NCBI RefSeq assembly: GCF_014280175.1
Contig: NZ_CP047931.1
Span: 360,001-392,000, forward strand
DNA: 32,000 nt
DNA from: Synechococcus sp. A15-28
Lineage (GTDB): Bacteria > Cyanobacteriota > Cyanobacteriia > PCC-6307 > Cyanobiaceae
Direction of reading: 5' to 3'
In this document: positions 1 through 32,000 of the stretch, piece after piece
Numbering within the stretch: the stretch's first letter is position 1
How the letters are laid out: each line of letters begins with the position of its first letter
The notes under the pieces: model-generated
Told to the model about the DNA's origin: nothing
Databases searched by the model: none
Seen by the model: the letters and a program-made list of their open reading frames with translations, nothing else
Position numbers and translations under genes: made by a program

Positions 1-4
1 TTGA

Positions 5-391
<387 letters not shown>

Positions 392-415
392 GGTCAGCCT
401 CGCCAGAATGCAGTC

Positions 416-2401
416 ATGACGGTTTCTTCCATGGGGTCGCGCCAGGGCTTGCGCGGCCAGCTCAACAAGCTGCGCAACCTGGCCCAGCCTTTTTTCCTGC
501 CCCTCGATCAGGCCACGGGCTGGCAATTCGGTGGGTTGCTGGTGGCGCTGCTGTTCTGCGTCGGCGGGTTGGTGCTTGTGGCACTCACCGGTCTGATCAA
601 CGGGGCCGAGCAGTTGTTGCCGGATCTGACGGCCAAGTATTTCGGGGGGGTCTCCGACACCATCGACACGATCTGGAGCAGTGCCTGGGGGGTGGTGTTC
701 AGCGGCCTGTTCCTGATGGGTGGTGCGGCGTTCCTGGCGATGCGCCAGCAGCTGCGCAACCGCCGCTGGCTGCATTGGCTGATGCTCGGCGTGATCGTGC
801 TGATGCTGCTGACGGTCAACGGCATCAATGCCGGTATCGGTTTCATCGCGCGGGATCTCACCAATGCCCTCGTGGCCAAACAGGAGGATGGTTTTTATCG
901 GATCCTGATCATTTACGCCTGCTGCTTCGTGGTGGCGCTGCCGATCCGGGTGTCTCAGATCTTCTTCACGTTGAAGCTGGGGATCATCTGGCGCGACTGG
1001 TTATCTCGCAGCCTGATCGGGGATTACATGCGCAACCGCGCCTATTACGTTCTCAATCCGAATGATGAACAGGCCACGGATGTCGACAATCCGGACCAAC
1101 GCATCACCGATGACACCCGCTCCTTCACGTCCCAGAGCCTTCAATTCACCCTCGGAGTGTTCGATGCTCTGCTGACCTTTTCCCTCAATATCCTGATCCT
1201 CTGGAGCATCAGTACGACGCTGACGTTGTCACTCTTTGGCTATGCCAGTTTTGCGACGGCAATTCTGGTGATCTCCGGGCGCAGGCTGGTGAGGATCAAT
1301 TTTGATCAGCTGCGCTACGAGGCTGATTTCCGCTACGGCTTGGTTCACATCCGCAATAACGCCGAGTCGATTGCCTTCTATTCCGGGGAAGAGCCGGAGT
1401 CCGCTGAAACCGAGCGTCGTCTCGGTTCCGTTGTTCGCAACTTCAACCTCCTGATCATTTGGCGGGTTATCATCGATGTGATGCGTCGTTCGATCGGATA
1501 TGCCGGAAATTTCTTCCCTTATCTGGTGATGGCCGTCCCTTATTTTGCCGGGGAGATTGATTATGGCGGCTTCATTCAAGCCAACTTCGCCTTCGGAATG
1601 GTGGAAGGATCGTTGTTCTATGTGGTGAATCAGATTGAAGAACTGGCTCAATTCACGGCCGGGATTTCCCGCCTAGAGGGTTTCCAAAGCGAGGTGGAGC
1701 AGGTGAGCAGGGAGGCCCAAGGTGCCGATCCGGTGCAGCTGGGAGCCGAATCAATCGTGGTGCGCCACGCCGACCTCACCCCACCCGGTGCCGACCAGCC
1801 GATCGTGCGGGATCTCAGCCTCAGCGTGGGTGAAACCGACAAATTGCTGGTGGTGGGTCCCTCCGGTTGCGGCAAAACCTCGCTGCTGCGGATGATCAGC
1901 GGTCTCTGGTCCCCCAGCAAGGGGAATGTGGAGCGTCCGCCCACCGGCGAACTGCTGTTCATTCCTCAGAAGCCCTACATGCTGCTGGGGTCGTTACGGG
2001 AACAGCTCTGCTATCCCACCGATGAGGGTCGCTTCAGTGACGACCAACTCCGCCATGTGCTGGATGAGGTCAATCTCGGCACACTCTCGGAGCGCTACCC
2101 CGACCTCGACGTTAAGCAGGACTGGCCCCGCATCCTTTCCCTCGGGGAGCAGCAACGTCTCGCCTTCGGCCGGTTGCTGCTGAATGCTCCACGCTTCGTG
2201 GTGCTGGATGAAGCCACCAGCGCCCTTGACGTGGCGACGGAGGATCACCTCTATGCCCTGCTGCGCCAGCGGGAGCTGGCGGTGATCAGCATCGGCCATC
2301 GGCCCACGCTTAAGCAGTTCCACGACAGTGTCCTCGAACTCAAGGGTGACGGCGGCTGGCGGCTCATGCCGGCGACCAGCTATGACTTCGGGCGTTCCTG
2401 A
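416..2401 (+). CDS. Fused permease/ATPase ABC transporter (ABCD / SbmA-BacA-like family)
   Basis: 661 aa. N-terminal multi-TM half contains NAESIAFYSGEE, as in ABCD-type transporters. Walker A GPSGCGKTS, signature LSLGEQQR, Walker B FVVLDEATSALD. Confidence 0.9.
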   Translation: MTVSSMGSRQGLRGQLNKLRNLAQPFFLPLDQATGWQFGGLLVALLFCVGGLVLVALTGLINGAEQLLPDLTAKYFGGVSDTIDTIWSSAWGVVFSGLFLMGGAAFLAMRQQLRNRRWLHWLMLGVIVLMLLTVNGINAGIGFIARDLTNALVAKQEDGFYRILIIYACCFVVALPIRVSQIFFTLKLGIIWRDWLSRSLIGDYMRNRAYYVLNPNDEQATDVDNPDQRITDDTRSFTSQSLQFTLGVFDALLTFSLNILILWSISTTLTLSLFGYASFATAILVISGRRLVRINFDQLRYEADFRYGLVHIRNNAESIAFYSGEEPESAETERRLGSVVRNFNLLIIWRVIIDVMRRSIGYAGNFFPYLVMAVPYFAGEIDYGGFIQANFAFGMVEGSLFYVVNQIEELAQFTAGISRLEGFQSEVEQVSREAQGADPVQLGAESIVVRHADLTPPGADQPIVRDLSLSVGETDKLLVVGPSGCGKTSLLRMISGLWSPSKGNVERPPTGELLFIPQKPYMLLGSLREQLCYPTDEGRFSDDQLRHVLDEVNLGTLSERYPDLDVKQDWPRILSLGEQQRLAFGRLLLNAPRFVVLDEATSALDVATEDHLYALLRQRELAVISIGHRPTLKQFHDSVLELKGDGGWRLMPATSYDFGRS

Positions 2402-2410
2402 TTCGGCCGG

Positions 2411-2611
2411 ATGACCTCCACCAGCGAGACCCCAGACCCCACGTCCGTTCCTGAGACCTCGGCCACCACAACCGATGTTCCTGCCTTCGGCTGGAGCGGT
2501 TATGCCGAGCGGGTCAACGGCCGCTTTGCCATGGTCGGTTTCGCAGCAGTCCTGGTGATCGAGGCGATCAGCGGTGACACCTTCCTGCACTGGGCTGGGT
2601 TGCTGCCCTGA
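2411..2611 (+). CDS. hli: High-light-inducible protein (HLIP, CAB/ELIP/HLIP superfamily)
   Basis: 66 aa with a single TM helix carrying the chlorophyll-binding motif ERVNGRFAMVGFAAVLVIE. Confidence 0.85.
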   Translation: MTSTSETPDPTSVPETSATTTDVPAFGWSGYAERVNGRFAMVGFAAVLVIEAISGDTFLHWAGLLP

Positions 2612-3091
2612 TCAGGGCAGTCGGATCAAATCCACCTCCCAGCGCCCACCACGGCTCACCTGCACCACCAGCCGTCGCCCATCCCCGTTGAGGCTCACGG
2701 CCCGGGGCACCCCTGGGGGCTCCAGTGGCAGCCGTTGCACGGCCCCCACATTGCGGCGGTAGAGCACCAGCTCGGTGCGCTCGTCTCGCTGCTGCACCAC
2801 CGCTAGTCGCGCGCCATCCGCACTGACGCTGACGCTGATCGGCTGGGCATCAGCGCGATTCAGTCCTGGTAGTGGCACCGGTTGCCGAGCCCCCAGATCA
2901 ATCAGTTCCACCCGTTCACGTCCACCCCGCAGGGTCAGGCTCGCCAGCCAGCGCTGCGCCAGGGCCGGGTCCCTCCGGCTGCCGGCGCTCTGTCGCAGCA
3001 GACCATTGAGATCGGGCAGCGGTTTCGGCCGTGGCCCACTGCAGCCCAGCAGCAGCACAGAGAGCAGCAGCAGCCAGGGAAATGGCGTCAT
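2612..3091 (-). CDS. Lipoprotein with PD40/TolB-like beta-propeller repeats (paralog B)
   Basis: Signal peptide plus lipobox MTPFPWLLLLSVLLLGCS. PD40-like repeats (SVSADGARLAVV, SLNGDGRRLVV). Its ATG overlaps the upstream stop as ATGA at 3088-3091. Confidence 0.6.
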   Translation of the reverse strand: MTPFPWLLLLSVLLLGCSGPRPKPLPDLNGLLRQSAGSRRDPALAQRWLASLTLRGGRERVELIDLGARQPVPLPGLNRADAQPISVSVSADGARLAVVQQRDERTELVLYRRNVGAVQRLPLEPPGVPRAVSLNGDGRRLVVQVSRGGRWEVDLIRLP

Positions 3092-3624
3092 TGGGTGCCC
3101 TCCAATGGCGCGGTGGTGAGCGCCTGGCCGGCGGCACGATCGGGCTCCAGCAGGTCACTGAGGTCGAGGACTTCCACCCGCCACTGACCCTGGTCGGCCA
3201 CTTGCAGGGCAAGGCGCCGGGCATCCGGCGCCAGGCTCAGACGCACCGGATCCCGTCCGCCGGGAAGGGGCAGTGGATGCAGACGTCCATTGAGACGGTC
3301 CAGAATCACCGCCAGCCGGCGTTGTCCGCGTTGGGTGATCAGGGCCAGATAACGACCGTTCCAGCTCAGGGAGGGTGAGCTGTGGGGCTGATGGCGTCGG
3401 AGTTGTGGCACAGGCTTGTCGCTGCCGTCCACCCCGCGTAGTCGAACCGTCGGTCGGCCCTGGAGCTGCGTGATCACCGCCAACAGGCGCCCGTCGCCGC
3501 TGAGGGCGGGATCCTCCTGGCTGCGGCTCATCCAGGCGTTGCCAGTTCTCTCAACCCGGGCACTGCAACCCAGCAGGCTGACGGCCAGCAGGAGCAGCAG
3601 TAGCGGCGATTGGACCGACTTCAG
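3088..3624 (-). CDS. Lipoprotein with PD40/TolB-like repeats (paralog A); probable non-canonical CTG start
   Basis: The ORF track starts at ATG 3531, but the frame is open upstream to 3750 with no ATG/GTG/TTG. That upstream stretch encodes a perfect lipoprotein signal, (L/M)KSVQSPLLLLLLAVSLLGCS. CTG at 3624-3622 overlaps the ycf66 stop (CTGA). PD40-like repeats LSGDGRLLAV, SLSWNGRYLAL, SLAPDARRLAL. Confidence 0.5.
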   Translation of the reverse strand: MKSVQSPLLLLLLAVSLLGCSARVERTGNAWMSRSQEDPALSGDGRLLAVITQLQGRPTVRLRGVDGSDKPVPQLRRHQPHSSPSLSWNGRYLALITQRGQRRLAVILDRLNGRLHPLPLPGGRDPVRLSLAPDARRLALQVADQGQWRVEVLDLSDLLEPDRAAGQALTTAPLEGTQ

Positions 3625-4496
3625 TCGTCGAAGCGGGAGCTGTTGTCCCGGGGACGCGATGAAGGGCCGCTGTTGCGGGAACTTTTGGGGGCTGGTCGAC
3701 TTGGAGCCGGGCGGCTTCCCGTGGGTCGCTTCGCGCTGAAGGCGGCATCTTCAGCGGCGGGGCGGTTGGGTTGAGCGGCCGTGCTGGTGCGGGGTTCCGG
3801 AGCTGAGTCGACCGCCGTGCGACCGACGGGGCGACTGCCGCGGCGCTGGTCCTGGCGTTGGGTGCGGCGATCACCGAAGTCGGTACGCTTGTCCTGAGAC
3901 TCTTCGCCAGCGCGGAAACGGGCCATGCGGCGGGAGCGCTCATCGTCCTGTCGAGGCCAGCGCTCTTCAGGGCGCTCGTCATTGCGGCTGCGGCGACTTT
4001 CCGCCTGTTCAGGGATGGCGGCGCGGGAGGGGGAGGTGCGGCGCGGGCTGTAGCTCTCCTCCAGGGGTTCGTCGTCGAAGCGGTCGTCCCGTCCGCTGAA
4101 CCGTCTGCGTAAGGGCTGAGGCTCATCGAAGCGGTCGTAGCCCTCATCCCAGCCATCTTTCAAGCCGCCGGGGCCATCTCGGGATGGTGCCGGCTCGTCA
4201 TCGAAGTAGGCAGACCGCCGTGCTTGCTCCGTGGCCACACCCCGCAAACGCACACTTTCGTAGGCGAAAAACACCGTGGTGCCCGCCAGAAGGAATTGAC
4301 CGAACTGGAGAATTGGATCCAGGCGCCAGCCCTGGAAGAAGAGAATGCCTCCGCAGAGCAGACCGATGGCGGCAAAGAAAACGTCGTAATCCCGAGCTAA
4401 AGCGGGCTTGAACGAGCGCATGAAGTAAAGCAGCGCTCCGCCGACGGCCAGCACGATGCCGACGATGCTGGCCCAATTAAGACTGGCGTTAACCAA
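3621..4496 (-). CDS. ycf66: Ycf66-family membrane protein with a long disordered C-terminal tail
   Basis: The N-terminal ~85 aa match the Ycf66_N pattern (LYFMRSFKPALARDYDVFFAAIGLLCGGILFFQGWRLDPILQFGQFLLAG). The remaining ~200 aa are R/D/E/P/S-rich low complexity. Confidence 0.8.
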   Translation of the reverse strand: MVNASLNWASIVGIVLAVGGALLYFMRSFKPALARDYDVFFAAIGLLCGGILFFQGWRLDPILQFGQFLLAGTTVFFAYESVRLRGVATEQARRSAYFDDEPAPSRDGPGGLKDGWDEGYDRFDEPQPLRRRFSGRDDRFDDEPLEESYSPRRTSPSRAAIPEQAESRRSRNDERPEERWPRQDDERSRRMARFRAGEESQDKRTDFGDRRTQRQDQRRGSRPVGRTAVDSAPEPRTSTAAQPNRPAAEDAAFSAKRPTGSRPAPSRPAPKSSRNSGPSSRPRDNSSRFDD

Positions 4497-4544
4497 GGAA
4501 GCGCCTCTCGCTAGACCACCAGTCTACGAGCGGCGCCAGAGGGA

Positions 4545-4667
4545 TCAGAGCTTGCGATCGAGGCGGTCGGTTTGGCTGATCAGGATCAGGCCGATGGTGG
4601 CGGGGACCACAACGATCAAACCTCCCCAAACGAGGCTGCTCAGGAAATTGGAGAGGGAGGGGGTCAT
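4545..4667 (-). CDS. psbX: Photosystem II reaction-centre protein X
   Basis: 40-aa ORF not in the ORF track: [40 protein letters not shown]. It has the typical PsbX N-terminus and single TM helix. Confidence 0.85.
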
Positions 4668-4746
4668 GGCGTCGGTGCCGTCGGAATCAAAGCCGCAGCG
4701 ATCCTAGGGATCGGGACCCGCTTTCTACGATGCCGGTCCCAATGCT

Positions 4747-5076
4747 TTGAGCTTTGTGACGCCATTGCTGCTTCAGGTGCTTCCTGCGATCCACCTGATT
4801 CTGGGGTTGCTGCTGGCGGCACTGACCCTGGCGTTCCTGCTGCGAATCGTGCTCACCTGGTATCCCCAGGTGGATCTCACGGCGGGTGCCTGGCCCCTGA
4901 TCGCCTGGCCCACAGAGCCTGTGCTCGCGCTGACCCGCAAGGTTGTGGCTCCGATCGGGGGCGTGGACGTGACGCCGGTGATCTGGGTCGGGCTGCTCAG
5001 CCTGCTGCGCGAACTTCTCGTCGGCCAGCAGGGATTGCTGTCTCAGGTGTTGATGCGCTCCCAGGCGATCAGTTGA
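4747..5076 (+). CDS. ycf19: YggT/Ycf19-family membrane protein
   Basis: 109 aa with the YggT pattern ([13 protein letters not shown] ... [26 protein letters not shown]). Start is uncertain: TTG 4747, GTG 4756 or TTG 4765. Confidence 0.8.
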
Positions 5077-6415
5077 GCATGTCCTGCTCGACGAACTTGG
5101 TGTGCACGTCGCCGTTGATGAACTCCGGCCGGTCCAGCAGCGCCAGATGGAATTCCACGGTGGTTGGGATCCCAGTAACGGCACATTCATTCAGGGCTCG
5201 TTTCATCCGCGACAACGCCATCTCGCGGTTGCGGCCCCAGACGATCAGCTTGCCGATCAGCGAGTCGTAGAAGGGGGGGATGTCGTAGCCGGTGTACACG
5301 TGGCTGTCGACCCGTACGCCCGGCCCCCCCGGTGGCAGCCAGCCGGTGATGCGCCCTGGAGCTGGCCGGAAATTGTGGGTGGCGTCTTCGGCGTTGATCC
5401 GGCATTCGATCGCATGGCCGGAGAGGTTGATCTCTTCCTGTTGAACGCTGATGGGCTCGCCCCCGGCGATGCGCAGCTGTTCAGCGATCAGGTCGATGCC
5501 CGTCACCATCTCCGTCACGGGATGCTCAACCTGGATGCGGGTGTTCATCTCCATGAAATAAAAGCCCCCGTTGCGATCCAGGAGGAACTCAACGGTGCCG
5601 GCGCCCTCATAGTTGATGCTGCGGGCGGCGGCCACCGCGGCTTCCCCCATGCGCCGGCGCAGATCGGGATCCAGGGCCGGGCTGGGGGCTTCCTCCAGCA
5701 ATTTCTGATGACGCCGTTGAATCGAGCAGTCCCGTTCGCCGAGGTGGACGACATTGCCGTGGCGATCCGCCAGCACCTGCACTTCCACGTGTCGGGGGCG
5801 ATCGATGAACTTCTCCAAGTAGAGCCCGGGATTGCCGAAGGCGGCCTCCGCTTCGCCCTGGGCGGCTTTGAACAGGTTGTTCAGCTGGTCCGGGCTCTGG
5901 ACCAGACGCATGCCGCGACCACCGCCGCCGGCGGTGGCCTTGATCATCACGGGATAGCCCATCTGTTCCGCCAGCACGGTGGCATCCTCAGTGCCGGACA
6001 GCAAACCTTCGCTGCCGGGCACTGTCGGTACGCCGACCGCTTGCATGGTGGCCTTGGCGGTGGATTTGTCCCCCATGGAACGGATCGCGTGGGGGGAGGG
6101 ACCGATGAAGGTCAGGCCGTGGTCGCCGCACATTTCGGCGAATTTGTCGTTTTCAGCCAGAAAGCCGTATCCGGGGTGGATCGCGTCCACACCGCGGGAG
6201 GTGGCGGCGGCGAGAATGTTGGGAACGTTGAGATAGCTCTTGCTGCTCAGGGCGTCACCCACACAGACCGCTTCATCGGCCAGCTGGACATGGAGTGCGT
6301 CCTTATCCACCGTGCTGTAAACGGCGACGGTCGCGATGCCGAGTTCCCGGCAGCTGCGCAGGATCCGTAGGGCAATTTCGCCGCGGTTGGCGATCAGCAC
6401 TTTGCCGATGGGCAT
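5069..6415 (-). CDS. accC: Acetyl-CoA carboxylase, biotin carboxylase subunit
   Basis: 448 aa with [31 protein letters not shown] and [13 protein letters not shown]. Confidence 0.97.
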
Positions 6416-6533
6416 CCCGCAGCAGTTCAGGCCTGATGGCGGATCGTATCAGCGACGACCGGGACGTTCTAGGCCCTGACCCCCAGTCGGTATGATCGCT
6501 TCTCGACAAAGCCCGAGCGGCTGAGTCGACCAC

Positions 6534-6615
6534 GCGGATGTGGTGGAATTGGTAGACACGCACGTTTGAGGGGCGTGTGGCTTCGGCCTTGCGAGTTCAA
6601 GTCTCGCCATCCGCA
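6534..6615 (+). tRNA. tRNA-Leu (anticodon GAG), type II with long variable arm, CCA not encoded
   Basis: Hand-folded cloverleaf. Acceptor GCGGATG/CATCCGC plus discriminator A; 3-bp D stem GTG/CAC. Anticodon stem CACGT/GCGTG with loop TTGAGGG. Variable arm GGC-TTCG-GCC; T arm GCGAG-TTCAAGT-CTCGC. Confidence 0.92.
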
Positions 6616-6625
6616 CTCCATTTCC

Positions 6626-7897
6626 TTGGACAGACCTGCGACCGACGATCCCGGGCCTGCCGTTGTTCTTGTCTCCAACGGACCCGGTGAACTGAGCACC
6701 TGGGTTCGTCCGCTGGCGGAACGTCTGCATGCGACCGTTCCGCTGAGACCGAGAACGCCGGGAACGGCTGCAAGCTTGCAGTTGGTGCTGGTGCCCTGTC
6801 CGAACGCCACGGGTCAGGAACGGGCAGCCGCTGGACCCTGGGGCCTGTTTGAGCGCATCACCCCGGCGGGGCGGTTCTGGGACCTGCTCCTGCGCCCTGG
6901 GCGCTATGGCCCCTGGCCTCGGCGTGGGGTCGTGGTGTTCCTCGGGGGGGATCAGTTCTGGACGGTGTTGCTGTCGGCCCGTCTGGGGTACCGGCACATC
7001 ACCTATGCGGAGTGGGTGGCCCGCTGGCCCGGTTGGAATGATCGCGTCGCCGCCATGTCGGAGGCGGTGCTTCAGCAGCTGCCCCGGCGCTATCAGCCCC
7101 GCTGCCGGGTGGTGGGGGATCTGATGGCGGATCTTTCCACTTTTGCCCGCCAGGCCTCTCCGTTGCCCGAGGGGGAATGGATCGGTTTGCTGCCGGGCTC
7201 CAAGCCGGCGAAGTTGAGCATCGGCATGCCGTTTCTGCTGGAGACGGCGGATCGCCTGGCGCAGCTGCGCCCCGGTTGCCGCTTCCTGCTGCCGGTAGCG
7301 CCCACCACCAGCGTCGAGGAGTTGCTGCGTTTCGCCGGACCGGCCAATCCGATTGCCCGCGCCTACAGCAGTGCCGTGGCGGATGTTGGCGATGGCGTGC
7401 TGCGCACCCGGGCCGGGACGCCCATTCACCTGGTGGTGGAGCACCCTGCCCATGGTCTCCTCAGCCAGTGCCAGTTGGCCCTGACCACCGTTGGAGCCAA
7501 CACTGCGGAACTGGGTGCCCTGGGGGTGCCGATGATCGTGATCGTGCCGACCCAGCACCTGGAGGTGATGCAGGCCTGGGATGGTGGCCTGGGTTTGTTG
7601 GCACGGTTGCCAGGACTGCGGCGGATCATCGGCGTGCTGCTCTCCCTGTGGAGGCTGCGCAACAACGGGTTGATGGCCTGGCCCAACATCAGTGCCGGTC
7701 GTGCGGTGGTCCCCGAGCGGGTCGGTGCCATCACACCGCAGCAGATCGCAGCGGAGGCGGCGGAATGGCTGGCAGCACCGACGCGGCTGCAGGGCCAGCG
7801 GGCTGATCTCCAGGCTCTGCGAGGACAACCCGGCGCTGTTTCGGCGCTGGCGGAGGAGGTGCGTCAGTTGCTGCCTCGTCAGCTGGACTCTGCCTAG
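6626..7897 (+). CDS. Lipid-A-disaccharide synthase-related glycosyltransferase (LpxB-like)
   Basis: Contains SNGPGELSTWVRP and TTVGANTAELGALGVPMIV. The ORF-track start at 6566 lies inside tRNA-Leu, so the in-frame TTG at 6626 just after the tRNA is the more likely start. Confidence 0.75.
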   Translation: MDRPATDDPGPAVVLVSNGPGELSTWVRPLAERLHATVPLRPRTPGTAASLQLVLVPCPNATGQERAAAGPWGLFERITPAGRFWDLLLRPGRYGPWPRRGVVVFLGGDQFWTVLLSARLGYRHITYAEWVARWPGWNDRVAAMSEAVLQQLPRRYQPRCRVVGDLMADLSTFARQASPLPEGEWIGLLPGSKPAKLSIGMPFLLETADRLAQLRPGCRFLLPVAPTTSVEELLRFAGPANPIARAYSSAVADVGDGVLRTRAGTPIHLVVEHPAHGLLSQCQLALTTVGANTAELGALGVPMIVIVPTQHLEVMQAWDGGLGLLARLPGLRRIIGVLLSLWRLRNNGLMAWPNISAGRAVVPERVGAITPQQIAAEAAEWLAAPTRLQGQRADLQALRGQPGAVSALAEEVRQLLPRQLDSA

Positions 7898-7927
7898 GGT
7901 TCTGCTGCTTTTCGACTGAGATGTCCG

Positions 7928-8323
7928 ATGTCCGAGCGGATCGAGCGCTCCCCTGAGGAGTGGAAGCAGACACTCTCGCCGGAGCAGTTTCAGGTGGCCC
8001 GCTGCGGTGGCACCGAACGGGCCTTTACGGGGGCGTACTGGAACAAGAAGGACAGCGGGACGTATCACTGCATCTGTTGCGATGCACCGCTGTTCAGCTC
8101 GACCACCAAGTTTGAGTCGGGCACCGGCTGGCCCAGCTTCTGGGATGGGATCTCGTCAGAGGCCATCACCACCAAGCAGGACCTGAGCCACGGCATGGTG
8201 CGCGTGGAGATCAACTGTGCCCGCTGCGATGCGCATCTTGGCCATGTGTTTCCCGATGGCCCCGCCCCCACCGGTCAGCGCTACTGCGTCAACAGTGCCT
8301 CGCTAAACTTCAAGGCCGGTTGA
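7928..8323 (+). CDS. msrB: Peptide-methionine (R)-S-oxide reductase
   Basis: 131-aa SelR domain with two CxxC pairs ([20 protein letters not shown]) and catalytic RYCVNS. Confidence 0.95.
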
Positions 8324-8326
8324 TCC

Positions 8327-8605
8327 TCAGGGCTGCCAGTGCAGCTGGCCGGTGCCGCCGTTGCAGTAATTGGTGGCCTTGTTGCGCTCACTGACGCTGA
8401 CGTCATCACGGATCTGGCCATCGCTGAGTCGATGGCCATGCAGCACCTGGCGGTAGCGCTGGTCAACGCAGCGTTCAAGAGCATCGGGCTGAGACACGTT
8501 GTAGGCCACGAGACTGAGCAGAATCAGGACTCCAGCGCGATACAGCGAGGACCAGACAGGTCGATCATCCTGGGTTGGAGCAGGAACCGCCCGTAAATGC
8601 CGCAC
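8327..8605 (-). CDS. Small hypothetical membrane-anchored or secreted protein (start uncertain, GTG 8605 proposed)
   Basis: This is the C-terminal part of the 203-aa ORF frame. A hydrophobic helix (VWSSLYRAGVLILLSLVAYNV) is followed by a Cys-containing soluble tail. There is no in-frame ATG nearby, and the upstream part of the long ORF overlaps the PRC-barrel gene. Confidence 0.35.
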   Translation of the reverse strand: MRHLRAVPAPTQDDRPVWSSLYRAGVLILLSLVAYNVSQPDALERCVDQRYRQVLHGHRLSDGQIRDDVSVSERNKATNYCNGGTGQLHWQP

Positions 8606-8669
8606 AGGTCGTCGGACTGGCGGAGACGTCACGCGGGAATCGAGTGATGACCCGTGAATTACACCGCCC

Positions 8670-9677
8670 TCACCAGGGGTCGTCGAGGTCGTCTTCAGCG
8701 GCTGCCGGTCGGCTGTTGCGTGGCGGTTGTTCGCGCTCCATCGGTTCCACGTCCATGGGTTCGACATCCATCGGTTCAACATCCATCGGTTCAACATCCA
8801 TGGGTTCCCGTTGGGGTGGCATGGCCCGGCGCGACACCGGCATCGAGCGGCGTGGCAGGGGATACGGATCCTCCGGTTCCTCATCGAGATACCGGCGCTG
8901 AGGGATCGCGTCGCGGCGTCGCTCCTCGAGCTCGACATATTCCATGTCCTCCTCCGGCTCGAAGCGGGCGCTGTCGGCGGCGGTCAGCCGCCGTTGTTCC
9001 TCTTCCATGGGTTGGCCGGAGCTCAACTGGTTCTCCACCGGCACAAGATTGACGCGGTAGCGCTCCCGCTCCTGCTCCTCCCAGCTCGGTCCGCCGACCC
9101 CCAGCTTCTCCAGCACGCCGCTGTTGAGCTGCTTGAGCTTGTCTTCAGCGCCCTCGTAAACAATGATTCGATCCGGGCCGCTGCTGACGATCTCCTCCAC
9201 CGGCATCTCCCAGGTGCTGAGCACGCCCTCCCCCAGCAGGGGGACGCCAAGGGCACCCATCACCAGGGTGGTGAGTTCACCGGTTTCGATGTCGAAGGCA
9301 AAACCGAGCACCCGACCGAGCTGCCGGCCGGATTCGGTGATCACCTGGCAGTTGATCACCCGGCTGTAGCGCTCAGGGTTGAAGCCGTCGCTGAGGGAAT
9401 CGGCCGAATCCACCAGGATCACATCACCCACCTGGCGGATCCGGTCCAGCGGCATCCAGCGGGGCAGGCCCGGCAGGAAGCGGGTCAAGGGGTTGTCGCG
9501 CAGTCCGACGGCCACCACTTCGCGGCGGTCGATATCAACGATCACCTCGCCGACGACCCCCAGTCGCCGGCCCGTGTCGCGGGTGATCACCTGGGTTCCC
9601 ATCAGCTCCGAGCGCAACCAGATGCGGTCGCTAGGCACCCCGGTCTGGGCGTCGTTCGCGGGAGGGGTCAGACTCAT
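8670..9677 (-). CDS. PRC-barrel domain protein with acidic repeat-containing tail
   Basis: 335 aa with two PRC-barrel-like modules (LMGTQVITRDTGRRLGVVGEVIVD; VINCQVITESGRQLGRVLGFAFD). The C-terminus is E/D/R/P-rich and includes (EPMDV)x4. Confidence 0.8.
   Translation of the reverse strand: MSLTPPANDAQTGVPSDRIWLRSELMGTQVITRDTGRRLGVVGEVIVDIDRREVVAVGLRDNPLTRFLPGLPRWMPLDRIRQVGDVILVDSADSLSDGFNPERYSRVINCQVITESGRQLGRVLGFAFDIETGELTTLVMGALGVPLLGEGVLSTWEMPVEEIVSSGPDRIIVYEGAEDKLKQLNSGVLEKLGVGGPSWEEQERERYRVNLVPVENQLSSGQPMEEEQRRLTAADSARFEPEEDMEYVELEERRRDAIPQRRYLDEEPEDPYPLPRRSMPVSRRAMPPQREPMDVEPMDVEPMDVEPMDVEPMEREQPPRNSRPAAAEDDLDDPW
8739..8807. repeat. 15-bp in-frame tandem repeat (~4.6 copies) inside the PRC-barrel gene
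   Basis: catcggttccacgtc / catgggttcgacatc / catcggttcaacatc / catcggttcaacatc / catgggttc. On the minus strand these encode EPMDV repeats. Confidence 0.9.
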
Positions 9678-9713
9678 CGCGCCATTGTGACGTAGGGCTT
9701 CTGCTCTGCCAGT

Positions 9714-12700
9714 TCAGGCGGCATCGGGAAGTCCCACCACCTGGGTGTGGGCGCCGCGGGCCTGGGTCACCCCAATGGTGCGCTCCGCTGCAGCGATCAT
9801 CGGCCGGCGGTGGCTCACCACCATGAACTGGGCCTGTTCGGCCTGGGTGGCGATCAGGGCGGCCAGGCGTTCCACGTTGACGCCGTCCAGAAAGCTGTCC
9901 ACCTCATCCAGGGCGTAGAAGGGTGAGGGGCGGAAACGCTGCAGCGCGAACAGGAAACTGAGGGCGGTGAGGGATTTCTCGCCGCCGGACATCGCCGCGA
10001 GCCGACGCACCGCCTTGCCCTTGGGATGGGCCACCAGGGTCAGACCTCCCTCCAGGGGCTCTTCCTGGTTCTCCAGTTGCAGGTGGCCATCACCGTCGGA
10101 GAGCGAGGCGAAGATCTCGCGGAAATGGCCGTCCACGGCGATGAAGGCCTCCATGAAGGCTTCCTGGCGCAGGGTGGCCACGGTTTCGATCCGCAACAAC
10201 AGCTCCTCCCGTTCGCTGTTGAGCACCTCCAGCCGCTCGTTGAGCTCCGCCAACCGCTGCTCGAGGGCCTCCAGTTCCTCCAGCGCCAGCATGTTCACCG
10301 GTTCCAGCGCTTCCATGCGTTGCTGAATCGCCTGCAGGTCTGCCTGAAGGGCCTCCAGGCCCGCCAATCGCAGTTCTTCGGGAATCTCGGGGCGGGGATC
10401 CGGCAGGGCCTGTTCCATCTCCTGCAGCCGGATGGCGCCGCTGCGCTGCTCCTCGATCAGCCCCTCCCGCTCTTCCTTCAGACGCTCCAGGTTCCATTCG
10501 GCCTGCTGCAGCTCCTGCCGTTGGCGGCCCACCTCCGCTTCGGCGGCATCCCGGGCCCGGCGCTGCTCGCCGAACCGCTCCTGCAGGTCGGATTGCTGTT
10601 GCTGCAGGGAGCTGCGCTGTTGCTGCAGCTCCTGTTGTTGCTCGCGCCAGCTCGTGTGGGTGGTGGCCAGGGCCTGCACCGCCTCCTGCAGCCTCTGCTC
10701 CTCCTCCTCGAGGGTCTGACGCTGGTCCCCCAGACGTTCGATCGCCAGCTGCCGTTCGCGTTGGGCCTGCAGCAATGCATCCCGTTCCCTGCGGGCGGCG
10801 TCCAGACGGCCATCCGCCGCCTCCAGATCCTGTTGAAGTTGCTGCCAGGCGGCGGCATCGTCATGGCCGTCGCTGGTCCGTTCAGCGGCTTCCAGCTGGA
10901 GCAGTTCCTCCTGAAGTGGCGTCAGCTGCTGAGCGATCACCGCCAGTCGTTGCTGCTGGTCGCATTGATCCTGTTGCAGCCGGCTCAAGCGTTCTCCCCG
11001 CTGCTTGCTCCGTTCCAGCAGGGGTCCATGGTTACGCCGGGCGGCGTTGCGCTCAGCGACGAGGGCTGCCTGGCGTTGCTCCAGCTCCCGCAGCTGGGGC
11101 TTCTGCTGCTCCAGCGTCTGGGCCAGTTTTGATTCCTCGCGGCGACAGGCCGCCAGGGTTTCCCCCAGTTCCAGCAGACGCCTGCGCAGCGGTTCCGCTT
11201 CATCCTGATCGCTGCTGCGGCCGAAACTCAAGCCACCGCTGCGCTGGGACAGGCTGCCGCCGGTCATGGCGCCGCTCTTTTCCAGCAACTCTCCGTCGAT
11301 GGTGACGGCCCGGCTGCGGCCGAGCTGCTGACGGGCACTGCTGAGATCGCTGAACACCAGCGTGTCGCCGAAGACGTAGGCGAACACCTGGTCGTAGACG
11401 GGCTCGAAACGCACCAGGTCCACGGCGCGGCCCACAAGGCCGCCGCTGGTTTCTCCGCCTCCGGCGCGGGGCCCGCGGGCGAAGGCGGCACCGCTGCCGC
11501 CACCGCCGGGGGCGCGGATTTTGTTGAGTGGCAGGAAGGTGAGGCGGCCGGCGCGGCGGCTCTTGAGCAGCTCGATGGCCCGGGCGGCGATGCGGTCGTC
11601 ATCCACCACCACCTGGCCCAGCCGGGCACCGGCGGCCACTTCCAGGGCGAGGCGGTGACGATCGTCCACTTCCCCCAACTGGGCCACCGGCCCGTGGATG
11701 CCATCGAGACCGGCCTCCAGCAGCAGCCGCAGGGCACCGGTGCCGCGGCTCTCCTGCAGCGCATCGCGGCGGCTTTCCAGGCGGGCGATCTCCCGCTCCA
11801 GCCTGGTCTGCTCCTGTTCCAGCCGCGATCGGGTGCGCTGTTGAATCGCCAGGGAGTCCGCTGTCTGCTGCAGCGCCTGTTTCCCGGATGACAGGGTCTG
11901 CAGCAGGCCCTGCCAGTCCTGTTCCAGCTGTTCCAGGCGCTGCTGCACCGCCTGCTCGTCGTCGCCGTCCTGCTGTTGCTCCTGCTGAAGCTCCGCCAGC
12001 CGTTCCGCCTCCTGGCGCAGTCGCTCCTGCAGCTGTTGCTGCTCCTCCAGGAGCGGCGCCAGGGCGACCTGCAGCTCCTGGCGCCGTCCACTGCGCCGTT
12101 TCTGCTCCTCCAGCCAGGCGCCGGAGCGGCCGGCCACGTCACCGAGGCGTCGCCTGGACACCTCCACCGCCGCTTCCGCCCCTCGACAGGTGGCTTCGGC
12201 CGCGGCCAGGGCGTCCTGATGGGGATCCTGCTCGAGTTCCCGGGACTGCTGCAGCCATTGCTGGCGGCGGTTGGCCAGGTCGTGGCGCAGCCCCTGCAGT
12301 CGCTGGCCCTCCTCCTGATGACGGCCGGCCTGCCGTTCCAGTTCCCGGGCGCTGGTCTCCAGACCCTTCAGCTCGGCCTGCACCGCCAGCAACTGATCTT
12401 CCCCGAGGGCCTTCACCTGCTCCTGCAGGGTCTGCAGTTCCGCGCTGGCTTTGCTGAGGGTCTCCTTGCCGCTGGCAATGGCCGCGGCGTCTCTCTGTTC
12501 CTGGGCTTCCAGGGCCTGCTGGCGATTGGCCAGATCCTTCAGGGCCTGTCCTGCGGCTTCGAAGGCCAGCACCATCTCCTGGCGACGGCCCAGCTGCAGC
12601 CGTTCCCGCAGCTGTTGGTACTGGCGGGCCTTGGCACAGTCTTTTTCCAGGCGCTCGCGACTGGCCAGCAGTTCCTGCTCAATGATCCGGCAGCGGTCCT

Positions 12701-13325
12701 GCCGCTCCTGCACGTCGTCGAGCTTGCGGCGGGTCTGCTCGATGCGGCTGTCAAACAGGGCGACCCCAGCCAGTTCATCGATCAGGCCGCGGCGGTCGCG
12801 GTTGCTCATCGAGACGATGCGGGTCACATCGCCCTGCATCACCACGTTGCTGCCTTCGGGGTCGATGCGCAGCCGCCGCAACTGGGTCTGCAGCTGCTGC
12901 AGATTGCAGGCCACCCCATCGGCGCTGTAGCTGGAGCTGTAGGAGCCCCCCGGCATCACCCGCAGCTTGCGGCTGACGGTCCATTCAGTCTGCCCCGGTT
13001 TGATCCAGGGCCCCTCCTCCGGCGCCTCGAGACCGTCTTCGGCGGCGTCCGGCTGCCAGTCGCTGAGGTCGAAGCGGACGCTCACGGTGGTCTCGGCGGC
13101 CTTACCCGCCTTGAGCACGGCGCTGTTGATCAGGTCCGGCAGGCGATCAGCCCGCATCCCCCGGCTGGTGGCCAGGCCGAGGCAGAACAGAACGCCGTCA
13201 AGAATGTTGCTTTTGCCCGAGCCGTTCGGCCCCGTCACCACGGTGAACCCCTGCTCGAGGGGGATCGTCATCGCCCCACCGAACGACTTGAACTGCGTCA
13301 GCCCGACCTGATTGATGTGAACCAA
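9714..13325 (-). CDS. smc: Chromosome segregation protein SMC
   Basis: 1203 aa with Walker A GPNGSGKSN, long Q/E/L/R coiled coils, a hinge, signature SGGEKSLTALS and Walker B FYALDEVDSFLD. Confidence 0.97.
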   Translation of the reverse strand: MVHINQVGLTQFKSFGGAMTIPLEQGFTVVTGPNGSGKSNILDGVLFCLGLATSRGMRADRLPDLINSAVLKAGKAAETTVSVRFDLSDWQPDAAEDGLEAPEEGPWIKPGQTEWTVSRKLRVMPGGSYSSSYSADGVACNLQQLQTQLRRLRIDPEGSNVVMQGDVTRIVSMSNRDRRGLIDELAGVALFDSRIEQTRRKLDDVQERQDRCRIIEQELLASRERLEKDCAKARQYQQLRERLQLGRRQEMVLAFEAAGQALKDLANRQQALEAQEQRDAAAIASGKETLSKASAELQTLQEQVKALGEDQLLAVQAELKGLETSARELERQAGRHQEEGQRLQGLRHDLANRRQQWLQQSRELEQDPHQDALAAAEATCRGAEAAVEVSRRRLGDVAGRSGAWLEEQKRRSGRRQELQVALAPLLEEQQQLQERLRQEAERLAELQQEQQQDGDDEQAVQQRLEQLEQDWQGLLQTLSSGKQALQQTADSLAIQQRTRSRLEQEQTRLEREIARLESRRDALQESRGTGALRLLLEAGLDGIHGPVAQLGEVDDRHRLALEVAAGARLGQVVVDDDRIAARAIELLKSRRAGRLTFLPLNKIRAPGGGGSGAAFARGPRAGGGETSGGLVGRAVDLVRFEPVYDQVFAYVFGDTLVFSDLSSARQQLGRSRAVTIDGELLEKSGAMTGGSLSQRSGGLSFGRSSDQDEAEPLRRRLLELGETLAACRREESKLAQTLEQQKPQLRELEQRQAALVAERNAARRNHGPLLERSKQRGERLSRLQQDQCDQQQRLAVIAQQLTPLQEELLQLEAAERTSDGHDDAAAWQQLQQDLEAADGRLDAARRERDALLQAQRERQLAIERLGDQRQTLEEEEQRLQEAVQALATTHTSWREQQQELQQQRSSLQQQQSDLQERFGEQRRARDAAEAEVGRQRQELQQAEWNLERLKEEREGLIEEQRSGAIRLQEMEQALPDPRPEIPEELRLAGLEALQADLQAIQQRMEALEPVNMLALEELEALEQRLAELNERLEVLNSEREELLLRIETVATLRQEAFMEAFIAVDGHFREIFASLSDGDGHLQLENQEEPLEGGLTLVAHPKGKAVRRLAAMSGGEKSLTALSFLFALQRFRPSPFYALDEVDSFLDGVNVERLAALIATQAEQAQFMVVSHRRPMIAAAERTIGVTQARGAHTQVVGLPDAA

Positions 13326-13375
13326 CAGGAGCGGGGGCTGTCAGCGGACCGAAAGTAGCGGAGCTCACGAAAAGC

Positions 13376-13735
13376 TCAAGTCCGCCTTAACGAGCAGAGG
13401 CCTTGCTTGATCCTCAACTGACCCCGCAGGTCGCCATCCAGCAGCGACAGGTCCACTGGATCTGTGGGGTTGTGCGGGAGCTGGCCCTGGAAGTGCCCTG
13501 CCATGACGCGCTCCGCCCAGCCGCGGCCGCCGGAGACGGCGGCACTGCGGGGCTCAAGCCACACCAGCCGATGTCGTGTCAGGGGAACAGCCGCCTGAGG
13601 GCGTCCACCGAGTGATGGAACCGTCTGCAGGCGCCATGTGCGGCAGGCATCGCCGTCCTCCAGCAGCAGATCGAAATGACAGCCGCTGGGGTCGTCCGGG
13701 GCGTCGGTGTGGCGCAGCAGGGAATAACGGGCCAT
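13376..13735 (-). CDS. Stand-alone LigD_N-like (3'-phosphoesterase-like) domain protein
   Basis: Starts at MARYSLLRH. The pattern LLRH..(D)..HFDLLLE.G....TWRL.....L..HR..WLE....VSGGRGW..RV..G resembles the LigD N-terminal domain family. Alternative ATG at 13768. The longer 268-aa ORF upstream part is A/P/G-rich and unlikely to be coding. Confidence 0.6.
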   Translation of the reverse strand: MARYSLLRHTDAPDDPSGCHFDLLLEDGDACRTWRLQTVPSLGGRPQAAVPLTRHRLVWLEPRSAAVSGGRGWAERVMAGHFQGQLPHNPTDPVDLSLLDGDLRGQLRIKQGLCSLRRT

Positions 13736-13842
13736 GGTCACGTCAGCGGTGGATCCGGTGACTGGCATCCCGTTGGCTCCTGGGCCCTGATTGTTGCAAT
13801 GGATCACGCTCACTAGCCTGTAAGGAGACTCCCTCAGCCGCC

Positions 13843-14256
13843 ATGGACGCGCAGCCCAACGGCAGCTCCGACCACCATTTCCGCGAGCGCTTCGACAGCC
13901 TCCTGCCGAGCATTCGTCGCCGCTGGCCGGATCTGGCTCAGCACACTCTGGAAGCCACCCGGGGCAGCATGGACGAGGTGGTGCGGCTGATTGAGCAGAA
14001 CACAGGGTTGACCCCCCAGGGGGTGCGTGAGCAGCTCGAGGAGTTGATGCATTCGGCTGGAGAGAGCGGCCGTCATCTGGCCGACAGCCTTGATCCGTTG
14101 GAACAGCAGCTGGAGCAGCTGCTGGATGAGCTGAACTCAACCCTGCGACCACGGATTGAACGCCCGGTCCGTCAGCGGCCACTGCTGGCTGTGGGAGTGG
14201 CCCTCGGGGTGGGTGTGCTGATCGGCTCGTTGCTCAGCGGCGGGCGGCGCTCCTGA
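13843..14256 (+). CDS. C-tail-anchored stress-type protein (YqjD/ElaB, DUF883-like architecture)
   Basis: 137 aa. A helical soluble region is followed by a single C-terminal TM helix (LLAVGVALGVGVLIGSLL). Confidence 0.6.
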   Translation: MDAQPNGSSDHHFRERFDSLLPSIRRRWPDLAQHTLEATRGSMDEVVRLIEQNTGLTPQGVREQLEELMHSAGESGRHLADSLDPLEQQLEQLLDELNSTLRPRIERPVRQRPLLAVGVALGVGVLIGSLLSGGRRS

Positions 14257-14642
14257 TGACGGATTCCCAACGACCCCGCGGACTCGGAGCGGCTGCACGG
14301 GTGACCACGTTGGCGGCATCCGTGATGGACCTGCATGTGCGCATGGCGCTGCAGGAGGTGGATCGGGAGAAGCGCCGCTTGATCAGTGGTGGGCTGTTCA
14401 TGGCCATCGGTGGCACGTCGATGCTGTTGGCGCTGCTGGCCGGTGAGGTGGCTCTCGTGCTGTGGATTCAGCAGACCTGGAGCCTGAGCCTCAGTCAGGC
14501 CTTGCTCGCTCTGGCCAGCGCCAATCTGGTGCTGGCGGGCATCAGCCTGCGCATTGGCGGCCAGGTGCTCAAAGCTCCGTACCTGCCCCAGACCCTGGAG
14601 GGTCTGAGCCGAACCGTGAGGGCTGTTCTCGGTCGCGAGTGA
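14256..14642 (+). CDS. YqjE-like / 'phage holin family' membrane protein (DUF1469-like)
   Basis: 128 aa with two TM helices. Start overlaps the upstream stop (TGATG), the same pairing as E. coli yqjD-yqjE. Confidence 0.6.
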   Translation: MTDSQRPRGLGAAARVTTLAASVMDLHVRMALQEVDREKRRLISGGLFMAIGGTSMLLALLAGEVALVLWIQQTWSLSLSQALLALASANLVLAGISLRIGGQVLKAPYLPQTLEGLSRTVRAVLGRE

Positions 14643-14643
14643 T

Positions 14644-15786
14644 TCAGCGGATCGCGTAGTTCAGCCAGCGGCAATCGATGCCGCCGTTGCTGATGGGGAT
14701 TCTCCGACTGGCCTTGAGTCGCAGGGCACCGGTGAGGGAAGGGTTACCGCTCAGTAACCACAGCTGCCAGCCCGAGGCCTGCTCTTTCAGGAAGGATCCA
14801 AGCGACCGGTAGAGCTGTTCGAGGTCGTCATCGGCACCGATGCGCTGGCCATAGGGCGGATTGCACACCAACAGGCCGGGGCCCGGCGGCAGGGTCTGCT
14901 GTTCAAAGCTGCCGGAATGAATGGAGATCAGTCCTTCGAGGCCGGCGGCTCGGATGTTGTCGCGGGCCTGATCAGCAACGTGTGGATCCTTCTCGTAGCC
15001 CAGGACGGGAGCCAGATCTAGATCGGAGCGGCGGCGTTGGCGAGCCCTGTCCTGCTCGCGTTCCCAGAGGTCCATCTCGAAGTCAGCCCAACCCTCCAGG
15101 CCAAACGTTCGATTCAGACCTGGGGCCTGTTGCAGGGCCATCGTCACAGCCTCGATCAGCAGAATGCCGCTGCCGCAGCAGGGGTCCACCAGGGGAGTGC
15201 GGCCATCCCAGCCGGTGAGTTGAATCAGCCCAGCGGCCAGGTTCTCCTTCAAAGGAGCGGTGCCCATGGCGGCGCGGTAACCCCGCCGGTGCAGGCTGCC
15301 GCCGCTGCCATCCAGGCTCAGTACAGCGCCACCGCGGTTGAGGTGGAGATGCAGAGCCAGATCGGGATTGTCCAAGTCGATCGACGAGCGTTCTCCCCAT
15401 CGCTCCCGTTGCAGGTCCACCAGGGCGTTCTTCACCTGCAGAGCTGAGTAGTGGCTGTGGTTCAACCCCGGGGCTGTGCCAGTCACGTCCACCCGGAAGC
15501 TCATCGAGGGATGCAGCCAGCGCTCCCAATTCAGGGCGTTGCGGATGCCGTCATAGAGATCATCCCTGCCCTGACAGGGAAAGTCCGCCATCTCCCGCAG
15601 CAGACGGAAGGGCAAGCGTGATTGCAGATGCAGCCGATAGAGGCAGGCCATATCGGCCTGAAAGGCGGCGGCTCGGCGCAGGGGCTGAACCCCATGGGCC
15701 CCTAGAGCCACAAGTTCTTCGCATCCCAGTGCTTCCAACCCCTGAGGCAGCACAGCCACGCCGTCAAGACGGTGTCCTCGTCCCAC
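14644..15786 (-). CDS. THUMP-domain class I SAM-dependent RNA methyltransferase (RlmL N-half-like)
   Basis: Motif I DPCCGSGILLIEA and motif IV NPPYGQRIG after a THUMP-like N-domain. The ORF-track start at 15993 would run antisense through the tmRNA gene. The in-frame GTG at 15786 (VGRGHRLDGVAVLPQG) is proposed instead. Confidence 0.85.
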   Translation of the reverse strand: MGRGHRLDGVAVLPQGLEALGCEELVALGAHGVQPLRRAAAFQADMACLYRLHLQSRLPFRLLREMADFPCQGRDDLYDGIRNALNWERWLHPSMSFRVDVTGTAPGLNHSHYSALQVKNALVDLQRERWGERSSIDLDNPDLALHLHLNRGGAVLSLDGSGGSLHRRGYRAAMGTAPLKENLAAGLIQLTGWDGRTPLVDPCCGSGILLIEAVTMALQQAPGLNRTFGLEGWADFEMDLWEREQDRARQRRRSDLDLAPVLGYEKDPHVADQARDNIRAAGLEGLISIHSGSFEQQTLPPGPGLLVCNPPYGQRIGADDDLEQLYRSLGSFLKEQASGWQLWLLSGNPSLTGALRLKASRRIPISNGGIDCRWLNYAIR

Positions 15787-15804
15787 GTGGTTGTGCTCCA
15801 GGTC

Positions 15805-15895
15805 ACCACTGCTGTCAGAATGACAGGGTTCGGTTCTCCGGACTAGGTGATCCACACCAGTGTTTCGGACAGCGGTTCGATTCCGCTCAGCTCCA
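15805..15895 (+). ncRNA. ssrA: tmRNA acceptor piece of a permuted two-piece ssrA (5' boundary approximate)
   Basis: GGACTAGG...TGTTTCGGAC is followed by T arm AGCGG-TTCGATT-CCGCT (15871-15887), 3' acceptor strand CAGCTCC (15888-15894) and discriminator A (15895). CCA is not encoded. Confidence 0.8.
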
Positions 15896-15910
15896 TTCTC
15901 CCTTTCACGA

Positions 15911-16110
15911 GGGGCTGCAATGGTTTCGACGGGGCATGAGGAGGGTGACTGAAGCCTGCTCGGTGAGAGCAAACCCGTAACTGCGAACAACATCGTTCGT
16001 TTCTCCCGTCAAGCAGCCCCTGTTGCTGCCTGACCCTTAGGGGAGATGGGGTGAAGTCAGCCTTATCACCCAATTGACTCATGGGGGCTGTAAGGCCCCT
16101 TCAACTCATC
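15911..16110 (+). ncRNA. ssrA: tmRNA coding piece of the permuted ssrA (3' boundary approximate)
   Basis: Begins GGGGCTGCAATGGTTTCGACGGGG. GGGGCTG pairs with CAGCTCC, giving the G3:U70 alanine identity pair. The tag frame at 15983-16033, GCG AAC AAC ATC GTT CGT TTC TCC CGT CAA GCA GCC CCT GTT GCT GCC TGA, encodes (A)NNIVRFSRQAAPVAA*. Terminal hairpin at 16084-16099. Confidence 0.8.
16064..16086 (+). repeat. att core copy 1 (attL), within the tmRNA coding-piece 3' region
   Basis: TATCACCCAATTGACTCATGGGG. Its partner at 24925-24947 differs at one base. Confidence 0.75.
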
Positions 16111-17159
16111 CCAAGGGAACGGATCTGGCAATTACGCCAGAGCCCGAAAAATCCCTTTCCGACAAATCTTCCGACAAGCTCCCGCCCGTCTTTGCCGGGC
16201 TAGATAAGGCGGAGGCTTTGGCCTACGTCAGCCGCTTGTTTGATGCGGCAGCCGCCGGCGCCGTGCTCTGGGGGGACAAGCTCCTCCTGAAGCGATTCCT
16301 TGAGCAGTGCTCGCGCACCGGCTCCCAGGAGACCAAGGACGGCTATCGGCGAGAGCTGCAGCACTTCACTCGCTGGCGTGACCAGAACCACCCACACATG
16401 CACCTGAGGGAACTCGATCCCGCGCTGGTGGATGACTGGGTCTCTTCCTTGCGTGAGCAGGTGGAGGCAGGGGAGCTAAAACCGCGTTCCTTCAACCGCC
16501 GCATCAGTGCGGTGAGCGCCCTTTACCGGTGGGCCGCGGAACCTACCCGATCAACTGTGTCAGGAGTGCCGCGGAACCCAGTCCCCCGAAGAACAGGAAT
16601 GTCGGCACCAAAGTTGGCCAAGCCGTTGGCTGAGTCTGATCTGACATCAGTCCTGGGAGTCATCAGTGCCGCGAAGGTAAAAGGCTCCGCCATTGCTGCG
16701 CGTGACTATGTGATGGTCCGCGGTTCGTATCTGATTGGTTGTCGCGTGTCTGAACTGTGCCGGCTCCGCTGGCAGGACATTGAGCGATTGGATAACGGCG
16801 GTCAGGTTTCCCTTTTGGGCAAGGGGAACAAGCCCCGCACGATTCGTGTCAGCGTCGCAACCTTGGAGCTGTTTGAGTCGTTGGGCCGCGGCGAGCCTGA
16901 AGACTGGTTGTTTCCGAGCGACCGGCGTGAGGGCCCAATGACTCGTCAGGCAGTCGCAGCTCGCATGGCGAGGTGGGGAAAGGAGGCTGGGGTGAGGCTC
17001 TATCCGCATCGTTGTCGTCACACGCATGCCACGAATGCTGTTCGCGCTGGGACAAGCCTTTTTGTTTTGCAGGCAACTCTTGGCCACAGCTCATCTGCAA
17101 CGACTGGTCATTACGTTGCCGCCAACCCTGAAGACAGTTCTTCTCTACGACTTGGGTGA
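16074..17159 (+). CDS. Tyrosine recombinase / phage-type integrase (int1)
   Basis: Catalytic signature R (GCRVSELCRLRW), HxxR (HRCRHTHATNAV) and H...Y (LGHSSSATTGHYV). The longest ORF starts at a TTG inside the att core. The true start may be downstream, for example TTG 16218. Confidence 0.88.
   Translation: MTHGGCKAPSTHPKGTDLAITPEPEKSLSDKSSDKLPPVFAGLDKAEALAYVSRLFDAAAAGAVLWGDKLLLKRFLEQCSRTGSQETKDGYRRELQHFTRWRDQNHPHMHLRELDPALVDDWVSSLREQVEAGELKPRSFNRRISAVSALYRWAAEPTRSTVSGVPRNPVPRRTGMSAPKLAKPLAESDLTSVLGVISAAKVKGSAIAARDYVMVRGSYLIGCRVSELCRLRWQDIERLDNGGQVSLLGKGNKPRTIRVSVATLELFESLGRGEPEDWLFPSDRREGPMTRQAVAARMARWGKEAGVRLYPHRCRHTHATNAVRAGTSLFVLQATLGHSSSATTGHYVAANPEDSSSLRLG
16157..16177 (+). promoter_or_regulatory. 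Doublet TTCCGACAA-N3-TTCCGACAA (candidate arm-type recombinase site, left end)
   Basis: TTCCGACAAATCTTCCGACAA. Nearly the same doublet, in the same orientation, occurs at 24789-24808. Confidence 0.45.
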
Positions 17160-17550
17160 CGTAAGCAGAATTGTGTAAAGTCGTTTTTAATTGCAATTAG
17201 GCATAAAGAAGGGGACAGTTTTCACATGCCCCCTTCCCTGCCTGAAGTTTGCAAGGAGCACCCCTGCACATTCAATTTAGCGCCATTGCTCCGCTTGTAG
17301 GAGCTTTTTTAATGGCAAAACTGCCCTAAAGCTCTGCATTTGAGCTTATTTTGTTCAAATGATGGCTAGAATATGATTGTCACTCTGGAGGCTTAAATGA
17401 CTGTCAGAGATCCATTGACTGTCAAAGAGGTGCGAAAACTTTGTGAGTCGCGCTTACGCATCTAGCGGGATCAATCTACTCCTGATGATGATCTGCCGAA
17501 TGTTCCTGAGTGTCCACTGACTAATCCGTCAATCCATCGACTTATTGACA

Positions 17551-17955
17551 ATGTTTGATCTCGATCAGGAAGTGGCTAAAGCCCACCAGTCTGTAACCGA
17601 AATAGAGAGCCAGGCCAGGGCGATTGAGGCACGAATCAAGAAGATTGATGGGGCTGACAACCTGCTGCCCAAGAGGGCCTATGGCAAATCCATTGATACC
17701 GCTGCAATCGCCAGATCTTTAACCCTGCGTTCTTTGCTGGCAAAGAACGATCCCCAGCTCGCCAGTTACTTAGGTGTGGGCACCGATGCCCACATCAGAG
17801 CAGAAGAGGAAAAGGAAGCTCGCCGTCTGCGCGCACAGGCCCTGGGGATGAAGACTGAAAAGATTCGCGCTCAAAATCAGGCTGCTGCCCTTCATCGAGA
17901 GCGTGCTTCCCTTGCTGGGGTTAGTCCATTGACAGGCCGGAGGCTTGGACAATGA
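17551..17955 (+). CDS. Hypothetical coiled-coil protein
   Basis: ATG at 17551. First gene of a + strand cluster whose members overlap by ATGA. Charged helical composition with no recognisable motif. Confidence 0.5.
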   Translation: MFDLDQEVAKAHQSVTEIESQARAIEARIKKIDGADNLLPKRAYGKSIDTAAIARSLTLRSLLAKNDPQLASYLGVGTDAHIRAEEEKEARRLRAQALGMKTEKIRAQNQAAALHRERASLAGVSPLTGRRLGQ

Positions 17956-18293
17956 GAACTGCTAAGTGCCATCCTCAGCTCGGCTGGCTTCGGCTTGAGC
18001 CTTACGACTATTCACGCTCACTGGATCACCTTTTGGCGTGTAGGGACAGAGATTCTGATCTGACTCGTAGCGGGCCTAGCCCGGAGTACATCAGTTGGAT
18101 GTGGTCGACGGAGCTGCCTGGGCTGATGCGGAAGGAGAAATACAGAGATCAAGTTCGTCAGCACTGTTCTGACCTTGCTCGTAAGTCCGAGGAGTTGGAC
18201 ATCGACATCCGTTCGATTGTCGGGTCGAAATTGGAGCAGCAGGCAAAAGCCGACGAGTTAAGAGCACAACTGACTGCGCTGTTGGATGAATGA
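17952..18293 (+). CDS. Hypothetical protein
   Basis: 113 aa with ATGA overlaps at both the upstream and downstream junctions. Confidence 0.5.
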   Translation: MRTAKCHPQLGWLRLEPYDYSRSLDHLLACRDRDSDLTRSGPSPEYISWMWSTELPGLMRKEKYRDQVRQHCSDLARKSEELDIDIRSIVGSKLEQQAKADELRAQLTALLDE

Positions 18294-18508
18294 TCACTTC
18301 CGATGTTCAGCATGTCGCAACAGTTCTTGCGTCTACCCATCGCCAACATCCAGAGACCTTGCATTCTTTGGTGCCGATGTTCGGCGGACTGATCGTGATC
18401 ACCAACCGCCAGCTCCTTTTGCACCTGCTGGATACGGAGACTGATTGGCCATGGCAAGAGCCACCGCAGCAGAGACCGCCGAACGGGTTGGTCAGCTCCA
18501 AAAACTGA
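18290..18508 (+). CDS. Hypothetical small protein (doubtful)
   Basis: 72 aa. Overlaps the previous stop by ATGA but overlaps the next gene by ~58 nt. Confidence 0.3.
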   Translation: MITSDVQHVATVLASTHRQHPETLHSLVPMFGGLIVITNRQLLLHLLDTETDWPWQEPPQQRPPNGLVSSKN

Positions 18509-18810
18509 TCCTTGAAGGTCAAAACAGCGCGTCTTGTCTTGCCTTTGCGAGACAAACGTGGGGGCTCAGCCGAGCGCAGGGTTACAAGCTGATCAAGAGA
18601 GCGTGGGCTCAGATCAAAGACGACATCGAAGAGGCCGGCATAGATCGGCACGAAATGCTGGCTTGGTCAATCCAGAACTTGATGGCGGCGGCAGGCCAGG
18701 CAAAGCAGCAGAAGAACCCCGGCGCTTTGGTGAGCGCCATTCGCCAGCTTGATTGGATGTGCGGTCTTGGCGTCAACTCACATGCCGGGCATCGAGTCCA
18801 CAGGCATTGA
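18451..18810 (+). CDS. HTH-containing protein, paralog of 31585-31965 (possible small-terminase-like or regulatory protein)
   Basis: ATG 18451 is preceded by GGAG. N-terminal HTH-like segment LILEGQNSASCLAFARQTWGLSRAQGYKLIKRAW. Aligns by eye with the 126-aa ORF at the window end (L.LI..G...A......WG.SR). Confidence 0.55.
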   Translation: MARATAAETAERVGQLQKLILEGQNSASCLAFARQTWGLSRAQGYKLIKRAWAQIKDDIEEAGIDRHEMLAWSIQNLMAAAGQAKQQKNPGALVSAIRQLDWMCGLGVNSHAGHRVHRH

Positions 18811-18910
18811 GTGTCGTAATAGATATTGCGCCTCTGGCAGACGAGATCGACATTTGATTAGTAATTAGGTTTTGACTGCTTTCGTCGATCGAATTGATAA
18901 CTGAGTCGTC

Positions 18911-19210
18911 TCAGTTGGAGATGAAACAGTTGTCTGGTGTGTAGCCAAGGAGCAACATCGTTGAGATTCCCAATAGCCACCCAACGAATACCGCTCCCCA
19001 AATTAATTGGTCTGTGCTGAGATTTACGTTCCTCATAAGTGTTCCTCGATACATAGATTGTTGCATCTTGCACTTGCAATCATTGCTTGCTTCGTTTGGC
19101 GATGCTGTATCGATTGTATGTTTAATCAAAAATGGTTTAACCATCCAAAACTTTTCGTCATAGGCAGTCAGAACAAGGATTGCAGAAGCTGCGGCTGGTG
19201 GGACCCACAA
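18911..19210 (-). CDS. Hypothetical two-TM membrane protein
   Basis: TTG start with two hydrophobic helices (AAASAILVLTAY; LIWGAVFVGWLLGISTMLLLGY). Third gene of a minus-strand trio of small membrane ORFs. Confidence 0.4.
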   Translation of the reverse strand: MWVPPAAASAILVLTAYDEKFWMVKPFLIKHTIDTASPNEASNDCKCKMQQSMYRGTLMRNVNLSTDQLIWGAVFVGWLLGISTMLLLGYTPDNCFISN

Positions 19211-19228
19211 GGTTGACCGACGTCTGAA

Positions 19229-19318
19229 TCAGAATGACTCAATCAACCAAGTCACTATGGATAAGGCAATAGCAACTATCAAGAGCGTTGCTTTCTTCGG
19301 CTTCCGCTTCAAAGCCAT
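19229..19318 (-). CDS. 29-aa single-TM peptide
   Basis: MALKRKPKKATLLIVAIALSIVTWLIESF. Not in the ORF track. Lies 4 nt downstream of the preceding small ORF. Confidence 0.35.
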   Translation of the reverse strand: MALKRKPKKATLLIVAIALSIVTWLIESF

Positions 19319-19322
19319 TAGG

Positions 19323-19421
19323 TCAACCAGCTGTGAACAAGGTAAACAGCAGCAAAGAGGCCCACACAGCAATCAGCAGGGTCTTTCGATTGAGCTTCTG
19401 ATCAGTATTGTCAGCTGGCAT
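19323..19421 (-). CDS. 32-aa single-TM peptide
   Basis: MPADNTDQKLNRKTLLIAVWASLLLFTLFTAG. Not in the ORF track. Confidence 0.35.
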   Translation of the reverse strand: MPADNTDQKLNRKTLLIAVWASLLLFTLFTAG

Positions 19422-19721
19422 TGGAGGTGTTTGTAGAGCCTTCGTTAGGAATCCTGTGTATCACCAGTTGCTGCTGCAGAAGGTTCAGGAGCAGCACTTT
19501 CAACAATATGGAAGCGGTTAAGACCTCTAGAGGGATGTGAGTCAGGAGTTCAGAGCTGGCTCATGTGATTACGCCGGTTTTAGCACAATCGGTTTTGTCG
19601 GATCCTCGCTGAGTTTTGCGGTATCTGATTACACATCTATTAAGGTGTAAGGCCATAAGCCCTGTTTTTACGTTGTTGTCGAGGCTATATGTTGTGTGAG
19701 TTTGTGAGGGGGAGAACAGGT

Positions 19722-20195
19722 TCAGGACTTTCCCTTTGCTTTCTCCAACTGGCCGATGATGAAATGCCGGTACTGTGCGGCTAGATCTTGAAATCCCTGT
19801 TCAACCAAACCGGCAATCACGTCAACCGCATCGTCTTCATGCTCGGGAATCAGCATTACCCCACGTTTGCGGCCAAGGATCATCTCCTGAATGATCGTTT
19901 GCGTCTTGCGTGGTGTGCCTGAGGGCTCCTCAAGTACTTCCTGGGCAGGAATGAATCGCGCACGGTGCTGATCATCGGAATTGATCTGTGCAATGAAGCA
20001 ATACTGAGCACCATTAATCTCGACCAATCCCCTGAATTCGGAGAGGTCTTCTGTGGCATCAACACAACAGAAGTTGTTGCTCTGGGATGGTGCTTTTCCA
20101 TCAAAGCCACGAATTCTGGTGATAGTCGCTTTGGCACTGAAAGACTCCTGAGTCAGCCGGGTTACCAACGACTCACATATGGTTCGCTTATTCAA
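19722..20195 (-). CDS. Hypothetical protein (island cargo, no recognisable domain)
   Basis: 157-aa ORF in low-G+C DNA downstream of the replication module. Confidence 0.55.
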   Translation of the reverse strand: MNKRTICESLVTRLTQESFSAKATITRIRGFDGKAPSQSNNFCCVDATEDLSEFRGLVEINGAQYCFIAQINSDDQHRARFIPAQEVLEEPSGTPRKTQTIIQEMILGRKRGVMLIPEHEDDAVDVIAGLVEQGFQDLAAQYRHFIIGQLEKAKGKS

Positions 20196-20292
20196 GACAA
20201 ATTAGAGTCAAGCCATATTTGAGCTGCTTCAAGCGCTACTATTTGTAGCTGCTGATACTTTTTGAGTCCGTCTACTGACTTGACGCAATTTT

Positions 20293-20334
20293 GATTACGA
20301 AGAAAGGGCCAGGAGTATCAGTGCTATCCTGGCC
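20293..20334 (-). terminator. Probable intrinsic terminator after the 128-aa cargo gene
   Basis: On the minus strand: GGCCAGGA-(12 nt)-TCCTGGCC followed by CTTTCTTCG, starting 10 nt after the stop at 20344. Confidence 0.5.
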
Positions 20335-20343
20335 TGAGGAGTT

Positions 20344-20730
20344 TTATGAACTGGCTGTAAGCGTCCAGATTTTTTTGTCAGTTATCCAATCTATTTGGTG
20401 AATAGCATTACCGAATGTCCAATGATACGACTCATAAAATCCTTCCCAGGATTGGCAATGAGGCTGAAAAATTTCTACTTTGTATATCCAAATTTCATAC
20501 TCACAATCCCACGCACCGCAGATGTTTGCGTTTTTGTACTTCCAGCACCCTGCGCCAGAATAGTCCAACGCTATGTTTTGAGGTTTGCTTTCTGATTTAA
20601 AGCGTTTAAGTAATCCCCCGAGTAATTCATTGATCTTGTTTTGGATTAAATCTGTGTGTTCGGGGCTGTCTTTGTATAATTCATCTAAGTACGACGAAAT
20701 TTCTTGGATAGTGCAATGGTGAAAAGACAT
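20344..20730 (-). CDS. Hypothetical Cys/Trp-rich protein (island cargo)
   Basis: 128-aa low-G+C ORF with no recognisable motif. Confidence 0.55.
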   Translation of the reverse strand: MSFHHCTIQEISSYLDELYKDSPEHTDLIQNKINELLGGLLKRFKSESKPQNIALDYSGAGCWKYKNANICGAWDCEYEIWIYKVEIFQPHCQSWEGFYESYHWTFGNAIHQIDWITDKKIWTLTASS

Positions 20731-20761
20731 AGTGTGATTGTTGGAAGGGTTTAGACGTTTT

Positions 20762-20782
20762 TACTGTCCCTACTGTCCCTAC
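20762..20782. repeat. Tandem TACTGTCCC x2 (+TAC) between the primase-helicase and cargo genes
   Basis: tactgtccc tactgtccc tac, followed by an 8-bp-stem hairpin CTCTTTTC-aataaata-GAGAAGAG at 20783-20806. Confidence 0.8.
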
Positions 20783-20839
20783 CTCTTTTCAATAAATAGA
20801 GAAGAGATAGGGAGTATGTAAGAGAGTGAACAAGTGGTG

Positions 20840-22834
20840 TTAGCGGGTCTGGACGGGATGGCCACTTGTCAATGGCGGGAAAAATGCGTTGACCCGTTGC
20901 CCGTCGATGCGTCTTCGCGCCTTGTGCCATCCCAGGTCTGCCATCAGCTCAGTAATGCGCTTCGCGTTTTGGCCGTTCTGGCGTTCAGCGCCAATGTCCA
21001 ATTCGCGATAAACGTCCTGGAGCTCGATGTATGCAGCACCAGATCGCCTGAGCACGATGTCTCGGATCAACTCTTCCCAAGGGTCTGGCATGTCGTAACC
21101 CGCATTACGGGAAACGATTTCATCCAGCTCTGATTCAGTACTGAACCACTGGAAGCCATCTCGATAGGCAGCCAAGGCCCGGGCCCAGAACGCATCACGG
21201 CCAAGCCGAACACGTTCGTAGGGGAGCATCTCTTCACCGAGCGGAATCAAGCAGAAGCGTGTGCTGCCAGTTCGATCAACCAATGGCGATCGATTTGCTG
21301 TTCCCCAGAACACTGAGCGCCGTGGGATTCGTTCCGTGCCCTTGCCGTACTTTCGCCGACATAAGTCGGTTGTTCGGCTGATGAAGGCCTTGAGCCTTTC
21401 TGCACTGGTTTTGCGAGTGAAGCCATCAAATTCGGCAAACTCGACCCCCCAGCAGAGCGCCATCAGGGTTACATCGTCGACATCCATGCGAAAGCTAATT
21501 CCGTCGCCATACCACTGATCACTGAACAAGGCCCGTCCAAGTTGTGTCTTGCCGATGCCCTGGGCTCCCAGGAGAACTGGCACCTGCCGGACTAAGCAGC
21601 CTGGCTGAAACACCCTGGCAATCGCTGCCACAGCGAAACGCTGCATGAAGCGAGCGGTGATGGCGTCGTCGATGTTGAACAGCCACTGGTCCAAGCGTTC
21701 CCATTGCTCGTTTGGCAACGGTTTTGCTTTCAGGTTTCCGATGTAGATCTGCACCGGATCAAACGGAGTATCAGCGCCCAGGGTGATGAAGGTGTCTGCT
21801 GTAAGCCGCTTCGGCCAGTTCAACTCGCCACGACTTAGGTACAGATAAAGGTTTTCGACTTCGTCTGCAGTGAACTCTCGTCCTTTGCAGTGAATCCCCT
21901 GGCTCCTCACGTTGAGCATTGGGGTTTCCCCCAGCTCATCAGTCATCCGAGCCAATGCTTCGCCGGCCTTGACCGTTTTCTGTTTCCGCAACTCGTGTTG
22001 CGACACATCCAGTCGGAACAAGGCCGCTTCACCAACGGCAGTGGTTTTGTCGCCGGAGTAAATCCAGCTGTTCCCATTCCGTTCAATCTTTTCGCGTAGC
22101 TCCAGTTTTGGTGGAGCCCACCGCTTGCCTATGTGGCAAAGGATCGCCTGGCCATCGCTGCTGATACGACAGTCCGGTTCCTTCCGCCCGCAGATGGGAC
22201 ATGGGATGCAGTCTTCCCAACCATCGGCTCGTAGGCCATGAGTCTTTCTTGAGTTGGTAGGGGCCGGGGAGCTGCACTCGCTGATGGCCGTCTGGTACAT
22301 CGCCCAAACTTCATCCGGCACTGGCTGGATGGTGTCGGGATTGCCCGTCAACCAGGAGTAATGACCTCCAGATTTGACGTGTTCGCCTGCCACAAGGACC
22401 TGGCCGCTGCCGAAGAAAAACTCCAGTTGCTCGCCGTCGGCAGTCTTTAAGACGGTTTTGCCAGTGCACTGACTCCACCGTTCTTGAGGCACGCGATAGA
22501 CGGCCTTGAAGCGGCTTTGATTGTTATCACGGCCAATCGTCCAGGTCTTGCTGTTGTTGGCAAGGTGCCCGAAACGCTCTGCCGCAACGTGAATTGCGGA
22601 AGGGCCGTCAAAGTCCAGAACCAGTAGCCCCCCGGCGTCTGGCCCACACCTCATTCCGATGCAGCGAAGTCCGTCGAAGTTGAGAACCTGCTGAAGGCTG
22701 AACCATTGGTTCGGCCAATCGGTCACCATCGGTGCTTTGCAATCAGCCCCCCAGCCACAGGGGAGCAACGGCAACTCATCAAGCAGCCTGAATTCTTCCC
22801 GCCACCAAGCGGGGGTTTGTTGTGTCGCTGTCAT
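20840..22834 (-). CDS. Bifunctional primase-polymerase (PrimPol) fused to a VirE/D5-type SF3 helicase
   Basis: 664 aa. N-terminal PrimPol pattern (LPLLPCGWGADCKAP...GLLVLDFDG). Central Cys cluster CIPCPICGRKEPDCRISSDGQAILCH. Walker A GAQGIGKT, Walker B VEFAEFDG and the VirE-type motif DRTGSTRF. Confidence 0.9.
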   Translation of the reverse strand: MTATQQTPAWWREEFRLLDELPLLPCGWGADCKAPMVTDWPNQWFSLQQVLNFDGLRCIGMRCGPDAGGLLVLDFDGPSAIHVAAERFGHLANNSKTWTIGRDNNQSRFKAVYRVPQERWSQCTGKTVLKTADGEQLEFFFGSGQVLVAGEHVKSGGHYSWLTGNPDTIQPVPDEVWAMYQTAISECSSPAPTNSRKTHGLRADGWEDCIPCPICGRKEPDCRISSDGQAILCHIGKRWAPPKLELREKIERNGNSWIYSGDKTTAVGEAALFRLDVSQHELRKQKTVKAGEALARMTDELGETPMLNVRSQGIHCKGREFTADEVENLYLYLSRGELNWPKRLTADTFITLGADTPFDPVQIYIGNLKAKPLPNEQWERLDQWLFNIDDAITARFMQRFAVAAIARVFQPGCLVRQVPVLLGAQGIGKTQLGRALFSDQWYGDGISFRMDVDDVTLMALCWGVEFAEFDGFTRKTSAERLKAFISRTTDLCRRKYGKGTERIPRRSVFWGTANRSPLVDRTGSTRFCLIPLGEEMLPYERVRLGRDAFWARALAAYRDGFQWFSTESELDEIVSRNAGYDMPDPWEELIRDIVLRRSGAAYIELQDVYRELDIGAERQNGQNAKRITELMADLGWHKARRRIDGQRVNAFFPPLTSGHPVQTR

Positions 22835-22848
22835 AGGGGTGCTCCGAT

Positions 22849-23106
22849 TCAGCGACGTGGCGAGCAGTCACGCGAGAAGGTTTCAACCTCTTCGCTCGGC
22901 TGGTGTTTGTAGTTCCACAGGCTCTGGATTGCCTGCTCTTTGTTCCATCGGATCTTGCGTGTGCCAAGTCCGACGTACTGCCAGTCCCGATGCTGTTTGA
23001 ACGGGCCGTTCGGGTCCCGTCGCATCCGAAGAATGGTTTCTGGGCAAAGATCAGTCGCTTCAGCGAACTGTCTTGTTGACGCAATCGACATTGCGATAAC
23101 TCGCAC
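22849..23106 (-). CDS. Excisionase/AlpA-like HTH protein (Xis-like), paralog of 25339-25608
   Basis: STRQFAEATDLCPETILRMRRD...WQYVGLG...EVETFSRD aligns with STQECADALGIHPQTLRKLRRH...YRWVGLS...AVETYSRG. Start is GTG 23106 or ATG 23091. Confidence 0.65.
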   Translation of the reverse strand: MRVIAMSIASTRQFAEATDLCPETILRMRRDPNGPFKQHRDWQYVGLGTRKIRWNKEQAIQSLWNYKHQPSEEVETFSRDCSPRR

Positions 23107-23108
23107 CC

Positions 23109-23432
23109 TTAGGTGCGGGGGGTGCCATCCCAGTTCTCGTGATGCAGAAGTTCGCGCTGGAGGGCTGCGTAAAAGTTCCGCAGCTTGTCCCGTCGCTTCT
23201 GATCGGGGTTGCCCTGCTCAAGGGTGCCGATGCGGAAGTCGGGGTCGTCCATACGGGCGCGCTTCTTGGTGAAGTAGCGGACTTGCCGCTCGGCGTACCG
23301 ACGATCGACTCCCTTGGGAGTCAACATCTCGACGCGAGTGGGGATGGGCCGATCAGGACCTTGCATCCAACTTGGATGACGTTTTCGGTTCGATCCCTCG
23401 GCGCAGACGTGATGCTGCGTTCCCGACTTCAC
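23109..23432 (-). CDS. Hypothetical basic protein between int2 and the xis-like gene
   Basis: 107-aa ORF co-directional with int2; its stop lies 2 nt before the xis-like start. Confidence 0.5.
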   Translation of the reverse strand: MKSGTQHHVCAEGSNRKRHPSWMQGPDRPIPTRVEMLTPKGVDRRYAERQVRYFTKKRARMDDPDFRIGTLEQGNPDQKRRDKLRNFYAALQRELLHHENWDGTPRT

Positions 23433-23500
23433 CTAGTTAACTTAACACCACTGATCGCGATCGTCAGGCAATCTCCCTACCGATGACACCAAATGTGGTG

Positions 23501-24760
23501 TCAGGGCAACGGGATCGTCTCCGCGTCTGACTCAAAGGCCCGAGCTTTGATCGCCTCTGTGATCTGCCGATAGCTGCGCTCATGCACCGCGAGTGAGTGC
23601 CCCATCGCATCCGCGATCACCGTCTTCTCCAGCCCCTCCCGATAGCAGCGAACTCCGAAGCCATCTCTCAGCGAATACACCCGAACCCAGTCCTTCGTCG
23701 GGAGCGCGGCGTATTTATCGATCAGCTCCTTCCACCGCTGCTGAACCGGCCCGGCTGGCTTCCCGTTGCGCTTCCTGTGGAGGTAGCGATTGCAGGCGTG
23801 ACCGGTGAACTCCTTCAGGTCCGGCAGCTTCAACGTCCCCGCCTCCCACGCTTCCACCAGCGGCCACTGCACCGGCTTGTCGTGCTCCGATCGCCGGAAG
23901 TGCATTGGGCGGAGATACCGCGGCTCGGTGTCCTCCTGGCCGCCGACCTTCTCGTAGGAGCAATAGAAGACCCTCTCGCCGGTCTTGCTCGTCGGGTCCG
24001 GCTCCACTGTTAGGTGCTGGATCTCGACTGGACGTAATCCGTATTGCGCCAGCAGTCGGAACAGGTTTGCCCAGGCCGGGTTCTCCTGTTGCACCAGATC
24101 GATGAAGTCCAGGATCTCGGCGTCCTCCAGCACGGCCTTCTTCCGTTTCCTTGTCCGCTTGGGGCACAGCTCGTCACGGTCGGCCTGGGTGATGAGCCAG
24201 GAGCGCGGGACCTTGTATCGGCGGACCGCGAACTCCATGAACCGGGCCAGATACCGGCCACATTCCTTCTGGACTGTTGGGGCATGGGCCCAGTTCTTCA
24301 GCACGGCCTTGAGCAGCTCGTAGCCATCGGCAGGTTTATTGCGCCGGCCCAGCACCCTCACCGCTTCATTGAGGATCGGCTCCCAGTTGGTTTTCCAGGT
24401 CTGCGGCTTGATCTGCTTGCCGAACTCAATTTTCGATTCCTTCATGGCCGCGGCAATGCCGGCCCAGGTGACCTCATCCCCCCTTTCGGGGGGAACGTCG
24501 CTGCTGCCCTTCACCTCCGCCAGGCATTCCTTCAGCGTCCGCTGCCCTTCGGCTGCGCTCCAGACCTTGTAGAGCCGGCGTGACCAGTTGATCGCCGCCT
24601 CCTCGTCCTCCTCCCGATAACGGAGCTTGGGGAGGTTCACCTGCTCCCGCGCTTGGCCGGCTACCCGGTATCGGATGCAGACGTATCCCTTGTCGTTGGT
24701 GATGCTCCAGCCGGGCCACTTGCTGCTGATCGACACCAGCCGCATCTCCCACACGGGCAT
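23501..24760 (-). CDS. Tyrosine recombinase / integrase (int2), a different family from int1
   Basis: R (YGLRPVEIQHL), xLRD box (VYSLRDGFGVRC) and H...Y (MGHSLAVHERSYR). ATG at 24760 (MPVWEMRLVS). The ORF track extends to TTG 24808 across the arm-type repeats. Confidence 0.85.
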   Translation of the reverse strand: MPVWEMRLVSISSKWPGWSITNDKGYVCIRYRVAGQAREQVNLPKLRYREEDEEAAINWSRRLYKVWSAAEGQRTLKECLAEVKGSSDVPPERGDEVTWAGIAAAMKESKIEFGKQIKPQTWKTNWEPILNEAVRVLGRRNKPADGYELLKAVLKNWAHAPTVQKECGRYLARFMEFAVRRYKVPRSWLITQADRDELCPKRTRKRKKAVLEDAEILDFIDLVQQENPAWANLFRLLAQYGLRPVEIQHLTVEPDPTSKTGERVFYCSYEKVGGQEDTEPRYLRPMHFRRSEHDKPVQWPLVEAWEAGTLKLPDLKEFTGHACNRYLHRKRNGKPAGPVQQRWKELIDKYAALPTKDWVRVYSLRDGFGVRCYREGLEKTVIADAMGHSLAVHERSYRQITEAIKARAFESDAETIPLP

Positions 24761-24788
24761 CTCGCTGAGATTGCGACGCGGCACGCTC

Positions 24789-24808
24789 TTCCGACAAATT
24801 TCCGACAA
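24789..24808 (+). promoter_or_regulatory. Doublet TTCCGACAA-N2-TTCCGACAA (candidate arm-type site, right end of element 1)
   Basis: TTCCGACAAATTTCCGACAA, in the same orientation as 16157-16177. Confidence 0.45.
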
Positions 24809-24924
24809 ACAAGTCTTGTTTGGTTGTCGACGGTCGTCAAGGGTTGCCTACGGGATTAGGCTGTGACTGGCTTTTCTCCGAGAAGCCCTGAAACCAATGT
24901 TGTCGTAATCAGGCGAGTCATGCC

Positions 24925-24947
24925 TATCACCCAAATGACTCATGGGG
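24925..24947 (+). repeat. att core copy 2 (junction between element 1 and element 2)
   Basis: TATCACCCAAATGACTCATGGGG. The flanks are also similar to the 16051-16105 region, including a hairpin at 24945-24960. Confidence 0.75.
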
Positions 24948-25000
24948 CCTGGAAGGGCCCTTAACCATTTCACTGCAGGCGATCTCGGCAAACCTGGTTT

Positions 25001-25040
25001 TCGGGATAAATCAGCTTCGGGATAAATCTCGGGATAAATC
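25001..25040 (+). promoter_or_regulatory. Three direct copies of TCGGGATAAATC (candidate arm-type or iteron sites)
   Basis: Exact 12-mers at 25001-25012, 25017-25028 and 25029-25040, beginning 54 bp right of att core copy 2. Confidence 0.55.
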
Positions 25041-25338
25041 GCTCGGAGCGGCTCTGTGCAGTCGACAGGCGCTGATGAGACCCCTAAGTTCTTAGTGCGA
25101 GGTCGGAGCCGTCCGATCTTGAAAGCAGCGCAGACCAGGTCCCAACGACCCTGCGTTAGTCAAATGAGAGGTAGCCCTGTCAGCGGTTCTCTCGGCTTGG
25201 TTGGGCAAGTGTTTCTGACAGGTCGCAATCGGTGGAGTAAAGCAGCAAGCCGCAAGCGGAAACAGCTACAGGACGGCGAAGACGAAGGGATGGCTTAGCG
25301 GACGGCCTGACCTGAAGCTCGCTCAGCACAGAGATGCT

Positions 25339-25608
25339 GTGACCGCAACCAACGCTGCCGTGACCCAATGGGTCTCCACCCAGGAGTGCGCTGACGCTCT
25401 TGGCATTCATCCACAAACGCTGCGAAAGCTCCGGCGTCATCGGATCCCGCTTTTCAAGGAAGGCCGCGACTACCGATGGGTTGGCCTCAGTACCAGCAGC
25501 ACCCTTCAGTGGCATGTCCACAGTGCGAGCCAGGCGTTCACCGATTTCCGTTTGATGCCTGCTGAGGCGGTTGAGACCTACAGCCGTGGGAGCAGAGCCC
25601 ATGCCTGA
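25339..25608 (+). CDS. Excisionase/AlpA-like HTH protein (Xis-like), paralog of 22849-23106
   Basis: See the alignment under 22849-23106. GTG start at 25339 or 25360. The antisense 157-aa ORF is rejected. Confidence 0.65.
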   Translation: MTATNAAVTQWVSTQECADALGIHPQTLRKLRRHRIPLFKEGRDYRWVGLSTSSTLQWHVHSASQAFTDFRLMPAEAVETYSRGSRAHA

Positions 25609-25891
25609 ACAACTCATGTCCGAGCTTGATGTGATCGAGTTGCCGGATGGCACCAGTCACAAGGTCAAAGGTGATGTCATCTCCGTTTTGATTCCGAGGA
25701 AGGATCGGAAGTGCTGGGTGGTACTTCATCTCCAAATCAGCAGAGACAACACGCTTCACTGCCACCTGCGTGGCGGCCACTGGGACTCAATGGCTCACAA
25801 CTGCGATCCAGACAGAACATTCGATCTGGATTTTTACAACGCACTTGAATCTGAAATCAGAGAAGACATGGAGGCCAGTGATGTCCGCTGA
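25601..25891 (+). CDS. Hypothetical protein
   Basis: ATG at 25601 overlaps the xis-like stop (ATGCCTGA); 96 aa. Confidence 0.45.
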   Translation: MPEQLMSELDVIELPDGTSHKVKGDVISVLIPRKDRKCWVVLHLQISRDNTLHCHLRGGHWDSMAHNCDPDRTFDLDFYNALESEIREDMEASDVR

Positions 25892-26099
25892 TCTCTACAC
25901 CCGCCCGCTTCGTGCTTCGGTGCGTGAGCTTCTACAGGAAGACAACATCGACATCGCTGAAGCTCTTTATTCCGACTGCGATTATCCAACAGCACTCAGC
26001 AATCTTGCTGAAGTTCGTGTAGCTGCGCAGAAGGTGGTATTTGAAGCTGATGCGTTGATGTGCGCAGTGCTTGTTAAGGCGATAGGAGAAGACGATTGA
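25881..26099 (+). CDS. Hypothetical acidic protein
   Basis: ATG at 25881 overlaps the previous stop by 11 nt; 72 aa. Confidence 0.45.
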   Translation: MSADLYTRPLRASVRELLQEDNIDIAEALYSDCDYPTALSNLAEVRVAAQKVVFEADALMCAVLVKAIGEDD

Positions 26100-26185
26100 A
26101 TCATCATATGGGCGGGTAATTCTCGCCCATTGTTGACACTTTTAGTTCATCTCTCAAAATGGACTCATAAGATAAATTGGATCTT

Positions 26186-26356
26186 ATGAAATTCAAGCCG
26201 CGTTGCAAGTATCCGCACATTGCTGCGACATACCTAAGCGATGAACTGCTCAATGAAGTCAACAAATTTTGCGTCGACAACGAATGCAGCAAATCAGAAG
26301 GAATTCGCCTCCTGATGCAGAACGGCCTTGCCGCAATGCTTCTGGACGAGGCATAA
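26186..26356 (+). CDS. Ribbon-helix-helix (CopG/Arc-like) DNA-binding protein
   Basis: 56-aa ORF not in the ORF track: MKFKPRCKYPHIAATYLSDELLNEVNKFCVDNECSKSEGIRLLMQNGLAAMLLDEA. It shows a beta-strand, helix, SKSEGIR, helix pattern. Confidence 0.55.
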   Translation: MKFKPRCKYPHIAATYLSDELLNEVNKFCVDNECSKSEGIRLLMQNGLAAMLLDEA

Positions 26357-26397
26357 AAAAACCACCGTGCCAGCGGTGGCTCAAAAATCAGGTTCCC

Positions 26398-26592
26398 ATG
26401 AAGTCTACTTTGAAAAGACCATCATTCCCAGATGACTGGGAACAGGAGCCAGCGTCTCCGTTGGTCCTTGATCAGGTACTGAGTCCCGAGTGGCAAGACC
26501 TTGCTTTGCTAATGGCCTGCAGGGAAATTGCCAAGATGAATCGGCTGACATTGGAAGAACAGCTTCATTGCTGGAGGCCTTTTGATGTCTAA
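26398..26592 (+). CDS. Hypothetical protein upstream of, and overlapping, the helicase start
   Basis: 64 aa starting at ATG 26398. Its stop overlaps the helicase ATG at 26585. Confidence 0.4.
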   Translation: MKSTLKRPSFPDDWEQEPASPLVLDQVLSPEWQDLALLMACREIAKMNRLTLEEQLHCWRPFDV

Positions 26593-28258
26593 ACCGGATG
26601 AGAACAAGGATGCCTGGGAACGACTAGTTGTTCTTAAGGAGTTGGATCGCGATTCAAGCTTTAAGCCAGGCTATGACTACAAGACAGATCTCAAGCTCGC
26701 ACTCAGAAAGCGTGATGAGCCCGTTACTACGGTCACGAATAGATCCGCAAAAAATACCAAGCCGCTGGTTCTTAGCACTGCAGAATATATTGAGGAATTA
26801 AGTAAGAAGGCCGACATAATCGTTGCCGACACCAGCATCCCAACGACACACCGGCTCATCCATCTCCGCAACGTAGCGACCGGCTTCCCAACGAGCTTTA
26901 AGGATGCGGAGTTACAGAGATTGCTTTGGGATGCAAGGCGTAGACTGGCTCCAGGTGCAAAGCCAATAGGCCAAGGCGGGAAATTATCAAGACGTCAAGC
27001 TCCCTGGTTGTGGGATGGCATCCTTATCAAATCAACGACCAACTTGGTTGTTGCATTACCAAAGGTCGGCAAAAGCCGTCTGATAAGCCAGGTTATTGGC
27101 AGGCTTGCCAAAGGTGAAGATGAGTTTCTTGGTCGCAAGCTCTTTGGTCCCTGCCCACCAGTCTTGATAGTTGGGACTGATCAACCAGAGCCAGATTGGG
27201 CAGAGTGTCTGGGTTTAGCCGGTCTTTTAGATGCCGATGGCGCAATGCACTCTTGCATCAAAGAGCTGTATCACACCGGTTGTCCTCTTCATTTAGATGA
27301 GGATGGTATTGACCGGATAACTGAGCTATGTCGGCAGTATCCAGGAATGCTTATCCTGGTTGATAGCTATGCAAAATGTACGAATAATTTGGGAATTGTG
27401 GAGTCAGATTCGCAATACGCTGGCCCGCTTATGGATTTGCAGGAAGCGACTGCGCCATATGGTGCGACCTTGGTCGTGATTCATCACAGCAACCGAAATT
27501 CAGCAGGCGGTCGTGCTTCGATGTCCTCTCGTGGAACAACTGCATTACCTGCAGCAGTTTCACAAACGATCAGCTTGACCTGGGCCAACGCAGATGATGC
27601 AAACCCGTTAGCTAAGCGTGATGGCCGCGTCAAACTCAACACCGAAGGACGTGGTGGCAAACCACAGGATCTTCTAATTGAGCAGATTGAGGACGGTCAC
27701 GACTGGCTCCTCCACGGAACTGGTGAGGAAATTGCAGTACAGAGTGCGCTTGAGAAGCTGATAGAGGCTTTGACAGATCGCCAATATGCTGCGCTTAGAG
27801 ATATGGCTCATCACTACAACGCCACTGGTTGTGGAATGGATGCTCGGCATCTTGCAGATGCCCTTGATCTGTCACCACACGGCAGAGTAAAGGCGCAAGA
27901 AGTACTGGATTCGCTCAACAGGAAGAAGTTAATTGAGCCTGCCGGCAACCGGCCTGCGTTGGGATCTGACGGTGGCAAACCTGCAAATCTCTATCGGCCA
28001 GTTGACGCAGTCCTTCCCTTGTTTGCATTATCAGCTTCTATACCTTTCAAACCTTCTATTGATAACGTAACGGTTACGAAAACAAAAGAAGGTATAGAGG
28101 ATATGAAAGGTGATTCTTTATACAAGGAAATGATGCTCACTTGTGAATGCTGTGGCAAGGAGTTTGCTGCCAACAAAAAAGGAACGGCCAAGAAATACTG
28201 TTCGGAGACCTGCAGGGTTCGTGCGTATCGCGATCGCAAATCTCGCAATGCTGCTTAG
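26585..28258 (+). CDS. RepA/AAA_25-like RecA-fold replicative helicase with C-terminal wHTH-like region and zinc ribbon
   Basis: Walker A LPKVGKS, Walker B MLILVDSY and VVIHHSNRN. C-terminal CECCGKEF...CSETCRVRAYRDRK. Confidence 0.85.
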   Translation: MSKPDENKDAWERLVVLKELDRDSSFKPGYDYKTDLKLALRKRDEPVTTVTNRSAKNTKPLVLSTAEYIEELSKKADIIVADTSIPTTHRLIHLRNVATGFPTSFKDAELQRLLWDARRRLAPGAKPIGQGGKLSRRQAPWLWDGILIKSTTNLVVALPKVGKSRLISQVIGRLAKGEDEFLGRKLFGPCPPVLIVGTDQPEPDWAECLGLAGLLDADGAMHSCIKELYHTGCPLHLDEDGIDRITELCRQYPGMLILVDSYAKCTNNLGIVESDSQYAGPLMDLQEATAPYGATLVVIHHSNRNSAGGRASMSSRGTTALPAAVSQTISLTWANADDANPLAKRDGRVKLNTEGRGGKPQDLLIEQIEDGHDWLLHGTGEEIAVQSALEKLIEALTDRQYAALRDMAHHYNATGCGMDARHLADALDLSPHGRVKAQEVLDSLNRKKLIEPAGNRPALGSDGGKPANLYRPVDAVLPLFALSASIPFKPSIDNVTVTKTKEGIEDMKGDSLYKEMMLTCECCGKEFAANKKGTAKKYCSETCRVRAYRDRKSRNAA

Positions 28259-28700
28259 ACCTGTGCAGCAAGCACCAGCGTCTTCGGGATGCGCCTCAGC
28301 CCACCGGCAACGTATGCCTCCCAGCAAGTGGCCGTGGCAGATCCGGTGCGCTGAAAGTTTTCTCAGCGAAAACTTCCACAAAGTCAACTTTACGAGAGAT
28401 ACCTCCTAGAGGGCAGGCCAAAGCACGAAACGGCCTGTGTGTACCTTCAACGATGAGATTTCCAAGCGATTGGGCATTGGTGATGTGGATCGTCATGGGT
28501 AAAACCTTATTTCCTTTGGTCTAAGCCTGCTCATTCGGAGGATGTCGTACCACATCTCACCAAACAAAAGTTTTCAGCCACATCAACGTAACGTGTAATT
28601 TTCCTCTAACGGCTTAGGTGATGTAAAACAGTCACGCCAAACAGCAATGTACGCTTTCCATTGCTACTAATCTACGGATATCCCGCGCCAGACTGACGTC

Positions 28701-28931
28701 ATGAAATTTCTCGTCTTGCCCTTCTCAATGCTGTTCATGGCAGAACCTGCGCTCTCTTCCAGCGACAAGCAAGTCTTCCTGTCAATGCAGAAGTTTGAGC
28801 AGGTGGCTGACAGGGCACATGCCTTCTGCGCGAGCGTTGACCTTGAGTTCTCTCAAAAGTTCTATGACTGCATGGACAAGAAGATGCATGGAATTTATAT
28901 CGACAGCAGCACGGTTAGATCACGTAATTAA
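28701..28931 (+). CDS. Small secreted protein
   Basis: 76 aa with signal peptide MKFLVLPFSMLFMAEPALS and Cys residues in the mature part. Confidence 0.5.
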   Translation: MKFLVLPFSMLFMAEPALSSSDKQVFLSMQKFEQVADRAHAFCASVDLEFSQKFYDCMDKKMHGIYIDSSTVRSRN

Positions 28932-29132
28932 GACGAATACGGGTCCTTCTTGTGTAGTACAGCGTAGGTTTCTTCAGATCGCCTTCATTATTTAGCGCCA
29001 GATAAGTTGGGCCTAAATTGCTTAGCACTATCTATTAGCGAAACTAATCAAATTAGTGGTCATTAGAAGGCGATAGCACGGTGGACTGGTCTGCACACTG
29101 TTCTCCCGTACGGCTTTCCAGTACTGCCTTAC

Positions 29133-29513
29133 CTACGCACTGCTCAGGACATCTTCGCGAAAAGCTTTTTGTCGTTCGACCACATCCTGACACCGGATTA
29201 CAGGAGTGAAGTCCATCTCAATGCCGAATTGAGGACGCCATGGCGCGAAGGCTTCAAAGATCTGAGCATCACTCTCTGCCTTAAACAAAATTGTTACTCG
29301 GCCTGCGCAAGGTGCGTGGACGCGGAACAACATTTCAAAGCCATCAAAGTTGTCTAGCTTCGCTATTTCTCCTGAATCCCACAGCTCACAGAAGCATTTG
29401 TAAGCAGCCAGTTGACCTTCAATCTCAGGAAAAACGCAATCCGCGAGATACATCTGCATGGGAAGTACGAAGAAGGAGTCAGCCATTTGATAGGCATCCC
29501 AAGGTTTTGCCAC
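29133..29513 (-). CDS. Hypothetical protein, possibly DUF3303-like
   Basis: 126 aa. The C-terminal pattern APWRPQFGIEMDFTPVIRCQDVVE resembles the DUF3303 tail, from recall only. Confidence 0.5.
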   Translation of the reverse strand: MAKPWDAYQMADSFFVLPMQMYLADCVFPEIEGQLAAYKCFCELWDSGEIAKLDNFDGFEMLFRVHAPCAGRVTILFKAESDAQIFEAFAPWRPQFGIEMDFTPVIRCQDVVERQKAFREDVLSSA

Positions 29514-29714
29514 TGTTCAGTTGATTAGATCGTGACAATGGAATGTCAGCGCCGGAACGGCTTATGCGAGTGGCTCCCACGGAAGTGAGCTTCAAATTGC
29601 CTGTGCAGCTGCGGCTACAACGACATCATGTGCCGACTATTGATGCGGGCTTACTCACATTGATGGAACAAACAGACCTGCTGAGCCATGACAGGGGGGT
29701 TAAGCATTAAAACC

Positions 29715-29843
29715 ATGGCTCGCTTACTTCAATTTGTTCAGAAGTCGAAGAAAGCTGATTTGGCAGCTTCAACTGCTGTCGTCTTTGCTTGCATCACAGC
29801 TCTCGCCCTATGGGGTGTTTCGAATGCTTATCCAGCACTTTGA
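29715..29843 (+). CDS. 42-aa single-TM peptide
   Basis: MARLLQFVQKSKKADLAASTAVVFACITALALWGVSNAYPAL. Not in the ORF track. Confidence 0.3.
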   Translation: MARLLQFVQKSKKADLAASTAVVFACITALALWGVSNAYPAL

Positions 29844-30051
29844 ATGACAAGCTGATCGAGGCTCACCTAAGGGTCTGAACGAAAGCTAGGACCATCGCTG
29901 CGGTGACTACAGTTTACTGTAAAACTGGCTGTTTTATAATACTCTTAAAAGCCAAGCTGTATGTATCCCAAATACGCGTTTTAGTGCCCAAACGTCAGCT
30001 TCCTATTCAGGCTGACCTGATCGTGAATCGCCTTCCACAAGATCTTATTAT

Positions 30052-30606
30052 TTAGAATGTGCAGAAGGGACTAGTCTGCATATCCCACAATGCATCAAGC
30101 CCGCAATCAAAGCTATTCTCGGGATCAAACAATCTAGAATAACTTTGCCCGCGATATCCATAGTTATAATCGCCATAGCTGGTACTAGAAGAATCAGATG
30201 ACGTAGATTCATCTGAACCTTGATATGATTCTCCTAAATCTCTATCACTGGAATTAGAAAATAGGAAGTCACTTGAATCAATATTTGACAAATTGCTAAG
30301 ACGAGCAATTACGCCACCTTTCTTTCCAAACCCTTTGCCAGCTCCATTGCGATTCCTATAGAGAAAACCCTTCTTTTGATCAAAAATTAAATCAACATCA
30401 TGTGTTGAATGAACCTTTCTTGCGTCTTTTCTGTTTTTAGCAAAGTGAATTGTTGTATCACCATCAAAGCTATAACTGATTAATTCAATTTTATTCGTAC
30501 CCTTCGAAAAGAGTGACAGATTATATTCTAAATATTTAGCTTTTTTGTTGCGACCTTGAAGAAAGATCTGGAAATTGTCGTCATTGTTGAGTGAAGGTTC
30601 TTTCAT
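30052..30606 (-). CDS. AT-rich hypothetical protein with an RTX/'bluetail'-like Gly-rich motif and Ser-rich tail
   Basis: Start at ATG 30606 (MKEPSLNND). DLIFDQKKGFLYRNRNGAGKGFGKKGGVIARLSNLSNIDSSDFLF resembles the C-terminal motif of cyanobacterial RTX-type surface proteins. This is the lowest-G+C stretch of the window. Confidence 0.55.
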   Translation of the reverse strand: MKEPSLNNDDNFQIFLQGRNKKAKYLEYNLSLFSKGTNKIELISYSFDGDTTIHFAKNRKDARKVHSTHDVDLIFDQKKGFLYRNRNGAGKGFGKKGGVIARLSNLSNIDSSDFLFSNSSDRDLGESYQGSDESTSSDSSSTSYGDYNYGYRGQSYSRLFDPENSFDCGLDALWDMQTSPFCTF

Positions 30607-30701
30607 GAGAATGCAATACCTAACATTATAATGGCTAAGTACCGTCAAAAATGTGGATCTAGAACGCAAGTCGTTCAGAGACGCGCCCGATACCGATACC
30701 G

Positions 30702-30893
30702 ATGCCGAACATCCTTGATCACGTCTCACTAGCACCAGTCCTTGAAGTAGACGCCTGGCCACGCTCAGCATCACGCAAGGAATGGTTCGCCATCACAAGG
30801 GGCATCATTCAAGACACCATCGCTGACATGAACCTCGATGCTGCTGCGGAAGCAGAAGTGATCGAAGCCTTCACTGGTGCAGAGCTGTTGTGA
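30702..30893 (+). CDS. Hypothetical acidic protein
   Basis: 63-aa ORF with an ATG start, divergent from the 30606 gene. Confidence 0.35.
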   Translation: MPNILDHVSLAPVLEVDAWPRSASRKEWFAITRGIIQDTIADMNLDAAAEAEVIEAFTGAELL

Positions 30894-30912
30894 ATGATCA
30901 GGAGCTGACTAA

Positions 30913-31014
30913 CTAATGGTCGTGCAGCAGCAGCTCAAGCTCTCCATAGAAGAGAGCCATAGCGCCAACGATGGCAACGCACAGGGTGGTGGTGAGAAGC
31001 AGTTCGTTGAGCAT
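30913..31014 (-). CDS. 33-aa single-TM peptide with strong Shine-Dalgarno
   Basis: MLNELLLTTTLCVAIVGAMALFYGELELLLHDH, preceded by AAGGAGGAAAAG-ATG. The antisense 112-aa ORF is low complexity. Confidence 0.4.
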   Translation of the reverse strand: MLNELLLTTTLCVAIVGAMALFYGELELLLHDH

Positions 31015-31334
31015 CTTTTCCTCCTTGTCGCTGTCCTTGGTCTAAGACAAATAGTCAGCAATTGTAGCTATTGTTACAAGTCAGAATGGAGTGAAAACCG
31101 GCCAGCAAGACCGATAGGCTCAAATCCGTCGCAGCGCAGTCAACCTCAGCGATTTGCACCCCTACAAGCGCCGGGTAACATCAGCCACCTGACCAGACAA
31201 ATGCTTCAAGCCGCACCAAAATCAACTGCGATCCTCCACCAATCTTTTACGTGATCTGAATAAACCGTCACGCCAAACAGCAAGGGCACTCAGAGGCTTG
31301 AGTAGTTTCGTCAGCACGATTGTGGATACAGGAA

Positions 31335-31442
31335 TCATTGATCGTCGCTCCACAACCTGGACGCGGCAAAACGCCAAGCGACGATTGAACTTGCAGAGGC
31401 ACCGAAAGCAAGAAATGCGATCAGCATCTGGGAAGTATTCAT
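31335..31442 (-). CDS. 35-aa single-TM peptide
   Basis: MNTSQMLIAFLAFGASASSIVAWRFAASRLWSDDQ. Not in the ORF track. Confidence 0.3.
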   Translation of the reverse strand: MNTSQMLIAFLAFGASASSIVAWRFAASRLWSDDQ

Positions 31443-31584
31443 GGGTAATCTGAAGATGAAGCTTTTTTAGCTACTCACTAACGACTGGCGCTGTTGTTAC
31501 AAACTAGGAGCAGCAACCACTGGTTACGAAACTCCCGTGTCATCACCACTAAGTAGCTGACCCAATAAATCTCTTCTTAACACC

Positions 31585-31965
31585 ATGGCAATCACTACAC
31601 GCCAACAACGCCAGCAACGTCGTAACGAGGCTCTACAGCTGATCAGCAGTGGTGTTCCACCAACTGATGCTGCGTCTCAGCTGACTGTGAAGTGGGGGTG
31701 CAGCAGGCGAACGAGTCTGCGTGACATAGAAATTGCGCAGAGTGACCTAGCGAACGCCTTGGACTCGGTTGAGCTTCAGCAGATGGTGGGTTGGCTAGCG
31801 ACGAAATATCAACGGCTAGCCGCGAAAGCCGAACGCGATGGTCAGCAAGCCTCAGCTGTTGGTGCGCTGAACGCGTTGCGAGCAATGGTTGTGCAACCGC
31901 AACTGGATGCGCAGTTTGCATCTCACTTCCGTGGCCGGTTTACGCACCATTCCTACCGGCGGTGA
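31585..31965 (+). CDS. HTH-containing protein, paralog of 18451-18810
   Basis: LQLISSGVPPTDAASQLTVKWGCSRRTSLRDIEIAQ followed by a helical A/Q-rich region. It has the same layout as the element-1 protein. Confidence 0.55.
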   Translation: MAITTRQQRQQRRNEALQLISSGVPPTDAASQLTVKWGCSRRTSLRDIEIAQSDLANALDSVELQQMVGWLATKYQRLAAKAERDGQQASAVGALNALRAMVVQPQLDAQFASHFRGRFTHHSYRR

Positions 31966-32000
31966 CATGGCAATGTTCGGGGCTTGCTCAATGCCCCATG

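Follow-up and report, generated by a model that had tools for sequence, protein, structure and literature searches.

What lies between the two copies of one short sequence that mark the tmRNA region of Synechococcus sp. A15-28, and how could it have entered an essential gene that is still complete? We analysed a window of 32,000 nucleotides (NZ_CP047931.1:360001-392000), this being the whole stretch of DNA considered here. The interval between the copies, which we call E1 (8,861 bp, from 16064–16070 to 24925–24931), is in our judgement likely to be an integrated, probably still mobile and self-replicating element of the tycheposon or tDNA-island kind, and that judgement extends to the whole mechanism proposed below. 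The features are collected in Table 1.

Table 1 Features in and around the tmRNA gene, numbered from the first letter of the window
Feature	Position	Strand	Basis and details
Permuted (two-piece) tmRNA gene ssrA	15812–16099	+	Rfam RF01851, 309.9 bits, model positions 1–288 of 288; ARAGORN permuted tmRNA
3′ pseudoknot of the coding piece	16042–16079	+	Stem 1, 16042–52/16060–71; stem 2, AGUCA 16055–59/UGACU 16075–79
Direct repeat copy 1 (attL)	16055–16101		Putative core C-O-C′ 16056–16078; 7-bp overlap TATCACC 16064–16070
Terminal 6-bp hairpin with GNRA loop, element-borne copy	16084–16099	+	Rfam alignment; stem covariation among 25 sequences
P′ arm	16157–16177	+	TTCCGACAA ×2, 12-nt period; ~97 bp 3′ of overlap start, just upstream of int1
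int1, Xer-like tyrosine recombinase, ~313–320 aa, without arm-binding domain	16218–17159	+	Pfam Phage_integrase 2e-29
Four small conserved ORFs (136, 113, 72 and 121 aa)	17545–18810	+	83–94% identical to L043 ORFs in the same place
Variable cargo segment, ~1.4 kb	18834–20280		blastn alignment break against L043; includes 157-aa ORF 19722–20195 (−)
Replication protein, Prim-Pol and VapE/VirE-type helicase fusion	20840–22834	−	Pfam VapE-like 1.8e-48, Prim-Pol 2.3e-10
Two small ORFs between replicase and YR2	22849–23432	−	Called as 80–85-aa genes in L130–L137
YR2, divergent 419-aa tyrosine integrase	23501–24760	−	PHROG integrase 6e-10; conserved R/R/H/Y
P arm	24789–24808	+	TTCCGACAA ×2, 11-nt period; 117–136 bp 5′ of overlap, 29 bp upstream of YR2 start
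Direct repeat copy 2 (attR)	24916–24962		Overlap 24925–24931; displaced tmRNA 3′ fragment 24925–24960
E2, second tandem element, partial (runs off the window)	24932–32000		GC 0.43–0.56 against 0.63–0.70 in the core
E2 P′ arm	25000–25040	+	TCGGGATAAAT ×3

A displaced tmRNA 3′ end borders the element

The sequence TATCACCCAAWTGACTCATGGGG occurs exactly twice in the 32 kb, at 16064–16086 and 24925–24947, and 100 shuffles allowing up to three mismatches gave an expected number of chance matches of 0. These figures confirm the near-identical pair reported in a preliminary description of this DNA. Without gaps the direct repeat extends to 47 nt (85% identity) at a spacing of 8,861 bp, while blastn-short aligns 38 nt at 89.5% identity (E = 1.5e-7) and detects no third copy in the window. 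The weaker similarity reported on either side is real as well, representing a conserved GTCA half-site to the left of the 38-nt block and, to its right, P′ (downstream) arms that are homologous in two related elements. No 5′ part of a tmRNA was found upstream of the attR copy.

Both copies end in a hairpin that the Rfam model draws with a 6-bp stem, a closing U:G pair and a GNRA tetraloop, GGGGCU-GUAA-GGCCCC in the first and GGGCCU-GGAA-GGGCCC (24945–24960) in the second. The compensatory change proposed earlier holds in this model for both copies: the fourth base pair, G:C in copy 1 (16087:16096), is C:G in copy 2 (24948:24957), and a set of 25 distinct tmRNA 3′ ends from nature shows the same GC-to-CG alternation (pairs 47–58 and 48–57). 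Within the tmRNA part the copies differ at four places: base 16074 in the pseudoknot loop, both members of the compensated pair and the tetraloop's second base. All four are structurally neutral.

Relatives and a circular form

Six relatives share the left flank in synteny (tRNA-Leu, an RlmL-like gene and tmRNA) and have different DNA after the tmRNA gene; none has a second repeat copy within 10 kb. With its cargo swapped, the same element is bounded by attL and attR in metagenome contig L043, and copies whose YR2 is 100% identical stand beside at least three different right flanks. Two further contigs, L084 and L085, represent a single circular 8,561-bp molecule opened at different points (terminal overlaps of 16 and 123 nt), in which YR2, P repeats, core, P′ repeats and int1 follow one another in the order of an attP. 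The interior is thus not the conserved syntenic core that, in the preliminary description, would have spoken against an insertion. For E1 itself the search turned up neither an excision junction nor a circle nor an empty site, the circular form being seen only in relatives, and no genome examined has an empty tmRNA (attB) site. Arm-like repeats come after every tmRNA 3′ end that an unbiased search by way of RlmL recovered.

Apart from its shortness, nothing favours reading the repeat as a chance match or a local duplication in ordinary chromosome. The shuffles, the drop in GC (0.45–0.58 in E1 against 0.63–0.70 in the core), the mobile-element genes inside, the other contexts of the same element and the circular relative together rule this out.

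The element supplies part of the tmRNA pseudoknot

Copy 1 of the repeat is part of a complete permuted tmRNA of the cyanobacterial type (Rfam RF01851; ARAGORN) with the tag ANNIVRFSRQAAPVAA, and the tmRNA sequence from 16064 onward is supplied by the inserted element. Two earlier proposals are supported here: the target is the coding-piece 3′ end of the permuted gene and not the T arm or acceptor end, and the element bears a functional gene end, with attL and attR bounding an integrated element that has replaced the tmRNA 3′ end. Where the mature coding piece ends on its 3′ side is inferred from covariation and the Rfam model.

The pseudoknot at this end combines stem 1, taken from the Rfam structure, with stem 2, which is newly proposed here. 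Covariation supports stem 2: in 25 sequences 99.2% of cells are paired, and two pairs vary (AU12/GC7/GU5 and GC19/AU4/GU2). One half of one pseudoknot stem is host-encoded and the other half element-encoded.

A different partner had been suggested for this segment, ATCACC (16065–16070) being complementary to GGTGAT (15846–15851) in the acceptor piece. That pairing is not supported. The Rfam covariance model gives GGUGAU another partner, GGGUGACU at about 15940–15947 (tmRNA helix 2), and ATCACC is instead the 3′ strand of a local hairpin with its 5′ strand at 16042–16052, 100% paired in 25 sequences, though invariant. The chance of finding the complement of a 6-mer somewhere in an RNA of ~290 nt is ~7%.

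Crossover site and arm repeats

At about 15 independent junctions the element becomes identical to the tmRNA gene from the first T of TATCACC (16064) onward, and by this comparison the probable crossover maps to TATCACC (16064–16070). The dyad (16067) of an imperfect palindrome, GTCA-N4-TATCACC-N4-TGAC, falls within this segment, and the palindrome's arms correspond to the paired strands of the pseudoknot stem that covariation supports. GTCA is kept in the element-side half-sites, and in L046 the palindrome is perfect (GTCATTTG/CAAATGAC).

On either side of this core stand short paired repeats. TTCCGACAA has four plus-strand copies in the 32 kb, every one at the element ends. Across about 40 related loci the family has paired 9–12-nt repeats at offsets of about −130 and +97 bp with an 11–12-nt period, and at least 20 distinct motifs are represented. 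The motif is identical on both arms in the attP contigs L046, L085, L103 and L107 and changes across tandem junctions. Sites on both arms, inverted core sites and an overlap within 6–8 bp make up a layout of the lambda type. We do not claim an inverted third site in the P arm, for which covariation was inconsistent.

Direct repeats with a period of one helical turn near replication genes also resemble plasmid origins, and the pairs might be iterons of an origin for the element rather than recombinase sites. We rejected this highly improbable reading: the repeats keep fixed distances on both sides of the core whatever the replicase (Prim-Pol/VapE, DUF3987 or AAA_25), the replicases of the window and L043 are 95% identical although their motifs differ, and the motifs follow the N-terminus of YR2.

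Two tyrosine recombinases

Int1, reading inward from attL, matches the XerD (1e-21) and XerA (5e-18) structures. It scores 119–122 bits against the NCBIfam XerC/XerD models, whose cut-offs are 330–335, and so falls outside the XerC/XerD dimer-resolvase equivalogs; the gene travels with the mobile element. Its family is very large and lies almost always beside a tmRNA 3′ end. We rejected the annotated start of int1 (TTG at 16074 inside tmRNA, giving 361 aa), since the family is conserved only from MDKAEAL on; the upstream extension is variable arm DNA, so the annotated start is probably an over-extension. The family begins at MDKAEALAY, and its conserved ATG is CTA in E1, where the start codon is uncertain.

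YR2, reading inward from attR, is modelled by AlphaFold (pLDDT 84.6) as three domains, an N-terminal beta-sheet domain, a helical core-binding domain and a catalytic domain, and the best PDB matches of the model are full-length lambda Int and Tn1549 Int. It has Y/S at the first catalytic His position of most family members. Modelled alone, the N-domain consists of a helix, three strands and a long helix (pLDDT 92.6) and has no significant structural match among known arm-binding domains (best Foldseek E = 0.11). The N-terminal 55 residues track the arm motif. YR2 pairs with the same motif are 85–87% identical in the N-terminus against 60–61% in the rest, while pairs with different motifs are 47% identical in the N-terminus against 72% in the rest. 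We propose that YR2 is an arm-binding integrase, the DNA-binding role of its N-domain being suggested by this covariation and by position.

The place of int1 next to attL, where the integrase of a tDNA island usually lies, together with its very large, tmRNA-associated family, would fit int1 as the enzyme behind the insertion, with the arm repeats as its accessory sites and YR2 belonging elsewhere. We consider this improbable. Int1 has no domain ahead of its core-binding domain, and its sequence is uncoupled from the repeat motif, pairs that are 88–93% identical having different motifs and same-motif pairs falling to 59%. YR2, moreover, always abuts the P arm, and int1 is missing from two complete elements, L126-E2 (9,535 bp) and L129 (6.9 kb), in which the arms match and a YR2-like gene is present.

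The two proteins might also form a heteromeric pair at the core, with YR2 in addition tethering the arms. XerC/XerD and Tn554 TnpA/TnpB are systems in which two tyrosine recombinases are encoded by, or act on, one site. Catalytic residues are kept in both proteins here, and the genes diverge around attP in all int1-containing complete elements seen (the window, L043, L126-E1, L130-131 and the L085 circle). The core half-sites, however, are symmetric rather than of two different kinds, and int1-less elements use the same core; such a pair is rather unlikely. E1 also differs from both known systems in combining a lambda-like recombinase that has an extra N-domain with a minimal Xer type, and cooperation between these is only a possibility.

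Replication genes and cargo

Between the recombinases E1 carries a Prim-Pol/VapE replicase that is 95% identical in L043, where the arm motif is different. The cargo segment has the lowest GC of the element, and an LRR gene takes its place in L043. Neither the four small ORFs nor the cargo ORFs matched any family or defence system in Pfam, NCBIfam, PHROGs or PADLOC, and the two ORFs between replicase and YR2 gave no profile match. Judged only by eye, one of the latter resembles an excisionase-like helix-turn-helix protein. Around the two junctions, simple scans for promoters and terminators yielded nothing useful.

Pfam and PHROGs detected no virion structural, packaging or lysis genes in the 8.9 kb, so E1 does not qualify as a prophage. 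Instead of a cargo shuttle it could be a phage satellite, PICI- or P4-like, that a cyanophage mobilises and packages: it is small, joins an integrase to a primase-helicase and has several ORFs to which no function is assigned, and tycheposons include PICI-like members (bioRxiv 10.1101/2020.12.28.424599). Pfam, PHROGs and PADLOC, however, found no capsid, terminase or interference gene, and three viral-contig scans, with the replicase, int1 and an attP/attR-specific 24-mer, returned no matches and hence no relative. We regard a satellite as unlikely.

A second element in tandem

The attR of E1 is also the left junction of E2, an older element. The preliminary description mentions neither E2 nor the two recombinases and arm repeats of E1. 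E2 encodes a RepA/DnaB-like AAA_25 helicase (26582–28258; Pfam AAA_25 3.7e-13), a homolog of which is also found in L003, and lacks int1. Its P′ arm is homologous to that of L003 and to those of int1-less elements in L126 and L129, where complete E2-type elements with matching arms occur.

Model of integration

In the attP of the E1 circle, the final ~36 nt of the tmRNA gene would be present as a copy between two repeat-pair arms, and a tyrosine recombinase would exchange strands with the chromosomal tmRNA gene inside the 7-bp overlap TATCACC. The gene would stay intact while its 3′ end, comprising part of the pseudoknot and the GNRA hairpin, became element-encoded, and the previous tmRNA 3′ end would be pushed 8.9 kb downstream. 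YR2 would work in the manner of lambda Int, its N-domain reading the TTCCGACAA arm repeats and its C-terminal domains acting at the shared core; the Xer-like int1 beside tmRNA may serve as an accessory or partner recombinase. The excised circle would be replicated by the Prim-Pol/VapE protein. Insertion of E1 ahead of the older E2 would have shifted E2 downstream and given the tandem array.

Comparison with known systems

Tycheposons are marine picocyanobacterial elements of 2–10+ kb at the 3′ ends of tRNA-type genes, with tmRNA as one of seven targets in Prochlorococcus and hel_VirE listed in the primase/helicase module (bioRxiv 10.1101/2020.12.28.424599); examples from Synechococcus have been described (PMC8995045). 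E1 shares with them its small size, a terminal tyrosine recombinase that faces inward and a compact primase/helicase module, its Prim-Pol/VapE gene lying two small ORFs from YR2. The 8,561-bp circular relative and the occurrence of E1 beside three different right flanks add the mobility expected of the class. The present locus resembles tycheposon loci also in its tandem arrays split by partial gene copies, degraded remnants and circular intermediates. E1 differs in its Synechococcus host, in using that host's tmRNA gene as site and in having two recombinases flanking attP; the tycheposon preprint, in which 'arm' occurs 0 times (bioRxiv 10.1101/2020.12.28.424599), says nothing of arm repeats whose motif varies. 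The likeness to tycheposons rests on site, gene content and mobility, not on integrase lineage; integrase homologs are named only from Synechococcus, Cyanobium and Vulcanococcus.

As in the tDNA islands of Islander (PMC4383910), an intact gene (tmRNA, 15812–16099) is accompanied by a displaced, directly oriented 3′ fragment on the same (+) strand (24925–24960), with integrases (int1 and YR2) between gene and fragment, the gene restored and an interior that differs in relatives. Crossover in a short segment with symmetric flanks from an RNA helix is a further common trait. In E1 these flanks come from the pseudoknot stem of the permuted coding piece, not from an anticodon or T stem. Williams reportedly treated tDNA-integrating islands in 2002 and 2003.

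With phage lambda E1 has in common a three-domain integrase (YR2), arm sites ~100–130 bp from a 7-bp overlap and inverted core sites; it differs in an N-domain without detectable likeness to the lambda/Tn916 arm-binding domains, in the extra Xer-like recombinase and in having no identified Xis. In Dehalococcoides, ssrA islands (PMC3146451) are likewise stacked after a single tmRNA gene and split by 3′-end repeats, with an integration module beside attL as in E1. They are unlike E1 in using the serine recombinases DsiB/DsiA and a 20-bp T-loop repeat, in their one-piece tmRNA and in lacking a replication module.

Significance

The insertion of E1 at tmRNA is real, and it is an event of a well-known kind in a genome already public and annotated; only the dual-recombinase module and the variable arm motifs are possibly new. 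Tentatively, and with somewhat more doubt than conviction, we suggest a large family of marine and freshwater picocyanobacterial elements that share one tmRNA pseudoknot core. Each lineage would have a private arm word (at least 20 in all) read by a swappable N-domain of ~55 residues in a lambda-like integrase, and a Xer-like recombinase across attP would complete a two-recombinase module not described for tycheposons.

Insertion at tmRNA is a main route of picocyanobacterial gene gain and loss, and here one such site can be viewed at the level of base pairs. The final ~36 nt of an essential RNA are rewritten by the element, so host and element sequences must remain structurally compatible. 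If the private arm words are true, many elements could stack at one essential gene, each remaining able to excise on its own. A real pairing between arm motif and N-domain would explain how dozens of competing elements share one attachment site, and nature would then have supplied a collection of orthogonal integrase/attP pairs that use the same attB.

A repeated tmRNA 3′ end bounds a foreign element

ARAGORN and Rfam agree that the window holds one permuted tmRNA gene, with the tag ANNIVRFSRQAAPVAA. The preliminary description had reported an imperfect direct repeat of its 3′ end. The 23-mer within this repeat occurs exactly twice, with zero occurrences expected by chance, and the ungapped match extends over 47 nt at 85% identity with a spacing of 8,861 bp. 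No third copy is found within the 32-kb window. Both copies also end in the terminal hairpin, as described. Rfam draws it as a GNRA tetraloop on a 6-bp stem, the fourth pair of which is G:C in the attL copy (16087:16096) and C:G in the attR copy (24948:24957). Conservation between unrelated elements extends over the 30–40 nt directly 3′ of the hairpin (consensus …CCCTTCAACCATTCCAC.GCA..GGATCT…), as judged from window positions 16100–16150, 24961–25000 and relatives (alignment A2, columns 117–145). It may be that elements must also provide the signal for 3′ processing or termination of the tmRNA precursor.

Features of the tmRNA locus and its integrated elements (window coordinates)
Feature	Position	Strand	Evidence or remark
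Permuted (two-piece) cyanobacterial tmRNA gene	15812-16099	+	Rfam RF01851, 309.9 bits, full model; also ARAGORN
Direct repeat, attL copy	16055-16101		
Direct repeat, attR copy	24916-24962		
Putative 7-bp overlap	16064-16070 (attL); 24925-24931 (attR)		
int1, tyrosine recombinase	adjoins attL		Pfam 2e-29
Prim-Pol/VapE replication protein	E1 interior		
YR2, divergent second tyrosine recombinase	adjoins attR		PHROG integrase 6e-10
TTCCGACAA, twice	93-105 bp after attL overlap start	+	
TTCCGACAA, twice	117-136 bp before attR overlap start	+	
P-arm block GGTCGTCAAGGGTTGCC	about 24835-24851; about 75-90 bp upstream of core		A6 columns 111-126
P-arm block TTCCGTAA (TGTCGTAA in window)	about 24899-24908; about 20 bp upstream of core		A6 columns 218-226
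Arm word TCGGGATAAAT, three times	25000-25040		directly after attR, unlike E1 word

Between the two copies lies the element E1, inside which GC content falls to 0.45–0.58 from 0.63–0.70 in the flanking core. Its three main proteins are already annotated in A15-28 as an integrase, a VapE-domain protein and a phage integrase; its small ORFs gave no family matches. Six marine Synechococcus relatives, recovered via the upstream RlmL-like gene, share the synteny tRNA-Leu(GAG) … RlmL-like … tmRNA, and their DNA beyond the tmRNA gene is unrelated to that of the window. In a metagenome contig (L043), the same element as E1 sits between its own attL and attR with a different cargo segment, its replicase, int1 and small ORFs being 95%, 88% and 83–94% identical to those of the window, respectively. 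Copies of E1 with 100% identical YR2 have at least three different right-hand flanks. A further family member is an 8,561-bp molecule, circular permutations of which, with ends that overlap by 16 and 123 nt, were assembled independently from two samples (L084 and L085); its order of YR2, repeats, core, repeats and int1 is that of an attP. Because the relatives carry different DNA, E1 occurs in other contexts and a relative is circular, the interior is foreign and probably mobile rather than conserved syntenic core, and the earlier reading of the repeats as attL and attR of an insertion stands.

The conserved core flank by the RlmL-like gene contains a Phage_holin_3_6 (Holin-X) family gene (14256–14642, +), which occupies the same place in three relatives (L045, L130 and L131) and so lies outside the island. 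The circular relative encodes a 445-residue cargo protein (L085:6611–7948, +; also in L084) that combines a ubiquitin domain with an autotransporter beta-barrel (Pfam ubiquitin 9.7e-30, Rad60-SLD 8.6e-17, autotransporter beta-barrel 4e-21). This eukaryote-type ubiquitin and autotransporter fusion is unusual for a cyanobacterial mobile element.

The crossover core coincides with a predicted pseudoknot stem

Junctions were compared across 80 loci recovered from a metagenome scan with an int1 profile. In many of these, element DNA rather than the 5′ part of the tmRNA gene precedes the core; such cores are attP sites or tandem-element junctions. Identity to tmRNA starts at the T of TATCACC (16064) in about 15 independent junctions, where the preceding base usually differs, and the element-side flank keeps GTCA nine to six bases upstream. 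The core of the L046 contig is a perfect palindrome, GTCATTTG-TATCACC-CAAATGAC, and in the window the dyad of GTCA (16056–16059) and TGAC (16075–16078) centres on 16067, the middle of TATCACC. This pattern points to a classical tyrosine-recombinase core, in which a 7-bp overlap separates two inverted half-sites of 8 bp; the single mismatch (16074/24935) lies outside the overlap, consistent with such a core.

In the tmRNA, AGUCA (16055–16059) lies within the loop of the coding piece's penultimate hairpin, and UGACU (16075–16079) comes after that hairpin. Among 25 distinct tmRNA 3′ ends the two segments covary (AU 12, GC 7 and GU 5 at one pair; GC 19, AU 4 and GU 2 at another), and 99.2% of cells are paired, dropping to 34–65% in register-shift controls. 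This covariation argues that they form stem 2 of an H-type pseudoknot, beyond what the Rfam structure line can show. Since the half-site symmetry of the core is that of the two stem 2 strands, the recombinase would use the DNA symmetry of an RNA helix, a logic known from tRNA genes, where Williams (2002) reportedly described it for the anticodon- and T-stem sublocations. With the core at this position, the 5′ strand of stem 2 would be host-encoded and the 3′ strand element-encoded. At one locus (L088:4315 region), stem 2 has an A·C mismatch because a host AGUCA loop is combined there with UGACC from the element; one such hybrid was seen, and thus integration can make imperfect hybrid tmRNAs. 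The main points of the preliminary interpretation are right, and one side claim, that ATCACC pairs with GGTGAT (15846–15851), is wrong, both segments already being in other helices of the Rfam model.

Arm repeats track the N-terminus of YR2

The core is flanked by short repeated motifs, here termed arm words, on a P arm upstream and a P′ arm downstream. In the 32-kb window, TTCCGACAA has four copies, all on the + strand, and about 40 related loci share the layout: near +97 and near −130 bp, a 9–12-nt word recurs every 11–12 nt. In all, at least 20 distinct arm words were seen. The word is identical on both arms in four attP contigs (L046, L085, L103 and L107) and differs across tandem junctions (the window at 24925, L099, L108, L126 and L129). 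It does not track the replicase, whose sequences in L043 and the window are 95% identical despite different words, nor int1, for which pairs with different words are 88–93% identical and same-word pairs can be as low as 59–63%. Instead, the word tracks the first 55 residues of YR2. Where the word is the same, the YR2 N-terminus of the window is 87% and 85% identical to those of L126 and L127, versus 60% and 61% in the rest of the protein; where it differs (TCCAGACAA in L128 and L129), identity is 47% versus 72% in the rest. YR2 always adjoins the P arm, and two complete elements have matching arms and a YR2-like gene without int1. Two P-arm blocks stay conserved between elements whose arm words differ, and could be accessory-protein sites or the YR2 promoter.

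In an AlphaFold model (pLDDT 84.6), YR2 has a separate N-terminal domain, built of a helix, three strands and a long helix, besides a helical and a catalytic domain. Among PDB structures, the model best resembles full-length lambda Int and Tn1549 Int. Modelled alone, the N-terminal domain reaches a pLDDT of 92.6, yet has no significant structural neighbour. We infer that YR2 is the putative arm-binding integrase. The other recombinase, int1, is of a minimal Xer-like type and could act as a partner at the core, resolve multimers of the replicating circle, or serve in another way. In GenBank, as in most gene predictions, int1 is a 361-aa protein (QNI41450.1; region 16074–16217) whose start codon is a TTG within the tmRNA gene. 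Across the family, conservation begins only at MDKAEAL, whose ATG is CTA in E1, so the true start is uncertain, perhaps the TTG at 16218.

E1 probably stands in a tandem array

Beyond the TCGGGATAAAT repeats lie 7 kb of low-GC DNA that contain an AAA_25 helicase gene and in which int1 is absent. The arm after attR is homologous to that after the tmRNA gene in a relative (L003), also with an AAA_25 gene, and L126 and L129 hold complete elements of this second type, E2, with matching arms at their ends. An E2-type arm right after attR indicates that the "displaced native" 3′ end (24925–24960) is a copy brought by an earlier E2, in front of which E1 would have inserted. This accretion resembles the pattern described for tycheposons and Dehalococcoides ssrA islands.

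Three successive junctions follow the tmRNA gene in L126 (GCA_047285405.1, contig JBJBDF010000003.1): an E1-like element with the word TTCCGACAA, an E2-like element of 9.5 kb with CCGGATAA, and a third with TGCACGCAAA that opens with another int1. L126 is thus an array of at least three elements. In freshwater metagenomes, a 2.7-kb "mini-element" between the tmRNA gene and a displaced fragment (L067:9847–12560, also L060 and L063) carries no genes other than int1 and a truncated YR2. Its arms differ in word (TCATCCAAA versus TGTTGCCAAAA), and it has the look of a chimera made from two tandem elements by deletion.

Relation to known systems

Of the tRNA-type genes, the tmRNA gene shows the strongest enrichment as an integration target (PMC4383910), and it is one of seven sites used by Prochlorococcus tycheposons; in Synechococcus, tycheposon-like insertions have been reported at tRNA-Phe. 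The locus has the features that mark tycheposons: an integrase at the element end, a primase/VirE-type helicase, stacking in tandem, and circular forms. With tmRNA targeting and these hallmarks already known, the locus belongs to a known kind, in a strain already sequenced and annotated. A core mapped to the pseudoknot stem of a permuted gene, a recombinase pair flanking attP and an arm-word repertoire matched to an N-terminal integrase domain were not found in the literature searched, which covered the tycheposon preprint (bioRxiv 10.1101/2020.12.28.424599). All three are proposed from purely comparative sequence evidence. Novelty is low for the insertion event itself and moderate for these mechanistic details.

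What the first reader, a model, noticed from the sequence alone, without database searches (positions are those of the whole stretch)
16074..24808. Element 1 carries two unrelated tyrosine recombinases, one at each end facing inward, with the same TTCCGACAA doublet inside both ends
int1 (16074-17159, +; HRCRHTHAT...GHYV) abuts the left att copy. int2 (23501-24760, -; SLRDGF...HERSY) abuts the right att copy, and the two share no obvious similarity. TTCCGACAAATCTTCCGACAA (16157-16177) and TTCCGACAAATTTCCGACAA (24789-24808) lie ~70 bp inside the left core and ~117 bp inside the right core. Both are in the same orientation, as expected for arm-type sites of one attP split by integration. Either one element uses two recombinases, or an int1 remnant (16.1-19.7 kb) and an int2 element (19.7-24.9 kb) have fused without a recognisable internal att. 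I cannot tell which integrase matches the arm sites.
Basis: partly seen in the sequence, partly recalled or inferred. Interest (0 to 1): 0.7.

Follow-up and report, generated by a model that had tools for sequence, protein, structure and literature searches.

The report
tmRNA island with two tyrosine recombinases
An 8.9-kb self-replicating mobile island sits in the tmRNA gene of a marine Synechococcus; its far-end integrase (int2) is the one that matches the repeated TTCCGACAA sites on both arms, and the Xer-like recombinase next to the tmRNA (int1) is a conserved but optional passenger whose role is unknown.

Summary
A 47-nt tmRNA-derived direct repeat (16055-16101 / 24916-24962) bounds an 8.9-kb element. 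int1 faces inward at the left end and int2 at the right. Perfect TTCCGACAA doublets lie just inside both ends, in the same orientation.

- int2 is a divergent lambda-type integrase with a predicted N-terminal beta-sheet arm-binding domain.
- 36 of 43 non-redundant tmRNA-targeting relatives carry a perfect doublet just upstream of the gene.
- The motif tracks the int2 N-domain class.
- Elements without int1 carry matched doublets on both arms.
- int1 copies 88-91% identical to this one sit next to a different motif.

int1 is an Xer-like recombinase without an arm-binding domain. It is under purifying selection and moves horizontally. It is always the first gene after a tmRNA core.

There is no internal att remnant. 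A relative with 62-75% protein identity keeps the same layout and motif, and attP-like junction contigs (int2, arm, core, same arm, int1) exist for two other classes. "One element, two recombinase genes" therefore fits better than a recent fusion, although one decayed, mismatched element exists.

This is a tycheposon-like element, a new variant of a known kind.

The parts
15812..16099 (+). Two-piece (permuted) cyanobacterial tmRNA gene, the integration target. Its 3' end is the left att copy.
   Evidence: Rfam RF01851, 309.9 bits. ARAGORN tag peptide ANNIVRFSRQAAPVAA.
16055..16101 (+). attL copy of the 47-nt direct repeat (core TATCACCCAATTGACTCATGGGG plus the terminal hairpin).
   Evidence: The same core bounds related elements in other genomes.
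16157..16177 (+). P'-arm doublet TTCCGACAA x2 (12-bp spacing), 93 nt from the core start and about 23 nt upstream of the conserved int1 start.
   Evidence: The same motif lies at the same place in L001. A P'-side doublet sits 83-94 nt from the core start in most related elements, with or without int1.
16074..17159 (+). int1, an Xer-like 'simple' tyrosine recombinase. The conserved body runs 16200-17156. The open upstream extension 16074-16199 has only a TTG start, which lies inside the tmRNA core.
   Evidence: PF00589 plus PF02899. XerC/D/A-like but below the NCBIfam cut-offs. The AF2 model has no beta-sheet N-domain, and residues 1-33 have pLDDT of about 30. dN/dS is 0.07-0.24. More than 326 homologues at E<=1e-30.
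17288..17347 (+). Two terminator-like hairpins downstream of int1.
   Evidence: consensus scan only.
17545..18810 (+). Three small conserved ORFs (17545-17955, 17952-18293, 18445-18810) of unknown function. They form the left-hand backbone of this element family.
   Evidence: Homologues lie in the same order in L001. They also occur in int2-type elements without int1 (L006 element X, L050, L061/L064). No Pfam or PHROG hits.
19722..20730 (-). Low-GC (45-47%) stretch with two unknown ORFs (19722-20195, 20344-20730); probable variable cargo.
   Evidence: Composition profile. No family hits. No homologues in the related loci.
20840..22834 (-). PrimPol plus VapE/VirE-like helicase, the replication module.
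   Evidence: PF09250 (E=2e-10) and PF05272 (E=2e-48). PHROG helicase/primase families. Syntenic next to int2 in L001, L003, L015, L043 and L044.
22849..23106 (-). Small ORF homologous (37% identity; homology 22870-23079) to the HTH_17/excisionase-like protein of Element 2; candidate Xis or regulator.
   Evidence: tblastn. Weak, sub-threshold HTH_17 and DUF1233 hits for the Element 2 homologue. A homologue lies next to int2 in most related elements.
23109..23432 (-). Conserved 107-aa ORF between the xis-like gene and int2; function unknown.
   Evidence: Homologues at the same position in L003, L018, L044, L050 and L058.
23501..24760 (-). int2, a divergent lambda-type (heterobivalent) tyrosine integrase that faces inward at the distal end.
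   Evidence: AF2 model pLDDT 88. N-domain: helix, three strands, helix. Then a disordered linker, a core-binding domain and a catalytic domain. Foldseek: Tn1549 Int, full-length lambda Int, Cre. Conserved catalytic residues. The family has 246 50%-identity clusters at E<=1e-30.
24789..24808 (+). P-arm doublet TTCCGACAA x2 (11-bp spacing), 28 nt upstream of the int2 ATG and 136 nt from the core start.
   Evidence: The same position and motif occur in L001, L002, L040, L042 and L043. Family-wide feature.
24916..24962 (+). attR copy of the tmRNA 3' end. The hairpin is kept by compensatory changes. This is the right boundary of Element 1.
   Evidence: In L003 the same boundary abuts host genes directly.

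Best explanation
Element 1 (about 16.06-24.96 kb) is a tycheposon-like element integrated into the 3' end of the tmRNA gene of a marine Synechococcus. It can probably replicate on its own.

Integration and excision are most likely carried out by int2. int2 is a lambda-type heterobivalent tyrosine integrase. Its C-terminal domains would act on the tmRNA-derived core. Its small N-terminal beta-sheet domain would bind the TTCCGACAA doublets. In the circular form the doublets lie about 136 bp (P arm) and 93 bp (P' arm) from the core start. A small HTH protein encoded next to int2 probably sets directionality. Because each doublet lies 23-28 nt upstream of an integrase start codon, int2 binding would probably also repress both genes.

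int1 is a second, Xer-like recombinase gene placed in the P' arm. It has no arm-binding domain. It belongs to one sub-lineage of these elements, is kept by selection and moves horizontally. The int2 family as a whole does not need it.

Its most likely job is arm-independent recombination at the shared tmRNA core. That could mean resolving multimers of the replicating circle or recombining neighbouring att copies in tandem arrays.

Shown: the anatomy, the covariation of motif with the int2 N-domain, the conservation of the layout, and purifying selection on int1.
Inferred: int2 binding to the doublets, repression of both genes, and everything about the activity of int1.

The confidence of 0.66 applies to three points: the identity of the element, the assignment of the arm sites to int2, and int1 being a genuine co-resident gene. 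The proposed activity of int1 alone would rate about 0.3.
For: 1. Boundaries and module: the tmRNA, the 47-nt repeat, and PrimPol-VapE next to an inward-facing distal integrase.
2. int2 domain layout and fold.
3. 36 of 43 non-redundant tmRNA-targeting int2 relatives have a perfect 8-11-nt doublet within 110 nt upstream of the gene. The spacing is 11-12 bp and the distance to the core start is typically about 127 bp. Pairs share a motif 8-mer in 23/26 cases at >=85% N-domain identity, 9/23 at 70-85%, 8/138 at 50-70% and 0/443 below 50%.
4. A test case: P0006 and P0007 are 68% identical to int2 overall but have a different N-domain. They carry TCCAGACA(A) instead of TTCCGACAA.
5. att-bounded elements without int1 have the same motif on both arms: L001-E2 CCGGATAA, L006-X GTGACCC, L018 GGGCCTAAAA, L061/L064 CAGGACAAAT, L013 GTGACCAT.
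6. int1 copies 88-91% identical to the window's are preceded by TGTTGCCAA, which is the motif of the P0020 class of int2. An int1 only 75% identical keeps TTCCGACAA.
7. L001 (int2 62%, int1 75%, PrimPol 51% identical) has the same gene order and the same motif at both ends.
8. attP-like junctions (int2, doublet, core, same doublet, int1) occur in L045/L057 (TCCTGACAA) and L046 (TGACGACAAA).
9. int1 has dN/dS of 0.07-0.24. Its identity is decoupled from host genes: SMC 74% with int1 88% in L004, but SMC 87% with int1 61% in PROS-U-1.
10. In L120, where no int2 lies within 10 kb, the doublet has decayed.
11. No internal att remnant or extra doublet exists inside the element.
Against: - No binding or recombination data exist.
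- The window's int1 lacks the usual ATG (CTA at 16200). It has only a TTG start, inside the tmRNA.
- Several relatives are pseudogenes: L004 and L121 have frameshifts, L005 has a stop, L006-Y is truncated and L059 has two stops.
- In cultured strains and MAGs (PROS-U-1, HIMB2401, L120, L121) int1 heads long islands with no int2 or second core within 10 kb.
- One att-bounded 4.3-kb element (L058/L059) has different motifs on its two arms and a frameshifted int2. Fusion and decay products therefore do occur.
- The attP-like contigs could be head-to-tail tandems rather than circles.
- The proposed activity of int1 at the core rests only on adjacency and on its lack of an arm-binding domain.
Confidence: 0.66

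Rival explanations
1. Fusion or decay product. int1 would be the leftover integrase of an older tmRNA island, and the int2 element would have been joined to it by loss of the att copy between them. The pairing would then be an accident with no joint function.
For: - int1 often stands alone at the head of long islands.
- int1 pseudogenes are frequent.
- The window copy has lost the canonical ATG.
- L058/L059 is an att-bounded unit with mismatched arms and decayed genes.
- Junctions of int2, core and int1 between different elements are common in tandem arrays.
Against: - There is no att remnant or second doublet between int1 and int2.
- The left doublet lies outside int1, between the core and the gene, and matches the int2 motif exactly. 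int1 is therefore inside the excisable unit.
- The same matched layout persists in L001 at 62-75% protein identity.
- Matched arms flank int1 and int2 across a single core in two other int2 classes.
- The genes at 17.5-18.8 kb belong to int2-type backbones.
- int1 is under purifying selection.
Confidence: 0.2
2. int1 is the integrase that uses the doublets and the tmRNA core, and int2 is a passenger or serves another site.
For: - int1 is the gene next to the tRNA-like target, which is the usual place for an island integrase.
- The doublet is about 23 nt upstream of its conserved start.
- The int1 frame is open through the doublet.
Against: - int1 has no arm-binding domain.
- The motif does not follow int1 identity.
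- Elements without int1 carry matched doublets on both arms.
- The motif follows the int2 N-domain.
Confidence: 0.04
3. The doublets are mainly operators or promoter elements that regulate the two integrase genes, not architectural arm sites for recombination.
For: - Both doublets lie 23-28 nt upstream of a start codon.
- In the viral-contig relatives the doublet is 7-14 nt from the int2 start.
Against: - P'-side doublets occur at a near-constant 83-94 nt from the core start in elements with no gene nearby.
- The P-side distance to the core clusters at 127-137 nt.
- Both arms carry the same orientation, as expected for an intasome.
- The two roles are compatible, so this is more an addition than a rival.
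Confidence: 0.1

Closest known systems
Tycheposons (Hackl et al., bioRxiv 10.1101/2020.12.28.424599; seen in Synechococcus by Grebert et al. 2022, PMC8995045)
   Same: - Picocyanobacterial host.
- Integration at a tRNA or tmRNA gene, leaving a partial copy at the far end.
- Tandem accumulation in an island.
- An inward-facing, deep-branching tyrosine recombinase at one end.
- A small replication module (primase/polymerase with a VirE-type helicase) next to it.
- A small xis-like gene.
- The distal position of the recombinase matches what Grebert et al. report for Synechococcus.
   Different: - Two tyrosine recombinase genes flank the attachment site, one proximal and Xer-like, one distal.
- Neither paper held in the library mentions arm-type sites or paired recombinases.
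- I could not test whether int2 falls inside the published tycheposon recombinase clade.
Lambda Int and Tn916/Tn1549 Int (heterobivalent tyrosine integrases with arm-type sites)
   Same: - Three-part layout: a small N-terminal beta-sheet domain, a core-binding domain and a catalytic domain.
- Repeated arm sites on both sides of a core that differ from the core sequence.
- An adjacent small HTH or Xis candidate.
- The best structural matches are Tn1549 Int and lambda Int.
   Different: - 14-18% identity and no Pfam hit.
- Tyr replaces the first His of the H-x-x-R box (Y362).
- Only one tandem doublet per arm, in direct orientation.
- The doublets sit immediately upstream of the integrase genes.
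Xer-type simple recombinases encoded next to their site (XerS/difSL, XerH/difH; Cre/loxP of P1)
   Same: int1 has only core-binding and catalytic domains. It scores best against XerC/XerD/XerA profiles. It is always immediately adjacent to one conserved DNA element, the tmRNA core.
   Different: - Its scores are far below the XerC/D cut-offs (128 bits against 279-335).
- It is on a mobile island, occurs in more than one copy per genome (L001) and is often a pseudogene, so it is not the chromosome-dimer resolvase.
- Its site and activity are unknown.
Elements with several tyrosine recombinases (Tn554 TnpA/TnpB; recombinase-in-trio elements)
   Same: More than one tyrosine recombinase gene on one mobile element. 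This comparison rests on my own knowledge and was not tested here.
   Different: In those elements the genes are adjacent, co-oriented and jointly required. Here the two genes diverge from attP, they are not consistently paired, and many relatives have int2 alone.

Membership tests
Tycheposon (definition in Hackl et al. preprint) | Site-specific integrase, usually a tyrosine recombinase of a lineage specific to tycheposons | tested here: inconclusive
   int2 is a deep-branching tyrosine recombinase with no Pfam hit. No reference tycheposon recombinase sequences were available to place it in that clade.
Tycheposon (definition in Hackl et al. preprint) | [quoted passage not shown] | tested here: met
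   int2 23501-24760 (-) faces inward at the distal end. PrimPol-VapE at 20840-22834 lies two small genes away.
Tycheposon (definition in Hackl et al. preprint) | Integrated at a tRNA or tmRNA gene and flanked by a full and a partial copy; accumulates in islands | tested here: met
   tmRNA at 15812-16099 and a partial copy at 24916-24962. A second element follows. Tandem arrays occur in L001, L006 and L018.
Tycheposon (definition in Hackl et al. preprint) | Shared hallmark genes (primase/helicase, xis, regulators) and cargo for adaptation or phage interference | tested here: inconclusive
   PrimPol plus a VirE/VapE helicase and an xis-like HTH are present. The cargo ORFs have no recognisable function.
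Lambda-type heterobivalent integrase (int2) | Tyrosine recombinase catalytic residues | tested here: met
   R243, K271, R365 and Y397 are invariant and H388 is nearly invariant (>=90%) in 37 relatives. Y362 replaces the first His of the H-x-x-R box.
Lambda-type heterobivalent integrase (int2) | Separate N-terminal arm-binding domain (three-stranded sheet plus helix) | tested here: met
   AF2 model: helix 3-13, strands 18-23, 26-31 and 39-47, helix 50-70, pLDDT about 90, then a disordered linker at 87-94. This is a prediction only.
Lambda-type heterobivalent integrase (int2) | Arm-type sites on both arms of attP, different from the core and specific to the integrase | tested here: met
   Doublets on both arms. 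The motif co-varies with the N-domain. Matched arms occur in elements that have only int2.
Lambda-type heterobivalent integrase (int2) | Demonstrated binding of the N-domain to arm sites, and a requirement for them in recombination | not testable with these tools
   Needs gel-shift or footprinting and excision assays.
XerC/XerD chromosome-dimer resolvases (int1) | Score above the curated family cut-off; single-copy core gene acting at dif | tested here: not met
   TIGR02224 scores 121.7 bits against a 335 cut-off; TIGR02225 scores 118.8 against 329.6. There are two copies in L001, pseudogenes are frequent, and identity is decoupled from the host.
Simple (arm-independent) tyrosine recombinase (int1) | Core-binding plus catalytic domains only, with catalytic residues intact | tested here: met
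   PF02899 plus PF00589. The AF2 model is all-helical before the catalytic domain, and the N-terminal 33 residues are disordered. R224, K250, H312, R315, H338 and Y347 are conserved.

The most novel reading that the evidence does not exclude
The int1 gene may be wired into the attachment site itself.

- Its reading frame runs open from the conserved start, back through the int2 arm doublet and the crossover core, into the tmRNA gene. This holds in 17 of 17 distinct loci.
- An in-frame ATG (TTG in this window) inside the tmRNA 3' end occurs in many lineages.
- No promoter-like site was found between the tmRNA and int1.

If real, site-specific recombination would swap the upstream transcription context of int1. 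int1 would then be made as a 3' extension of the abundant ssrA transcript only when its element sits first in the array, and int2 bound at the doublet would block it. That would be a recombinase whose expression reports the integration state of its own element.
Probability: 0.15. Interest if true: 0.75.

Novelty: new variant of a known kind. Interest (0 to 1): 0.55.

Why it matters
Genomic islands next to tRNA and tmRNA genes hold much of the flexible gene pool of marine picocyanobacteria. Tycheposons were proposed as the vehicles that build them, but the library copies of the two tycheposon papers I searched do not mention arm-type sites.

This locus and its relatives give a concrete attP map: a core, with one tandem doublet about 130 bp away on one side and about 90 bp away on the other. 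They also give a readable specificity code between the integrase N-domain and the doublet. The motif next to a core can therefore predict which integrase class owns each element in a tandem array. For example, it predicts the missing integrase of Element 2 in this window.

The analysis also shows that a second, widely conserved Xer-like recombinase rides in the P' arm of one sub-lineage. This gene is annotated in many Synechococcus genomes simply as the integrase next to the tmRNA. It is probably not the enzyme that inserted the island, which matters for how such islands are annotated and engineered.

Tried and rejected
- Third att remnant: I ran a fuzzy search for the 36-nt core (up to 11 mismatches) and a local alignment of the tmRNA 3' end against 17160-23500. 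The only hit was a 17-nt match inside the PrimPol gene, at chance level (score 29; shuffles reach 28).
- Other doublets or iterons inside the element: none.
- A conserved site downstream of int1 that could be its own target: nothing is shared beyond the coding end.
- int1 as a vertically inherited host gene: rejected, because its identity is decoupled from the flanking SMC and RlmL genes.
- P0036, the int2 relative in the same genome as L004, as the distal partner of that island: rejected. It sits at tRNA-Thr with no tmRNA core.
- Scans that yielded little: the genome-contig scan with int1 gave only 4 loci. The viral-contig scan with int1 gave none. The first metagenome scan, with the wide alignment, failed for lack of conserved columns. 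The look-up of P0053 (PROS-9-1) was not on record.
- Codon-position test on the int1 upstream extension: only a weak third-position excess (27/27/44), so it is not decisive.
- Promoter scan: no consensus sites near either integrase start, which is uninformative for cyanobacteria.

Full report
**1. What is in the window**

The host part of the window has 63-70% GC and carries SMC, RlmL and a two-piece cyanobacterial tmRNA gene at 15812-16099. The same SMC-RlmL-tmRNA order occurs in marine Synechococcus genomes such as PROS-U-1 and HIMB2401.

The last 47 nt of the tmRNA region (16055-16101) recur at 24916-24962 with 85% identity. The 23-nt core occurs nowhere else in the window. GC falls to 45-60% between the two copies and stays low after the second. 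The window therefore holds at least two tandem islands. Element 1 is the 8.9 kb between the copies.

**2. Gene content of Element 1**

From left to right:
- int1, on the + strand.
- Three small conserved ORFs.
- A low-GC stretch with two unknown ORFs.
- A PrimPol plus VapE/VirE-type helicase (PF09250, PF05272).
- A small ORF related to an HTH_17/excisionase-like protein.
- A conserved 107-aa ORF.
- int2, on the - strand.

int1 has the Phage_integrase and SAM-like domains and resembles XerC/XerD/XerA, but scores far below their family cut-offs. int2 has no Pfam hit. Its AlphaFold model (pLDDT 88) is a tyrosine recombinase whose best matches are Tn1549 Int, full-length lambda Int and Cre. R243, K271, R365, H388 and Y397 are conserved in 37 relatives, and Tyr362 stands where the first box His usually is. 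BLASTP finds no similarity between int1 and int2.

**3. The doublets**

Exact TTCCGACAA occurs four times in the window, as two tandem doublets on the + strand at 16157/16169 and 24789/24800. In the whole 32 kb only three perfect tandem doublets of 9 nt or more at 10-13 bp spacing exist. They are these two and TCGGGATAA at 25017, which begins Element 2.

**4. Which integrase owns the doublets**

I collected int2 relatives from the protein database, from genomes and from metagenomes.

*A family-wide feature.* Of 43 non-redundant relatives that sit beside a tmRNA core, 36 have a perfect 8-11-nt doublet within 110 nt upstream of the start codon. The spacing is 11 or 12 bp, and the doublet typically starts about 127 bp from the core start.

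*The motif follows the N-terminal 50 residues.* The share of pairs with a common motif 8-mer falls with N-domain identity:

| N-domain identity | Pairs sharing a motif 8-mer |
|---|---|
| >=85% | 23 of 26 |
| 70-85% | 9 of 23 |
| 50-70% | 8 of 138 |
| <50% | 0 of 443 |

*A test case.* P0006 and P0007 are 68% identical to int2 overall but have a visibly different N-domain. I predicted a different motif for them and found TCCAGACA(A).

*The predicted fold fits.* The model shows an N-terminal helix, a three-stranded sheet and a helix, joined by a disordered linker to the rest of the protein. This is the layout of the lambda Int arm-binding domain.

*Elements without int1 have matched arms.* Five att-bounded elements carry the same motif on both arms:
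- L001 element 2: CCGGATAA.
- L006 element X: GTGACCC.
- L018: GGGCCTAAAA.
- L061/L064: CAGGACAAAT.
- L013: GTGACCAT.

*The motif does not follow int1.* int1 copies 88-91% identical to the window's (L004, L006) are preceded by TGTTGCCAA, the motif of the P0020 class of int2. The int1 of L001, only 75% identical, keeps TTCCGACAA. The int1 model has no beta-sheet N-domain.

I conclude that the doublets are arm-type sites of int2.

**5. One element or a fusion?**

Evidence for one element:
- There is no core-like remnant and no further doublet between the two genes.
- The left doublet lies between the core and int1. Recombination between the two cores would therefore carry int1 out with the element.
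- L001 comes from a genome whose RlmL is 70% identical to the window's. It has the same order: tmRNA, doublet, int1, three small ORFs, PrimPol, int2, doublet, att copy. It also has the same motif at both ends, although int2, int1 and PrimPol are only 62%, 75% and 51% identical.
- Contigs L045/L057 and L046 show int2, doublet, core, the same doublet, then int1, for two other int2 classes (TCCTGACAA and TGACGACAAA). This is what an excised circle or a head-to-tail tandem of such an element would give.
- The ORFs at 17.5-18.8 kb occur in int2-type elements that lack int1. They therefore belong to the int2 backbone and not to an int1 remnant.

Evidence for fusion or decay:
- L058/L059 is one 4.3-kb att-bounded unit with CTCATCCAAA beside int1 and TGTTGCCAAA beside int2. 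Its int2 is frameshifted and its int1 has two stops.
- In PROS-U-1, HIMB2401, L120 and L121, int1 heads long islands with no int2 or second core within 10 kb.
- In L120 the doublet has decayed. This fits loss of its integrase.

**6. What int1 is**

- The family is large and well conserved: more than 326 proteins at E<=1e-30, 60-97% identical.
- It is always the first gene after a tmRNA or a tmRNA core copy.
- dN/dS is 0.07-0.24.
- Its identity does not follow the host. In L004, SMC is 74% and int1 88% identical to the window's. In PROS-U-1, SMC is 87% and int1 61%. int1 is therefore mobile.
- Nothing downstream of it is conserved. The only constant neighbouring DNA is the core and the P' arm.

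From this I infer, without proof, that int1 acts on the core without using the arms. It could resolve multimers of the replicating circle or recombine att copies in arrays.

**7. An unexplained detail**

The int1 frame is open for 46-83 codons upstream of the conserved (M/L)DKAEALAYV start in all 17 distinct loci. In every case the first upstream stop lies to the left of the core. The other two frames usually contain stops.

In seven loci an ATG inside the tmRNA core is in frame; in the window it is TTG at 16074. The window's subclade has Leu instead of Met at the conserved start, so it needs an upstream start. The left-arm doublets next to int1 are spaced 12 bp apart, in frame, and encode xxK[S/T]xxK. 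The right-arm doublets are spaced 11 or 12 bp.

Three results argue against simple translation of this stretch:
- Three loci have no start codon in it.
- The codon-position signal is weak.
- The stretch is predicted to be disordered.

No promoter-like site lies between the tmRNA and int1, but the scan is crude. I leave this open.

**8. Comparison with what is known**

The element fits the published tycheposon description in these respects:
- a tRNA or tmRNA target with a partial copy at the far end;
- an inward-facing deep-branching recombinase at one end;
- a small replication module beside it;
- tandem accumulation in an island.

Grebert et al. note that the recombinase is distal in Synechococcus and proximal in Prochlorococcus. 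Here both positions are filled, by unrelated genes. The library copies of these papers do not mention arm-type sites or paired recombinases.

The int2 mechanism I propose is the lambda Int paradigm. A profile of the int2 family finds 246 clusters at E<=1e-30 among 1.84 billion representatives, so the family is sizeable but specialised.

**9. Verdict**

The arm-site reading is supported and is now assigned to int2. The two-recombinase layout is a conserved variant of a known kind of element and not an accident, but no joint function is shown. I rate it of moderate interest.

Noticed in passing
window 16074-16199 (and L001, L005, L008, L059, L093, L120 and others): The int1 reading frame stays open upstream of its conserved start, through the arm doublet and the att core, in 17 of 17 distinct loci. 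An in-frame ATG inside the tmRNA 3' end is common (TTG in the window). The window subclade has Leu (CTA) instead of Met at the conserved start.
   Followed up: partly
window 24963-32000: Element 2 begins right after the right att copy. It has TCGGGATAAA x3 at 25002-25040, an HTH_17/excisionase-like ORF at 25339-25608 and an AAA_25 protein at 26582-28258. No integrase lies inside the window. Relatives L090, L097 and L098 show the int2 class that carries TCGGGATAAA doublets, so the missing integrase can be predicted.
   Followed up: partly
L057 1890-2270; L045; L046 1500-1830: attP-like junction contigs: int2 start, doublet, tmRNA core, the same doublet, int1 start. The motif is TCCTGACAA in L045/L057 and TGACGACAAA in L046. 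These are either excised circles or head-to-tail tandems.
   Followed up: partly
L058 and L059 (99.75% identical over 4064 bp): A 4.3-kb att-bounded mini-element without PrimPol. It has different doublets on its two arms (CTCATCCAAA and TGTTGCCAAA), a frameshifted int2 and an int1 with two stops. It looks like a decayed fusion product.
   Followed up: yes
L062 240-299: Six tandem copies of CAGGACAAAT at 12-bp spacing lie upstream of an int2 relative, where its relatives have the usual two. This is an expanded arm-site array.
   Followed up: no
L014 1-10780: This contig begins and ends in the tmRNA core and contains one complete element (int2 relative, VapE protein, xis-like gene). It is either a circular form or an assembly break at the repeat.
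   Followed up: no
L011 9458-11188: A 30%-identical int2 relative sits directly beside tRNA-Thr(CGT) at the edge of a satellite-like element with a helicase, a VapE protein and a terminase-like protein. The family therefore also targets tRNA genes.
   Followed up: partly
window 16101-16117 and 21067-21083: The 17 nt just after the left core (TCAACTCATCCCAAGGG) recur with one mismatch inside the PrimPol gene. The alignment score is at chance level.
   Followed up: yes
window 16157-16177 versus 24789-24808 (also L001, L045, L057): The same motif is spaced 12 bp apart on the arm next to int1 but 11 bp apart on the arm next to int2.
   Followed up: partly
L007 1-7728: The contig is a palindrome with int1 fragments at both ends. 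This is probably a single-cell assembly artefact.
   Followed up: no

Follow-up and report, generated by a model that had tools for sequence, protein, structure and literature searches.

We propose that the two low-G+C genes behind the primase-helicase in the window, the whole 32,000-nucleotide stretch of Synechococcus sp. A15-28 DNA analysed here, probably belong to two distinct modules of one active, tycheposon-like element. ORF128 would form a unit linked to the replication gene, and ORF157 would be niche-adaptation cargo under an NtcA-type promoter rather than a phage-defence gene. The element occupies ~8.9 kb (about 16102-24962) and has integrated into the tmRNA gene, at its 3' end, in a Synechococcus host of high G+C. 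Its features are the following.

15812..16099, plus strand: cyanobacterial tmRNA gene (ARAGORN; Rfam cyano_tmRNA, 310 bits).
16055-16101: left attachment-site repeat, identical with the tmRNA 3' end (47-nt direct repeat D1).
16074..17159, plus strand: tyrosine recombinase int1, XerC/D-like (Phage_integrase 2e-29 and Phage_int_SAM_1; NCBIfam tyrosine recombinase 5e-37).
17545..18810, plus strand: three backbone ORFs of 136, 113 and 121 aa, without family matches.
18911..19066, minus strand: pepC, last cassette gene, an unannotated single-pass membrane peptide of 51 aa with a hydrophobic 17-mer.
19229..19318, minus strand: pepB, unannotated, 29 aa, basic N-terminus and membrane helix; ATG and stop kept in L008, L010 and L011; pN/pS 0.24.
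19323..19421, minus strand: pepA, unannotated, 32 aa, basic N-terminus and membrane helix; pN/pS 0.43.
19722..20195, minus strand: ORF157, 157 aa, TTG start, first cassette gene, mobile copy of a Synechococcus-restricted family.
20217..20258, minus strand: candidate NtcA-type promoter of ORF157, composed of GTATCAGCAGCTAC (20258-20245), 22 nt, and a -10 box TCAAAT (20222-20217).
20299..20334, minus strand: intrinsic-terminator-like hairpin closing the ORF128 module; backbone homology stops just after it.
20344..20730, minus strand: ORF128, an orphan acidic Cys/Trp-rich protein of 128 aa with an ATG start; primase-linked, with divergent alleles.
20762..20813, minus strand: cis element between primase and ORF128, in which a tandem 9-mer (20762-20779) and an inverted repeat (20776-20813) overlap.
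20840..22834, minus strand: PrimPol and VapE/VirE-like primase-helicase, 664 aa (Prim-Pol 2e-10, VapE-like 2e-48).
22849..24808, minus strand: int2, a further tyrosine recombinase (23501-24808; PHROG integrase 6e-10), with two small ORFs of 85 and 107 aa.
24916..24962, plus strand: right copy of the tmRNA 3'-end repeat and right end of the element, 85% identical to 16055-16101.

The tmRNA and one tRNA are the only Rfam matches in the window. A search for a third attachment-site copy, which would have divided the element into two, was negative, and in two metagenome contigs (L032 and L033) identity to the near-identical element copies ends at the right repeat. Among the ORFs of the element, Pfam, PHROGs and NCBIfam recognise as hallmark genes the tyrosine recombinases and the Prim-Pol/VapE-like gene. 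The true start of int1 is probably further in than the listed ORF start, since the latter overlaps the tmRNA; the alignment with the homolog in the related locus L001 (67%) begins at residue 39. The three backbone ORFs behind int1 have L001 homologs of 41-53% identity in the same order and are 100% conserved in the near-identical copies. At the opposite end int2 adjoins the right repeat, and the related locus L016 has the order att, int2, o107, o85, primase. The element is 99-100% identical in metagenome contigs L027-L034, whose host flanks are 70-82% identical to those of the window or unrelated; it has therefore moved recently, and is active and mobile in marine Synechococcus. Its layout, in which tyrosine recombinases stand at the ends and a PrimPol/VapE replication gene accompanies a variable slot, resembles that of a cargo-carrying tycheposon. 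The exchangeable slot lies at ~18850-20260 and holds the ORF157 cassette in the window and a 373-aa metallopeptidase-like gene in L001 and L017.

Much of what a first-pass annotation had described is confirmed. Two minus-strand ORFs (20344-20730 and 19722-20195) directly follow the primase-helicase (20840-22834), and both are AT-richer than it is: the G+C content is 0.388 for ORF128 and 0.50 for ORF157, as against 0.566 for the primase and 0.63-0.68 for host genes. ORF128 has a repeat and hairpin upstream and a terminator of its own, as had been claimed, and the remark that neither ORF carries a recognisable motif is consistent with the lack of any significant match in Pfam, PHROGs, PADLOC or NCBIfam for ORF128, ORF157 and the small neighbouring ORFs. 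That the two ORFs make up one cargo locus is not supported by our comparison. The primase is followed directly by ORF128 in all five independent related loci (the window, L001, L016, L017 and L021) and in every near-identical copy, and backbone homology spans ORF128 and its terminator before ending at ~20262-20283. The presence of ORF128 in all related elements, together with homology through the terminator, places it in a backbone or replication-proximal module and not in the variable cargo.

This module travels as a unit. L016 is 99-100% identical to the window from int2 to the primase, but its ORF128 is only 62% identical; the recombination breakpoint between the conserved backbone and the divergent ORF128 module lies at ~21040, in the 3' end of the primase gene. 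The unit exchanged between elements thus comprises the primase 3' end, the inverted repeat, ORF128 and the terminator. Upstream of ORF128, two tandem copies of GGGACAGTA on the minus strand (20762-20779) run into a hairpin at 20776-20813 (dG -25 kcal/mol, z = -3.15), and some 36 of 40 nt (~36/40) of this cis element are kept in four diverged variants while the flanks fall to 40-67%. Downstream, CUUUCUUC follows a G+C-rich stem of 8 bp without mismatch (20307-20314 / 20327-20334; dG -15, z = -2.45); a simple terminator scan missed this hairpin because its loop is 12 nt long. L001 and L017 retain the hairpin, and in the stem of L001 an A-U pair is replaced by G-C, a compensatory change. The protein itself is rare, with homologs in 9 clusters when a profile was searched against 5.8e9 proteins. 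Its dN/dS of 0.23-0.39 denotes purifying selection, and within the clonal population we find 5 nonsynonymous polymorphisms and 1 synonymous, an excess of amino-acid changes.

The invariable adjacency of ORF128 to the primase, and its exchange as one unit with the primase 3' end, inverted repeat and terminator, could mean that ORF128 and the inverted repeat serve as a replication or regulatory accessory, for example as an origin-proximal partner, as a specificity factor of the PrimPol/VapE protein, or as an autoregulator that binds the inverted repeat. It is worth adding that the inverted repeat is better conserved than the coding sequence on both sides and that elements of the SaPI/PICI type have their origin directly 3' of the replication gene. 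However, ORF128 is acidic and lacks a recognisable DNA-binding motif, and an iteron search around it, directed at an origin of replication, returned only the two 9-mers; beyond these and the single inverted repeat there is no iteron array or AT-rich unwinding region. An excess of amino-acid polymorphism would also be unusual for a core replication factor, and structural support is absent, the AF2 model being poor (pLDDT 54) and Foldseek silent. We regard such an accessory role as a possibility worth keeping, though a doubtful one. We infer, in broader terms, that ORF128 helps to maintain the element or acts as a conflict factor, in either case linked to the replication module. The swapping of its alleles and the surplus of amino-acid polymorphism make an arms-race role possible.

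The cargo cassette proper begins after the ORF128 terminator. It extends over ~1.4 kb (about 18850-20260) of the variable slot and consists of ORF157 and three unannotated small membrane peptides. The stretch 18853-20231 has 78% identity to L011, and parts of it recur in L008 and L010, two loci that have a different backbone with a D5-type primase. In these same three loci pepA, 4 nt upstream of pepB, is kept with its stop at the same position, and pepC, 82% identical in L011 with its stop codon retained (pN/pS 0.28), was not found as a called gene in the protein collection. ORF157 belongs to a family with chromosomal, island and mobile members, its homologs forming 79 clusters at >=63% identity. 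The TTG/GTG start is conserved among the homologs, and dN/dS values of 0.06-0.33 again denote purifying selection. An exhaustive profile search of 1.8e9 proteins gave only 19 representatives, mostly fragments of the same family, so that no remote family link was found. The AF2 model is of moderate quality (pLDDT 67) and has no significant Foldseek or PDB match.

Chromosomal homologs of ORF157, 63-87% identical to it, occupy a conserved locus in several Synechococcus genomes, where a sigma factor, the ORF157 homolog, Ap4A phosphorylase and SpoIID are syntenic (KORDI-52, PH41509, AG-670-B23, CUG2137 and others). ORF157 is accordingly a mobile copy of a gene of the Synechococcus chromosome; transfer may have run from chromosome to element, although the chromosomal copies, too, have a G+C content below that of the DNA around them. 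The sigma factor beside these copies is SigF-like and lies in divergent orientation, with ~94 bp between the two genes, in at least five chromosomal loci. ORF157, which is small and soluble with a C-terminal helical pair in the AF2 model, might therefore be a partner or antagonist of this sigma factor, the mobile copy rewiring its regulon. This would be rather unlikely: ORF157 has no Pfam match to HATPase/RsbW or STAS, no zinc-binding anti-sigma motif and no NCBIfam match, its homolog diverges from the sigma gene and is not co-transcribed with it, and the island and mobile copies have no sigma gene nearby, which leaves adjacency as the sole evidence.

The DNA upstream of ORF157 points in another direction. 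The pattern GT(A/G)N8TAC-N22-TnnAAT recurs in all contexts: of 13 ORF157-family loci, 10 have it at a distance of exactly 63 nt before the start codon, and the strict form of the motif occurs in 9 of the 13, against 0.07 expected from shuffles. Spacing between box and -10 element is exactly 22 nt, to TCAAAT or TCTAAT, in all ten box-bearing loci (10/10). In the alignment G1, T2, T12 and C14 never vary in the box, nor do T1, A4 and T6 in the -10 element; the left half is GTG rather than GTA in 5 of 11 aligned loci, and two low-G+C relatives (L013 and L014) have no NtcA-type box. Both the box and its spacing to the -10 element match the published NtcA logo, GTAN8TAC, and its placement near -41.5 relative to a transcription start (Giner-Lamia et al. 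2017, PMC5714215), the start being here implied from sequence. The promoter of ORF157 thus resembles the canonical layout of NtcA-activated promoters, and the predicted binder would be NtcA, although another CRP-family regulator could also recognise such a box. A riboswitch or structured leader in this conserved region was rejected, RNAalifold giving 0 pairs. NtcA-driven promoters on mobile cyanobacterial DNA have precedents in cyanophages (Sullivan et al. 2010, PMC3037559). The nitrogen-stress gene of the P-SS2 paper was considered as possibly related and rejected, as that paper concerns nif11-domain genes.

A more ambitious alternative covers both modules. ORF128 would represent a new family of conflict proteins beside the replication gene of tmRNA-integrating elements, acting in interference with helper phages or rival elements or in anti-defence and with alleles diversified by an arms race, and ORF157 with the three-peptide cassette would be a self-contained, nitrogen-starvation-induced module traded between Synechococcus lineages. 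Taken as a whole, we judge this combination unlikely.

The first-pass annotation had named a defence or interference locus as a candidate, and a reading of both ORFs as cargo that serves a satellite-like island in anti-phage defence or in interference with a helper can appeal to several observations: both are located behind the replication genes of an integrative element, relatives differ in what the slot contains, no benign function is assigned by Pfam, PHROGs, PADLOC or NCBIfam, and allele swapping with a nonsynonymous excess, as in ORF128, is frequent in conflict genes. The same databases, however, offer no positive match either, since at E <= 0.1 PADLOC-DB v2 gives 0 families for the two ORFs and for six of their neighbours. 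Neither tblastn against 50,697 phage genomes nor pattern scans of IMG/VR recovered relatives of ORF128, ORF157 or the primase, and by Pfam and PHROG no packaging, capsid-hijacking or interference gene (terS, major capsid protein, capsid-size) is present among the tested ORFs of the element. Remote homology and fold comparison, named by the annotation as a check on both ORFs, added little: profile searches of PDB sequences gave chance-level matches, and Foldseek of the AF2 models against PDB and BFVD gave no match at E <= 0.001. Resemblances to PUR-alpha, monellin and curved sheets were too weak to be taken as evidence. For ORF157 the proposal is largely undone by the chromosomal homologs and by the conserved promoter of host nitrogen-regulator type; for ORF128, never being absent in relatives speaks against variable cargo. 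Nor do the homologs always sit in islands with variable neighbours, a point that the annotation had wanted checked, ORF157 being found also at the syntenic chromosomal site and ORF128 always beside the primase. What stands of the earlier picture is the integrative element, its variable cargo slot after the replication genes, and ORF157 as the occupant; ORF128, primase-linked everywhere, falls outside it. We thus consider a defence or interference role for the pair distinctly improbable.

That one or both are non-functional, whether as ORFs that arose by chance or as the decaying remains of genes in the AT-rich DNA of an island, is least credible of all: ORF128 is indeed missed by gene finders in several contigs and in an NCBI MAG record, ORF157 has a TTG start and its homolog P0102 is frameshifted, but neither frame is broken in any of the 11-12 near-identical copies or in the diverged relatives, the TTG/GTG start is itself conserved, and dN/dS well below 1 for both indicates that they are real genes.

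Based on the above data, we return to the two-module model as the most probable account. ORF128, its upstream inverted repeat and its own terminator would constitute one unit behind the primase, swapped between elements as divergent alleles. The ORF157 cassette would have arrived in the variable slot with its own promoter. Since this promoter has NtcA geometry, the most likely mechanism is a switch by host NtcA: when nitrogen is limiting, NtcA would turn on the cassette without the replication genes of the element being involved. Once induced, the cassette may supply or boost a host-type stress-response function, and would in this way act as niche-adaptation cargo. As a copy of a host gene with an NtcA-like promoter, ORF157 looks like nutrient-stress cargo and not like a recognisable anti-phage system.

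Most tycheposon cargo is of unknown function, and over large parts of the ocean nitrogen limitation is the chief nutrient stress. A cassette apparently captured together with a host-nitrogen-regulator promoter links horizontal transfer to that limitation, and, if the NtcA link is true, marine Synechococcus would have in the ORF157 family a candidate nitrogen-stress gene. The element also offers a clean case of recent transfer in wild Synechococcus, being near-identical in hosts that are 20-30% diverged. Finally, the analysis tells a variable cargo gene apart from a fast-evolving, replication-linked orphan that annotation pipelines often miss, and points out three small membrane peptides that had not been annotated.

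Among known systems, canonical NtcA promoters (PMC5714215) share with the ORF157 promoter the invariant G1, T2, T12 and C14, the 22-nt spacer to TnnAAT and the implied centre at ~-41.5; in the ORF157 family the third base is A or G, and the regulated family is uncharacterised. The auxiliary genes of marine cyanophages (Sullivan et al. 2010, PMC3037559) are a parallel in that a mobile element carries a gene of host lineage with the apparent promoter architecture of a host nitrogen regulator, but the carrier here is integrative and non-viral and its regulation is read from sequence only. With PICI/SaPI-type satellites and PICI-like tycheposons the element has in common the gene order, which runs from an integrase over a small DNA-binding protein and a primase/replication gene to accessory genes, and a conserved cis element immediately 3' of the replication gene. 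Unlike these satellites, it has no detected terminase small subunit, capsid, packaging or interference gene, and no relatives in IMG/VR or phage genomes.

The closest likeness is to tycheposons, which use seven target genes including tmRNA, leave a partial-gene repeat and, in Synechococcus, carry a tyrosine recombinase at the distal end (Hackl et al., bioRxiv 10.1101/2020.12.28.424599; Grebert et al. 2022, PMC8995045). In its layout the present element shares the tmRNA integration, the partial-gene repeat, the tyrosine recombinase, including one at the distal end, the VirE-type primase/helicase module with a short exchangeable cargo module, and the arrangement in a tandem array with a second element. 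It differs in having two tyrosine recombinases and in its primase-linked ORF128, for which no counterpart was identified among described systems. Tycheposon cargo is often nutrient-related (bioRxiv 10.1101/2020.12.28.424599); here, instead of a recognisable nutrient-uptake operon, the cargo is a host-like gene with an NtcA-type promoter, followed by three membrane peptides.

The two low-G+C genes that follow the primase gene belong to different modules of an ~8.9-kb integrative element (~16102-24962). ORF128 evolves fast and invariably accompanies the replication gene; it is not variable cargo. ORF157 forms, with three small membrane-peptide genes (pepA, pepB and pepC), an exchangeable cassette with a conserved promoter of its own. 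The relevant features, in window coordinates, are the following.

15812-16099: cyanobacterial tmRNA gene
16055-16101 and 24916-24962: attachment repeat, the left copy being the last 47 nt of the tmRNA gene; 85% identity between copies
16074-17159: int1, XerC/D-like tyrosine recombinase, first gene inside the left repeat
between int1 and the ORF157/ORF128 region, plus strand: three uncharacterised ORFs
18911-19066: pepC, 51 aa
19229-19318: pepB, 29 aa
19323-19421: pepA, 32 aa
19722-20195, minus strand: ORF157, 157 aa, TTG start
20222-20217: -10 box TCAAAT of ORF157, 22 nt after the NtcA-type box
20258-20245: NtcA-type box of ORF157, a perfect GTATCAGCAGCTAC
20344-20730, minus strand: ORF128, 128 aa, ATG start
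20840-22834, minus strand: primase, 664 aa, Prim-Pol and VapE-like domains, followed by ORF128 and ORF157
between the primase and int2: two small ORFs
23501-24808: int2, second tyrosine recombinase, next to the right repeat

G+C content is ~0.63-0.70 up to ~16.1 kb and 0.43-0.60 thereafter, and no third copy of the 47-nt tmRNA repeat was found within the window. The 8.9-kb element has two tyrosine recombinases, one per end, each beside a repeat copy. As the first-pass annotation had described, both ORFs continue the minus-strand direction of the primase at lower G+C (0.388 for ORF128 and 0.50 for ORF157 against 0.566; three host genes have 0.63-0.68). Its failure to recognise a motif in either was reproduced with Pfam, PHROGs, PADLOC and NCBIfam, none of which yielded a family.

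The repeat, hairpin and terminator that had been attributed to ORF128 are indeed present: a tandem 9-mer (20762-20779) and a strong hairpin (20776-20813; dG -25 kcal/mol, z = -3.15) lie upstream, and the stop codon is followed by a terminator-like hairpin with an 8-bp G+C-rich stem (20307-20334) and a U-rich tract (dG -15, z = -2.45). Relatives of ORF128 amount to only nine protein clusters among 5.8 billion, every one from marine metagenomes. Wherever the context is known (the related loci L001, L016, L017 and L021, and all near-identical copies of the element), the homolog comes immediately after the C-terminal end of a primase of this family. Between the window and the diverged loci L001 and L017, a 40-nt inverted-repeat block is identical at ~36 of 40 nt, with flanks at 40-67%, and the homology runs from this inverted repeat through ORF128 to the terminator, ending at ~20262-20283; the terminator stem of L001 carries an A-U to G-C compensatory change. 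In L016, the proteins of the stretch that runs from the attachment site and takes in int2, the two small ORFs and the primase are 99-100% identical to those of the window, as against only 62% for ORF128; at the nucleotide level, identity drops from ~100% to 80-90% at ~21040, in the 3' end of the primase gene, and stays low onward through ORF128. This breakpoint and the span of shared homology argue that the primase tail, inverted repeat, ORF128 and terminator behave as one exchangeable, always-present unit.

The dN/dS of ORF128 is 0.23-0.39, as compared to 0.07 for the adjacent primase segment, and at the level of codon substitutions the gene is under long-term purifying selection. In the near-clonal population, five nonsynonymous codons and one synonymous codon segregate among the 128 of ORF128, against two and two among the 664 of the primase and none in six other genes, which places the nonsynonymous density of ORF128 at ~10 times that of the rest of the element with int1 excluded (a rough Poisson estimate). 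int1 itself, with 9 synonymous and 10 nonsynonymous codons, is far more polymorphic than the rest of the element. Among the homologs, P0102 is frameshifted and P0103 (L021, 297-851) consists of the N-terminus of an ORF128 allele (52 residues) fused to 130 C-terminal residues of unrelated sequence. The DNA that follows P0103 is 89% identical to window positions 28265-28406, just 3' of the AAA_25 helicase gene of a second element, which suggests that elements have recombined 3' of their replication genes or, alternatively, that the assembly is chimeric. For ORF128, AF2 gave a poor model (pLDDT 54) with no matches. Gene callers often miss ORF128 despite an intact frame, both in metagenome calls (L027-L030) and in an NCBI MAG record (L035; GCA_002167425.2, NHBZ02000090.1). 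Overall, these features are compatible with either an accessory of replication or regulation or a conflict protein; the defence or interference role raised in the first-pass annotation is a minority possibility for ORF128 and found no support for ORF157.

The slot after the ORF128 terminator holds ORF157 in the window and, in L001 and L017, a convergent gene for a 373-aa zinc-metallopeptidase-like protein (Reprolysin_4, 1e-7; serralysin-family motif). Metallopeptidase-like proteins of 325-373 aa (L001 851-1972; L017; L022-L025) are alternative cargo in this slot. The expectation of variable cargo after the replication module holds for ORF157, which occupies the variable slot, and fails for ORF128, which is primase-linked and always present. 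The region 18853-20231 is 78% identical to a locus of Synechococcus AG-670-A05, and part of it recurs in two other loci (L008 and L010) on another backbone, with a D5_N/Pox_D5 primase and an integrase fragment. The three peptide genes, which lie downstream of ORF157, have conserved starts and stops, encode one hydrophobic helix each, show pN/pS of 0.24-0.43 and are 100% conserved across near-identical element copies; the protein collection has no gene call for any of them. pepA and pepB are paralog-like, each with a single membrane helix after a basic N-terminus. It is conceivable that the three peptides are toxin-like or membrane-modulating.

The family of ORF157 is specific to Synechococcus and is represented on chromosomes as well. 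Its homologs form 79 clusters, each at least 63% identical; when 1.8 billion representatives were searched exhaustively with a profile, only 19 emerged, essentially the same family, and all nine genome matches are Synechococcus. In at least six loci (KORDI-52, PH41509, AG-670-B23, the CUG2137 MAG, another MAG and a 29-kb metagenome contig) the homolog sits at a single syntenic chromosomal site, ~94 bp from a divergent sigma-70 family gene that scores best as SigF/SigB-type, followed by Ap4A phosphorylase, SpoIID and later MetH. The SigF-like gene is called in two pieces in KORDI-52 (L003 9228-9907; 189 aa and 37 aa) and is seemingly split in L009, which may reflect a frameshift or sequencing error. 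Other copies lie in island-like regions crowded with small uncharacterised genes: on the island contigs L022-L025 the homolog directly follows that of the slot metallopeptidase, and in Synechococcus MIT S1220 it adjoins sulfotransferase, NeuB and flavodoxin genes. Homologs show dN/dS of 0.06-0.33 against the window copy, and mobile, island and chromosomal copies are intermixed in a simple neighbour-joining tree; since even the chromosomal copies have a lower G+C than the DNA around them, transfer could have run in either direction. The L035 annotation gives ORF157 a shorter start (148 aa). The AF2 model (pLDDT 67) comprises an N-terminal helix, a four-stranded sheet and two C-terminal helices, without a significant match in PDB or BFVD.

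The ~75 nt 5' of the ORF157 start codon are conserved alike in chromosomal, island and mobile copies, and in-frame stop codons make this stretch non-coding in the window and KORDI-52. When 11 sequences are aligned, invariance is confined to G, T ... T, (A), C, A of a GT(A/G)N8TAC(A) box and T, A, (A), T of a -10 hexamer TnnAAT. In 10 of 13 loci, the composite GT[AG]N8T[AT]C-N22-(-10 box) is found at exactly -63 relative to the start codon, and its strict form occurs in 9 of 13 (mean 0.07 and maximum 2 in 2000 shuffles). The left half-site is GTG at five loci, and two low-G+C relatives have no NtcA-type box. The window's box lies directly at the end of the backbone homology. NtcA sites are published as GTAN8TAC, with G1, T2 and C14 most conserved in the logo, and activated promoters have the box centred near -41.5 (PMC5714215); a transcription start ~7 nt past the -10 box would give this geometry. 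As RNAalifold found no conserved structure upstream of ORF157, a promoter/operator is the better reading of the region, and cyanophages provide a precedent for NtcA promoters on mobile cyanobacterial DNA (PMC3037559). The candidate site would drive NtcA-dependent induction under nitrogen limitation, from which we infer a possible role as niche-adaptation cargo.

In the assembly collection, 86 indexed blocks contain an identical ORF157 protein, and the whole element recurs at 99-100% nucleotide identity in eight contigs (L027-L034; BATS, TARA and other marine metagenomes). On the host side, left of the tmRNA gene, identity to the window is 99.6-100% in L027 and only 70-82% in L028, L030 and L031. 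The L029 neighbourhood is wholly different: its tmRNA gene (9982-10360), 77% identical, specifies another tag peptide, AKTSDTAANNIVAFSRQAAPVAA, and has tRNA-Thr, CpeT and bilin reductase genes as neighbours, and the adjoining element copy is 99% identical. This indicates another host lineage or genomic neighbourhood for L029. A near-identical element beside divergent host flanks places one element sequence in clearly different host lineages, and these comparisons indicate recent horizontal transfer.

A second low-G+C element or island segment starts right of 24962 (24963-32000), with these features.

25339-25608: HTH_17/excisionase-like ORF
26582-28258: AAA_25 helicase
29133-29513: DUF3303 protein

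Parts of 24963-25588 are ~93% identical in L029 and L030, and this shared stretch shows that the tandem arrangement recurs. Within the segment, a 240-aa ORF (30052-30774) weakly matches the C-terminus of the metallopeptidase-like protein (31% over 73 aa), and TGTA-N8-TACA at 31063-31078, inside or near the ORF 30916-31254, is the sole perfect extended NtcA-type palindrome in the window (0.04 expected).

The gene layout of the element is that described for tycheposons, which combine a tyrosine recombinase with a primase/helicase module and exchangeable cargo and use seven tRNA target genes, the tmRNA gene among them (bioRxiv 10.1101/2020.12.28.424599); in Synechococcus tycheposons the recombinase is reported at the distal end, beside the tRNA remnant (PMC8995045). 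The element is an active, tycheposon-like one, integrated at the tmRNA gene. New here are the element itself, together with the evidence that it was transferred recently, its split into backbone and cargo modules, the promoter-bearing, host-like cassette with its unannotated peptides, and the orphan ORF128 family; a tycheposon with uncharacterised cargo is an already known kind of system.

Follow-up and report, generated by a model that had tools for sequence, protein, structure and literature searches.

The segment 16100-24943 (8,844 nt) of the 32,000-nt stretch of DNA analysed here, referred to as the window, is very probably a single tycheposon-type mobile element, both integrative and self-replicating. 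Its insertion site is the tmRNA 3' end of a high-GC, marine Synechococcus-type picocyanobacterium. On one side the mobile unit begins where the tmRNA gene ends; on the other it stops at the 8-bp core TGACTCAT, which lies in a partial tmRNA copy. The class of elements has already been described; the present one is a cargo-type, tmRNA-targeting member whose unusual points are a conserved layout with two recombinases and an int1 reading frame that is open across attL. The four-gene module (20840-24808) with which a preliminary description was concerned makes up the right-hand ~4 kb of the 8.84-kb unit, the remainder of which consists of five small ORFs and the Xer-like recombinase int1 at the tmRNA end. 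Domains, att anatomy and comparison with relatives agree with the proposal that the module is an integrase/excisionase/self-replication core, but it is the integration, excision and replication half of the element and not the whole.

Target site and extent of the element

The target of integration is a permuted cyanobacterial tmRNA gene (ssrA; 15812-16099, plus strand), which matches the Rfam model cyano_tmRNA with 309.9 bits and stays full length after the insertion, as model positions 1-288 are covered. ARAGORN identified a permuted tmRNA with the tag ANNIVRFSRQAAPVAA. RlmL is encoded to the left of the tmRNA gene, as at the related loci L004, L008 and L067. The att copy mentioned in the preliminary description was recovered: the terminal 47 nt of the tmRNA gene (attL; 16055-16101, plus strand, core at 16075-16082) recur as a direct repeat with 85% identity at 24916-24962 (attR; plus strand, core at 24936-24943), and a 23-mer taken from the repeat has two matches vs 0 expected by chance. 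At attR, where repeat and identity break mark the end of the element, weaker tmRNA similarity reaches left to 24865; according to Rfam, 24865-24960 corresponds to tmRNA model positions 196-288.

Each end of the element contains two direct copies of TTCCGACAA, and these four are the only occurrences in the window (0.21 expected). The P' arm (16157-16177, plus strand, 12-nt spacing) lies 56 nt beyond the tmRNA end and provides candidate arm-type sites for int2; the P arm (24789-24808, plus strand, 11-nt spacing) precedes the int2 start codon by 29 nt, and 108 nt separate it from attR. The pairs occupy the same places on both arms of L001 and L004, and the P-arm pair is kept in L001, L002, L004, L037, L060 and L067-L075. 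In other elements the two ends share a different motif, namely TGTGGGCATCC in WH 8017, GTGACCATC in L008, TCTCCGGATAA in L004-B and GTGCCAAA in a tRNA-Pro element.

A metagenome contig from another host, L067, contains the same 8,844 nt with 17 mismatches and no gaps (99.81% identity). Since its RlmL flank is 73.9% identical to that of the window, the whole interval must have moved recently as one piece. The identity between the two falls from 100% exactly after position 24943, i.e., after TGACTCAT. In L002, a third, unrelated flank begins directly after the att site and identity to the window stops at ...GGGCCCTT. The order tmRNA, arm pair, int1, cargo, PrimPol, HTH, int2, arm pair, att is also found in L001 and L004, where amino-acid identity is 51-84%. 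With a GC content of 0.544, as opposed to 0.651 in the host (11 points lower), the element is of foreign composition.

The two recombinases

int1 (16074-17159, plus strand) reads inward from the tmRNA end and encodes a Xer-like, 'simple' tyrosine recombinase with the canonical residues R-K-HxxR-H-Y. Pfam matches are to Phage_integrase (2.1e-29) and Phage_int_SAM_1 (5.5e-09), and those in NCBIfam are of the XerC/XerD/XerA type (1e-31 to 1e-37), all of them below the curated cut-offs. Its ORF is open from an NTG within the att core, with an alternative start at TTG 16218; the frame is open, without indels, in four lineages, with a dN/dS of ~0.08-0.09. The copy in L067 shows that int1 belongs to the same mobile unit as int2. 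Our best guess is that it resolves replicated multimers or serves in back-up or regulatory recombination.

int2 (minus strand) reads inward from attR. Its ORF spans 23501-24808, but homologues and the gene calls on identical contigs begin at ATG 24760, which gives a protein of 419 aa (23501-24760). Its designation as an integrase did not find support in Pfam, where nothing is significant (Phage_integrase E=0.022). It was nevertheless identified as a divergent, three-domain tyrosine recombinase by its match to the PHROG integrase family phrog_1 (E=6.1e-10), the invariant residues R243, K271, Y362-x-x-R365, H388 and Y397, and its fold. In the AF2 model (pLDDT 87) an N-terminal strand/helix domain is followed by helical and catalytic domains, and the best Foldseek matches are Tn1549 Int, full-length lambda Int and Cre. 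At more than 20 loci the int2 homologue is preceded, at a distance of ~150-200 nt, by a partial tmRNA copy; int2 is thus predicted to be the tmRNA-specific integrase of the element. Like int1, the gene is under purifying selection.

Among elements with TTCCGACAA arms, the N-terminal domain is the best-conserved part of int2 (79-83% identity, compared with 57-67% in the catalytic domain). In BMK-MC-1, whose arm motif is GTGATGCCAAAA, it is the least conserved (34%, compared with 50% in the catalytic domain). Because the repeat motif switches together with the N-terminal domain across relatives, int2 is predicted to be an integrase that binds arm sites in the manner of lambda Int.

Replication protein, small proteins and cargo

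The four module genes all lie on the minus strand, separated by 68, 2 and 14 nt, which confirms the four leftward genes with short spacers. The largest (20840-22834) encodes a 664-aa replication protein in which all of the motifs quoted earlier were located: LDFDG at residue 73, GAQGIGKT at 423, DRTGSTRF at 520 and a Cys cluster (C209/212/215/222/233). The N-terminal PrimPol domain is of the archaeo-eukaryotic primase type (Pfam Prim-Pol, 2.3e-10, residues 33-174) and the C-terminal part is a VapE/D5-type P-loop helicase (VapE-like_dom, 1.8e-48, residues 378-573), as the proposed PrimPol/VirE assignment had it. Matches to PHROG DNA helicase/primase families reach E=2.3e-48, and the PDB contains a relative, 7pds, named 'Similar to D. 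nodosus vapE' (E=2e-18). The 57 homologues come mainly from Synechococcus and marine metagenomes. A search of the element for a replication origin or iterons identified none.

The adjacent 85-aa HTH protein (22849-23106, minus strand) has no Pfam match of its own, so that its description as AlpA/Xis-like is upheld indirectly, by 37% identity (E=1e-15) to the neighbouring 89-aa excisionase-like protein at 25339-25608, which matches HTH_17 at 4.9e-05. In the family alignment (A3), three of 12 members match HTH_17 and two of 12 the DUF1233 excisionase family; the family profile matches RdfS (8dgl) weakly (E=0.06). On these weak family matches, the protein is a candidate excisionase and recombination directionality factor.

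Between it and int2 lies the gene of a small protein (23109-23432, minus strand). The gene and its basic nature (pI 10.2-10.3) are as first described, but of the 107 aa of the ORF the protein probably comprises 85, from ATG 23366, the start used by most homologues. None of its 22 homologues is annotated; they share the motifs RPIP and LQxELLHHENWDGTPR. The AF2 model (pLDDT 80) consists of two helices and matches no fold in the PDB. Several relatives, though not all, have this gene in the same place, flanked by int2 and the HTH gene; tblastn gave no match in L001, L037 and L060.

The cargo has no recognisable adaptive, nutrient or defence function. Three ORFs are co-oriented with int1 (17545-17955, 17952-18293 and 18445-18810, plus strand) and have no match in Pfam, PHROG, NCBIfam or PADLOC; all three are conserved in L004 and the third also in L001, L003 and L005, with 55-68% identity in these related elements (tblastn). 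The two ORFs downstream of the replication gene (19722-20195 and 20344-20730, minus strand), which have no family matches either, form a variable, mosaic part of the element: the 128-aa ORF is 62% identical in L002, compared with 99% for the adjacent PrimPol gene.

Alternative interpretations

Two elements might have inserted in succession at the tmRNA gene, one with int1 and the other with int2 and PrimPol, so that the unity would be only apparent. Tycheposons are known to form tandem arrays at tRNA sites, int1- and int2-type genes meet back to back across an att copy where L004 and L019 have true tandem junctions, and some int2-type elements (L017, L004-B) lack int1. However, between 17160 and 20840 there is no internal att remnant (best local score 18, shuffle mean 18.9), the interval as a whole is flanked by one and the same arm motif, and the pairing of int1 with int2 recurs in L001 and L004, both halves diverging in step. 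Together with the gapless copy from int1 through int2 in a host with a 74% identical flank, this largely refutes the two-element reading, which we regard as very improbable. We give equally little credence to the idea of a degenerate prophage or of an ancient island, inherited vertically and now immobile. Such an island would fit the failure to detect a circular form, as the pattern P arm, core, P' arm has no match in viral or metagenome contigs, and the finding that most contigs of the same population agree in both the site and the neighbour of the element. Arguing against it are the recombination and replication genes, all intact and under purifying selection, the intact att pair, the GC deviation, the different distal flank in L002 and the lack of phage structural remnants; by sequence comparison, the 99.81% identical copy in the divergent host L067 already contradicts immobility.

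A strict phage satellite of the PICI or P4 kind, induced by a helper cyanophage, packaged in its capsids and interfering with it, is unlikely, though less so than the two preceding readings. The layout of int, AlpA-like HTH and primase-helicase matches that of satellites, the helicase has the solved vapE relative, and a distant int2 relative (L006) adjoins genes for a VapE protein and a Terminase_3-like protein. A PICI-like subset is reported in the tycheposon paper (bioRxiv 10.1101/2020.12.28.424599), and marine capsid-borne VEIMEs are often without capsid genes (PMC9618062). Against this stands that no gene for a small terminase, capsid, capsid-size redirection, a Psu/Sid/Delta-like protein or interference was found among the ORFs tested, that a search of 50,697 phage records gave no match to int2, that a scan of the IMG/VR viral contigs with the int2 profile yielded nothing, and that the closest phage PrimPol/VapE is 31% identical. 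The likeness to P4 and PICIs that was first proposed therefore holds as an analogy of layout, and family membership is not supported. The same searches (Pfam, PHROGs, NCBIfam) revealed no capsid, terminase, relaxase, conjugation or known satellite interference gene in any ORF tested, in agreement with the preliminary description, nor is the module contiguous with a full prophage in the window: the element ends at the tmRNA gene on its left and at the att copy on its right, beyond which lies a second small element.

Proposed mechanism

In the favoured model of a single tycheposon-type element, the unit is bounded by attL in the tmRNA 3' end and attR in the partial copy, with strand exchange within TGACTCAT, as the comparison of copies shows. 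Fold, catalytic residues and the co-variation of motif and domain suggest that int2 has two DNA-binding specificities, as lambda Int does: the N-terminal domain would bind the TTCCGACAA pairs on both arms, and the core-binding and catalytic domains would act at the core. The HTH protein, judged by family membership and position, may steer the reaction to excision. In the excised circle attP would lie between the divergently oriented int2 and int1, and the PrimPol/VapE protein, as primase-polymerase and SF3-type helicase, would replicate it. Since the element lacks packaging and conjugation genes, transfer between cells might occur through vesicles or the capsids of another phage, as inferred from published tycheposon work.

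Comparison with known systems

Phage lambda Int has the same three-domain recombinase fold (Foldseek aligns int2 with the full-length lambda protein over ~430 columns), and its attP, with arm-type and core-type sites and Xis as directionality factor, resembles the arm motifs that flank a short core near a small HTH gene of the excisionase family. The sequence identity is ~14%, however, int2 has Tyr in place of the first catalytic His, one recognisable pair of arm repeats is present per side, and the element is no phage. With PICIs/SaPIs and phage P4 it has in common an att-flanked island of ~10 kb and a core of int, small HTH regulator/excisionase and primase-helicase, but terS and genes for capsid morphogenesis, sid/psu/delta or interference were not found. 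The alpha primase of P4 is of the Toprim type, in contrast to the AEP/PrimPol type of this element.

VEIMEs (Eppley et al. 2022, PMC9618062) are likewise small marine integrative elements with integrase, AlpA/excisionase and primase/helicase and without capsid genes. They are defined as concatemers recovered from virus particles, whereas searches of viral contig collections did not recover the present element; some of their subgroups also have two recombinases, but a serine and a tyrosine enzyme instead of two tyrosine recombinases. Closer in host group are the tycheposon-like insertions in tRNA-Phe upstream of the phycobilisome rod region of Synechococcus (Grebert et al. 2022, PMC8995045). 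They too have their tyrosine recombinase distally, next to what is left of the target gene. Relatives have cargo such as hsdMSR restriction-modification genes, and so does BMK-MC-1 (L066). Their target is tRNA-Phe rather than tmRNA, and their extra recombinases were ascribed to repeated integrations, whereas here the two travel as one unit.

Tycheposons are defined by cargo, by a site-specific tyrosine recombinase that faces inward at one end and adjoins a small replication module, and by a tRNA or tmRNA gene as target, of which a partial copy flanks the element; tmRNA is one of seven targets, and YR, xis, pri and hel_VirE are the hallmark genes (Hackl et al., bioRxiv 10.1101/2020.12.28.424599). 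The element differs in its high-GC Synechococcus-type host, which is not Prochlorococcus, in the integrase at the distal (attR) end, in having two recombinases, the Xer-like one tmRNA-proximal, where the definition has one inward integrase, in a cargo of five small ORFs without recognisable nutrient or defence function, and in its arm-site pairs, of which the main text of that paper makes no mention. It shares the insertion in the tmRNA 3' end with a partial copy at the far end, the inward tyrosine recombinase at one end, the small adjacent module of excisionase, primase and VirE-type helicase, the size of ~9 kb, the tandem with a second element and the lack of capsid and conjugation genes; relatives of int2 adjoin partial tmRNA copies in Prochlorococcus single-cell genomes. 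The likeness to tycheposons proposed at the outset is thus borne out, as each testable feature of the published definition is present.

Ends of the mobile unit

The left part of the window (1-16000), with a GC content of 0.65, is ordinary picocyanobacterial chromosome and encodes an ABC transporter, biotin carboxylase, Ycf66, SMC and an RlmL-type methyltransferase. To the right of the full-length, permuted cyanobacterial tmRNA gene (15812-16099), the GC content drops to 0.43-0.62 up to the end of the window. The final 47 nt of the tmRNA gene (16055-16101, attL) are repeated at 24916-24962 (attR). A 23-mer of this repeat has two matches where none is expected, and Rfam assigns 24865-24960 to the 3' third of a tmRNA. 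The partial copy lies directly to the right of the four genes that had drawn attention to the locus.

The exact protein encoded by int2, the recombinase gene next to attR, is present on 21 marine metagenome contigs. A BATS scaffold (L068) is 99.85% identical to window 13501-25228 and comes from the same population. By contrast, the related locus L067 belongs to a different host: outside the unit, identity is 73.9% in the RlmL flank and 96.8% in the tmRNA gene, whereas 16100-24943 aligns over 8,844 nt with 0 gaps and 17 mismatches (99.81% identity). At the right edge, perfect identity with L067 stops exactly after TGACTCAT (24936-24943); the 650 nt to the right of TGACTCAT are 92.6% identical and the alignment is lost beyond 25590. 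The base to the left of the 8-mer is A at 24935 in attR and T at 16074 in attL. The end of the identity and the A/T difference together place strand exchange within TGACTCAT, such that the crossover must be confined to 8 bp. In a further relative, L002, the module is 96-99% identical and an unrelated flank follows directly past the att copy; distal flanks other than that of the window occur in L002 and L075. Two contigs break off at 24939 and 24943, where an assembler would be expected to stop if multiple contexts exist. Based on the comparisons with L067, L002 and the contig ends, the mobile unit extends from 16100 to 24943, with the four-gene module forming its right-hand 4 kb.

Two independent tandem insertions were ruled out because no internal att remnant able to split the unit in two was detected and because L067 carries a 99.81% identical copy of the whole. 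Int1, a Xer-like tyrosine recombinase gene next to the tmRNA gene, belongs to the single unit 16100-24943.

Just 3' of the tmRNA gene, the element supplies a conserved hairpin, GATCTGGCAATTACGCCAGA (16124-16143), with equivalents in L001 (Synechococcus sp. AH-551-N17) and L004; at the equivalent position, WH 8017 has a hairpin followed by a T-run. Upon integration the element hairpin may replace the terminator or processing signal of the tmRNA.

Proteins of the module

All four ORFs of the module named in the preliminary description are present on the minus strand. Int2 begins 156 nt from attR and is directed inward, followed within the next 4 kb by the genes for the basic protein, the HTH protein and PrimPol/VapE. 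Homologues and gene calls on contigs of identical sequence place the int2 start at ATG 24760, which gives a protein of 419 residues. Its assignment to the integrases holds at the level of PHROG match (phrog_1, 6e-10), catalytic residues and fold, although the Pfam match is below significance; none of 49 homologues carries a Pfam annotation. R243, K271, Y362-x-x-R365, H388 and Y397 vary little or not at all among 30 homologues, and the AlphaFold model (pLDDT 87) matches the Tn1549 integrase, full-length lambda integrase, Cre and XerA. Despite its non-significant Pfam score, int2 belongs to the tyrosine recombinases. Among cultured strains, Synechococcus sp. A15-28 (QNI41462.1, in the same 90% cluster as int2) and BMK-MC-1 carry close relatives. 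No tblastn match to int2 was obtained in the phage collection, the viral contigs of IMG/VR yielded nothing with the int2 profile, and the genome contigs gave no match when scanned with the single int2 protein; the working profile for the contig scan was a 14-sequence alignment.

The fusion of a primase-polymerase with a VirE-type helicase was correctly recognized. In the 664-aa protein, Pfam recognizes Prim-Pol (E=2.3e-10) and a VapE-like P-loop domain (E=1.8e-48); the protein also has the motifs quoted earlier and the Cys cluster, which consists of five cysteines. It matches phage primase/helicase PHROGs; its nearest solved relative is chain 7pds_A ('Similar to D. nodosus vapE'), and the nearest phage PrimPol/VapE is 31% identical. 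The putative excisionase has no family match of its own but is homologous (37% identity, E=1e-15) to an 89-aa HTH_17/excisionase-like protein encoded beyond the att copy. Members of the joint family match HTH_17 and the DUF1233 excisionase family, and the family profile weakly matches the solved directionality factor RdfS (E=0.06). The small basic protein is probably 85 residues long. Homologues occur in several relatives; all are unannotated, and its model has no fold match in the PDB.

Candidate arm sites

Four copies of the repeat TTCCGACAA are present in the window, where 0.21 would be expected, and they are arranged as one direct pair at each end of the unit. The P' arm pair (16157-16177) lies 56 nt inside attL; the P arm pair (24789-24808) is 108 nt inward from attR and precedes the int2 start by 29 nt. 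TTCCGACAA pairs are found at equivalent positions in L001 and L004. Other elements carry their own repeat at both ends: TGTGGGCATCC in WH 8017, GTGACCATC in L008, TCTCCGGATAA in the second element of L004 and GTGCCAAA in a tRNA-Pro-targeting relative, so that at least five element types have element-specific pairs. Since some of the repeat-bearing elements have an int2-type recombinase alone, the pairs are most simply regarded as candidate arm sites of the int2-type enzyme. A search with the 20-nt P-arm sequence returned 38 metagenome contigs, only 3 of them true relatives.

Among elements with TTCCGACAA arms, the N-domain of int2 (residues 1-72) is the most conserved part of the protein, with 79-83% identity against 57-67% in the catalytic domain. 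In the comparison with BMK-MC-1, whose motif is GTGATGCCAAAA, the N-domain is by contrast the least conserved part (34% against 50%). The arm motif thus seems, by this comparison, to co-vary with the int2 N-terminal domain. In the model, a helix, three strands and another helix at the N-terminus precede the helical core-binding domain, an arrangement that resembles the arm-binding domain of lambda integrase. The N-domain would then be the part of int2 that binds the TTCCGACAA arms.

At true tandem junctions (L004 4-1623, L019 3625-6022), int1-type and int2-type genes lie back to back across an att copy and each recombinase gene adjoins its own repeat pair, for example CACGCAAAACTG and TTATCCGG in L004. 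The repeats beside int1-type genes (CCGACAAA, CGGTCAAA, ACGCAAAA) are more alike than the int2-type motifs are.

Int1, cargo and conserved layout

Int1 matches Pfam Phage_integrase (2e-29) and has a SAM-like N-terminal domain and the canonical catalytic set R-K-HxxR-H-Y; its matches to XerC/XerD/XerA-type NCBIfam models are under the curated cut-offs. To its right follow three small ORFs in the same orientation, an ORF-poor stretch of about 900 nt and two ORFs in the orientation of the PrimPol gene. The five ORFs between int1 and PrimPol have no match in Pfam, PHROGs, NCBIfam or PADLOC. The ORF-poor stretch (18811-19721) has a low GC content and lies where the convergent gene sets meet, and it could be the site of a replication origin. 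It folds no better than shuffled sequences (z = -0.62) and contains neither repeats nor an Rfam match; a search of 17100-21000 revealed neither iterons nor origin-like repeats. Within the unit, no Rfam family besides the att copy was detected, and matches to promoter and terminator consensus sequences did not rise above shuffled controls.

The order tmRNA-int1-cargo-PrimPol-HTH-int2-att copy recurs in L001, L004 and L011, the latter two being MAG CUG-type genomes. Amino-acid identity to L001 is 84% for int1, 72% for int2, 62% for the HTH protein and 51% for PrimPol. The dN/dS of both recombinases is about 0.08-0.2, with dS near saturation. Across the wider family int1 is optional, as WH 8017 (L017) and the second L004 element have an int2-type gene only. 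A relative in BMK-MC-1 has a type I restriction-modification operon, and its replication protein is a different one; it displays the modular swapping typical of tycheposons.

In L001, a segment of about 115 nt (7463-7578), which overlaps a DUF1651 gene immediately inward of int1, recurs at 18924-19031 in two blocks (91% over 78 nt and 77% over 48 nt), the second copy lying immediately beyond the distal att copy. The repeat points to a remnant of an older int1-type element whose integrase has been lost. A 30%-identical relative of int2 in L006/L007 (GCA_047284725.1, 10001-20130) is integrated beside tRNA-Thr(cgt) and is followed by genes for a UvrD-like helicase, an 828-aa VapE protein and a Terminase_3-like protein; it represents a branch of the int2 integrase family with a more pronounced phage or satellite character.

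The int1 reading frame across attL

In four lineages, the window (16074-16220), L001, L004 and L019, of which 150 nt were compared, the int1 frame has no stop codon between an NTG in the att core (16074) and the Xer-like domain, so that the P' arm repeats are read through. Over the 150 nt there are 0 indels, second codon positions are the least variable, and both remaining frames contain stop codons. Translated in the int1 frame, the P' arm repeats read SDK-SSDK in the window and SAVK-SAVK in L019. The codon that serves as the int1 start ATG in L004 and L019 is CTA in the window and CTG in L001. The comparison suggests that int1 may start within the att core.

The NTG codon is TTG in attL and ATG on the element-derived side of attR. 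If the frame is used, int1 would, in the integrated state, directly follow the tmRNA gene and start at a TTG of host origin, and the excised circle would give it the element-derived ATG (A at 24935) with the P-arm/int2 promoter region upstream. Through this exchange of start codon and upstream region, int1 expression would reflect the integrated or free state of the element. We consider it rather unlikely, yet worth stating, that the locus is a two-recombinase variant of the tycheposon in which integration rewires the int1 start and thereby links expression to the integrated or free state. If so, the integration state could govern multimer resolution, re-integration or copy control. Integration-dependent gene switching occurs in some temperate phages, and the int1 switch would be comparable in logic.

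A second element beyond attR

Another tmRNA-integrated element starts right after attR (24963-32000) and runs past the window end. Three CGGGATAAAT repeats (25002-25039) occupy its P'-arm position, followed by the gene for the 89-aa HTH_17/excisionase-like protein (25339-25608), a small repressor-like ORF (26177-26356), the gene for a 558-aa AAA_25 RepA-like protein (26582-28258) and a DUF3303 gene (29133-29513). The integrase gene of this second element must be located outside the window. L004 and BMK-MC-1 (L066) likewise have an AAA_25-type element on the distal side of a PrimPol-type one. Over 3.7 kb, window 28266-32000 is 98.8% identical to L025 6681-10416 (GCA_902599435.1), part of an element that targets tRNA-Pro(tgg), has the arm repeats GTGCCAAA at both ends and encodes a different 390-aa integrase and a different AAA_25/DUF3854 replication protein. 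Backbone or cargo segments have evidently, to judge from this identity, been exchanged between elements of different site specificity.

Mechanism and mobility

For excision, replication and transfer we infer the following course. Int2 would connect the arm pairs with the TGACTCAT core, both in integration and, together with the HTH protein, in excision. In the resulting circle, attP would lie between the divergent int2 and int1 genes with the predicted layout TTCCGACAAATTTCCGACAA, about 108 nt, CCCAAATGACTCAT / GGGGGCTGTAAGGCCCCTT, about 55 nt, TTCCGACAAATCTTCCGACAA. The PrimPol/VapE protein would prime and unwind the circle for replication, and transfer would presumably proceed in vesicles or borrowed capsids, routes reported for tycheposons (bioRxiv 10.1101/2020.12.28.424599). 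The attP junction expected after excision (P arm, 190-220 nt, P' arm) had no match in viral or metagenome contigs, and no viral-fraction copy of the unit was found among the IMG/VR contigs.

Tycheposons have been proposed to drive the plasticity of genomic islands in the most abundant marine phototrophs, and their recombination mechanics have so far been described chiefly as gene content. The locus is a cleanly delimited Synechococcus-type example, with ends at base-pair resolution, an 8-bp crossover core and candidate arm sites that track the int2 N-domain. Its integrase/att system is now directly testable in vitro and could be of use in picocyanobacteria as a tool for site-specific integration. 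The locus also shows that elements of this kind can stably include a second, Xer-like recombinase, whether as passenger or as partner.

Comparison with known elements

The likeness to P4 and the PICIs seen in the preliminary description extends to the core of integrase, HTH protein and primase-helicase and stops at the packaging and interference genes that define those satellites, none of which was found among the ORFs tested. Among the element ORFs no PHROG 'head and packaging' or related match was found, which distinguishes the unit from a PICI. On induction and packaging by a helper phage, its absence from the IMG/VR contigs is the sole, indirect indication. It also differs from a P4-like satellite: it encodes PrimPol and VapE, has no D5_N or Toprim match in Pfam, and none of its ORFs matches Psu, Sid or Delta. 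As previously noted, conjugation genes are lacking; relaxase, oriT, coupling protein and type IV secretion are absent among the ORFs tested in 16100-32000. The candidate arm repeats at both ends and the predicted N-domain of int2 would, by comparison, suit a heterobivalent integrase of the lambda type.

The reading as a tycheposon is supported. Tycheposons are defined by a site-specific, usually lineage-specific tyrosine recombinase, which is directed inward at one end with a small replication module adjoining it, by integration into one of seven tRNA/tmRNA genes, the tmRNA gene among them, with partial copies flanking the element, and by hallmark genes that include xis, pri and hel_VirE, plus cargo for local adaptation or phage interference (bioRxiv 10.1101/2020.12.28.424599). 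The unit lies between the full tmRNA gene (15812-16099) and the partial copy (24916-24962), and PrimPol, VapE and the HTH_17/excisionase family are represented at the level of Pfam and PHROGs. Int2 relatives adjoin partial tmRNA copies in Prochlorococcus single-cell genomes and Synechococcus isolates, and the distal position of the recombinase has earlier been noted in Synechococcus (PMC8995045). The mobility expected of a tycheposon is seen in the identity of 99.81% over 8,844 nt against 73.9% in the flank and in the differing distal flanks; the sequence thus directly attests a very recent transfer between hosts whose flanking genes differ by 26%. Each structural feature of a tycheposon that could be tested is present. 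The unit is a further, well-delimited and recently transferred tycheposon, unusual in its conserved second recombinase.
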